Both the position numbers and the translations under genes were made by a program. A DNA stretch of 58,493 nucleotides, the filler included, from Sphacelaria rigidula (taxonomy: Eukaryota): NCBI GenBank assembly GCA_964200075.2. It is 7 parts of 7 records of this genome, joined end to end, with 100 filler letters (N's around TTAATTAATTAA, not from the genome) between each part and the next. Parts side by side here need not be neighbours in the genome. Positions count along the whole stretch, not along the records: positions 41,855 to 50,124 come from CAXNAA020011713.1; 6 more parts are not named here. One strand, 5' to 3'. The stretch's first letter is position 1; each line of letters starts with the position of its first letter. Positions 1-58,493 of this stretch are shown piece after piece. Under the pieces are notes generated by a model, which searched no databases, was not told the DNA's origin, and saw only the letters and a program-made list of their open reading frames with translations.

Positions 1-251
1 TCATGAAAAATGGAGCAGCTCATTGTAGGCTGTCATCCATATGCAAGATAATCAGTACGCTTCGGGGCGAATAATGTTAGCAGGGTGCAGCTCACCCTTC
101 ATGCGACTCGCCGAACTCATCACGGCGCTTCTCGCTTGGTTATTGATTGCGAGCCTAGTCGGGTGAACACCCGACGTGCGCCGTCCCGGCTTTGCAGGGA
201 TGCGAGGTCAATGATCATATATGCGTGATCATGAGTACACCCCCCCCCCCC
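1..251 (-). repeat. Copy of abundant dispersed repeat family A
   Basis: Reverse complement matches the copies at 16990-17265, 29575-30130 and 30838-31655 (core acctcgcatccctacaaagccgggacgg...tcgcaatcaatcaccaagcgcgaagcgccgtgg); ends in gagtac plus a C-tract. Confidence 0.8.
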
Positions 252-1596
252 GTTGACCAGGATGAGTCCGTGGTCTCGAGGGATATACCCATTTCTCCCC
301 CAGTGCTTGTACACGCCTTTCGCTTTGATATATATCAATCACCGCGGGTTGATGATTGGATCAGCAGTCCAACATACTCTTCTTCTTTTTTTCATGCCTG
401 CTGACGTCCTCATCTATTATTTTCAATCACGGAGATTGAGGTGTAAACTAATCCTCAGACCAAGAAAAGTAAATGCACTGACGACGCATTTTGCGCGAAT
501 CGAACCCGCCTTGTTTTTCCTTGCCATCCACATGCCGCCGCGCCCCCGGTGGTGTAAATTGATATGTTTTGACTGTCACCATTAGGGTGGAAAGGACGTG
601 GGTACGATTCTTGCCACATGCGTTGTTTTTTTCTTCGAAATATCTTATTCCCACCGTCGAAAGCGTGAGTTCGTGAAAAGAAGGAAACGTAGATGACCGA
701 GTTTGTTTGACAAGAACTGACGCGATGCAGGACGGACGCATGGTCATGATCCAATCCGCGAGACCAAAATGCAAGCCGTGGGCCGGAGAGAGGTAGATAG
801 CTTGATCCGGTGCAACCGATCACGGACTCGTCCCGAAGAAGGGGAGGGGATCAAAGTGTAACTGTTGATGATATATTTTTATTAAAATGGTGTCATTCGT
901 CCGCTAGACCACCGGGGCGCGGCGTCGATGAGATCGGAAATACAGGAAGTCGGGAACGTTGGGAATATGCTCTACACATTGACTTCTTTTTTTTTTGTGC
1001 ACATGTTCGCTGGTGATTTCTGGCAAGCTCTTTGTTAATTTTCCTCTTGCATCGTGAATAATCATGTGCTCGTTTCGGATACTGTTGCTGTGCTTGACTT
1101 GACTCAATTTTAACCATTTTAGTCTTGTGTTCCCTGCCGCCCCGGCCCCCTTGTTTTACTAGCCTTCAATATTGTGATATCCGTGTTTGTGATGCGGTAT
1201 TGTGCCTGCTTTTCACCCCCCCACACCGATTCCTTAGGTGGGAAAGGTGTCCATAATTGCATTTTTGTTCAGTTGGTGCCATTGGCATCCAATTGTGTCT
1301 GTGCCGTTGGTGTTTGTACTTACTTCCGACTGATTCCTCCACAATGAGGGGGACGATGAAGGGGGGGGGGGGGGGGCCGCGAAAAAAAGNNNNNNNNNNT
1401 GTTTTCTTTGCTTGTACGTTTTTCGTTCCGTGTTGGTGCGTTGTTATGGTGTGGTCCTTGGTTGGGGGGGGGGGGGTCACACGAAAAAAATCGGGTCTGT
1501 ATTGCTCTGTCTCCATATCTCTCTGTCTACCTGCCTGTCTCATCTCCTTGTGTGTCTTTCTTATGTTCTCGTGTTCATATTTTTGTCGTTGTCCAG

Positions 1597-4500
1597 TTCG
1601 TGGCGGCGGGGGGATCGCTAGACAAAGCGATAGAAGACATCCCTGTTAACTTGCTCAACGCCAGGGAGACACCGGGGCCCATCGAGTGGGACGCGTGGGC
1701 GGGACTGTCGTTAGACACGTGGTCGGTGAGACACTCTTTTTTAGCTGTGGATCCTTATATTTCGTATCGATACGCCTCCGAGTCCCCTCTTGGAACCCCC
1801 TAGAAACCGGCGCTCCTAACGGCGGAGCACGTTTTTTTTTTTTTGCCAACGGGTTGAGCTGACGATACGTTTCGTTTCGGCTTTGTCTATTCGTGGAATA
1901 TCATTGATCAATTGATTCGATGATTCAGTGGTTTCTTGATCCTTGGTTATTGATTATTGATTATTGATTCATTATTTGATTTGGTTAGATTGGTTAATTT
2001 GCCCTATATTTATGAAGTAATCCGCCCCCACAAGATAAATGTACTCATGTTGAGCTAAAATAGTCGGGAAAAGTCTCCTTTAGAAAAAAAAAAACTGAAG
2101 GAGGGAAAAGAACATGCTTTTTTAGAATGGAAAACGAGAGACATGAAGCAGAGTAAACTGCAACGAATGAAAACGCCAAGAGGTGATTATATATAGTACT
2201 GTACCGGTTCCGAAACGGACAGGACAAGTCAAAACGAAGCAAAAACGACAGGACTCCGTCTCAGGGCTTGAGGGATGACGAGACAGTACTAGTCGAAGAA
2301 GGAAATAAGATGACATGAGAGAGAAGCAAGAAATGTGAACAGGTTCCACACAACAGCTTCTATTTTGTGCACGCGTTCCTGTGGTGCTAACCGAGCCCCC
2401 TTCATTTATTCTTGGATACAAGCACGACCTCACATTATTCTCACGCATACCATGTAAGCACGACTGGATCCCTGGGGGGGGGGTGGCGTACTCATTTGTC
2501 GCTTGCCTCAGTCGTTTGACCGTTGACCACGCATCCCTTTCGAGATGAAGCACCGTTGCTACTCCTAACAGAGACACCTTCAACATGACGGCTCTCATTA
2601 CGTTTCTTCCATACATTACACACAAATATTTTACATATCTTATCCCCGTCCTGTTTCGTGACCACTTCTGGATCCCTGGGGGTCAGTAAAAGTGGGACAA
2701 TCAATCCATCAAAATCAAATACCGAAAGGTGTAGACAGGTGTCCTGAAATGAGGTGACAACACACACAAACACACACGCCCCCTGTTCCTCGTCGAAGTA
2801 AAAAATCCTGACCGGTCCGAAGCGGGGCAATTTCTTCTTGTTTTTTCACGATTACTGATTTCCTCCAGGAGAACGAGTTGCTGGCATCACGTCATGTGCT
2901 TGCTGGGTGCGCCGTTCCTTCACTGCCGTGTTGGTATGCTGTGGTAAACTGAGCGCCGGATGGCTGAGTACCTCAGAGCTACCGACAGCGTCTGTCCTCT
3001 GTTTTGGCTACCTTGGGTGCCCGAGAGCTCTCTGTCTTTTTGACAGGGGATGTTGAAAAATGGGAACGAAAAAATTATATGGGAACGAACTGAGGTCGCA
3101 TGATAGGATAATTTTGTAATTGGTACCCGCCGAACGAACCGTTGAACGGTTCAAAGCAATGTTCGATGGGTGTCACTTGTCAACTACATGTGAAAAAATC
3201 GATCTCAGATTGTTGCCGTAGAAAAAAACTCGCGTCCATCTTTTAGGATTCTCTGTTCTCTATCTTTCCATCGCTCCGCTGCCGGCTCTGCCGCCTCACC
3301 CCTTGATTGATTCCTGTATGTATATTAGTTGATCCCCGTCACCCAGAGGTTTGAAATTGTTACGACACCTAAGCATATGTTGACCGTGATTTATTCGTGA
3401 GTAGTTCATGCTATGGCTACTTCATTGTCTGCATCTATGTCACGTACTCCGTCTGTCTACTATCCGCAACGCCAAAGGTGTATGTCTCCATGTATTTACG
3501 TACTTACTGTGCTTTGAACGTCGTTGACCCCTGAGGTCTACGGCGTAGTTTCTCCCCCATGTCTTGGTGGTCTGTAGGTTGAAGTGATGTCTTGCTTGTT
3601 CTGGTTTCCGCGCCTGCAACATTGGCGCAGACGTGCATGGTCACCTGAGGTTATGGGAAAATGAAGTTACTGTAGTTGAAGCCACCTCTTCCCCCCCCCC
3701 CCCTCCCCAATCCGGTTTCAAAATATGGATGCAGTTGGGAGGAAGAGTCAACTTTTCAGTTTGGATCCAGTCGCTCGGGTGCAGGCTGTCGTTGAAGTTA
3801 TGTTGAAATTCTGTGTATACTCGAAGGGGTGGCACTGCGATATTTCGTTTTTTTGTTGTTGCGTGGAAGTGTTGTGTTTGTGATACCTTGCGCCACCGTC
3901 TCTCCCCCCCCCCGTTTTTTCACACACTCCTTCCCGCATTATCTTTGCAGGGGCTAGCGCCTATCTCCATCGACCTTCCTCCTTCGAGCGCGATAAGATC
4001 GACCACGACGAACAGGAACGGCAGCGGCAACGTGAGCAGCAACATCAACAGTCTGGTGGGTTTTGGCCAAGGTACCCTTGTCGGTGGGGGGTTTCAGCAA
4101 GCACAAGGTAACTTCGCCATAAGCGGAGGAGCTGTGAGTGTTCACCCGATGAACAGACCGTTGCCCAGAAGCGCACTCGGCAACAGCGCCCACAACACGG
4201 TATTGGACCTGACCGGAGATGATTCTTCGATCGGCGGTGGAGGCGTTGGTCGTCGGGCGGGGACGGCAGCGAATCTTCCCCGGACCCCTCCTGCCCCCGG
4301 TAATATTCGGAACCCGTTCGGCGGGGAGGTTTCGGCGGTTCCGACGTCTCCTGCTGTCCAAGGTCTGACTGGCAACTTTTACCACGGTGGAAGTGGTGCG
4401 GGAAATGATGTCGGCCGTGGGGTGAGTATTTGGCGCACGGGATATGTTTGTTCTCAGGGCCGAAGCTCGTCAGAGTAGTGCAGGGTGCGCACTGCGCCAA

Positions 4501-5740
4501 GCTAACAGAGGTTTTCAGCGGGGCACTTCACGTTACATGTTACATATCACGTCAAAAATGTGATGCCTTTATAACAATACGTCACGTCACGTCACAATTT
4601 GAAAGCGTCACGTCACGTCACGTCACAATGACGTATTTTGAAAGGTTCATATGTGACGTGTGACGCAATATGAAACGTTACATTTGTGACGTGTGTCGTC
4701 ATTTGTAACGTTACATTTTGACCGTGTTGAGTTCGATTTAACGCTACGTACGACGTTGTAACGTTTCATGTAACGTTGCTTGGAACGGGAGGTTCACGGT
4801 GGCTGTCTTTTTTTAGCAAGAGGCGCGTTTTGATCGTTATTCTGACATTGTAACGATGCTTTTTTTAGCCAGTGTATAGTTCATGCATCCCTGACTCACA
4901 TTGCAAATCCGAAGAAATACATGAATACATTCTCGATGCACAAGAAGGTAGTGAGATAAGAAGATGCGCGCAGACCCCATGATGTATACATACAATACAA
5001 ACGCAAATATGTACAGATCATACGTTGGTGATACCTGGTAGTCGGTTGGAATCTCGTTGAACATCAATGCGTTACCATTGAGGCGTGACGTTTGTGACGT
5101 GTAACGATGAGCGCCCTGAGAAATTCGGGAATTGCGAACTCTCAATTTCGGATTTTCGATTTTCGCTTCTCCGTTTGCAGATGTTCCACGTGTTTCATGG
5201 GTGTGGTTCGTTCTGTGGCGCTGAACGTGCGCGTACATCCCGTGCATATTATGATGACGTATGCACACTCTTTTATTGAACTCACATATCACGTCGTATC
5301 ATATACCACATGTATGTACATGTGTATGTGCCCACGAATCTCACACTTATATGTAGTATAAGTGAAGCGTGTGACGTTTGCGACGTTCACTTATACGTCA
5401 CAAACATGTAACGTATAAAGTACGTCGCACGTCACAAAAACTGTTTCAAAACTCGTTGATGTGACGCCTCAATAATTATACGTTGCGTCACGTCACACCG
5501 ATGTGACGTGACGTTTGTAACGTGTAATGACGGTATGACGTGTAACGATAAGTGCCCTGGTTTTTAGTGGGTTCGGCCCTCACACTGCCTTGGGTAAACC
5601 TTGCGAACGGTCGAGGCGCCTACCCCACATGACTACCGCGAGGCGGTCTAGCGGAGCCTCCTGATGATCGGCCCACGAATCTGCTTGCGGGTTCAGTGTT
5701 GGGTGAGGTTTCCTCCTTCCTTTTAGGGGTGAAGACGAAA

Positions 5741-5775
<35 letters not shown>

Positions 5776-8009
5776 TGTGTTTTAAATATGCACCGGAATT
5801 GTTGAGGACTCCGGGGTCGCGAGCAGATGCGGCGGGGGCCTTTGAAGGTGTTGGCGGCGACCCACGGAAATCGCTCTTTTTTCAGAATTTTTTGACGGGT
5901 TATGTTGTCGTGTTGTCTGTCATGTTTCCGCTTCTGAGGGAAGTGTTCCTTTTAGATATTGATGCATGTATATATACATACATGGAGAATGGGAGAAATG
6001 TTAATGGGTCGCATACGGTGGTAACTGCCTTCCAAAGAGAGGAAGACGAGTCGTTTTGTTGGTTTTTATTGCACAGAACCAGCTTGCTAGTAGGAATGAC
6101 GTGTGTGAAGTAAAAAATAACGAATAAAAAGATCAGGACAAGGTTGTTTTGGGACGGGTAAGATATTGGGCGTGGGATATTTCGATGTTTCGGATGACCC
6201 ATATCGTATTTCAGAGTATAGTAATACAATGATACCTACGAATTATGTAGGTTCATATTTTGGACGAAACCAACAAAGAAATGCTGAGTCCGGCTGGACC
6301 CCAAAACAGTGTTCGATGCAAGCTGGTCGGTTCTGTACGTATATTGTTGCAATACCTTGGGTGTATCCCACCTTGAGGCCCTGAGGATCAACCCTTTGGA
6401 AGACATTCACAGTAACACACACGCATACACTCCCTGCCCCCTGCACAACTTATTGATGTCTGACATCCCAGGATCAAGAGTCCACCGGCCAGAAGATGCC
6501 CGGCAAGGGGAATGATGCACGCACGCGCGAACTAAAGAGAAAAAAGGCTCGGGAGGACCAGATGAAGGAAGACGCCAAGACACGCCAGGTCCACGAGTTG
6601 TTGCTCAGCACCCTACCCAAAGGGTGGAAAGTGACCAAGCGTCCCCCCGATCCGGGAGAAAAATTGCGAGCGGTGAGGAGAACAAACAGTAACTGACAAT
6701 AGTCGTCCCGCGCGCGGAGGATGCGGTGAAGGGGTGGGGTGTGTGTGCGTGTGTGTGTGGGGGGAGTTAATCAAAATGGTTGATCGATTGATGCATTGAT
6801 TGTCGTACATCACGAAGCGCTCTTGACAGTACTGGAAAGGTGAGCGTACGTTTGTGACCACGGGTTCGATATATTCGGCTAATGTGCTGAAACAAAATAT
6901 ATTATATTGACAATGGTGATAATGACGGTGATTATAGTGATGGCAATAATACGCTTGGACCGTGAAGCAATCTAGTTCGCTTGAGCCCGTGTAATGTCAG
7001 CGCGCTGGTCTTGATTGATTAATTATTTGATTTGATGTGATTGATGGATTTGGCTGGGTGGAGTCGTTTTATGCGATGTGATGCGATGTGATGTGCTGTG
7101 ATGTGATGTGATTGATTGAATGATGCATGGATTGGTTGACTCGTTCATTGATTGTCGCACATTAACGGATCTCCAAGGGATCCAGTCATTGGTCACAAGA
7201 TAAACGTGTGTATGTATCTCGAGGTAAACAAGTGGATCGGAAACCTCGGGTTCAAGTAAAGTCGAGCATTAGCGTCACAGTCTGACGAAAACAAAGTGTG
7301 TCGAACCATGGATCTTCGTCGCCGGCCGTGTTCATGTGAGAACCCACCTCGCCGCCTCGGCGAATCCGCAGTCCGTATTCCAAAGAGATCGTCCCATCTT
7401 TCCCCAGTACAGTACCATTACCCGTCTCTGGCAGTTTGTTTATGAGGGTTGAGGGTTTGGATCATGACTACCCCCCGCGCACCCCGTCGACTCCCTGTCG
7501 AAGTTTCTCTGCTGCTCGAGTGCTCATGCTACCATGCTGTGCTTTTCACGACAAAAAATCAGGCCCTACTTCGACCAGAAAAAAAGGTGTTCCCACCGTG
7601 ACTCGAAAGCCGCAAGTTTTTCTTCGCCCTAACTCTGCTGATGGTGTGTTACCAGTCCGATCGCTGGATCGGGGCGCGGCGGAAAGTCGTTGCTGCGTAC
7701 CAACCTAATGTACAGCGCCCCGGTTGTGATCTCCTAGAGTATGACATGTGGTTCATGTACAGCGTCACACACTCACTTCGTTGGGGCATCGAACATCCAT
7801 GCATCATGCGTCATCATTATTGGAGACATCTCTCTCTTTGTTGTGTTTTAGAAGTTCTTGGCTTTTTTGGACGTGTTTGACAAAGTAAAAAAACGTTGGA
7901 ATATGACGCAAAACAATATGCAGACTGAGGAGTGCGTCTGGTACTATCACTCCAAGAGGGCTGGCGCTACGCGATACAGGACGCAGGCGGAATGCTGGGA
8001 GTTCATGAG
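1597..8009 (+). CDS. Partial multi-exon gene encoding a divergent MBD (methyl-CpG-binding-domain)-like protein
   Basis: AG/GT-bounded exons 1597-1725, 3951-4421, 6472-6672 (all phase 0) and 7924-8009; possible small exon(s) near 2869-2943. The spliced 6472+7924 exons read LPKGWKVTKRPPDPGEKLRATEECVWYYHSKRAGATRYRTQAECWEFM, matching the MBD pattern LPxGW...YYxS..G..(F/Y)R(S/T)..E...(Y/F). Both ends run off the contig. Confidence 0.6.
4430..5772 (+). mobile_element. Putative SINE/LINE 3'-end fragment with (TG)n tail, interrupted by a hAT element
   Basis: Intronic segment split by the 4519-5559 insertion and ending in ...ggggtgaagacgaaaa followed by (tg)n at 5742-5772. The retroposon class is inferred from the microsatellite tail. 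Confidence 0.4.
4519..5559. mobile_element. Non-autonomous hAT-type DNA transposon (~1.04 kb)
   Basis: TIRs cggggcacttcacgttaca / tgtaacgataagtgccctg; 8-bp TSD gttttcag (4511-4518) / gtttttag (5560-5567); dense subterminal acgtca/tgacgt/gtaacgt repeats; an extra right-end-like copy at ~5100-5118. Confidence 0.8.
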
Positions 8010-8272
8010 GTGCGTATGTGGATGTGTGTGTTGTTGTGTGTTGTCCCATTTATTCTAGGCGCCAGTCTACCCCTTTTGGGATATGTGGGCGCATCAGCCG
8101 GGGTCACACAGGAGGAGGAAGGTAAACACAGGAGCTTTTTCTTTTTTATTTGTTTGTAGTACCCCACCTTCCCTCTGCGGTGCTTTTTTTTTTTTGATCG
8201 CGAGAGGGATCCAGCAGTCCCTTTCCCTCGTCGACCGTCAAGTCGAATTTTGTGTACCCACGACATAGTCGC

Positions 8273-8372
8273 NNNNNNNNNNNNNNNNNNNNNNNNNNNN
8301 NNNNNNNNNNNNNNNNTTAATTAATTAANNNNNNNNNNNNNNNNNNNNNNNNNNNNNNNNNNNNNNNNNNNN
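8273..8372. other. Artificial contig spacer (N-TTAATTAATTAA-N, six-frame stop linker)
   Basis: 100 nt; identical spacers at 16644-16743, 25015-25114, 33385-33484, 41755-41854 and 50125-50224. Confidence 0.97.
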
Positions 8373-8596
8373 CCCCCCCTCGTACTCTCTGCAGCGGCTA
8401 CCGCTATATGCACGACGTTGTAGAGTCCAGACAGAACACACCATGCCAGCCGCAACATGATTTCTCGTCCCACTGCACTATGTTCATTCATCCAACGCTA
8501 CACAGGTCTCGCGGAAATGGTTTGACTGAGTTCGAAAGTACGGGAGAAGCGCGAATCTTGCAGGGTTCACGCTCGTAATATATGATTGTGCGAAAT

Positions 8597-8847
8597 ACAC
8601 TTCCTACCATTGCCCCCCCCAAAAAACGTGGCTGGTTTGGGAATGCAAAATCTACACGTATATCGAAATAAAAAAAGCCAAGCACAACGAGCAGCTGAGA
8701 ATACCCACGCTTGGGTTCGTCTTCGCCAATTTTGCCCGTATGAGACGCTCCGAGCGGCTTGACGCCAAAGGTCAGGCGCCGTATGACCATTTGTTTAGTG
8801 ACAGGTTTAGGCTGGTTTTTTTGGAGGGAGGCTATCGTAGAAAGTGT
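8597..8847. mobile_element. MITE with ACACTTTCTACGATAGCCCCCC-type TIRs and 6-bp TSD
   Basis: acacttcctaccattgcccccc ... gggaggctatcgtagaaagtgt; flanks cgaaat/cgaaac; homologous along its length to 54056-54314. Confidence 0.7.
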
Positions 8848-9055
8848 CGAAACCTTGCTCAAAGCCTGGTCACCCCAACTCAACCTCGACCGTATTTGAG
8901 ACGCTCATGAAGTTCTCGTGTTGAGAAAAATATATTAGCCTGCAATCACTTGGGGATAGGCGCGAGTAGCATGCCGTGCTCCACGCCTAGATCTCATTCC
9001 TGAGCCCAAGGTCTTTCGCTGAGCCCCTCCATTTACCTGTCCCCGATACTATTAG

Positions 9056-12000
9056 GAAATGCAATCGCATATTCAGCAAGAGTTCGCGGCGTCTGTCAGC
9101 CAGGGCGCGATTTTGGCGGAAAGTCAAAAAGGCAGGTGGCTGAAAGTGACAGGTAAACAACATACTGTCGACGGTTCCGAGTGCATATCCTTCCACGTCG
9201 ATGGTCGGAGGGCGGACGATGGCTCTTTAGGCAACGATGAGGGTGGACACGACTTTGAGACGGACCCATGGACTTGGCATGCTGTCCAGTTCGAGGGGAA
9301 GGCTCTTCCCGCCCTCGTCGTGAAGTGCCGTCGCGGCCCCAGTCACTACCAAGCACGGCTGACAGTCGCCGGCACCGGTACGGACGGTCAAAATGGTTTA
9401 CCGTGGTGTGACGGGGGCCTTCAAACTCGTGTGCGTTCGCTGGGCTATGTTGGATCGTTTGTACGGGAGTATCGTGGTACAGCTGCACTCCTGGCTGGGG
9501 TGCGCACAAGCAGATTACTGCCGGCCGTTGCTGCCCCTGGCATCTGTCAAACAGAAGGAACATTTGTCCCTCCAAATAATGCTGCCATCGACACTTCTGG
9601 GGTGCCACTAAACTGCACACAGCGTCGCGCCGTCAACAACCTCAGTGGGGGCTTGGACATCATCGTCGGACCGCCAGGTGTGACACACGCCTGTCTGTAT
9701 CACCTCCGGTTAATGCTCAGAACTACAATCGTATACAGTACGTACCAGAAAGGAACGCCTGCGCTTCGACGTTGCTCATGAACGCCTGCTGTACATTAAA
9801 ATCATCATGAAAACACTTCAATATCTGTGGGTTCTCGAGGACGTCGTGCAGGAAACTGCAGACCTCGTTGAAGGACATGCCATGTTTGGAAACCGCGCCG
9901 TGACGAGCATAACCAAGGGCACAGATGCCCCCATATAGCCCCCCGCGTGGTAATGCACGCGTACTGCATCAGCCGGAGTCTTTCACATGACAGAAACCAT
10001 TATCCTCGACAGTCTTTCCTAGTCATGGAAAAAACGAGAAATCGTGGAACTTGAAGCTGCGGGTCTGCTCACCTCTTGCGCCTTTCGTTTCCGCTGTCGA
10101 GACGACGGAAAGCACAACCCCGACTGCCACATAAAAAGCACTTCTCGCCCCTGCTTCCGATATTGTCCCTTTGCGTACGATAACTTCAACAGGCACCGGA
10201 AAGTCTACCACGATATGGCACATCATCAATTCTCGTGTTACTCCCGGCGCCCGTACGCTCGTGACATGCATAAGGAACCAGGCGTTAGATGCTGTGAGCC
10301 GCAAAGTGGCATCTTTGGGCGTGCTGGTAAGTCATTGAGCACCACCCATCTGATCTTGTAGTGTGTGCGATGTACTATGAGCTGAATCGCAGAGCTGCAT
10401 TCATTTGTTGCGCAACGCGACGGCGGGAACCGGCAACACCTCACAGTAATACCTGTGGTGGAGAGAAATTAATTCTTAACACGCAACATTTCGTGCGTAG
10501 GCGTCCACCAAAGTGCATTACCATAGCTGCCGCGCTCCGGTGTTTGCCTGGTACACCTTGGAACCCTTACGGGCGGACTAGCGGGTCGATTCCTAGCAAA
10601 TACACTTCCTATCTGGTCATTACACCTCAGGAGTAGCTAGTTTCCATCGTCAAAACGTGAGGGCGCGGACTAATGTCAGCGGAACCAAAATGGCCGACCA
10701 CGATCCGTTGCGGGTGTACTGAGTCAATACGCGATACCAAAATACCAGGCGTGTACGAGGAAAAATGTGAGTTGGTTCTGAGCGTACGACTCGTCAGCTC
10801 ATGAAGGGTGGGGATAAAATATGGTAGGAGCATACATGTGTGTGTTGTGTGAAGATTAGAGTAAATGCGTGCGTATGTAGTAAGCGCGCGCGACGTAGAA
10901 ATTGCCTTGGATACGGCGGCGACTACTGTAATGCGTGAGCGTAATGCGTGAGCGGACCGCGTGCTCTTTGGACCGCATTAGAGTCTAATCATCCCTACGG
11001 TTGGGGTTAGTGGTAACGTTAGGGTCAGGGGCACGGTCCCTGAAGGGACTGGCCCGGGCGGTCTCGAAAAATGTCGGTCCCGGGGTGTTTTGAACTCCGA
11101 TGCGGTCAAAACAGCACGCGGTCCCCCCACGCATTACACTGTGACCGGCATGGCTTCAATTAATGTACTTTATTCAGGCGAGTGAAGACCCACCCAGGCC
11201 ACACGAACTCGGAAACCAAAAATCAACGGCGATACCAAATACCAATCCAACCTCAAGCCGCAGACCAAGCGTTCGGTTCTAGAACCACCAACAATCCCAC
11301 TGAAGCCGCTTTGTTTTCACAAAAGGTTTTCGGCAATGAGGCGCGATTGGGCGAATACGCGCGGGAGTACACTATGGAGGAACGGATGCTCAGTGATCCA
11401 GAGTTGGTTTTCTGGCGAGGGAAGGTCAAATCTTGGGAAAAGATGAAGCAAGCTGCTACGCTACTTTCTTGGACAGAGGTGAACCGCGCCTCCTTTCCCG
11501 GGATCCTCAGACTTCGCCGTGCACAAATGAAGGGTGACGCCGCCGCCGATTCTGCGGAAGAGGTCGACCAAGCTCAAGTACGGAAGCTTCAGGATAAGGG
11601 GTACGCAGCAAGGATGTGGATCAAGGTGATCGAGTATGCGTTCCGTAAGGCGTACAATGGAAGATTATCCGAACTTCAGCGAAGCATCTTCAAGGAGGCG
11701 ATCGACGTCGCGAAGTGGCTCAGATTGCTGGAGATTGGCCTTAACAAAGCAAAGGCAATGCTTGCGCGATTGGAGATCCTCACCCGCCACCGTATCTACA
11801 CCCAGACCAAGGTCCTCCTTTGCACAGTGGACAGCATCGACAGAATGACGCGAGAAATGAAAGAGGGCACTCGTGACGCCTCACTAGCACTCGGATCCGG
11901 TACAGCTTCTTCGGCGAAATCAAAGCGCTTGGACATCGACACAGCCATCATGGATGAAGCGGCCTGCGTACTTGAGACCGCGGTGCCAGTGATTCTCGCC

Positions 12001-14640
12001 TTAGGTGTTAACAATCTCACGTTGATAGGAGATCAGCATCAACTGCAGCCATTTTCGCACGTACGGGATGACGGCGGCGAAAGCAAGCACTCGAGATCTC
12101 TCATGGAGCGGGCTGTGGAGGCTGGGGTGCCCAGCCAGTTCTTGGACACCCAATACAGGATGCACCCGGCCATCTGCGAGGTATTCGTATCCCGCTTTAA
12201 CTTTTGCTTCGGCTGTGCAATGAATACTTCTTGTTGGTGGACCCAACTCAGCTATACAAGCGATGGCAAATCTAGCGCCATCTCCACCACGTAGTTGGCA
12301 AATCTCATTAGGAACGAGACATCTAACCTGCCATTCATTATTACAAGCTTCAATTTCTTCTCCTTTTGCCGCGCTATTTGTGCCGTGCTTTGAGAAGATG
12401 ATATCTTCTACATTCTACGAAGACATGCTCTCCACCGGCCCGGAGACAGCTCGTATCCGCAAGGCTCTCAAACCTTTGAAGTGGATCCACGTCAGCGGGG
12501 GAGAGACGCACCACCCGGGCAGGGTGAGTTTAGGGAGAAGGCACCAATGCATGGGAAGTGGAATGAAATGAACGTGCAAAATTATGATGGCGCTGCTCTT
12601 TACGTGGTAGGTGAAGCGAGCGGTTGTACGTTCATGGGCGCACCGAAGGACGGGACGGCTGCTCGTCACGACCTTGCATCATCGGGTAATCTCTGCACAC
12701 GATACTGCAAGGCTCCCCTACTCAGTACATATGCACGCTACTATTGATCGTCGTTTTTGCCTCTTGTATGACGTTGATTTCCAACACACTTTGGTGTCGC
12801 GGGGACTAGAGTGTTTTGTCACGTACTACTGGTGTTGAACAAGGATATATGCTCTCGCTTAGAACCATTATTCTGCGATTGCTTCCCGCTGTTGATTAGA
12901 GTCCAACCCCAAAACTTGAGGCAAGAATAGGCCATTTAGTAACCGGATCGGTAGAAATCCAAAACAGTATTTTGCAGGCCAGTTACTGGCCCACGTTTGG
13001 TGCTTGTGTTTCTAAATTTTGTAAAGGACCTCGCTAGGGCATAATGGACCAAAATAAGTGGGCCAGCTTATTTTTCACTGGTTCAGGGCGCCTTGGTATA
13101 GTATGGTAATGAACATTTTTTCACGAGAGCGCCCTAACCTCTCCGAAATAAATAACGGCCCATTTGTTTTTTCATTCAGCATACTTTTGCCGTTGTCCAT
13201 GCTGAATTTCGAACCACAATTCTAGAAATTAAGCTAAAAAACTGAGGTAGGGTCCCACAGCAATGTTCATTTGCACTCAAAACTCCCTTGAAAAACGAAA
13301 CAAGTGAACAAAATGAAAATAGCTGTTATTATTTTTTCAATATGCATCAATGATTCTCCACCCGAAATTCCAAAGCACAGTTCTCAAGAACTGAGACGCG
13401 ATATTCAGATTTTGTGTATTTAGCGCCTATGCTCGTAATATACGATTTTATTATGAAATATTTTGTGCGCCATATCTCGACCTATATAACGAATTAGGTG
13501 AAGGTGAGGGTATCTATCGTTTCCCCGTGCTCCAGGGAATGCCCACACAAAGAATCGTCATGATCCACTGTATACAGCGTTTGGGATTTCACATCGACTC
13601 TACTATAGACGCTGTCTCCGTACGGTATAGGAATTACTAGACGTGAGGTTTGATCAATGAGGACAAATTGGCCCAGATTTATGAGCAGATGGGCACCTTA
13701 CCCTTGAATAGACGATCAATACGATAAGCGGATCACGGCCCAACTCGTTTGTGTCGATGAGATATTGCTTTGAGAGCTTAACCTCGTTTCCAGGCTGAAC
13801 CAGCCTGTGTCCTCTACCGGACCATGCTCACTACGTAGTCTTGCTGCACGTCTGTTCGCTGTTCACGAAACTCTCGCGCCACACGATACGCGACAGGGCT
13901 ACTCTAATCTTGGCGAGGTTCCCCAGGTGGTGAAGCAATCACTGATTGCCACAGAGAAATATGGGCATAACGCGGAAATTCGAGTGATCACGTTCTACAA
14001 CATGCAGAAGTACGCTCTGGAGCGCGAGTTTACGAAGCACAGCCGTCTCTCCCACGTGCTTATCGCGTCGGTAAGAACCGCCCCCTCCTGATCGATGCAA
14101 TGAAAGTGCAGATCGAAACACTGCACCTGCAGGAAGAATGTCAGTGATGAGTGCGCAGATAGGAGTATGTTTGTAATCCACAAATGGGGAACGGAACATT
14201 TCGATTTCATGGCTATGATGAGGTACCTTAAATGGGTTCTGTCCATCTGCCACCGACGACAAGGTCGTCATGGTTGTAGCATATAGAAATAAAGTGCAGC
14301 ACACACAGGTACCATGTTTCGGAACATGTGCCTATGTCAGGACAGAGGTGACGAATACGCGACAAGCCCGTGCTGCGCAAAATTGATACTAACGGTGCCT
14401 TCACCTGACGGACTGATACCACTGTCATAGGTCGACGCCTGCCAGGGGTCGGACGCAGATGTGGTAATTGTCTCCGCCGTGCGAAGCGGGGGTCTATCAG
14501 GCTTCATGCTGGACCGGCGCAGGGTCAACGTAGCTCTATCCAGGGCAAAAGAGGAGTGTATCGTGGTCGGAGACAGGGACACCTTCCGTAATGATGGAGG
14601 CAGGATGTGGCGCTCGGTCGTGCGCCACTTCAGTTCGTGA
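9056..14640 (+). CDS. SF1B helicase, UPF1/DNA2-NAM7-like (Sen1/senataxin-like), 5'-partial
   Basis: Phase-consistent exons 9056-9677, 10193-10326, 11326-12180, 12398-12523, 13897-14070, 14431-14640 (TGA). Motifs: Q-motif LNCTQRRAV, Walker A GPPG|TGKST (split by an intron), Ia TCIRNQALD, Walker B IMDEAA, III LIGDQHQLQP, QYRMHP, VITFYNMQ, V SVDACQGSDAD, VI RRVNVALSRAK. Confidence 0.92.
10927..11138. mobile_element. MITE with TGT...ACA termini and internal telomere-like repeats
   Basis: tgtaatgcgtgagc..ggaccgcgtgct / agcacgcggtccccccacgcattaca; internal ggttggggttagtggtaacgttagggtcaggg; second copy at 15765-15975. Confidence 0.7.
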
Positions 14641-14730
14641 GGGGGTGCCACAGGTTACTGTGCGTTGATCTCGGACTACGAGAGGATGCGCATGCGCTCT
14701 TTCAAGCGCTGCATCACAGGCTGTGTGCGC

Positions 14731-14773
14731 TGCTTTACGCTGCTTTACGCTGCTTTACGCTGCTTTACGCTGC
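14731..14773 (+). repeat. Tandem 10-mer (tgctttacgc)x4 just downstream of the helicase stop
   Basis: Directly visible. Confidence 0.9.
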
Positions 14774-15764
14774 AACAGTGGAATCGAAGATGATCGTGAA
14801 TCCACATTTTTCATGGCTACCCAGGGCTACCGATAAAACAATGGATGTAGCTTCTGTAGAAATACGTGTTGCCGGGAGAGCAGATAAATGTTCGCTCGAA
14901 ATCAAGTTGTCATGTTTGGCGAAAGATATACCATGTTTCGAGCCGTCCGGCGAAGTGCTCTGTCGTTCCTGGATCGAGGGAAACTCAAACTTTGCAAACG
15001 TGGTAATGCATAGAAATAGTACTGAGTGTACGGCGTTGTGCCAGAACATGCTCATGCGACAATCAACGTTTCGGTGATTAGCATCGATCGCGAACTCGTA
15101 CGAACGCGGGGAAAGTATTCTGTAAATTTTGTTGGTGAAGCAGGGGGCTGCGCGGAGAAGATTTTCGAACACGAAGGCCTCTCCCCGTGCTCCTCTCCCG
15201 GAGGGAATTTTCCGAAAACCGTCATGATTTTCTTGTTTTTGTTTTTGCAAGAAATGGATTGATAAATACTGACAAAAACCGAAAAGTCTGGTGGGCTGTG
15301 CGGGGTTTGTATAACTGCTTCTGTTCCTTATTGCCCGCTCTGTTCCGATAATTTCAGACGCCGGTCACGCTTACTCACATGTATGTACACGAGCGCACGG
15401 TAGCGACAGCCTGTAGCCAAAGCAGCAGCGTTATCTAACACCTCGCCAAACTTTCCCGGACTACTGATAGTTACTCGAGGCACACAGCGCAGGACATGAT
15501 CCCGTACATGTAATCATGGTTAGTGATAAGCTTGGGGAGGGCGGCGTGTGCGCCATCTCAGCAGTCTCCATGCCAAGGATTTCTGGACACGGCAGCTGAC
15601 CGCATCCGCCTATGCCTCGGTGATAAACTAGGGGGCAGGAGGCTGGGTGTCCCTTCCCCGGTCCCTCGAAATCTCAATTTCTCTATCTTGGGGCCTTCGT
15701 GTCCAGAAATCTTTTTTGCGTAGCCCCCTGAGTCAAGATATGGTCAGCGACTGACTAGATGGGC

Positions 15765-15975
15765 GGTAATGCGTGAGAGGACCGCGTGCTTACAGGACCG
15801 CATCGGAATTTGAACATCCCTATGGTTAGGGTTAGGGTTAGGGTTAGTGTTGGGGTTAGGGTCAGGTGCGTGGTACCTGCAGGTACTGGTCGGATTGGTT
15901 TCGAACGACGTCGATCCTGGGGTGTTTTGGACCACGGCGCGGTCCTCTAAGCACGCGGTCCTCTCACGCATTACA
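15765..15975. mobile_element. MITE with ~35-bp TIRs, 4-bp TSD and a (TTAGGG)n core
   Basis: gggc|ggtaatgcgtgagaggaccgcgtgctt ... aagcacgcggtcctctcacgcattaca|gggc; internal ggttagggttagggttagggttag at ~15824-15866. Confidence 0.8.
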
Positions 15976-16743
15976 GGGCGATCGGGGCACAGCATCTCAA
16001 GGAGATATTGGTGCTGTGGGTCATGCAAGCAACATACTGCTCCGAGTGCTGTTACTCGAACCCCTACACGGATGACCTCTAGCACCAGTAACTGGACGCT
16101 GCATTGCCCTCCTGGCCGCGGCGCCTTACAAATCCTCCAAGTATTCCCACACGAACCTGCAATCCAAAGTGCCCAAGATCAGTTGCAAGGTCCCGCAAGT
16201 CCATCGTGACAGTCGAATTGAGGAACACCCACGTTCCACCCTACATTAGAACGACGTTCGACATTGGAACGAAGTTGATGCTTCATTTCCCACAGGTATT
16301 CAATGTGTACGAGGAACGGCTTCCTTCCAAGGGGTGTGATTTCAGCATCCAACCAAGATCCAACATACAGAAATAGCACCGCGATATATGCATATGAATG
16401 TTGAGACTGCTGGTAGTTGTCATGTTTCATCTGCTGCCGCTCGGAAGTAAAACCTTGCCTAGAGAAGAAGGATAAGCAGGATTGAGTGGCGCGAGGACAT
16501 GTGTCCTGTAAATTTCCCGAACGTCCAAATTTTATTTTGTTTCCCCCCCCGTTTCCTCCGCGTTTCCTCCGCTCGGACCCCCGATGGGGTTGGCGTCGCT
16601 TGGCGATGACGCTGTAAAACACGCCACTCACTACGTAAGCTAGNNNNNNNNNNNNNNNNNNNNNNNNNNNNNNNNNNNNNNNNNNNNTTAATTAATTAAN
16701 NNNNNNNNNNNNNNNNNNNNNNNNNNNNNNNNNNNNNNNNNNN

Positions 16744-17265
16744 AAACCACCAAGCGCGAAGCGCCGTGGTGTGTTCGGCGCGTCGCATGACGGGTGAACT
16801 GCATCCTGCTAAGATTGTCTGGCCCGAAGCGTACTGAGTAAGTTGCGTTTAGATGACAGCCAAAAATGATTTGCTTTATTCTGTGGTATCGCCACTTCCA
16901 GAGACAGCCATGGCTTATACACTGCCTCATGGGTGTCCAGGCGGGGGGGAGGTAAAATTGTTTTTTTGCTTGCATGTAGTCAGAAGACGATTAACCTCGC
17001 ATCCCTACAGACCCGGGACGGAGCACGCCGAGTCTGCGCCGGACCATTCTCGCAATCAATCACCAAGCGCGAAGCGCCGTGGTGTGTTCGGCGAGTCGCA
17101 TGAAGGGTGACCTGCATCCTGCTAAGATTGTTCGGCCCGAAGCCTGATTATCTTGCATTTGGATAACAGCCTACGATGAGTTGCTTCATTTTTGGGCATC
17201 GCCAATTCAAGAGTCAGTCACTGCTTATACACTGCCTCATGGGTGTCCCACCCTTTGAGCACTAT
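16744..17265 (+). repeat. Two tandem partial copies of dispersed repeat family A
   Basis: caagcgcgaagcgccgtggtgtgttcggcg... occurs at ~16751 and again at ~17063; matches the copies in other contigs. Confidence 0.8.
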
Positions 17266-19339
17266 ATAGTACGATCATCTCCAACCCCAAGCCACCTTTG
17301 GGGAGGGGGAGCTATCGTAGAAAGTTTCGGACCATCCTCATCACCCAGTGAGACCGGAAAGCGGAGTAGGTCGGAAAGTAGAGGGGGCAGAAAACAAGAT
17401 GAGCAATCTAGAAAGAAGGGAGAACGTTGCACATACAAACCGTGCAAGTTCAAACATAACCATTCAAAAGAGGACTGTCAGTTAGCCAAGAAGACCAAAG
17501 AGAAACTTGTAGCTTGTGAGTTTTGATGGTGCCCACAGCCGGGACCCTCACCCAGCAATGGGAAACTTGTACGAGCGACAATAGTAACTACCAGAGGATC
17601 GATTCATACAGCTTTTACGAGTAAGGTGGTGAGCATGACGCGAGAATACGAGAAATCGAGGGAAGAAGTTGAGCACCGTGAAATGGGTGCCGAACCTTTG
17701 ATTGGAAGTAAATAGGTGAAAAAACGAGTGCCATTTGCCAGCCAGGATGTAGCCCCTTCTGTGAGGTCATGTAAGAGAGTACATGAGGAGGCGATTACGG
17801 TTACGAAGGATGGTACACAGGAGCAAGTTGGGAGTGAAACAGGTCAAGATAGGATGTTCAGTAAGAGGCATCGACACCTGGGCATAGCCCCTCAAGCTGC
17901 TGCTGTGAGTAAGGCGTCTCGGAAAAAAAATAAAGCACAAATCAAATTCTTTGACCACTAGCTCGAGAGAGTTTGAATAATTTTTCATGTCTCCGTTAGC
18001 CCGGTATCCTAGGAACCCGGCAATGTTACGATCTGCATCAGGGAGGGCGCAGGTACCAGCCAGAGTCAATGGAATGGAGGTTCCAGCAATAACAATTGAC
18101 TCTGCTTCAGACCTCCCAATAATTAGTCTGAAGTTCATCCGTTCACACCCCACTTTGAGTCCTCACTTTGAGTGAAGACGACATTAAATCAGTCCCACCG
18201 CGTTCTATTGATCTAAGGAGCGGTTCACCAATCACGGTAAAGGGATTAATTCGCTTTCACCTTAGGTTAGGTGACATAACCATGCCCGTCGAAGCGTTTG
18301 TACTGATGGAAATCGGTCTGGATTGTATGCCGATGGAGAATTCAACTATGAGCGTATTCGGAGATATTCTCGACTGGGAAGCAGAAACTTTGATGTTCCG
18401 TAATCCAACAGTTCGCCTCAAAGCTATTCACGGGAGAAAATACTGGAAAGCTCGTCCGACGTGTTGGGAAAACGATTATTGTTCTGTCATACGGGTAGCA
18501 TTGACTGAACCAGTAGCAGTGTACCTCTCAAAGAGATGCTGCGTCCCGACTTGAAGTGAAATGACTCTCCTGTTTGAAACAAACGAGCCGCCGCTAATCA
18601 CAACTGCTGCGGTCTGCACATTTGTCTGAAATCAGAACAAGGTCAAAGTGCTGCTCCAGAGGCTTCCTCCTTATCAAGGGCTCCAGAGACTTCAAGGCAC
18701 AAGCAGCTACACAAACAGCTGTCTTAGTTAAAACCAGAAGTGTTCCCTGTTTTGCTCTTCTTGCAAACACGATAGAGTCTAGGGTACGCATTCAATAATC
18801 ATCCTCCATCTGGTTGTCACAAGATCCAAACTGATATCCACATGCTAAGGTACTCCTCATGCTAGAGGTGCCACTGTACTTTCTCTACAAGCGGACATTG
18901 AGCCAAGAATAGTAACGGGTAAAGACCTCACATCCTCAGAAATATCAGAAGCTTTCAGCGGCTTAATTGTAGCACGTACGGCCTGTACATGGTCAGCGGT
19001 CAATAAAACAGCTATGGTACAAGTTGCAAATCCGTCGAACAGGCATGTCCAAATCCCACGATATTTGCTTTTGGGATACATATCACCTATGACAAACGAG
19101 CCGACGGAAAACGTCAGTGCAATTCAATAAGATAAACTGACGCCCAAGAAGAACTGAAGGCAGCGCTCGAAAATGCATTTCAAAAAACATTTTTAGAAAA
19201 TAGAGAAAGTCAAGTGCTTGATCTCTGTGCAAGGTACAGATCAGTCTTCTCACTATCACCGCAGGAGCTAGAGTGCTGCACAATCGGGGAAGCAACATTT
19301 CTCCTAGCACCATGCACGAAACCCTTCGATCGAATCCCG

Positions 19340-19568
19340 CAAGGTTGTGTTCTGTAGGGTGTACCCGGAAGTGGGTGATTTTTAGTTGGCATACTAAACT
19401 ATCGCGACGTGTGTAACGCACATTCAAGTATGGCTTGGCAGGCTATCGAGCCCTGTTCCGAACACTCCGGGAAGGTTCTGAAAGGCATTTTCTGATACAA
19501 AACCTCCTCGAGACTTCTGTGAATACCTGGATTTTGAACAGGTATATACCTTGCAGAACATAACCTTG
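19340..19568. mobile_element. hAT-type MITE inserted in Gypsy pol
   Basis: TIRs caaggttgtgttctgtagggtgtacc / ggtatataccttgcagaacataaccttg; perfect 8-bp TSD gaatcccg; removing it restores DRIPYRANP. Confidence 0.9.
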
Positions 19569-20365
19569 GAATCCCGTATCGGGCTAACCCAATAATACAA
19601 AAAGTCGTCGATAAATGCATGGATGGGACGGAACAAGCCGGGATGATTGAACAACGAGTCAGCCCATGGGGCTGTGCGGTGACTTCAGTAGCAAAAAGTG
19701 ATGGGTACAGCCCGATTTTGTGTTGGCAATAGATCCAAGCTTAAAAAAAGTCTTGCTCAAAAATCATGGCCTATACCTAATTTGGAAAGACATGTAGACA
19801 TAGTGGCACGATTTTTTTTAATCTTTATCTTTGATGTACAGAGCGCATTCCACCAGATGCCTATGGCGGAAGAGGAGAAAGAAAAAACAGCCTTCGTAAC
19901 GGAAAAAGAAAAATCAGGGTTCAACCGCCTGCCGTTTGGCTTGCCATCTTCCCTCATCATTTTTTCGCGAATAATGGCTTTTATGTTCTTGCACTGTGGA
20001 AATAGCGGCCTCTTAGTGTACATGGATGATTTATCCGCCTGTTCCTCCAGATTCGAAAGCCATCTGACACTACTGGAAGACATGTTTAAAGCACTGAAAA
20101 TATCAGGTCTCACTCTCAAGCCTCCAAACGTACAGCTTGGACCAAAGGACGCCAAGTACCTCTGTTACACCTTCTCGGGTGACGGTATCAAAACGGGGGA
20201 AGATCGCATAAAGGCCTTACTAGATTTACCCACGACAACCATTATCAAGCAATTACGTTCGGTGCTAGGCACTAGTGTCAATTTGTTGAGGAAATCCATT
20301 CCGAACCTCGCACAGGTCATAATGGTGCCGCTGGTAGATTCTACAAAAAAAAAGGGGCAGCCAAA

Positions 20366-20613
20366 GTCTGCTGCCGAGATAGCCCCCCCCGAACCGGCCA
20401 AAAAAGTGCACGGAGGCGATGATGATAAAGGTTGTTAGAGCCGGTTTCATGATGCACGACGCGACTCATTTGGGCGTTATAGCTGATTTTGGACAGCTAC
20501 ACGCCTCTCATGTGGGCGCAGTTGCTGCAAACGAGCCCAACAGTGGAATCGCTGCCGGTTTTTCGGATGATTTCCGGCGCACTTTTCGTGGGGGGGCTAT
20601 CTTGGTATGAGTC
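20366..20613. mobile_element. MITE inserted between RT and RNase H
   Basis: Imperfect TIRs (..ccgagatagcccccccc / gggggggctatcttggta..), flanks caaa/cgaa; removing it restores AAKEEAKSWN. Confidence 0.65.
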
Positions 20614-23600
20614 CGAAGAAGAAGCAAAAAGTTGGAATGCGGGACACGATGCAGCTTTCGCGGAAGTAAAAGAGCTTCTCACGACTGCTCGGGTCCTTCA
20701 TTTCCCGGACTTTTCAAAAGAGTTCACCATCCAAGTGGACGCACCTGGAGAAGGGGCGGGCTCGATGCTCACCCAAGATATGGAAGGGGGGGTTGCGATC
20801 GTCGCGTATTTCGACCAGCAAGCGTTTTGACCATACCCAGAGGCACTAGTCTGCCACACTCAAGGATTGCTACGCCGGTGTATTAAGAATATAACCTTGG
20901 CGCCCTTCTTTATGGGACGACATTTCACGTGTGTGACAGACCATGCAGCACTGAGGTACCTCTATTCGATGCAAGACACAAGCAACACGTTGACAAGATG
21001 GGCGATAGCATCACAGTCAAATGACTTTACTGTAAAGCACAAAGTTGGAAAATTATACGTTGTTCCGGACACTCTGTCAAGGCTTTCCCAGTCTCAGCAG
21101 CAGCAAGAACACGAGGTCAAGCCCCTGCTCGCGCCAATCTGTCGGAACGTCCCAGAGGACCCCGCATTGCACATGAAGAAAACCCACCAACCGTTTTGAG
21201 GTTCGGCGGGAAAACTGGACAGTCTGATACCAGTCCAGAGCAACAGAGCTTTTCACCATCAAAGCTACGCACACGAGCGCTAGACATATTTTGACGAAGA
21301 CAAAGACAAAATTCGAACCGAACAGGCAAACGAATATGGCTCATATATTCAATATCTGACCGACGAAAACGCACCAATACCGGAAAAAAGATACCCTGAC
21401 ACCAATGTCCTATTTTGTGCTCCGAAACGGTATTTTATTCAACTCGTACTTGTCAGGACACCTTCGAAAAAAAGGCACCTATCGCGACAGACTGGTGTTA
21501 CCAGACGCTCTGGTCAATATCGTCATGCACCCATATCACGATCACGTGTTGTCTGGAGGTCACCTAGCAGGCAAGCGGACTTAAAAAAAATCAAGCACCA
21601 ATACTGGTGGCCGACCATCAGTCAAGATATGAAAAAATGGCGCAAACGTTGTCACTCATGTCAGAGGAAGACGGCGCATAACCGTTCGAAATTGCCTGTA
21701 CGCCACATACCTGTGAACAGATCTTTTGAGCGGATATCGATAGATCTGGTCGAGTACAAGATATTTTTAATTCGTCAGCCGATGTACCGCGCAGTTATGT
21801 GATGTCTGTCATGTATCATTTTACACGATACACACTGCTTATTCCAATTCCAAAACAGTCGGCCAGCACGGTGGCGAAAATGCTCGCTGACCGTGTCTTT
21901 ATGACATTTGCTCTACCAGAAAAATTACATTCGGACCAAGGCAAATAATTTGAGAATCGCGTAATATATGAGGTGCAGTTGATCCTGAAATTTGAGAAAA
22001 CACGCACGGCAACGTTCCGCCCTCAAGGTAACTCTGTTTCAGAACGCGTACACGAATTTACATGCCATGTTTAGCCATGCATAGCTCCGTCAAACGAGAC
22101 AACTGGGCGACTATGCTACATTTTGTGCAAATGGCGTACAATACATCATTCAACACCACAATGCAAAAAAACTCCTATTTCCGCATGTTCGGACGTCAAC
22201 AAAAATTGTCAATTGACATTATTTTGGGCATCTCCGAAAAAATGCACGCAGTGGATGCTGAACCTTACGCGAAAGGGAGGGAGGAAAACTTGCAGCTAGC
22301 TTTTGAAATTGCAAGACGCAACTTGAAGAAAAGAGCAGACAAACAGAAGGCAAGCAATGCCGAGCTCAAACCATACCCAGTCTTTGAACCTGGTCAACAA
22401 GTGCTGCTGTTCAGGCCACATCAAGACACGGACGGTCAAAATTCAAAATTGATGTGACCATCGCGAGGACCTGCTGTATATAGGGTCAAGATCAACGAGG
22501 ATGTTAAAGAGACGTCAGTACATCTCGCTCACCTTGAGCGATATTATCCACACGAGAACGACCACCAGCACCCGAGTTTGATCGACTCGACGAGTATTTC
22601 CTAGGCAAAAAAAATCCCTTGCGTCAACTTGACCGTCCAGAAGTAACGAATCCGAAAATTGAACGTTACGTCGTTGACAAAGCGGTAGGCCACAGACGAG
22701 GCCCGGGGAGAAATAGCCATCACAATGACAAGTACCGTCTCCGCCTCCAAGGCTACGGGTCATCAGTAGATTTAGAGTACCGAGCGGAGGAGATACCACA
22801 ATATCAGCGACTGATTAACGCGTATCGAATCAAACACAAGTTGAATAGTATGCGCTCACCTGACTCCTCATCTCAAAATTCGAGAAAAAAATAATGAGAA
22901 TATAGGGCGAGCTGAAAACTATTTTTTCGCCTCATGCAGAAGACAGTATAAGATAATAATAACACGCTTCTCTAAGTGCAGACATGACTGACATAGAATC
23001 GACACAGATTTCACGACTGAAAACAGGTCGACGGTGAAGAGAGACTTGGTCTTCGAATCAGGCTCTTATCAGGATAAGGGGACCTTGCTGACAAGGATTA
23101 CCGTAAAAGCTCCTTTTACTCCGAGTAAAATACTCCGAGGATAGAAAGGCACACTTTTGTTCACTACCGCTGTCTGCGATATTGAACTGTCCCTGGTTAC
23201 CCTGTATCACACAGCAACCATAGCCTACAGCTTTCTGTCTGCAAGTCATGAGCGGACCCCCTATGGGTCGAACGTTGGATACGGTAATCTGTGTAAATCG
23301 TTCAGCTGATGCCAAATTACCGAGCGAAACATGCATAAAATTGAAGGAAAAAAATGTTTTTCTCACTAATTTTCACACGAGTCTGTAGGAAAACATCGAT
23401 AAAATTTACTATTTAGTGTTTTCCAACACCCAATATTGAGGATATGACACGTTGAACTACAAGCCACCATAGAAGTATCTCAGAAACACATACAAATTAT
23501 ACTCCTGAAAATATAATGCCCAGCACGAGCCCGTCACAATGGACTCGAGGCCCATCAATGGGGGGTGATGTGGAAATCGCCATTTGGGCAATGACGTAAA

Positions 23601-24449
23601 AAAGATATGCCTTCTCGTTTTTTGCCTAAGAAAGGTACAAAAACGGCCAGAAATACGAAAACAGAAGAACACACCATTTTGACCGGTTTCGCGGAGAAAC
23701 CTTATGCAAGGCACAAGTGGTGCTAGGGCTCTAGAGCTCTAGGCGACTGAAGATGATGGATTCTGGCGAGCGCATCTTGGAGTCAAGACACCCACTTTGA
23801 GACACCGTGCTTCCGGGAGTAGAGACCACGAAAGTTGACGGATATCCGTCTGCCAGTGTGTTATCGACCGGCGAACATTTCTGTCTTTTCTTGAGATCAA
23901 GGCACTCACCTTAAGACGTGCTGCGAGGGCTCTACGCGGTCGGAGATGACACAGGTTTCGGCAAGCGAACAATTCTTCGGCCAGCAAATATGTGTGTCTC
24001 TTCAAGAAGTCAACACTCCGAATTCGGGACTCACGTATTCTCAAAGCTCTAGGGGGCGAGAGTGAGGTATTTAGGCCAGCGAATATATTGACGGTCAGCA
24101 AGTATTTTCGCCCACTTTCTAATACCAAGACCCCTACTTCAAGGCACGTGCTTCAAGAGCTCAAGACGGCGCGTGCGGGTGCGGCTGGGTGGCCTTTCGC
24201 TTGTTTGACTCAGGTTTGTGGACCATGTCCCCCCGCCCCTCGCCGCCGACCAAGCGGGACGAACACAAGTTCAAACAAGCACGAGCAACACGAAAGGCAC
24301 GAAACCGCAGCGACGAGCTCGTCCTCACCACGAGCTCTCCTTGCCCAAGCGGCAACTCGCGGCGTTGAGAGATGGAGAAAGGAAGGCGACCTCGGTCAGT
24401 TTTCCGTTGTGAACAAGTAGGCAAGACAATGGCGCACAGCCCCGCCCGC

Positions 24450-24734
24450 CAAGGCCCATTACTATCGACATTGCTTTTGACAGACATGTCAGAAATTTTC
24501 ACAGTCTCCGGGGTCTGCGTTCAGACTTTCCCGAGAAGTAAGCGGAGCGATTTTTCTTCCGAAGCTTCTTTCTCGGAGCAGGCCGAAAAATTCGGACTGC
24601 AACGCAGCACTTCGGAGAGCTGCTCTGCGAGTACACCGTGGGGGTCGCAAGCAGTCGAGAATGATCCGGTACCTTGCTAGTCCCGACAGTTTCGGAGATC
24701 TCCGAAAAAACAGTGTCGATAACAATGGGCCTTG
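24450..24734. mobile_element. MITE with CAAGG termini
   Basis: caaggcccattactatcgacattg / cagtgtcgataacaatgggccttg; no TSD recognisable. Confidence 0.6.
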
Positions 24735-25690
24735 ATCGTGTCTTATGTCGCTGCGGTTCTTCAGATCGATTGACTGTTTTTTGCGCATTAACCGATCCGC
24801 TACGATTTCGGCCATCGTCACAAGACAGGTGTACCGAGGGTAAATATACGACACACACACGCGCAAAGGGATTCTCGATAAATGGAGGAAACGAAAAAGA
24901 AAAAAAGATGTGACAAAATAGAGGAAACTGCGCGAACAGATGCGGATAAAATAGAAAGGAGTCATCCTACGATAGGGGGGGGGTATTTGGTTGCACGATA
25001 AAGGAGGCTCATAANNNNNNNNNNNNNNNNNNNNNNNNNNNNNNNNNNNNNNNNNNNNTTAATTAATTAANNNNNNNNNNNNNNNNNNNNNNNNNNNNNN
25101 NNNNNNNNNNNNNNAGTGACCTCGCATCCCTACAAAGCCGGGACGGAGCACGCCGGGTTTTCGCCGGACCAGGCTCGCGCTCGCGGCGGGATGAGGGGGG
25201 GAGGCGTTTACGTTTGGGCGTGCGTGAGGCAAGTGTTGCTATTCTATAACGCAAGACTTGTACTCCCTTGCATCATGTACAAAACTGCTATTTAGCTACG
25301 AAGTCACCTGCTGAGCCTGTGCGCTCTTGACGTGAGGGAGACGGACGCGGCGGTTACAATTCAAGTGTCTTATACCGGAAGCTGTGCTCACTTCGAACGG
25401 TACTGCCTGGTAGCTACGTTCTCGACCTGCTGTATGATTGTCCACCACGTGACTCATGCAACATTGATCGCAGCACCATCGTTGTAGACAAATTTGTCTT
25501 TCACACGACGCCATGGAGAGATAGTCCAGAACTTCAGTTCACCACGTTCCGACATCTTCATACACGCTATTTTCTCACACAAACTCTGCCATGACTTCAC
25601 CAAACCCTCTCCAACGGAGCTGTGGTTTGAACCCTGTTTCGTTTTGCTACTCTCGTACCTGACCCTAACCCATTCCTATAAGGGGGATAT

Positions 25691-27819
25691 TTAGCAGCCC
25701 AGCGCCTTGGGTACGACATGTCGGTCTCGCGCAACTTGAGCCACCTGCGAGCGCAATTTCTCGAAATTTTGACGCCATTTTCTGTCGAGGCGCGAAACAA
25801 AGGGACGAGCAACGGGGGAAACGAAGAACAAGAACAAAACAAACAATGTGACCGCAACGCCGACGCGACCATACTCGGTTATGCTACCTTAGATTTTGTA
25901 CTAATCCACCGAGTGTCATGAACTGACGAGCCCGGGCGGTTCGCGAAGGTTGGGGTTATGTTGTATCCTTGCACTTGGCGCCTTAAATTTTCTTGTCACG
26001 TGGTGCGTGCAGCACCACGCCGTACTCCCTCATGCGGAGGGTGCAGCGGTCTCGCGCACTCGTCAACTTGGTACTATGCTTCATGGGTTTCGACGGTAGT
26101 GAGAGGAAGAGAATAAATTGTGCGTTTTTGGCCACCGGCTCTTCTCCCGACGAAACACGTCTCCTGCCAGCAGTCTGCGTACTCCGCAAGTGTTGAACAT
26201 ATTCTCTGGAAGTTATGATATTGTCGCACAGTACTGTACCAGCCACAACCAACACAAAACAAACGCGGTTCATCCCTCAGACAAGAATATCTCAGAAGCA
26301 CGACAGGGTGTATTCACTGATATTTGTCAGATCTAGAAACCTCTAAACACCAACAACGGACAGAAACGACCCGGCACACCTCTCTCCCGATCCAATTGGC
26401 TTGGGACAGGTCTTGAAAAAGCTGTCGAGCTCCTGCAGGTGTTCCGGTGTCCTCGGTCCCATTACGGCGCTACCCACAAGCATCGGCCAGATGAAGCCTG
26501 CGCACGCAACCAACACGTTACAGTACGTCCTTGCTTGTTTGACACTGACGAAATCGAACCATGTATCGCAGCTCTCTCGGCGACCGGCCGACCACCGACG
26601 GCAGTTCATAGGGCAACGTTTTGCCAGCACTAAACCCATGTTTGTTCCGATGTAAAGCATGTCCTCTTCCCCTCGAAGATAGAGGATGCCCCCCCCCCGT
26701 TCCCCCCCGTTCCCTCCCGTTCAAAGCAGCCAAACAGTACGTTCAACAGCCAGTAGAAGATCGTGGTGAAGCCGATTAGGCGTGGCCTACATGCACCTGA
26801 GAAATGAGAAAAAATGCACCTGTGCCAACAAAATCAAGCTCAGCGCACATCTGAGCGCATAGCATACGCGGAAGGGCTAAATCGAGAAGATGCCTAAAAC
26901 CGACGATGCTGCAGGTGCTGCTGCGGCTGGTACTAGTTCTTTGTGGTGCATTCAGAGCCATCATGACTGCAATGCACGGTTGATAGTTCCCCACGCTAAC
27001 AAGAGGCCTCGCAATGCATGACGTACGAAAAACAGAGGTGGCTGGCATAAGCAGGAGGTCTCTCATATCGAGCTCATTTGCTTGACCCTGTCATGAGTTA
27101 GCCATATATCCCCACTTACTGGGTTGATATATATGAACACTTTGAGTACAGAGAGCGGATACAGTACGGGTCCCGTAACACTGCCACGGCCATGACCCTC
27201 CAGTTGGACACTAAACTGACGGACTTTGGAGACGGTTTGGGGATAGTTCAAGGGCAGATCGGGTAGGATATGTACTTTTGGATACTCGGAAAAAATACCA
27301 GAGTATTTACTCTACCCAGCGTTTGGGTAGATTGGGTACGGCCTCAAATACTCTACTCAAATTGGGTAGATCGGGTACGACCTCAAATACTCCACCCAAA
27401 TTTTCAATAGATTGGGTAGATTGGGTACAACCTAAAATCCTGCATCTAAATATTGGGTAAGCACTCTCAGCAATATCTGGCTACAGAGTGCCACTGGGGT
27501 ATGACATCAATACTCCACCCAAATTTTGGGTATTTCGGGTACGATCTCGAATACCCTCCCCAAATTTTAGGTAGTTTGCGTACGATTTCGATATTCTCCC
27601 CAAATCTTGGGTAAGGTCGTGTCTAAGTACATCAACTTATTCGATCGTTCGCCAAGTGCGGTGAAATTGAATTGAGCGCATTCGTTTATTTCTCGCGAGT
27701 TGGGTCCAGACGAATTAGCAAGCTTTCGATAATAAAAGACAGTGAAATTCCTGAAGCGGCACTCGTTCGCTTGTCTACAGTACAGTACTGTACTACCTGC
27801 GCTGTATGCGTACAGTGTG

Positions 27820-27888
<69 letters not shown>

Positions 27889-30612
27889 CGTACAGTAGAG
27901 TGTGCAAGAGAAGGGAGGCAACGTGCAGTGCAGACGGCGCAGGACCATCTGGACTGTCTACTTGCAGTGCGACGTGAAAAGGACTTACACAACTTACAGG
28001 TTTGTACAACCTGCATTGTCCACGAGTGCACGCAAGTCGGTCGTCCACCCTACCACGCAGTTCCGTCGTCGACCCGTATCATGAACAAGATGCTCAAGTT
28101 TTCGCGAACAAAAATGAACACACCATACCTAACTATTGCAGTGCATCTATTCCTGTGCCCAACTCGTGCTCTATGCTGCAGGGTTGCGGTGGTAGCTGAG
28201 GATATCCTGTGTGGGGTTTGCGTGGTTCTGTGAACTGGTGGTATATGGCGTGGTGGTCTGCAAGATAGGAGTCAAGTGCCCCTTCATACCTTTCCTCCGC
28301 ACGTTTTCGATCGAAAAAGTCAAGGACAGGTTGGGTAGGGCACATACTTTCGAATACTCGGGTACAATATACGAGTATTTACTTCACCTAAGGTTTGGGT
28401 AGATTGGGTACGGCCTCAAATACTCTACCGAAATATTGGGTAAGTACCCTCAGCAATACCGGAGTATAGAGTATCACTCGGGTATGGCCTCAACACTCTA
28501 CCCAAAATTTGGGTAGATTGAGTACGACCTCAAATCCTCTACCCAAATACTGGGTCAGCACTCCCATAAATACCTGTGTATACGGTATCACTTGCGCATG
28601 ACCTCAATACCCTACCCAAAATTCGGTATGTTGGGTATTATCTAGAATACTCTACCCAAATACTGGGTAGTTCGGGTACGATTTCAATAATCTACCCAAA
28701 TGTCTGTGTACTATTGCAAGGGTCGGACAAATAATGATTCGTCCGGAAATTACTTGGTTTTAGTATGATTGATTCGACTCGTACGAATCAATCCCTAGGC
28801 TTCGTTTTCAACGTTGCAGCCCAGGTACACGCAGCCCAGACACGTGGAATGGCGCAAAAGTTGTGTGGATACCCCTTGGACCAGCGGCCAACTTTTTTTT
28901 TCCTTTTTGGTAATCAGGCCGAATAAGTCGTGGATTTGGTGATCCTCAGTCGTGATGATCCGTCCTAACCGTCAAGTATTGGGAATACCCTACCCGACCC
29001 GCCCCTGGAATAGTTTTTTTCGCCGAAGGGGCATTCCCTACGCAGAGTAAGCCGTTGCCACACATGAGCCACAGGTCATAACCATTGGCGCAGCCAGCAG
29101 CACATGCCTCTCTCGGTCGTGCAGCAAGACAGTACCCATGATTGCGCCTGCAGTACATGTGGTCGTACATGGTACATAAATGTCGGCACACCCGGAGCAG
29201 AATGCTGCACGAACGGCGAAGCATAGGGAAACGTTGCTGCTCGCCTATCGCTCATAATGTTTAGTTGTTTGCATCACTCCCGCTAAACACCCATCCCTAT
29301 TTGGCGCCCATCTGAATGTTTACAAAAAACACCCTCCAAATCCTCGCGGGACTGTCAAAAAACGAAATCTCGGGACAAGAACCATGGCTGACGAGGGCTA
29401 GCACCCTTTTGTGACCGGGAAGTGGTTGGTATATCTTAACACTCAAGATTATTATTCGGCGGAAACAAACAAACTGATGAAAGCAATTTCACAAACTGAG
29501 GGGGGAAATACGCTAATCGACGCGCGGGCTACAGTGGGACCCGGTCATGTATTGCACTGGCTGAGGGGAAGTAGGGGGGTACTCATAGTCTTGCATGCCG
29601 TAGTCATGGCCATTCACCCAGCATCTCCACAAAGACGGGCCGGAGCACGCCGGATTGTATCCGGACCAGGCTCGCAATCAATCACCAAGCGCGAAGCACC
29701 GTGGTGTGTTCGGCGAGTCGCATGAAGTGTGAGCTACATCCTGCTAAGATTGTTCGGCCCGAGGCGTAGTGATTCTCTTGTATTTGGATGAAAGCCTCCA
29801 ATGACGTGCTCCATTTTCTGGTATCGCCACTTCCAGAGACAGCCCGGCTTACAGACTGCCTCATGGGTATCTCACCATCGAAATACTCACGTAGTATGAT
29901 CATTCCCTTTGCGCGGAACTGAGGTTCTCGCACCCCATATAATATGATATAGCTTGACCACCATAATGGTTACCGCAAAAAAAAGTGAAACGCAAGCGCG
30001 CAGAACAAACCGGTGATCTGGTTGCGTGGCTTACGCAATGAGTGACGTGCTTTACAGCGTCATTGCCAGCCGACGCCAGCCCGTCCCTACAAAGCCGGGA
30101 CGGAGCACGTCGGGTTTTCGCCGGACCAGGAGGGGGGGGGGGAGGTTGTCTCGTTGTATATTTTACAGTCGATGGTTGATCATAGTAGTTGTTCCAATTG
30201 GTCAACGATAAGCGCGTTAATAATGATCATCGTGAACCCAAAACACAACGTGGGCATGATCGTTTCTTGGTGCAGCTGGAAGAAGGTAATATATATATAT
30301 ATATATCTTCAAGTGCTATTCGGCTTGTGTTTGCATGCAGGTTTGACTCTATCTTATATACTTCTCGCGGAGAATGTGTTGTGCTGTGTAGTGTTGTATT
30401 CTTCGTCAATATGGCTGAACGAGTGACGACTGGGTATATATTGGAGCTTGCTTCTGTTTCAAGACATTCATGCACGGTCTGGCTTCACCTGTGTCAGCAA
30501 AGCGTTCGTGTAGCTCCTCGTAGCGGTCACGGAACGTGGTCCACACTAGAGATGCTCCGGCCGCCGATACGGCAAGGGCTGCGAGGCCAAGCCCGGCGTC
30601 CTGAAGACGCAC
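25691..30612 (-). CDS. M1-family (puromycin-sensitive-like) aminopeptidase, last three exons (ERAP1-like C-terminal domain)
   Basis: Exons 30612-30489 (ends phase 1), 26497-26380 (ends phase 2), 25781-25691 (TAA) splice to VRLQDAGLGLAALAVSAAGASLVWTTFRDRYEELHERFADTGFIWPMLVGSAVMGPRTPEHLQELDSFFKTCPKPIGSGERKWRQNFEKLRSQVAQVARDRHVVPKALGC*, fitting the VRxQD...W.F....W..L..R / E...FF....ER...Q..E......RD pattern. Catalytic exons were not found on the contig. Confidence 0.8.
27823..27886 (+). repeat. (TG)n microsatellite
   Basis: Directly visible; shorter TG/CA tracts at 5742-5772, ~54350-54371 and ~57248-57275. Confidence 0.95.
28717..28973 (-). mobile_element. CAAGGGTCGGAC-family MITE nested in the hAT element
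   Basis: Reverse-orientation homologue of 30951-31209; flanks tactattg/aagtattg. Confidence 0.75.
29575..30130 (+). repeat. Near-complete copy of dispersed repeat family A
   Basis: Begins ggggggtactcat..., collinear with 30838-31655. Confidence 0.8.
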
Positions 30613-30837
30613 CTGTGGTTTTTGAACCGTTTCGTTTTTCGTTTCAGGCAGTAGGAGCGCGGGAGAAACAAATCGGTGCACGATGAACGTTGTTGGAAAG
30701 AAGCGTCGCCAGTGGACAGGAAACTACAGCTCGTTCCAGTCAAAGAGGTTCTCCTCGTTCACAAGTCGACGGAACTTCTCTCCCGCGTGCTCAACCTCCA
30801 TGGGAAAAGAGCGACAAAAAAAGGAGGGGGTAGGGGG

Positions 30838-31655
30838 CGGGGGTGTATTCATGATCTTGCATGCCATAGTCGTATGATCACTGACCTCGCATCCCTACAA
30901 AGCCGGGACGGCGCACGCCGGGTTTTCACCGGACCAGGCTCGCAATAAATCACGGTTCGGACGAATCATCGCCAGTTCGAATCACCAAATCCACGATTTC
31001 TCTGGCCTAATTGATCGAAAGAGAGAAAAAAAGTCCACCAATGGTCAAAAAGGTTCCCACGCAACTTTTGCGCCATTCCACGTGCCTGGGCTGCGCGTAC
31101 CTAGCTTGCGACGCTGAAAACAAAGCGAAAGGATTGATTCGTACCGTACGAATCAATCACACTAAAATCAAGAAATTTCCACACGAATCATGAATTTGTC
31201 CGACCCTTGCAATCAATCAACAAGAGCGGAGCGCCGTGATGTGTTCGGCGAGTCGCATGCAGGGTGAGCTACATCCTGCTTGAGAGTGTGCGACCCGAAG
31301 CGTACTGGTTGTTTTGCATATGGATAACAGCCTCCGATGAGTTGCTTCATTTTCTGGTATCGCCACTTCCAGAGACAGCCACGGCTTACACTCTGCTTAA
31401 CGAGTGTCTCACCATTGAAGCACTCACTTAGTATGACCATCCCCTTTGCGCAGACCAGAGACTCTCCCACCCCGTACAATATGATCTAGCTCGGCAGCCA
31501 TCATCGTTACCGCAAAAAAACGCACGGGCACGAAAAAAATCGGCAACCTGGTTGCCTAGCTTACGCACAGTGAGCGGCGTGTTTTACAGCGTCATTGCCA
31601 CCGACGCCAACCCCATAGAGCGTACAAAAAAGGTGGGAAGGGGGGGGGGGGGGGG
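30838..31655 (+). repeat. Repeat family A copy interrupted by a MITE
   Basis: G-tracts at both ends; split at caat(c/a)aat by 30951-31209. Confidence 0.8.
30951..31209 (+). mobile_element. hAT-type MITE (259 bp)
   Basis: cacggttcggacgaat ... atttgtccgacccttg; 8-bp TSD caataaat/caatcaat; further copy at 49606-49875. Confidence 0.8.
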
Positions 31656-33484
31656 ACATGAAAAGAAGGGATAATGTGATCGAAATTAATTCCGTCTGAC
31701 TGCGGCGCAGATTTGATTGAACAAAAAAGGGAGAAACAATTTTTTCAAGAAAATGAAGAATTCACGCGCACCAAATTGATTCATCCACACTTATCACGCG
31801 TTTCAAAATTAGAAGCGACACAGCTGAATAAGAAGCACTCACGCCCCTTACTTCAGATAAACAATCTTAGAAGGAAAAAATGCACAATAATGATGACAAT
31901 CGTTGCGCACGAATAGCAGGACATGCGATCTGCAATGCTTTTCAGGCGATCTATTTTGTGTTCAGTGCACACTGAAAAACGATATACTTGATCCATGAGG
32001 ATGATCGTCTGCTGTGTCGTCTGCGTGTTCTCTGATATCAACGTCCCTGTCTGCAAACCTGCCCAAGTCGCGAGCGTCTCCCCACACCTTGCCGTGTTCC
32101 GTCTCGGAAGCGTGCGTGGCCGATGGTCAAACGACTAAGGCGAGCAACAAATGAATACCCCCCCCCCCCCTACCCCTGGTCCGGCGAAAACCCGGCGTGC
32201 TCCGTCCCGGCTTCGTAGGGATGCAGGTTCCATTTTCTTAAAAATAAGACTTGATTACCCCCCCACACACCTATCATCATCCGCTTCGCCTTGTTGCCCA
32301 ACACAGCTGAGGCATGCAAAACATATTACTGCTGTACATGCCAGACGTCGTGTCCGCATCTGCTTGATGTATGCAACTGTCAGGTTTCTGACATGTGGAT
32401 GACGATACTGATCTGATGTATACACTGCTCTAATCCTATCGTTGTTGGTGTGTTCTTCTGACAGTATATTTGATCTGTAAAGAATGACCTGCCGTTGTCC
32501 ATGTATGGTCTGCGGATGATGAGTTTTTTTTTCTGAAGGGTGGAATATATATATATATATTCATCATTCCATATCTCGTGTTCGATTATCTTTGTGTTTT
32601 TGTGCAGTCATATGATACATGCGTCCATTGATGATACTTTTGAGTGAAACGTGAATAGATGCCTGCTTCGTGTACTTTCCCCCCTCCGATCGTGCTCCGT
32701 CTCGAAAGGGATGCGTGGTCAATGGTCAAACGACCAAGGCAAGCAACAAATGAGCACGCTCCCCCCTACCCCCCGTCCCCCTTCGATCCGTTGCTCTGTC
32801 TCGAAAGGGATCACGGGTAGGACAAATCTCGACTTATACGATTTGACTTCTCGTAAAATGACAGGATTCAACCTATGTGAACTGTTGGTTCCGCATGCAC
32901 CCGACGGTGGATAACATATGCAGTGCAGTCATCTCAACCGCATACAGGTGGGGAGAAAAGCACGACTGATGCAAGGCCAATGTCATGAGAGGATTCAGCA
33001 ATGTGCCGACTCTTCGTCCCGCACGGAGGCATACGCATGATATAGATATAGATGCCATTCACGCCTCATGGTGAGTGTGGATGGCATGTACAATCGATCC
33101 ATTCCGCATTTTTTTACAGGGACAGGGAATGAATATGTGATCTACCCCCTATGACCTGAAGATAGGAAACAGGAATCGTTGACGGTGTACTACACGACTC
33201 AAGAGCTCAAAACCTGTGCAAATTACAAATGATGTACGAATCGTATGAATTTTTAGTTGAAATGATGAACATGAGTTCAATCACGATTTTATTTGTCCTA
33301 CCCGTGAAAGGGATGCGTGGTCAATGGTCAAACGACTAAGGCAAGCAACAAATGAGTATGCTTCCCCCCCCCCCCCGTTTATCCNNNNNNNNNNNNNNNN
33401 NNNNNNNNNNNNNNNNNNNNNNNNNNNNTTAATTAATTAANNNNNNNNNNNNNNNNNNNNNNNNNNNNNNNNNNNNNNNNNNNN

Positions 33485-36467
33485 GTGGGGAAAGCACTCT
33501 TTTAGGCTTGAACCTCATCTCGGAGTTAAACCTCAATTCGCACAATTTGTTGTTGTATGTCGTTGAAAACAGGGCAGTGTTACCGTCACCGCCACTAATG
33601 TTCTCTGTCACACACATGCCAGCAAGGACGGTGCGCTACGGCAAAAATAACAGATGCTCCAATTTGATCGTGGGGAGTGTTATTCATCGTTGATTTTACC
33701 CGACGTGACAAATTGTAATAGTATAACAGGTAGCAAAGCAAGCCGCACCCCAAGGGAGGGATGTGACAAGCCAGTCCTGTGATCGACTTGTGATATCAAA
33801 GCTGAAGGTTCTCTGCTCAACACAACAATCCAGCTGTTCGGGGCTGTTACACCAGACGCTACGCTCGTGCGTACAATTGAAAGACAAAATGTAAGCGAGG
33901 GTTTATGGTACATGTAATTTACGTGAGTCACGGACTTGAAGACCAGTATCGTTGGAGAGATCAGCAGGTAGGCGGTTTTGGAGACTCTCCTTATATATCC
34001 AAAAGAACGTGGTGAAGACAGCGCTCTCCACCATCGCCTCTGAGTTCGAACGCCGCAAGATCGGCGTCCCGAATTCAGACGTGGAGTACTTGGCCTTGTT
34101 TTTCGATCCTCGAACCAAAATGTTTGGGGAGAACATGTGCGGGGGATCTGGGTGCCGCAAGAAGGCCGAGGAGGCACTGGGCAGATTGAAGGATAAGTTG
34201 GAAGACACGGTCATGGCAGCTGAGCCCGCTGCCCCCAAAACATCCGACACCGACCCTCCACCGGCGAAACGGCGCGCGGTCGCCACCAGCGCCTATGAGA
34301 GGCGTCGGCGTCGACTCGAGGAAGAGGCCGCATCCGCTATCAAGATGGCGAGCGACACCAATCGGCCGTCTTTACAGCATCGTCTAAGCAAGGAGGTGGA
34401 TGAGTACCAGCAGCTACCCGCGGTTGCAAGCAGCAAGGACTTCGACGTCTTGGGCTACTGGAATGATGCTGGAAGCGCCCGGCTCGATCCCCACGGCAAC
34501 GTCATTGTAGCTGCGCAATTTCCCATCTTGTCCATGCTTGCCCGCGTGTACCTTTGCATCGACAGTACCAGCTGTCAGTCGGAGAGGGAGTTTTCGGGTC
34601 TGGCGTTCGTGCACTCAAACCTTCGTCGCCGGACGACACCCGAACGCGTCGAAAAAATGATGTTCCTACGAACCAACCCGGATCTCATTCCGGAGATGAA
34701 GAAACTTGAGGATTCTCTCGAAAGTATCACCCAGAAGCAGAAGGAGGGGAAGGTAAAAGCGGTTGCGGCCCAGGATTCGGGGGCTGGAAAGGAAGTGGTG
34801 ATCGAGCTCGCTGACTAACGACCGCGAAGAGTGTTGTGGGTTGTGATAAGACAAGGACAAGGAGGACGCGGCGGAACAAGAGCCGAGGATGAAAGAGAGT
34901 GATTTCGTGTTTGCGTTACAAACCCCCCCGTCATGCGTAAAAAAAAATGAGTACACTACCATGGTACCACGTAGTATATAACATGAACAGGTGGTTGTTT
35001 TTCGCTGTTTAGTTGTTTTCACCAGGAATGTTTCAAGATATCTCACTACAGTAGTTTTCATATGATGGAGGACATTTTTGTCTTTGTTTCGTACTCGGCA
35101 TTTTTCAGTGTCAAGGCAATTTTTGTTGAGTACTATTCTGAACTTTCGCATGTGGTATCCGTCGTTGGCGCTCAAAAGTCCTGGCGTCGATAGATTTTGG
35201 GAAGAGAAGCAGGTCGTGTGGACAACACAACCCTCAGCTGGTGTTGTCGGGGTGACACGGAGTAAGTACCTTGTTCATCAGGGGGTGTTATTGACCGTCA
35301 CTGGTCCCAAAAATAATTTTTTCAGCTGCAGCCCGACGGTACATGGTCTGTATTTCGTTGGGGTGAGGGTCAGGTTCTGCTTTTCGTTAGAATTCTCGTC
35401 AGAAAAAGGTGAGAATTACAAAAAGAAAAAGCCCACTCTCATTTGTTTACGAGAACGATTGGGATTGCTTCAATCGAGCAAAAATACTCAAGGGGCAAAA
35501 CGTGGAGCTGGGCAGTCTCAGGATCCCCGAAAACCGGTCAGCCCGTAGGTCGTTCAATGACGAACGCAGATGTGATCTCATTTTGGGATGTGGAGGGGAT
35601 GCCTTGGAGATCCCCAAACTTCGGGATGCAAATGTCTACTGGGATAAGCGGTGGAACGCGAAAACACTTCGAATATCCCCGACTACGAAAACACCACGTA
35701 GATATCTCCCTTTTCAGTTGGAAACTACTATGCTGCTATAGACGTCATTCTTGAGGAATGTATTCCATGCGCTTCGTTGTGGTGGATAGCCGTAGTTATG
35801 GGTCTAGCGCTGCTGCTGTTGCGCGTCTGCTACCCCGTCACCCGTCATCCTGTCCTGTAGGGTGGCATTCAAAATTCAAATATGCACTGTTCATTATTCT
35901 CGACTGATTTTTGTTTCCCTCCAGGGATTCGACCTTACGTGTGCGCTATTTAATCCGCCGTACCCCCTATCCAGCAGCTGGAAGTCAAAGCAAAACAACT
36001 ACTTTCGTACTTTTTGGTATTAATCCGCGGATATCCATACATTTTTCGCGGATAACAGTATCGGTTTCACGGATTACTGCGACGGTGCACCGCGGGGAAT
36101 TGACGCGGTTTGTGCGGATTGTTCCACGGAGGGGGGCAATCCGCTCCGTGAAAAAATCCATGCCACGGATATCCGCTCCGAAATAATCCGTGACATTTTC
36201 ATTAGCGGATATCCGCCCCGTGAAAATCCGTGAGTTTTCCCACTGACGGATATCCGCTCCGCTCCGTACCATATGAAAAAAATCCGCACCGCAACGTGAC
36301 ATTTTTGTTGGCGGATATCCGCTCCGCAATAATCCGTGACATTTTCAGTGGCGGATATCCGCACCGTCATAATCCGTGAGTTTCCACACATACGGATATC
36401 CGCTCCGTGAGGTTTTGGAAAAAAAAAAACGCACCGCGGAGCGGATTGTCCTCCGTACACATCCCTG
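33485..36467 (+). mobile_element. hAT DNA transposon, right-hand part (left end off contig)
   Basis: Transposase ORF followed by a palindromic GCGGATATCCGC subterminal array (~36020-36410) and terminus ...ctccgtacacatccctg (CAGGG on the other strand). Confidence 0.7.
33952..34818 (+). CDS. hAT transposase, C-terminal part with dimerisation domain
   Basis: Uninterrupted 288-aa ORF (probable acceptor at 34005): LALFFDPR, EVDEY, DVLGYW, FPILSMLARVYLCIDSTSCQSEREFS, RRRTTPERVEKMMFLRTN, which is the hAT dimerisation signature including the catalytic E of SERxFS. Confidence 0.9.
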   Translation: MERSAGRRFWRLSLYIQKNVVKTALSTIASEFERRKIGVPNSDVEYLALFFDPRTKMFGENMCGGSGCRKKAEEALGRLKDKLEDTVMAAEPAAPKTSDTDPPPAKRRAVATSAYERRRRRLEEEAASAIKMASDTNRPSLQHRLSKEVDEYQQLPAVASSKDFDVLGYWNDAGSARLDPHGNVIVAAQFPILSMLARVYLCIDSTSCQSEREFSGLAFVHSNLRRRTTPERVEKMMFLRTNPDLIPEMKKLEDSLESITQKQKEGKVKAVAAQDSGAGKEVVIELAD

Positions 36468-36601
36468 CTAATAATCACTTAGCCCCCATGCAGTGGGCAA
36501 GACATATTTTGCCCTGTAATGCGATATATATACGCCTTGATACAGTACATACTACACTACAGTAGCGACAATACGAGCGTGCAACGTAGCGTGAAACCCA
36601 C

Positions 36602-39600
36602 CTGTTCGAGCTCCTCATATTCTTGAACAAAAAATTGACTGTGATTTTTTTGCATGTAGCGGAGGAAGTCCCCCAGCAGCTTCTGTACCTGGGTCACCTC
36701 CGTCGGGGTAAGCGCGGATTGAGCCAGCAGCTGTGGCAACCTCACTACCGGGATGGTCGAGGAGCAAAGGAAAACAAATATGTAACAAAAAGATCAGGAG
36801 ATTGCGATTGACAGTCATCAGTCCACATCGGCAGAAATGGGAATTCTGAGAGCGCAAACCTGGGGAACACGCTCAAGATATGACGGACACCCGTGTGTTG
36901 TCCTCCCCTCGAGATCGTTTTTTTCCTGCCGCTCTGACCATGAAGAATAAAACTCAAGGCTCACTTCAGGATGCCTCTCGAGGTTGGAAGCGTTCTTCAC
37001 GGTACCCAGCCACCTTGGAGAAGCACGGTGATGTTGGGTAGTAGCCGACTACCCTGACACTGATTGGTACGAGAACCAGCCACCACGGTAACGTACGGTA
37101 GTTTTGCTTTTACGTGTATCCCTTCAGCGTGTGTCAACACAGGGCTATAAGTTATACCTCGACATTCGTACAACACGAATTGCACTTGGACCTGTTGCTC
37201 CCAAAACTCAAATGTAAGATTAGTCTACCAACATAGGCGAACAATGGCAGCCGGAAGAAGAAAGACGACGAACTAAATCCAGAGCTACGCCGAGCAAGAT
37301 CAACCATTTGTTGAGCGACCAAAAACTGTGAAGGCAAGCTGTCTTTCTCTTTCAGGGAAAAAAATTGAAGTAGAAACTGAAAATTACGTGAATATTAAAA
37401 AAAAAACAGAACTGACAGCACGTCTGTAATCTACAAACTGCTGATAACTAATAACTGATCGTCTAAAAATCAGCGATTAATCAAATAACCTAAGCATGGT
37501 TCATAGAGTGAAGTCAACGGGTATGCCCCCTGCCGCCGCCTTCACTGCAACGATTTTCTCTTTGCACCGAGCTGCCGCTGCTTTGGCGGCATCGGCGGCA
37601 TCGTGGAGGGCTTTATTCATCATCGAAGAAGACACGTCATCAACTAAGATTAAAAACGAAAAAAAACAGAGAAGAGAGAAAAATCCAAAATGGTCTAGTG
37701 TGGGGGGAACCCATCACCCATCCACCAGAAGTTCATCATGTTTTCCTCTGTCCCACTGAGGTAACGTGGTGTTGACTGCAGCGGGGAGTTCACTCTACGT
37801 TACTTTCCAGTTATTGAGCGCAATACATTTGTGCGGTATCTGTTTCGGTGGTGAGGAGAAAGCACAGGAATGCCGATATTTGCTTGGTAATCGTTCAGAC
37901 AGGAGTGGGAGGATATGCTTTGCTCTGTAAAGATCTGGATGGTGACGGGAGACAGCCATTTGCTTGGTAACGGTTTAGGTGGAAATGGGTCATTCTGATC
38001 ATCTTGGAAACGTTACATTTCTCAATTACCGTCGTTACACCGCGGGAAATCAATCCCACGCGGGGAAAATCCCGAAGATGAGCCCTGATGTAGACGAACA
38101 TACCATAATGAGTACATGTTCCCTTTGTAGTCGTCCCCCTGAGTACAGCTATGTTACCTCGAGCACGAACCCGCGCGAGCGCAGTAGGGCAATAGCAGGC
38201 GTTCATACCTAGCCCAAGCGACAACCTAGACCTCCACAGCCCCCCCCCGACTAGGCGTCATCGCCACAGTGCTCCGCCGAAGGATAATCTCACCGAAGAC
38301 GCGTAAGAGGTGCTCGGCTCCATAAATCTCGCTGGCGCTCTTGCCGGGGTGCTTCTCCATCGTAACATCGTGCTGCGCGCGCTCTTGGCGGTACAGCAGC
38401 ATCAATGGTAACGCCTGTCCCCGAACGTGTATGCGATTGGAACGCGGATGTATTTTCAGGGGGATACTCGTAGGCGCACGGATGATCTCGGCTCAACAAC
38501 ATATTCAGGGAGGGTGGCATACAACTAGTCCGAACCCACCCACCCATACAGACTGGTTCACACTTTCGACCCAAAATTCACTAATCAACAAACGCCTTCC
38601 GCGATACCTCTACCCAATTGTCGCGTGCATGGTATCTATCGTACTGATTGTCACGGGCAACTGAAGACGGTGACATAGCCGGATTTTTCTTCAAAACCAT
38701 GGTGGTGGCTCCAAGGGCACAAAGAGGGCAAAAAAATACCTCGATAAATCAGCAGCCTTGGAACTGTTCTGAACGTCAAAATTGCGAATTCCTAACCCAA
38801 TTTCAACATAACCTCCACATGGTCCCACATTACGGTAGCCACGATCAGCTCGGGAACCAAACGGAAATATCAGGGTTGAAAAAGGTTTGCATGGGATAAA
38901 AGTATACCCGAAACCGTGGTGTTTAGGTGAGATGATGTGGGGTTTTGGTGTCGGGTTTCCACTGATGCTCCAACGAGTAGAAGTGAGTTGCTGGAAGTAT
39001 TTCAATCTTTTTCAGCGTGTTACCGGCTCCCGGGGGTCCCCGGATGAAGAGTCCCGGCGTAGTCCAAGGAACATTTGTACGAAGTGTCGTTGCGTAACTC
39101 AAAACACTGGTGCACTGGGATCGTTTTATCGTCAACTGTACCCGAAAAAGTCGATTCAATTCCGAAACGAAGTAGTCAGGATCTTCTACTGTTCAACCCC
39201 ACTCTGTCGCACAAAAGCTCAATGTCCATGCTGATTCTTTGAGTTGACCTCTGAAATTTGCACGCAATTACCACGGGGCATTTCCGGAACTTCCAACGAA
39301 TGGGGTTTGTCGATCCTATTCTTTTTCGCCGGTTTTTGGGGGTCCGAGAATGACATGTTACCCCCCTATGACCCTGGGACCCCCGATATCCCCCGAATAT
39401 ATCGACCTCATTCCTTAATATTTTCAAAATGCCGAACAGAGTGTGAAAATCTCGGGTCGAGAGCGTGAACCAGCCTGTACACGAAATGTGAGGTGGTTCA
39501 ACGCTTTGCTGAGTTGCTTGGGTGCCGGTGCCGGCGCTTTGTTCTCACCTTATCAAAATAGATCCGTACACCATCCATCAACTCTTGCGCACGCGCGGTC

Positions 39601-40586
39601 TGCTGGGGCGTGCCTCGCTTGGCTTTGTTCTCCATGTAGTTGTTCATCACGGCTGCGGCTGTCAGCTCCCGTGGTAGCTTCACGAATCTCCTGTCCTGCG
39701 TGACGCTTTGCCAATCTGTAACCAGCTGCTTCTTGAGTGTAAAAGGCATCATAACTTTCACTTCTGCCACTCCCGTGTCATCCTCCTGCACGCAGTTAAC
39801 GGGCGCGGGAAAATACGTGAGTGGCAAGGACGGAGCCCAGCGCACATGTGAGGGACTACGCTAATAAATGAGATATATGTTATTTTCTGCAGAGTTGGAG
39901 GTTATCCACGATCATCGTGAAAAAGATCATATGATCCTGCGAGCGTATTGGCGAGGCAACTGTTACGCATGGACGGAGCACTTGAGAGAGAACGCGGCAC
40001 ACTAGACCCACCGTGTCCTTTTTGACATCGAGGCGAGCCTTCTTCGCCTTTTGGTCTTCTTTGGGTGCAACCTCCTTTTCCTTCCGCTTAGCCTTCGCCG
40101 CCTGTCCGATCAAAATTGTCACACCAACATGCACAGGGCACCCCCGACAACGGAACTAAACTTTCCACCACAGGCAACGTTTGGATCAGCATCGACATAG
40201 TCCCCGCACGGTGCATGAGGCAAGTACGGAACCCAAATTTGCAGCCACGTGTTGGTAAGCTTGGCCAGGTCGGCAACCTTTGGGCACTCTTCTCGCTGAC
40301 GCGGCGCCTACCAGAAACGAACTTATCTTCCGATTCTGGGTGTCACGGCAACGTTGGTTCGGCACCGCGAAATTACGAAATGCCGAGAGTCCGAGAAACG
40401 ACACTATGCGCAGACCAGACACACCTTGTCCATCTTCTCCTTCTTGAGCTGTTTCTGCATCTCTTCCGCCTGAGGACCCTCTTTCATCAAATCAGACTCG
40501 ATGACCCACTTGTCCCATCGACTGTTCCATCCCATGTAATGCAAAAAGTACGTGTACTGTTCCCCGGAAGGCTTCAACTTGATGAC
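36602..40586 (-). CDS. EAF3: MRG family protein (MRG15/EAF3): chromo-barrel plus MRG domain, both ends missing
   Basis: Phase-consistent exons 40586-40425 (YFLHYMGWNSRWDKWV), 40101-40012, 39785-39549 (PFTLKKQLVTDW...VKLPR...MDGVRIYFDK), 38414-38294 (ALPLMLLYRQER...SEIYGAEHLLRVF), 36744-36602 (VRLPQLL...FLRYMQKN). Confidence 0.95.
38549..39477. mobile_element. Non-autonomous Tc1/mariner-like element in an MRG intron
   Basis: TA|cagactggttcacactttcgaccc ... gggtcgagagcgtgaaccagcctg|TA; relative at 45617-46655. Confidence 0.8.
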
Positions 40587-41680
40587 CTGGCAAGGCATGG
40601 CATGGCATGGCATGGGACAGAAGGACAAACACGACACCGCATCAAAGGCGTAGAGCAGTAGAGCGGACTGCTGACAGGGTAGATAGGTCAGAAATGTACA
40701 CTTTCGTCGGTGATATTGCAGCTTTTTGATGGCAGCACATGACACCATTGCCATCGGCATGTGCTGAACCGCCGCAGACTTGATGACATTTACCGAAGAG
40801 ATCGGAGGGGGGGAGGGGGGAGAGGAGGAGTAACAGCAGAGTTTGGAGAGTTTGAACACAGTATGATGAGTGCCAGGTGTAGGCAATCAACAATGGAACA
40901 CAAACTTCCTGTCATCCTAGAAAGTTGGGATCAAGAATGGCGTGTCACACGGCAATCAAGCGGGAGACTGCCGCGTAGACACGCAGGGCATGGACAGCTG
41001 CGGCGTTTGATTGTACATGGCTAGATCAATCCGCATCATGTGACGGCTGGGAGGTTATACTTGGCCCTGCGCAGTTGACTGTACTGTGCAAGCATGCTGC
41101 ACCTGTTTGGTTTAGCAGTATTTCTACAGCAATCTTTCCTAGCATCTTACGGGCATATCGGTTGATTCTTTGATCGTCGCATATCATCAGAAAGTACGCA
41201 TCCAGCCGTGGTCACCAGATAGACATGCCCAAGGTAAAAAAAAAAAAAACACCGGTTGGAGAAAACTCGAGAGAGGAAATGGATGGAAAAGGCTGCCGTC
41301 CTAGGCGTATCCATGGGTGATATTCTGTGTTTTTTCGTGTTTGTTTCTCAACCTCGACGTAAAATTGAAACGGGCCAATCGAAATTGGGCCGGCTGGAGT
41401 AGTCACGAAAAGGCTCATCACGAACGACTGCATACGCGGTGCACGAGCTTCGTAGAGTGGCAGAAGAGTGGCAGAATGGGGATGGCTTTGCACGCTGCCG
41501 AACGAGCTTTTCAAGTCTCTTCAGGACCCACGGATGGCACCATCACTCGTGTCACTCATATCGCATACAAAACGTGTGTTTGGTGGGGTGGCCTCCGCTG
41601 TGTAACCGGAGATACAATCTGTGATGATACTATATATGCTGTAGTACAAATACTATATACACTTTAGTGCAGATAACATG

Positions 41681-41754
41681 ACAATACTGAAGACTGAAGT
41701 GATCGAGGTGATGTTGTACGGGTGCGCGACCTGGACGATCGCACACGTCAATTT
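41681..41754 (+). mobile_element. LINE (RTE-like) reverse transcriptase fragment at the contig end
   Basis: Translates TILKTEVIEVMLYGCATWTI, resembling the LYGCETW motif C-terminal to LINE RT. Confidence 0.6.
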
Positions 41755-44389
41755 NNNNNNNNNNNNNNNNNNNNNNNNNNNNNNNNNNNNNNNNNNNNTT
41801 AATTAATTAANNNNNNNNNNNNNNNNNNNNNNNNNNNNNNNNNNNNNNNNNNNNGTTCGTGCTTCATAGGGCAAAAAAGCGGCCCATTTTGTGTTTATCC
41901 GGGACAAAGTTGGGCGCCGGTTTTTATGCCGGTTTCGGGCATACAAAGAGAAAGCGGCATAAAATCGATAGTTTTCGTGTACCCTGAAAAAACGGCATAA
42001 AATTGATTTGGCATAAAATAAATGGCATAAAATCGGTTCCACTACTGTACTTCAATTTGCCTCGTCTACTTCGTGAAAGCAATCACACACCGATGCTCGC
42101 TGGATATGTGTGTCTTCTCGTCCTGATCGTAAGGCATGGCCCAACTGAGAGAAATCGAACTTCCCATCACGGTAACATTACATGTGGTAATGAGGTTCCA
42201 TTACTTTTCGTGAGTCTTGACAACCCTCTGTCTGCGACCGATTCTTCCACGGAAGCAGTAGACGCTACGCCCACCACCAACATACCGGGTACACCAACTA
42301 TCGTACTCTCCTAGATTGGTTGACACCTCACGTAATTTGAGTGGTGCCTTACCGACACCTCGCAGAGTTTCATCCTGATTTCCGGAAACTACAGAGGCCA
42401 CCTGAAATTCGACTTGAGCTTCATGATTAGCCTGGGAAGCAAACACTCGGTACCCTTCGTTACGTGTCTTGCAAAAAATAAAACGTGGAGAGAAAGAAGC
42501 AAGCGAGATGGTGTCCTCAGAAGGTTAGGCGGTAATCTAGTGGCATCTCTTCTCTACTTCGGTGCTGCCGATTTATGTTCGCCACCTGCTTTTTTCTGGT
42601 TACTTACTTCCGTGGCTGATTGTCTCTTGGGGTATACGTTCCCTGTGCTCGTATTGGCACGATGAGGTTTACTCATGCCCCCCGTGACCAGTCCATTTTG
42701 CACGTGATGACCCACCCCACTGACCACTACACAATGCACCTTTATGTGGTGGTATATTACAATTATACCTTCGTCTAGCCACTGATCTTCCATCTGTTGT
42801 ACTGCGGCCCTCATGGTAATGCCGGCATGACGGCTTCCTGACCCCCCCTCCCCCCTCCCCTCCCCTTATCTTGTGTCGGTCACTTTGCTCCAGAAAAAAT
42901 CGGAAGCGTGTGAGTGAAGATGTCGACCCTCCTTTCTGCAGACTTGAAGTGGGACAAGTCGTCGACACGCCGGTGTGAATGTGTGCGGCGTTTCGTTCGG
43001 GATGAAAGCATGTCCCTCCACCAACAATGCGTTCGTTGTAACGTGTGTCGAGCTGTTTATTTTCCGGTAGTGTTCACCACTTGGTCGATTAGAACCTTCC
43101 CAGAATTGTATTACTTGATGTGAGTGTAAAAACCGATATCCGGATCTTCGAGCGCGTTTTCGTCAAAATCGGTGCCGGCGCCGTTTTGACATCTGCCAAC
43201 GCCATACTTTGCCTATGAAACGCTTCACACCCACCTCGCCCGAGGGTTCTTGGTATACCTTGGGTTGGGGTTACGGGTAGGGTTGGCGTTATTTGAAAAA
43301 AGATGTTTGCGAGAAATTTGGTTATCGACGAAGTGGTGAACACACCTCAAATTTTCTGTATAAGGCCTTCGCTTCTGTCCATCTGTCCATCTGTCTCTGT
43401 TTCTCTACCCCCTAGTACCCCCATTCCATGAGCTATTATGACTACGGCATGCAAGATCATGGGGACACCCCTTTCTATGAGCTCCCACCCAGTCCCGTGA
43501 TCAAGGCCTCACGTGATTGAAAACTTTACAGTCATGAATGGATATATTCCAACACCCCCCTCTGTTTTTTTGAAAGTACGTTCTTCCGTTTCATCAATCA
43601 CCCACAGTTCGCGAAAGTTTTGAACTCACGAGCCAACCACTTCAGCCACTTGTATGTCTTGACCTGCTTTTGAGTTGGAACAGTGTTCGAGGTGCCTCCC
43701 ATTGTACCTACACTGTTGTGTGTAGCATCTGCATGTCTAGGGTCACGAGTCTCCTCACCACCTGTGCTACTGTCTGCCGCTCCATGGGATATGTGCATGT
43801 TGGCTGTGGCCTGTAAGCCGTCTTCCGCTCTCCCCTAATGGTACAGTTAGAGGTCCTAACACAGTGCGATGGGTTGCCAGCCGGGCATGATCGTATTACA
43901 CTGGTCTAGTGCATGTCTTGATATCAGTATAGAGAGTCGGAATTTTGAGAAATTATATTAAATATACTCTGATTAGACACTTCCTAGTGGTGGGTGGGTA
44001 TAGTAGGAAAGTAGTGAATGAGCCATCCTGGACGGAAGGAGCTGATGAAGTCAAGGTGGAGCTTGTGCGATGAGCTATGCAGTACGATTGCTGCTCGTAT
44101 GTACGGCTTCTTTTTTGTCGAAATCCCACCCTTCGACCGCCTGATTGGCTCATCTGCTCGATTCGGTCATCATCTTTACTCGGACAAAGGACTGCGAAGA
44201 CCCGGATAACCCATCCCGGGCGATCACAGAGTTGTGGGAAACATGACAGCCTTCTCAAGAAAGAAACGACCCCGTACCCTCCCACTCCCTCAGCCTCGAT
44301 TTTCGTTCTCAACACATACCAGGTACGCCCCACCCGGAGGACAATCCTCAATCTCTTTGGGAGACTATGTTACCCCCACACCGACAAAG

Positions 44390-47300
44390 CAACCCAGAGC
44401 TGCGAACGGAAGCGCCGGCAGCCATGGCATGGCGTCGCCCTCAGGCAAGGCCTCGCCAACTGGCAGGGGATCGCCCCTGGCATCGCCTAAGCACGGCGTC
44501 GCTGCGTCCCCCGGTGTCGCCGCGGCGTTGGCTGCTATGGGGGTTCACGTTGGTGTGGCGGTGTGCGAGGCGTCTGGTCTGAAGGCTGCTACGGTTGCTG
44601 CTCTGCAGAAGATGGGTGAGTGAAGTTCACGGGAGCATGTGTGTTGAATATTTCACACCCGAGACATGATGTCAAACTGTCAGGAAGTGTACTACGTACA
44701 GTATCGACTATGGCGTGTAATAGACAACGGGTTCCATACCGTTGGATCCCCGGCTGTACGGAATGAGTTGATGTAACGCAGTGGAGCAATCCAGTAGTAC
44801 ATGTCGTGAGAGCGTGGCAGCCCCAAGCGCTGCGGAAGCCCGTCACCTCGGCGATCCGTCTCCGCCCGTCTCGCCTGTTTTTTCACGCTAAATGAAGCAC
44901 GCAACCGCCCCGACTGCAGGAAGCCTGTCACCTCGGCGATCCGTCTCCGCCCGTCTCGCCTGTTTTTTCACGCTAAATGAAGGACGCAACCGCCCCGACT
45001 GCAAACACCGAAGTGGCCATGATCTTTCCGATGAGAAAAATCGATGTATACTGTCACTCATGGTGAACTGTCGCGTGTTGCCGCGAGCAAGGAAGATTGA
45101 AATTCGCTTCTTCCAAGAAGCACTGGCTCAACATTTTGCCTCATCTGCGGAGAAAACATGAAGACTTCATCGATGAAATGATGATAATACTCAGTACTAC
45201 TGTCTTCGGTTGGGCGGGAACAGCTTAACGCCCGTTGACTCCATGCTGAACAAATGACGTCGTTTGCAGGTGCGAAGGCCACGGTGTACGAGGTGGCGGA
45301 TCCTATGCAGCTGCCTTTCGCGGCCAAGTGCCTGGTAGCCAACGCTCAAGTGTCGGTGGTGGTGGCAATGGGGTTTCTGGTACAGGACTCTCATTGGTGC
45401 TCGAAGGAGGTGAGCTGACGCAACCGGCTTCGTTCGTTCAACGGTACTGCTGCTTCGAGTAGATCATGATTCATATGGTGAAGCAGGGATACCTGCCCCA
45501 AGGGGACCTTTCTGCTGACGTTATTACTATAGGTGTTGTTGTCGTTGGTGGTGGTGTAGCTTCTTGCTGCCGCTGCTGCTTGCTCCTCTTCTCGTTGTTG
45601 GTATGTTGATGAATTGTAGGCTGGTTCACATTTTCGACCCAAAGTTTACTCACCCGCTAATGCCCACGCCTTTTGTTGGAGCTAGACCCTGATAATTTGC
45701 ACACGTATACTGTGGGGCATTTCGGCACTAGTCAAAGTGAGGTCTCTCGTTAATAAAAAATCACCGATTGTCGGGGGGTACCAGGATCCTGCGGAAATCC
45801 GACGAGAATGAACTTTTTTTTTCAATCGTTGAAGGTTCCGAAGTGCCCCTTAGTGTTGAATGTGCATTTTTTCAGAGTCCAACTCCAAGACCTGGCGCGA
45901 GGATTTGGGCAATTGTGTGAGGATGTAGGCTTGAAGTACAGACTCCCAACTACTAGGTTTCAGTATTGAAAACACTCGGTCGAGTACGTTCGACGTCAAG
46001 ATCACCCCAGTCCATCAGTTTCATATCTGTTACTCGATGATATTTCGTACCGTACAGATGTCCCTTGGACTACGCCGGAACGCATTTTTTTAACAGAAGC
46101 ATCACGTACTCGGCTTCTAGGGGCTCACGCGGGGACCCCCGGTACCCGATAAAGAACCAAGAACCGTTGAAGCATATTCAACAATTCATCTTTTCCTTTT
46201 GGAGCACCGGTACCTACCGAACCGCCAAGTGTTGAGGTGATCGAAGCATTACTACGATATACAGAAGAAACATCGTCAGAAGCCTTTCTGGGTCTTTGTT
46301 GCGGATCATCATCGGAAATCTGACGTCATAACCCTAAATCACTGAAATGCCACGGTTTTGGGTATAATTTGATCCCATGTTGACCGTTTTCAAAACTGCT
46401 TTTTCCGGCAGGTCCCCAAGCTGATGACGGTTACTAATTCGAAGTTGAAACAATTTCAAGGCCGTTGATTGATCGAGGTACATTTCGCTTTTTTTTCGCC
46501 CCTAGCGCACTACTATGGTCCTAAACAATAGTCTGGTTATGTCATCCTCTACAGTGATCCATGGCGGTCAGTATGATACCAGGCATGCGACTACTGGGTA
46601 GGTACCCGCGGAAGGCATTTGCTGACTGGATTAGACGAAAGCGTGAACCAGCCTGTAACGTTTTGTATCTGAGAGCAGTGACCTCTTATAAGTACCAGTT
46701 GTCGCTTTATAAGTGGTACAAGACCCGTCGGTTTGAAGCTTGAAGTGTTTCGCCCTCCTGGGCGTTACTCCGGGACGATGGTGGGACCCCCTTTGTGAGA
46801 ACGATGGAGCATGGGCTGTTTGATCGTGTGCAGTCGCCTCCCCGCCCTCCACTTCACGTGTTGACGAGAGACTTCTACTTCCATTAACGGAACATATACA
46901 AACGAGCGTGGATATTGGTCTTTTCCCATGCCTCTGCAGTCATGAGATTGCCGAGCACCCTCTGGAGAAGGAGGGGTAGGTACTCATGAATGTCTCTGCA
47001 ATCATGCGATAGCCGGGCACCCTCTGGGGGAGGGCAGGCGGTACTACTCATCATTCCAGAGAGGGCGAGACAGGTGGAAGCGTTCACACCGTGGACACTT
47101 CATGTGGTCAAGAGTTGCAATAGACACAGTGTACTGCGTAAAGTATGGGCTTATCGCAACTATTGTCGGCACGCTCCCACACCGTGCACGATGTATGGTC
47201 AAAAGTTGCAATACATTCCTAATGTACTGCTTGAAGGATAGGCCTACTGCAACTACTGAGCATATTCTCTCCACGGCGTGGGAGCGTTCGTGCATAAAGG

Positions 47301-49272
47301 TCATCCAGTTACTGCTGTGGATGCGACGATAATCAAAACCCGATTGGGGGACGAGATGCCGCCAGCTGTTGATAATGGAGGCGCATCATGCCCGTCATGA
47401 GCAGAGGAGTGAACCTCCATCAAATACTGTCGTCGACACGCATGAACATGAACAAAGAATCGCGAAACCCATCGCCGGTCCCCGGGGCTGACTCGCAATC
47501 TGCCGGAGCAGCGGCAACGCGCACGCCTCTGTACCGACTCTGCCGGAGGGCGACTGATATCGGTCGCAACATGTGTGGAGTATGACGTGCTGTCGTGCGA
47601 ATGTTCCAAGGCAGCCGCCAACGGACTGTCAATCAAGCTTTAATCATCCGTCAGCATTGGCAGATGGGTCACTGAGCACACATGGCCGAAATCGGCATCG
47701 GCGTTGTGAGCAAGAGAGAAGAGGTTTCGATCGAAGGGTATCTTATAAAGCTCGAAAATGGTACCAGTTAAAACTGGCAATTATCATTATAATGGTAATA
47801 ATTATATGGAAAAAAATGGATAATATATAGTTTTGAACCATTATTTACCGTTACCGGCTTCGTATGCTACATACAGTCCTCGAACATTGGCCCATATTTC
47901 ACGTATCTTGAAGTGTAGTAGTAAAAACGTGCCTCCGGCGGGGCCTCCTCCGCTGAGGGGAACTTTTTGGCTCGCGGCTGCGCCGCTCGATGACCAAACC
48001 GTCATGTACCAGTTAACTGGTTAATGTGTGCGCTACGCGTAACCATTCAACTGGTTGATGGTTAGACAAACTATTTCCGAGCACTGTTGTATTCCCTTTC
48101 GAGGCGATTTTGTTGTTATTCATGTCTCGACTCTACAGCAACTGTTGCCTTGAGCCGGTCAGGAATGTCGTGTTTCGCCTGGGGTTTGCCCCATCTCCGC
48201 GTTGACGTCCTGCACTCGATGAAGGAATCGATTTTACCCCTCGACTCCATCCCTCCCGTTGTACATTTTTTTTCACTCTCCGGTTCCCAGGTTGCGGGAG
48301 CTTTGGTAAAGACTCTGCTGGAGCTGTCCCTGGCGATGCAGGTCCCCATCATTAACGGTCTGGTCTTCTCCCGAGGATCAGCCGGCGACTTGAACGCTTT
48401 GAGCTGCAAGCTAGCCACAAGTGCCATGGATATGGCCGCCATGAGCGAGGGTGGCAAGGAGTCCTACACCGGTCGGTGCCTGTGCCCAGTGTTCCTTCTC
48501 TTGTGTGTCGAGGAACTCCGCCGTTCCTTGTGTGTGTCCGTGTATGTTTCCAGCTTTGAGGTCTTGTTATTTTGTCCTTTGGGTCCGTCCGAGTTGATAG
48601 TCCGGTCCGGTCCGCTTGTTTAAACGAACCATCCGCTGACTTGGTTCTACTTTCCTCCTGGATCAGTATTTGCGCAGAGGGTATTGGACCCGCTGAAGCC
48701 TTGTCAGAGGGAGTTCCAACACGACACACATATTTTCCCTGCTTTTTTTCCGTCGGGAAATCTTCCCTGCCCTTGGTTAACATTCGTGAAATCCTTTTGA
48801 AAGTCACCGTTCAAAGTCGATTTGACTGGTTCGGCGGCCGTTTCCGACAAGTTGACCTGAATCCAGTTCGAGCCTGTTTCAACTTGGAAGCTGCGGTATT
48901 TGGTTGGATTAATCCCCAACTATCCCTCGGGTGTGTGTCGGGTTCGTTACCGAATCGATCCGTTCTCACACACGTGTACATGTATATATATATATGTTGC
49001 ATGTAACCTCGTATATATCTTGATGCGACTGCAGTTTTTTTCTTGTTCTCATCTTGAACCTTCGGTCGATTTCACGTCTCCACGGTGTTGTGTTGCCCCC
49101 CCTTGCCCTCAGTGTCTCGGGTAGCGGTGCCCGCCAGCCCGTTCGGGAAGGTCGCCCGAAGCCTCAACGCGTCGAGAAAGAATTCCGTGTTCCGAGCTCC
49201 TCAGGACGTGCCCGGTGACCTCAGCTCTCTCATGCTCGGCCTCAGGACGTCTCTAGTTGCGCACGGCGTCAA
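44390..49272 (+). CDS. Lumazine-synthase (DMRL synthase)-fold protein with C-terminal extension, probably entering a calcyphosin-like EF-hand region; 3'-partial
   Basis: Phase-consistent exons 44390 (or ATG 44429)-44615, 45270-45409, 48291-48471, 49113-49272 give ...VHVGVAVCEASGLKAATVAALQKMGAKATVYEVADPMQLPFAAKCLVANAQVSVVVAMGFLVQDSHWCSKEVAGALVKTLLELSLAMQVPIINGLVF...KLATSAMDMAAM...LMLGLRTSLVAHGVK, collinear with RibH motifs (EIPFAAK, IITLG, VPVIFG, SAIEMA). Confidence 0.75.
44834..45003 (+). repeat. Tandem duplication of an 85-bp unit (intronic)
   Basis: ggaagcc(c/t)gtcacctcggcgatccgtc...ccccgactgca present twice. Confidence 0.9.
45617..46655. mobile_element. Non-autonomous Tc1/mariner-like element
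   Basis: taggctggttcacattttcgaccc ... aagcgtgaaccagcctg|TA; interior is the reverse-complement relative of 38549-39477. Confidence 0.75.
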
Positions 49273-49605
49273 GTGAGTAATTTTTCCTGTCAGATTCGGT
49301 GGGTCCGTACCCACAAGAAACCTTTTTTTTCTTGTTGAGAAAAATAATGTGATTTCCGCACTTGTTGAAAAACTACGGTCTTGAAAGTGATGAAGAAAAA
49401 GTAGAGATGAAAGTTGATGCGGTCCGTGGGCATGCCATCTTATGTCGTCGGTGGTATTAAAATTGTCGAAAAGGGATGGTGCTCCACGGGAGAGGTGAGT
49501 GGATCCGTTGCCTTGGAACCACGGTTTTTTGTCCCGATGAAGAGGAATAGTTGCGGAAGATGTCGGAAAGGGTAGTTGCGGCGGTTGCCATAGGAGGTGA
49601 AATTA

Positions 49606-49875
49606 CAAGGGTCGGGCGAATCATTGCTGATTCGAATCACAAAATCTACAATTTGTGAGGCCTGATCGTTCCAAGGAGGGAGAAACGTTGACCGCGGGTC
49701 TAAGAAGTTCCGAAGCAATTTTTGCGCTACTACTACTATTCCACTTGAAGGAAGTGCGCGTACCTCGGGTGGGTGCAACGCTGAAAACAAAGCCCAAGGA
49801 TCAATTCGTACCGTACGAATCATTTACACTCGAATCAGGCAATTCTCAGGCAAATCATCATGTGTGCAACCCTTG
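49606..49875 (+). mobile_element. CAAGGGTCGG-family MITE
   Basis: caagggtcgggcgaatc ... tgtgcaacccttg; collinear with 30951-31209; TSD not clear. Confidence 0.7.
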
Positions 49876-50070
49876 GAATATGACGTTGTCGAGAATTGTA
49901 TTGCGTGCATTATCGACTATTGTGTCTATTGCAATAGATGATAGATTCCATACTGCATGTGCAGATTTTGACAAGTGTACTACTCTATCGCCATTATCCA
50001 GGTGTCGCGAGATTCTTTCCCGAGTCGACTATACAGGAATGATATGTGTTTATATCTAGTACAGCCGGTC

Positions 50071-50124
50071 GCCCCGGTGGCTCAGTTGGTAACCTCGTAA
50101 CCTTCTGGTGGATGAGTTGTGGGG
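50071..50124 (+). mobile_element. tRNA-like head (probable SINE), truncated by the contig end
   Basis: gccccggtggctcagttggta contains a Pol III A-box; no normal anticodon arm follows; the B-box would fall in the gap. Confidence 0.4.
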
Positions 50125-50299
50125 NNNNNNNNNNNNNNNNNNNNNNNNNNNNNNNNNNNNNNNNNNNNTTAATTAATTAANNNNNNNNNNNNNNNNNNNN
50201 NNNNNNNNNNNNNNNNNNNNNNNNCACCGTCCTCCCCCTCCCCACCCTCCCCCTCACAACCCACCCTTTTTTTGCTACGGGGGGGGGGGGGGGGTGCGG

Positions 50300-50335
<36 letters not shown>

Positions 50336-50356
50336 GTTGGCGCCGGAGGTACGGTG

Positions 50357-50808
50357 GAGGGAACACTTGGATATTTTCGGTTGTCGATATCCTGGATACC
50401 CCTGAATACCGAGATTTCGGGCAGACGATATCCTGCGTACCCTCAAATACCGAGAATTTCGGGCACTCGATACCCTGGAAACCCTCAAATACCAAGAGCG
50501 GGACAGTCGATACCCTGCGTACCCCCAAATACCGAGAATTTCGGGCATTCGATACCCTGGATATCCCCAAATACCGAGCGGGACAATCGATACCCTGCGT
50601 ACCCTCAAATACCGAGAGTTGCGGGCACTCGATGCCGTGGGCACCCCCAAGTACCGAAAATTTCGGGTAGACAACACCCCGCGTACCCTCAAATACCGAG
50701 AATTGCGGACAGTCGATACCCTGCGTACCCTCAAATGCTGAGAATTTTGGGCAGACAATACCCTGCGTACGCTCAAATACGGAGATAACGAGTCCTTCAC
50801 ATTCCCTG
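50357..50808. repeat. ~37-bp tandem array, probably the interior of a hAT-like MITE
   Basis: About ten units of gggcactcgataccctgcgtaccctcaaataccgagaatttc; bounded by gagggaacac / cacattccctg; a second left-end-like copy starts at ~50858 (cagggagacttgg). Confidence 0.75.
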
Positions 50809-51586
50809 GAAACACGGGGTACCCAGGGATATCTAGTACTGCAAGTAGCAGGGCACCCAGGGAGACTTGGATGTTTTCGGTAGTTGATTCTCCGGGTACC
50901 CTCAACTACCGAGTACCGTCGACAATCGTTACTCTGCGCACCCTATAGTGTTGGATACTCTCAAATACACAAGGTACCCAGGTATACCGAGTACTGCAAG
51001 CAGCCTGTAGAGTTGATGTTGCATGGAATAAGGTTCCCTCGTCTGACGAACCACCTCTGCCACTGCTTGAACGAAGATAGGGTGCGAAAGTGGTTGCGTG
51101 CATTAATACTGTATTTTTGGCTGGTGCCAGGCACAAATGACCGTTTCATCAACTCTACCTCCCCGCTCCCCCTCCCTCATCAGGTAGACTAGTGTAATTT
51201 TGAAAGTCATCATGTGGAGAGACTGGATGGTCCCTGGGCGTCATGCCGCGATTTTCCCACAAATATAAACGTTATGGTCTTATCTTGCCATTGTCCAACC
51301 AGAGGTTGGAGAGAGGTCCGTGAGCATTGCCATACCGCAATCTCTACTCGAAGTAAAACGTAGTTCACAATAAATGTTCATGTACTACTGTGGTGAAGTC
51401 AAGCAAACCAAAAAGACAAAGTACAGTACCTACTCCCTCCCAGGGTCGACATATCCCCGGGTGTACAAGCTCCATGGGGTCCATAGGGCATGCCTTCCCT
51501 ATGCTGTACAAGGACTCACCCTTCGCCCCCTCCCCCCCCCCTACGCGGGTCTCCTTCGTGTGTCTACCCTCTCCGCCTGCGCACAG

Positions 51587-53203
51587 TACACGTCTTCTTC
51601 GAGAGACGAAGACACGGTGAAGCGCGCGAACGGTAAGCTGCTGCACCTGCGGTCAAAATCCAGCGACACAATATGCGACGGCATGCCGTGCGCCCTCTCC
51701 CAACCTACATCAACCGTCGCGCCCAAGGCGACCGTCAGCTCGGACCCACATCCCTCCGCCACATCCGTTTTGCATGGCGGCGGCGTCGGGAGCGGCAGCA
51801 CTACTGCGTTCGGAGGACCGGATGGCGGTGGTGGCGGTGGCGGCGACGGGGGCGGAAACACCTCAACCTCTAGGATGTCAGCGGCGGCGGCATCTGCCGC
51901 CGCGCATGCTGCGTCCACGTTTGGGCGCTTAGGGGCGGCGTCGCCCGCGCCCAGCGCGAGTGTGATGAGCGGGTGGACGGGTAGGGTGAGTGGGATTTCC
52001 CCCTTGCGCAGGCGAGAGGATGGGCAGGGCGGGAGCAGCGGTGATATGGATCACATCATCGATCGCTATCATCGCGTGGTCGACGGGCGGGCGGGTATCG
52101 TTGATGCCGTCGACGACGGAGGGGAGTGCAGAGATGTGGAGCGGGGGGATGTGGAGGCTGGGGTGGTGGGGTCAGATGGCCAAGGCAGTGGCGGCGGCGA
52201 TGGAGAGGGCGGTGGTGAGCGGGAGCGGGGTGGTGACGAGGCTGATGGGAACGGCACTGCTGCAGCCGCGCACGAAGGCGCGTTGGTGCCGGAGACGTAC
52301 GCATCAACGAGGACCGTGATCATGGGCCCCGGTTTTTGTTCGGGGGTAGGATCCGCCGCGGTTAGCCGAGTGTTGGAAGGGCTGCCGCCTCGGGACGGGG
52401 ACACAGGAGCGCGAACAGCGGCGGCAGCAGCGGCAACAGGAACAGCAGCACCAGTAGGACCAGCACGGACACCTGGTTGGGCGTCACCATTCGTTGCGTC
52501 GGCTGCGTCAAGACCTCGATCGCCCGCGTCAGACGTTGGCCGCGATGTTGTTGTCGCTGGTGGTGGTGCGGTGAGCGATAGAGCCGTCGATGTGGAAGCC
52601 GGGACGGCGGGCCGGTTGAATCGCGAAAAAGGTAGAGCGGGACCGGTGGATGGAGATGAAGAGAGGCGACAGGAGTTGTTGGAACGCGTCGGCGATGCGC
52701 CGAGCAGACCGTCGTTTTTGCGTGATGCGGGGAGGGCAGCGGGCGGTGGTTCGATAGTAGCGGGAGAAGAAGTCCGGCGGCATAAGTCGGAGGTCAGTAG
52801 CGAGGGAGCGGATGTTCGAGAGAGGAGCGTCAGTGCAGGCGCGGATGGTGCGGGGGACGGAAATGATCATGGTGATGCTAACTTACAGTCGGGTGTTGTC
52901 GGGCTTGAAACAAGCCGCGTGTCCGGGAGCGGTGCTGCTGGGCCATTTTTGTCTCGTGATTCGGCGGAAGATGTACCGTCAGAAAAAGAGCCTGGCGCGG
53001 CAGCTGCGACGGTGCCAGCCCGACCACCAGAATCATCGGCGATTCCAGGAACGGTTCAAGGATCGGTACCCGAGTCCACAGTTGGGGATGTTCGATTCGG
53101 AGATTTCCCCGGAGGAAGCAGAGATACGGAGCGAGATGTTCGCGATTTGGGCGAAGATGAGACGGGGAGGGCCCAGGGGGTGGACGAAGAAGATGACGCA
53201 TGA
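51587..53203 (+). CDS. Large terminal exon encoding a low-complexity G/A/S/D/E/R-rich region of an unidentified protein
   Basis: Open 609-aa frame 51374-53203, GC-rich and coding-like after a pyrimidine-rich acceptor (gcacag, 51586); ends TGA; no recognisable domain. Confidence 0.7.
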   Translation, partial: YTSSSRDEDTVKRANGKLLHLRSKSSDTICDGMPCALSQPTSTVAPKATVSSDPHPSATSVLHGGGVGSGSTTAFGGPDGGGGGGGDGGGNTSTSRMSAAAASAAAHAASTFGRLGAASPAPSASVMSGWTGRVSGISPLRRREDGQGGSSGDMDHIIDRYHRVVDGRAGIVDAVDDGGECRDVERGDVEAGVVGSDGQGSGGGDGEGGGERERGGDEADGNGTAAAAHEGALVPETYASTRTVIMGPGFCSGVGSAAVSRVLEGLPPRDGDTGARTAAAAAATGTAAPVGPARTPGWASPFVASAASRPRSPASDVGRDVVVAGGGAVSDRAVDVEAGTAGRLNREKGRAGPVDGDEERRQELLERVGDAPSRPSFLRDAGRAAGGGSIVAGEEVRRHKSEVSSEGADVRERSVSAGADGAGDGNDHGDANLQSGVVGLETSRVSGSGAAGPFLSRDSAEDVPSEKEPGAAAATVPARPPESSAIPGTVQGSVPESTVGDVRFGDFPGGSRDTERDVRDLGEDETGRAQGVDEEDDA

Positions 53204-54055
53204 TGACTATGATTATTATCGGGTTTATTATGTCTGCCTAAGATAATTGGATTTGACCACACAATCTGCCGTGGGTTTCGGATGCTGATGGATTATGTCG
53301 TGTTCATGCCCCCCCCCCGCCCCCCATGAAATATATCATGAAGAGTGAAAGTGCACATATATTTACAAAGATAGATTCGAGTCCATGGTTGAGGACGTCG
53401 TCGCCATTGTGGTTGTGTTGACGGCAATGACCAGCACATCCCGTCCGTAGAATGAGTAGGTCATCCGTACCGTGTAGTTTTTAACAACGGATACCGCACA
53501 AGCGGCGAGGGGCCATATATTCGAGGAGCGGAGGGAGTAGATAACCCATCAACATGGAAATTTCCGTGAGTTTCATGTACGATTTCGGGTCTGCCGTATG
53601 CTCAGCAGTCAACAATTTTCGATTTCTGGACAATGACCAGCAGACAACAACGAAATGTAATTCGAAACGTGCGAGGGGGAGATGAGTCGGAGGGGGGGGG
53701 GGGGAGGCGTTATTGGTCCGACTTTGTCAAGTACGACCTGTGGTGTGCGTGCGTTATGGATACTACGGTCCGAGGTTCAAGACTGGGGCATGACGTGGAA
53801 AAAGGAAAAGCATACGGGGACATATTCGTTTTTCCAGCTTTTTTTGTTGTTGTTGCTCGCTCCTCTGTGCAAAAACGACCGCCGGTTGTGCACGTTCGGT
53901 GTGTTTGGTGCCGGCCGGCAGTGTACGTTGAATCAAGCCTGAAGGGCAGTCTTGTCTGTCGATCGCTGCCTCTTTTGTTTTGCTGCTTTTCAGCTCCCGT
54001 GCTTTTTGCGTACTACCGTAGACGAGACGATTGCGCGTGCGCGCTTACTGCATGA

Positions 54056-54314
54056 ACACTTTCTACGATAGCCCTCCCCTCAAAGTGCCTGCTTTGGGGA
54101 GGCAAAATCTTCACGTAAATCGGAATGGAAAAAGCCGAGCACAACGAGCAGCTGGGAATTCCCGCGCTTGGGTTCGTTCTCGCCAATGTCGCCCATGTGA
54201 GGCGCTTCATGCACCCTGATCCCAAACATCGGGCGCTGTAGTATGGCCATTTTTTTCGTGACACTTTTGGGCTGCTTTTTGTTTTTTTTGGGGGGGGGGT
54301 ATCGTAGAGAGTGT
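54056..54314. mobile_element. MITE, same family as 8597-8847
   Basis: acactttctacgatagccc ... gggggtatcgtagagagtgt; flanks gcatga/ccatga. Confidence 0.75.
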
Positions 54315-55494
54315 CCATGATGTTTTTTTTTCCCCGCTGTCTTGAGGTTGTGTGTGTGTGTGTGTGTGTGTGGAAGATAGAGAGAATTCAGGGCCCGCTC
54401 GGAAACGGAGGACAGGAACGTACCGCCGATTTTTCTGGATACTGCGCAGTAAGATGAGCGTGTACTGTACACATTTCTCTTGCACGTGATGGCGAGGAAG
54501 ATGCCCATGGTGGTATGCGGTTCATGTAAGGTTGTGGCTATTGTAGCCTGCCTTATTCTAATTGTGAAGATGGTTTTGACTGCATGTGCGTACGTCTGTG
54601 AGCGTTTTCCCCCGCCATATACCCATTTCAGAGGCACGCGGTCGTACGCTCGTCTTTTTTCTTTTTTAATTGAAACAACAAAAGACGAGGACACGGACGA
54701 ACGGGCGCTTCAAGGCGTCTGTCTCTCCTTGCTTTGTTGCTGTTTTTCTTTTCTTCTTTTCTTCTTTTCTTCTTTTGACGTGAACAAAAAGATACAGAGG
54801 AAAACGGTCAACCAATGTTTGTGTCGAGTGTTTGCAGTTGTGGTTATGTGTGTGTTTGTGTGTGTTTCCCCTTCGTTTGGCGTTCAGGTCATGTTGTTTT
54901 CCTTGGCTTTTGTTTCTTCTTTGCGGTTGACGATCCATGCAGTGATATCAGTACTTACTACTATTACATCTGCTACTACTACTACAGCTACTATTACTAT
55001 ACCTGATGATAGAGAGAAGGAGCTGGCGCTTTTTTTGTGTTACCTTCCGTAAACGAAAAAGCAGCTCGCTTGCTGCTTATCAAAAGCGGGTCGAGACGAT
55101 GTCCTGTTTTCATATTATACTCAGCGGTGGGCACGCGCATTTTTCTCTTTTTTTTTTCCTCATAGTTTGATTAAAAATTAAGTGTTGATTCGCTTAGTCG
55201 ATTTGTCTTGATTTTGACTTGACTTGACTTGAATTAGCATGATTTTGATGATTAATTGATTGGTCGATACGTTGGTATCTAGGTTGGGTGAGCTAAATGG
55301 TCGTGCGGTTTCCCGTGTATCGAACCGAGTTTGGTCCCGTGACCCTACGCTGATGACGGCTTGATTTGAATTGTTCTTTTTGAAGAGACACGCGAGGAGC
55401 CTCCGGATGTACTAGGCGAGCAGGTGGGTATGTGGGGAACCGTTTGACCTCGCCCCCCCCCTGCCCCCCCTGCCCCCCGTGCCCCCCGTGCTCC

Positions 55495-55556
55495 CTCTCG
55501 AAAGGGATGCGTGGTCAATGGTCAAACAAGTAAGAAAAGCAACAAATGAGTACGAC
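55495..55556 (+). repeat. Short dispersed repeat family B
   Basis: cgaaagggatgcgtggtcaatggtcaaac...agcaacaaatgagtac; also at ~32105-32160, 32700-32760 and 33305-33375. Confidence 0.8.
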
Positions 55557-57245
55557 CACCCTCCAACTTGGACAAGAATGGCTATCATGGATGTTTGATA
55601 TCGCCTGGTTTTCCCTTTGGTGTGTTGACACTCATTGCTATCGCATATTTATGCTACCCTGTGCTGCACGAGTGGGTCCTGTCCTACGCTCATTGTATCA
55701 TGGCGTTTTCATGGCTTGATGTATAGTGGCAGCATGGGATATTATTGCGGGGGAGGGGGGGGCTTCCACGTTTTCCCTAGTGGTTCACTCTGTGGTTGGG
55801 CAGGGAAATCGATTGGTTGGTTGGTTGGTTATTCTTTTTCGAAAACGCAAAGAAATAACGCCACGATTAAACATTGGGTCACGTATTTTCCTTATTTTGT
55901 TGTTCGTGTTTGACTCATGCGCACATACGGTGGGTTCGTTGGATTGTCTCTTCTCTTTGTGTTGGAATAATACATGACATGGTGATATGAATGACTTGAA
56001 ATTTTGACCTCTTTTTGTTTGTGTCGTGGTTTGTGTACGTGTGTGCTCGCTCCCTCCGTTGCCTTGGCTGTTGTGTGCTACGCTTTTCTTTTCGTTCCCC
56101 CGTTTTTCTTTCGTTTTTCATTTTTCGTTTTCCTCTTCCGTCTGTTTTTTTGTTGTTGCCTGCATGATATGCATGTCTACATATATATATATATATACAT
56201 ATCCTTCTCTCTCCCCCACAGGTTGTGTTCTGTTCCCTTCCTTCGTACATCTCTTGTGTCTCGTGTGTGTCATGTTTTGTTGTGCTGTGTGTGTACGTGG
56301 TTTGTTTGGGTGTCCCAATATTTCGAGTGCCGTTTTCCTCGTTATGATATTTGCCCTCTTTTCTGTGGATACAAAACAGTGTTGTGACCGCCCCCGCCAC
56401 CATCCGCTGCATGAGTACCCAAGTTTTAAGGGTGCCCGCCGTGCGAACTCCATGCGTACGTTAGTACACGAGAAGAGTTGGCAAAAAAGGAAAGAAGAAG
56501 TCCCCAAATATCTTTTCTTCCTTCATGTGTGATATTAGGTACTTTTTTTCTGCTTGGAGTACAAAGGCAGTTGGTTACTATTGTAGCACCCGCTGATTTT
56601 TTTTGTATATCTTTGTACCACCTAGGATAATAACTGGGAAAGCGAATTGAATGGGAGGGGGCCGTGGGGTGTATGTGGAGTCGTGACGATATCAACCGTG
56701 TGTATATGTGTGGAGTGTGTGTGGGTTCTGTTTCGGAAGAGGCAGATGTACGTTCATTCATGATTGGGTGGGGGAAGATTCGTTTGCGCAATTTTTACGA
56801 CCCCCACCCCCCTCGAACAAAGCCTAAATAGATGTGAGGTGTGTAACCTATATATATATATATATATATACATGTGCGCGAGTTGGCTTCCCCCGAGAGA
56901 ATGGGGGAGGGGGCAGAGAGGGAGGGGTGTTCATCTCATCCCTCTGCATCTTGTGTGGAGTAGGCGGTGTCGTCGAGGAGTGAAATTATCGTGTATCGGA
57001 GGAGGACGAGGTTTTCATGCCATAGGTGCCGAGGGTTTGTGCTAAAAAAAAAGCCTTTGACAAGCCACTTAATCCTTCACTCACTTACCCAGTATTTTAT
57101 ACGAGAGACATGGATGAGGGGTGAAGCGGCATGCAGCTTCTTCCGTTTGGCCACAAGAATATTAGAAGATATGGTTGGCTGATAATATACGGCCGACGTC
57201 ACCCTCGTCCCCATGGAGCGGAGGGACGTCCTGACATGGATGACG

Positions 57246-57281
<36 letters not shown>

Positions 57282-58493
57282 GTATATTGGGTGGCATTTG
57301 CTACGTAATTGAATGCATCGTGATACGGCTGCATCCTCGGGGATAAGTGGTTGGCCGCCCCGGGCCAATGTTGATCAAAATCCACATATTTATGTGGAAA
57401 TCGCCATTTGGGCATGTGCGGAGAGATTTCCTTTTATGACATGTAACCTAGTGAACGGCTGTTACAGGGGTAAGTTCGCAGGAGCCCCGAAACTTCCATA
57501 TCGGTACAGCCGGATCTGGGACCCCAAGGTAACAGGGATCTTCCCAGCGAACTGCTGGCTATCCCTGGGGATCACTCTTGACTTGGACTCTTAGACTTCG
57601 TCATCGGGCTAACTCGCTCGCGCTCGTCGAGCTTTCACGAGTGATCCACTTTGCCTCAACCCCACGACTTACTGTCAATCCTTGACTACATAATCCGAGG
57701 AAAATCATCGGCCACCTTCGACAGTTTCTACCGTCACCGGGAGTCTCACGACTTCCACTATTATATCATATTCATGACTATTCGAATTCTTGAAGGACCG
57801 CTGAAGAACACGTTCGAAGTACACGAACGAAGTACCGAACACCGTGGGGTGAAGCTGACACTATCGAAATCCGGGACAAATAGAACCACCTCGCCCCCTG
57901 AACTCTCGTGCCTTTCGTGGATCCTTCCTGCAAGCATGATATCGGGTAATCCTTAATTTCGGGTCATGGTAAAATAACACGGGATTTTACAAATTCGAGA
58001 TTTTTTTTTATTGAAGATGAACCTTGGGAAGCGTCATACGCATCAAAATATGATTGAAAAAGAAATACGAGTGATCTCTCCGACCGTGATGTGCGGCCTC
58101 GTTCATCCTTGAAGATAAAAAACACCCGCAATTATAATTTCCCGTGCTTTTAGTGGGTTGAAATAAATACGAACGGTTTTTGTACCGGAATGACCGGAGG
58201 ACAACATTGTTCGGCATGAAAACCCCGGATTTCACCAATTCCAGATGGACTTTTTATAGAATGGGTGAGACCACACATCACGGGCGGAGAGTGCATCGGT
58301 ATTTCTTTTTCGAAAATATTTGGAGGCGTATGAAGCTTCCCAAGGTTCATCTTTGAAAAAAAAAACATCCCCAGTCAACAGTGGATCCTAGAAACTGGGG
58401 TTCGTACCAAAAATGAGGTTGAAGTGGCATTTCTCTTTTTAATGTGAGAAGCGAAAAACGCGCGACAGAGCGAAGCAATCTTCCTGCCGACAG

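Follow-up and report, generated by a model that had tools for sequence, protein, structure and literature searches.

A diverged, probably inactive lumazine synthase-like domain leading into a putative calcyphosin-type EF-hand domain in an expressed gene of Sphacelaria rigidula

Introduction

Does Sphacelaria rigidula (assembly GCA_964200075.2) encode a lumazine synthase (RibH) fold that has lost its chemistry and has been joined to a Ca2+ sensor? This question was raised by a first-pass annotation of a 58,493-nt stretch of DNA (the window), in which four exons between 44390 and 49272 were read as a probably dead RibH fold running into a putative calcyphosin-type EF-hand region. Lumazine synthase is a classic example of an enzyme that assembles itself, and protein engineers like to use it as a scaffold; we know of no natural non-catalytic lumazine synthase descendant fused to a signalling domain. 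The gene structure, the origin of the N-terminal domain, the state of its active site and the EF-hand module were investigated. The interpretation of the first-pass annotation as a whole was partly supported.

Results

Gene structure and expression

The gene region 44323-49272 was located on the + strand of the window, in the part taken from record CAXNAA020011713.1 (window positions 41,855-50,124). All four proposed exons and the three introns between them were recovered in spliced contigs of four out of four runs, X1-X4, each of which supplied a single contig (880-2551 nt, depth 123-337, with 0 other letters and 0 gaps). These runs were labelled as RNA only by a guess from the record, and contigs without introns favour RNA. 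The joints were 44615/45270, 45409/48291 and 48471/49113, every one of them GT..AG, and they reproduced the proposed junctions exactly and without mismatches. The features of the region, with the exons numbered 1 to 4 below, were as follows.

44323..44615, +, exon 1, at least the second exon of the gene (contig fit and joint 44615/45270)
44616..45269, +, intron of 654 nt, GT..AG (joint in 4 of 4 runs)
45270..45409, +, exon 2, centre of the RibH-like domain (PF00885, hmmsearch, column table)
45410..48290, +, intron of 2881 nt, GT..AG (joint in 4 of 4 runs)
48291..48471, +, exon 3, C-terminal third of the RibH-like domain (14 orthologue fragments, profile matches)
48472..49112, +, intron of 641 nt, GT..AG (joint in 4 of 4 runs)
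49113..49272, +, exon 4, linker and first calcyphosin-type helix (tblastn of P0016 and P0010)
49273..58493, +, start of the next intron, then the rest of the window (no joint from 49272 to 49274-50124)

The exons were consistent in phase, and the spliced frame was open for 222 codons from the ATG at 44429 to 49272. The proposed start at 44390 did not fall on any boundary. The contigs of X2, X3 and X4 broke at the AG acceptor at 44321-22, which placed the 5' edge of exon 1 at 44323, and they carried 92-108 extra 5' letters that were absent from 43500-44322; therefore, at least one further exon lies upstream. Since the frame was already open from 44323 to the in-frame ATG at 44429 (an out-of-frame ATG was found at 44367), the true start codon of the gene may lie upstream of exon 1. 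The region 44323-49272 comprises four internal or early exons of a gene expressed in a brown alga or a close relative. An 85-nt tandem duplication was observed at 44830-45003, inside the first intron.

Protein layout and orthologues

Exon 1 encoded a Ser-Pro-rich N-terminal tail, as the first-pass annotation had read it, with five SP dipeptides, and also the counterparts of strand 1 and helix 1 of RibH. Exon 3 covered a helix, the strand VPIINGL and the final helices of the RibH-like domain, which was about 135 residues long and was separated from the calcyphosin-type part by a linker of about 45 residues.

Two orthologues were informative over the C-terminal part: P0010, a partial protein of Hapterophycus canaliculatus (as named by its source), and P0016, a partial protein of Ectocarpus sp. 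13. The linker and helix of exon 4 were 50% identical to both of them alike; in tblastn, P0016 matched exon 4 with 58% identity over 36 aa and P0010 with 45% over 74 aa. For exon 3, 14 orthologue fragments were obtained (53-82% identity, 12 invariant columns), and this conservation was taken, on the alignment, as purifying selection on the RibH-like domain. In two brown algae, the publicly available gene models were partial and annotated with EF-hands only; therefore, the N-terminal domain has been missed by current annotation.

A word-indexed protein search with exon 2 gave no match. The same search with exon 3 against longer proteins gave only P0001, an unspliced frame from genomic DNA of this very locus. 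Alignment scans of metagenome contigs gave 73 pattern matches for exon 3 and 405 for the linker, with no relative among them.

Homology of the N-terminal domain to lumazine synthase

The spliced protein scored 27.9 bits in hmmsearch against a RibH profile built from 54 sequences of one phylum only (Pseudomonadota), and the best of 5000 shuffled sequences reached 8.9 bits. In hhalign, the family profile matched the RibH profile with Prob 96.1 (local, score 57.1) and 96.2 (global) and with E-values of 1.5e-9 to 2.9e-9 over 111-132 columns. Prob fell to 0.1-0.3 with the reversed template, and among 20 templates with shuffled columns the best reached Prob 2.1 with a score of 18.8. A profile of exon 3 only matched RibH 97-155 (Prob 73.8, E 2.9e-5). 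The homology extended collinearly across the whole domain, as the by-eye alignment had claimed, and stood above the decoys in both hhalign and hmmsearch. The alignment of the N-terminal strand and the last helices rests on one sequence, exons 1 and 2 being represented by one and two family sequences, respectively.

In Pfam scans of the four exon translations, PF00885 (DMRL_synthase) was the sole family on exon 2 (E 0.0012, 19.2 bits, profile positions 36-73 of 139). It was also found on three of six orthologue proteins, namely P0016 at 60-117, P0008 at 77-137 and P0005 at 80-134, and these four matches were collinear along the profile. PF00885 was absent from exons 1, 3 and 4 and from the orthologue fragments P0006, P0004 and P0012. 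No other enzyme family appeared at E<=10 in the Pfam scans of the exons and orthologue fragments. The PF00885 scores (19.2, 17.0, 15.3 and 13.2 bits) were all under the curated cut-off of 26.7 bits and refer to single exons and fragments, not to the spliced protein; the 27.9 bits obtained with our own 54-sequence HMM are not comparable with that cut-off.

Comparison of exons 2 and 3 with PDB sequences by phmmer gave no lumazine synthase; the matches to a light-harvesting protein, a designed repeat protein and a peridinin-chlorophyll protein were at chance level. For residues 1-90 of P0016, the three nearest Atlas clusters were all DMRL_synthase (0.87, 0.87 and 0.86), which, being based on language-model features, is a lead only.

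The sub-threshold Pfam scores and the missing PDB sequence match would suit a different small alpha/beta (flavodoxin-like) fold that came to resemble RibH by convergence or by chance. This reading is very improbable: four independent fragments matched PF00885 collinearly with no competing enzyme family, the hmmsearch score of 27.9 bits compared with 8.9 at most in 5000 shuffles, the hhalign Prob of 96 compared with at most 2.1 in 22 decoy runs, and all three listed Atlas clusters were DMRL synthase. As judged from these comparisons, the N-terminal domain is a real, strongly diverged DMRL-synthase homologue.

Loss of catalytic and substrate positions

Among the 31 RibH columns conserved in at least 85% of the 54 sequences, 8 were kept, 19 were replaced and 4 were deleted. 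The kept positions were eight conserved structural ones, and the core strands and helices were likewise retained. The substrate-binding and catalytic elements of the enzyme are the strand-1 loop, PGAxE, T.H, the Arg of QA..RA and NKG, and most of their conserved positions were lost. A 5-residue deletion followed strand 1, at the site of the RibH RFN loop; ADPMQ (exon 2) occupied the PGAxE site; HWCSKEV stood at the RibH T.H...V segment, with Cys at the position of the catalytic His; and a 7-residue deletion in exon 3 fell at the Arg-bearing QA..RA loop. The loop deletion, the change of GAFE to DPMQ and the His to Cys change had all been seen by eye in the first reading and were reproduced here. 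That reading had also given the ERAG/NKG loop as lost, of which the Arg-bearing loop was indeed deleted, and the fate of the NKG Lys depended on the alignment: single-residue fates are uncertain at the domain ends, this Lys above all, and an alternative by-eye alignment keeps Lys or Arg.

Most of the conserved substrate-binding and catalytic residues of a DMRL synthase were thus not retained. With PGAxE, the catalytic His and the Arg-bearing loop gone, the domain is probably inactive, in agreement with the catalytic death first suggested for it. That it remains catalytic, whether as a lumazine synthase whose active site is unusual or with a new reaction, is extremely improbable. A His lies two residues ahead of the usual position, a conserved Cys occupies the His site and the domain is under selection, all of which would speak for an enzyme; however, 23 of the 31 highly conserved columns were lost, among them the Arg-bearing loop and four invariant positions, namely G85 and the P, G and E of PGAxE.

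The HWCSKEV segment was identical in the window gene and Ectocarpus sp. 13, which suggests a conserved pocket. Catalysis might then have been lost while a ligand (lumazine, flavin or a pterin-like compound) is still bound, and the protein, instead of being a bare scaffold, would carry a chromophore or cofactor under the control of Ca2+, for example in the posterior flagellum of brown-algal zoids, which is autofluorescent. Tight binding of riboflavin occurs in some lumazine synthases, flavin-like fluorescence occurs in brown-algal flagella, and the EF-hand module described below is of a ciliary type. On the other hand, the residues that contact the pyrimidine and ribityl parts in RibH, namely those of PGAxE and of the loop following strand 1 together with T87/H89 (E. 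coli numbering), were replaced or deleted and the HWCSKEV segment was represented by two sequences only. Such a ligand carrier is improbable, and the domain is regarded here as a pseudoenzyme domain without catalysis.

The calcyphosin-type EF-hand module

After the linker, exon 4 encoded the first calcyphosin-type helix, DLSSLMLGLRTSL..HG. P0010 and P0016 continued in frame from the equivalents of exons 2, 3 and 4 into three EF-hands, whose loops, by reading, carried acidic or polar residues at positions 1, 3, 5 and 12. In the EF-hand part of the orthologues, Pfam recognised EF-hand_7 (6.6e-19) and EF-hand_1 (2.4e-18) in three stretches. The relatives of P0010 in the PDB were RIB57 (3.7e-34), RIB22 (1.1e-25), a calcyphosin-like protein (3.1e-24) and calcyphosin (1.4e-21). 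The alignment of P0010 with its calcyphosin relatives spanned about 155 residues and took in the N-terminal helix and all three EF-hands, and the alignment of RIB22 began at the DL.SL helix, i.e., the helix of exon 4. By these alignments, a calcyphosin-type domain begins with its first helix at the end of exon 4, in line with the resemblance noted in the first-pass annotation. The window gene carried this first helix only; the alignment over the whole domain was seen in P0010 and P0016.

An EF-hand exon was sought up to the window end by tblastn of P0010 and P0016 (E<=10), and only exons 2-4 were credible, which agrees with the earlier statement that the EF-hands lie off the contig. The intron after exon 4 would therefore exceed 9.2 kb, with no EF-hand exon up to 58493. 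Weak EF-hand matches at 52877-52948 and 54084-54161 (E 4-9) were attributed to chance, since they fell in low-complexity frames and lacked the acidic loop residues.

Exon 4 closed in phase 2 with a GTGAGT donor. The X1 contig extended 1808 nt beyond the exon, and this extension matched nowhere in 49274-50124; the X2, X3 and X4 contigs reached 3-39 nt beyond the donor. One could suppose that there is no fusion in this species, with the 1808 nt encoding something other than EF-hands or the contig being chimeric, and the calcyphosin domain confined to the Ectocarpales orthologues. The 9.2 kb without an EF-hand exon and a far extension in only one of four contigs would fit this supposition. However, the phase-2 end of exon 4, with its strong donor, interrupts a conserved first helix that would be senseless alone, three further contigs also pass the donor, and the linker and helix match both orthologues at 50% identity, so the supposition is highly improbable. 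We infer instead that the 3' exons of the window gene would encode the same EF-hand domain as its orthologues, and a RibH-like domain fused to calcyphosin-type EF-hands is very probably the true architecture.

In the rest of the window, a poly-G run downstream of exon 4, a masked stretch (50125-50224), a 42-nt tandem array (50383-50785) and a 609-codon low-complexity frame without a Pfam match (51374-53203) were observed. No tRNA was found by ARAGORN on 41855-58493, though loose ends near 50107 resembled a tRNA T-arm.

Discussion

The RibH-like domain of the window gene followed RibH/RibE (PF00885) collinearly along its full length (132 columns in the global hhalign alignment, RibH 13-159 of 159). 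It differed from RibH in being about 21% identical, in its 5- and 7-residue deletions at two substrate-binding loops, in having ADPMQ for PGAxE and Cys for His, and in its fusion to an EF-hand domain. P0010 could be aligned with human calcyphosin (3e3r), calcyphosin-like protein (11yj) and Tetrahymena RIB22, RIB57 and RIB35 (8g2z) at E-values of 1e-21 to 4e-34; by their lengths and alignments, however, these proteins consist of EF-hand modules only, and none has a RibH-like N-terminal domain. No description of the RibH-like plus calcyphosin architecture was found in a full-text literature search.

RIB22 and RIB57 are doublet-microtubule inner proteins of Tetrahymena, and MpCAFA of Marchantia polymorpha is a ciliary protein required for normal swimming speed. 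MpCAFA likewise joins a calcyphosin-type module to a second one in a lineage-specific fusion, but its partner is a FAP115-like EF-hand region and not an enzyme-derived fold, and its calcyphosin part is N-terminal whereas that of the brown-algal fusion is C-terminal. Three Ectocarpus EF-hand proteins are included in a flagellar table compared with the C. bullosa posterior-flagellum proteome (PMC5795050, supplement file 12), and one of them may be the orthologue.

The preferred reading, to which we assign a probability of about 0.75, is a protein of three parts. A Ser-Pro-rich N-terminal tail would be followed by a domain descended from 6,7-dimethyl-8-ribityllumazine synthase that has lost the residues for substrate binding and condensation, and then by a putative Ca2+-binding EF-hand domain of calcyphosin type, encoded beyond the window. 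The RibH-derived pseudoenzyme domain would have been retained for a structural, docking or self-association role and would supply oligomerisation or anchoring. Among solved structures, those nearest to its EF-hand module belong to calcyphosins and to inner proteins of ciliary microtubules, so the protein would be part of the flagellar axoneme and respond to Ca2+; by this analogy, a flagellar location is suggested tentatively, at somewhat less than even odds. A role as a pentameric scaffold, by analogy with the enzyme, which assembles as pentamers, decamers or 60-mers, is rather unlikely. Distinctly improbable is the more elaborate picture of a pseudoenzyme that keeps the pentameric ring of the family or a lumazine/flavin-type chromophore and presents five calcyphosin Ca2+ sensors as a single unit in the flagellum of the zoid, where it would act as a Ca2+-switched structural or light-related element in phototaxis.

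If the domain still oligomerises, the protein would be a natural example of a metabolic cage or ring put to new use, here to bring copies of a Ca2+ sensor together, and it would also be a lineage-specific addition to the calcyphosin proteins that are now emerging inside cilia.

Transcript structure

Contigs of four public sequencing runs (X1-X4) were placed on positions 43500-50124 only. RNA status was absent from the run records and was guessed; the runs were taken to hold RNA because their contigs lacked introns. A single contig with good coverage was obtained per run (880, 887, 910, and 2551 nt; depth 123-337), and in all four runs it fitted the window with 0 mismatches and 0 gaps. The following introns, all GT..AG, were skipped exactly by the contigs of every run:

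44616-45269 (+), intron 1
45410-48290 (+), intron 2
48472-49112 (+), intron 3

These junctions were the ones proposed in the first-pass annotation, so its four exons are real. Their consistent phase was also recovered: the frame joined by coordinates was open for 222 codons, from the ATG at 44429 to 49272. The transcript of the gene was thus spliced and well covered. An 85-nt unit in tandem duplicate (96% match) was present at 44830-45003, within intron 1.

The contigs of X2, X3, and X4 ceased to match at 44322, adjoining an AG, and carried 92-108 extra 5' letters absent from all of 43500-44322. Exon 1 therefore begins at 44323, not at 44390 as annotated earlier, with at least one exon located upstream by more than 0.8 kb. 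From 44323 to the ATG at 44429 the frame stayed open, and an out-of-frame ATG at 44367, 62 nt 5' of the proposed start, opened a 72-codon frame (44367-44582, +) overlapping that start; the true start codon may therefore lie upstream. The 44367 frame could be an upstream ORF, or the real start could lie in an upstream 5' exon, the second being more likely.

Homology of the N-terminal domain to lumazine synthase

The four exon translations were scanned against Pfam singly. Exon 2 matched PF00885 (DMRL_synthase; E 0.0012, 19.2 bits, profile 36-73 of 139), and exons 1, 3, and 4 gave no match to this family. Three of the six orthologue proteins scanned matched farther along the profile than exon 2:

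P0016, profile 60-117, 15.3 bits
P0008, profile 77-137, 17.0 bits
P0005, profile 80-134, 13.2 bits

The Pfam scan gave no PF00885 match for P0006, P0004, and P0012, and no enzyme family apart from PF00885 for exons and orthologues. All PF00885 matches were below the curated cut-off of 26.7 bits, yet they were collinear.

A profile of lumazine synthase (RibH) was built from 54 sequences of one phylum only (E. coli ribE, three other enterobacteria, and 50 Pseudomonadota genomes), with pairwise identity of 19 to 99% (median 39%). The spliced protein scored 27.9 bits against it (profile 34-119 on residues 51-133), versus 8.9 bits for the best of 5000 shuffled controls. A family profile of the window protein and 15 orthologue pieces, in which exon 1 was one sequence deep and part of exon 2 two, was compared with the RibH alignment.

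hhalign comparisons with the RibH alignment
Family profile, local: Prob 96.1, E 2.9e-9, score 57.1, 111 columns
Family profile, global: Prob 96.2, E 1.5e-9, 132 columns, RibH 13-159 of 159
Exon-3 family alone: Prob 73.8, E 2.9e-5, RibH 97-155
Reversed template: Prob 0.1-0.3
Best of 20 column-shuffled templates: Prob 2.1, score 18.8

In Atlas language-model features, taken as a lead only, residues 1-90 of P0016 were nearest three DMRL-synthase clusters (0.87, 0.87, 0.86). A fold other than RibH would accord with the low Pfam scores but is unlikely, given the distance between the family profile and its decoys. The collinearity with RibH noticed at first reading was borne out, and the N-terminal domain is, as judged from profile comparison, descended from lumazine synthase.

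Active-site residues

Among 31 columns at least 85% conserved in the 54 RibH sequences, the window protein kept 8, which were hydrophobic and Gly/Pro positions, replaced 19, and was without 4. Residues were numbered as in E. coli RibE, counted from the translated locus. P55-G56-A57-x-E59 was changed to A-D-P-M-Q, and R84, G85, T87, H89, and T118 to Q, D, H, C, and F, respectively; Q124, A125, R128, and A129 were within a 7-residue deletion, and hhalign placed a 5-residue deletion after strand 1, at the site of the R-F-N loop. The spacing from the anchoring Gly to Val around the His site was that of RibH, so the His-to-Cys assignment was independent of any gap. The first-pass annotation had reported losses at F22, H88, R127, and K135 of B. 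subtilis RibH, which we take to be substrate-binding or catalytic positions. Those of the RFN loop, PGAxE, the His, and the Arg-bearing loop stood, while the NKG Lys varied with the alignment (Leu by hhalign, Lys or Arg by an alternative by-eye alignment).

The RibH-like domain is not decaying: 12 invariant columns were common to fourteen exon-3 sequences, whose identity to the window was 53-82%. Retained enzyme activity would be compatible with this conservation, but is improbable in view of the replacements and deletions; the domain has probably lost catalysis.

Fusion to a calcyphosin-type module

Exon 3 was searched against 1.84 billion cluster representatives, and 15 proteins were found at E<=0.001: one was an unspliced reading of the same locus, thirteen were short genomic frames covering the exon only, and P0010 (255 aa) continued through an exon-4-like linker into EF-hands. 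P0016 (244 aa), from a follow-up search, began within the exon-2 equivalent, spanned the exon 2/3 boundary in exactly the same way as the window gene, and ended in EF-hands. Both were named 'unnamed protein product, partial' in their sources (Hapterophycus canaliculatus and Ectocarpus sp. 13), and their precomputed Pfam domains were EF-hand families only. Pfam showed three EF-hand stretches in each (P0010: EF-hand_7 6.6e-19, EF-hand_1 2.4e-18). The PDB chains closest to P0010 included:

RIB57, E 3.7e-34
RIB22, E 1.1e-25
'calcyphosin-like protein' (11yj), E 3.1e-24
human calcyphosin (3e3r), E 1.4e-21

In Tetrahymena cilia, RIB22 and RIB57 belong to the inner proteins of the doublet microtubules. 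The P0010-RIB22 alignment began at the 'DL.SL' helix, encoded by window exon 4. With the orthologues continuing into EF-hands, this upheld the calcyphosin assignment first made from the last twenty residues.

Exon 4 terminated in phase 2 with a GTGAGT donor, and the X1 contig extended 1808 nt past it, with no match within 49274-50124. As anticipated, no EF-hand exon was found in the window: tblastn of P0010 and P0016 (E<=10) gave credible matches to exons 2, 3, and 4 only. Either the next intron is therefore longer than 9.2 kb or the assembly breaks at this point. The absence of such an exon would also suit a lack of fusion in this species, an improbable reading against which stands the module's first helix in exon 4. 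At the level of sequence, the in-frame fusion of the RibH-derived domain to the calcyphosin module was shown in two related species.

Other features of the window

19692-20438, 21284-21802, and 22032-22457 (+), retrotransposon remains (reverse transcriptase RVT_1 1.6e-17 and integrase zinc-binding Integrase_H2C2 9.3e-09, in separate frames); the third frame had no Pfam match
33940-34818 (+), hAT-family C-terminal dimerisation region (Pfam, 6.6e-13), a hAT transposase remnant or domesticated copy
11164-12294 (+), large exon-like frame with helicase motifs (Pfam, AAA_11 8e-07, AAA_12 1e-07), which probably belongs to a helicase gene of UPF1/DNA2 type
51374-53203 (+), 609-codon open frame without a Pfam match, in which Gly, Ala, Asp, and Ser are abundant

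Third-position GC at 51374-53203 was higher in other frames than in the 609-codon frame, and this stretch could be genic, derived from a repeat, or intronic. Roughly 10 copies of a 42-nt tandem unit (50383-50785) came after a 56-nt poly-G run (50279-50334), within what is presumed to be the long intron downstream of exon 4. A short, partly masked element at 50063-50124 had a summed depth of 15,000-25,000 in the four runs, and its loose ends resembled a tRNA T-arm (GGTTCGAATC). ARAGORN found no tRNA at this element; a SINE of tRNA origin or a tRNA gene truncated by the mask could account for it.

N runs occurred at 1390-1399 and then as pairs at 8273, 16644, 25015, 33385, 41755, and 50125 (44 N each, 12 bases between), repeating every ~8370 nt. 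They look like regular masks, not assembly gaps, so the sequence probably runs through them unbroken, in a window whose parts are joined by 100 filler letters and are not necessarily neighbours in the genome.

Novelty and proposed role

No description of a lumazine synthase and EF-hand architecture was found in the full-text literature, subscription journals and domain-architecture databases lying outside the search. The same literature held nothing joining lumazine synthase with Ectocarpus, an engineering paper only for lumazine synthase and axonemes, and unrelated content only for calcyphosin in brown algae. Lumazine, EF-hand, and calcyphosin had no mention in the main text of the brown-algal genome preprint. 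Within this scope, the architecture is new, and its two folds are known.

The C-terminal module would bind Ca2+, and the N-terminal pseudoenzyme domain would give self-association or docking; ligand binding by the latter is a less likely alternative. The Ser-Pro-rich tail contains five SP dipeptides and might be phosphorylated. The protein may act in zoid flagella, as suggested by analogy to RIB22, RIB57, calcyphosin-like proteins, and the Marchantia fusion MpCAFA.
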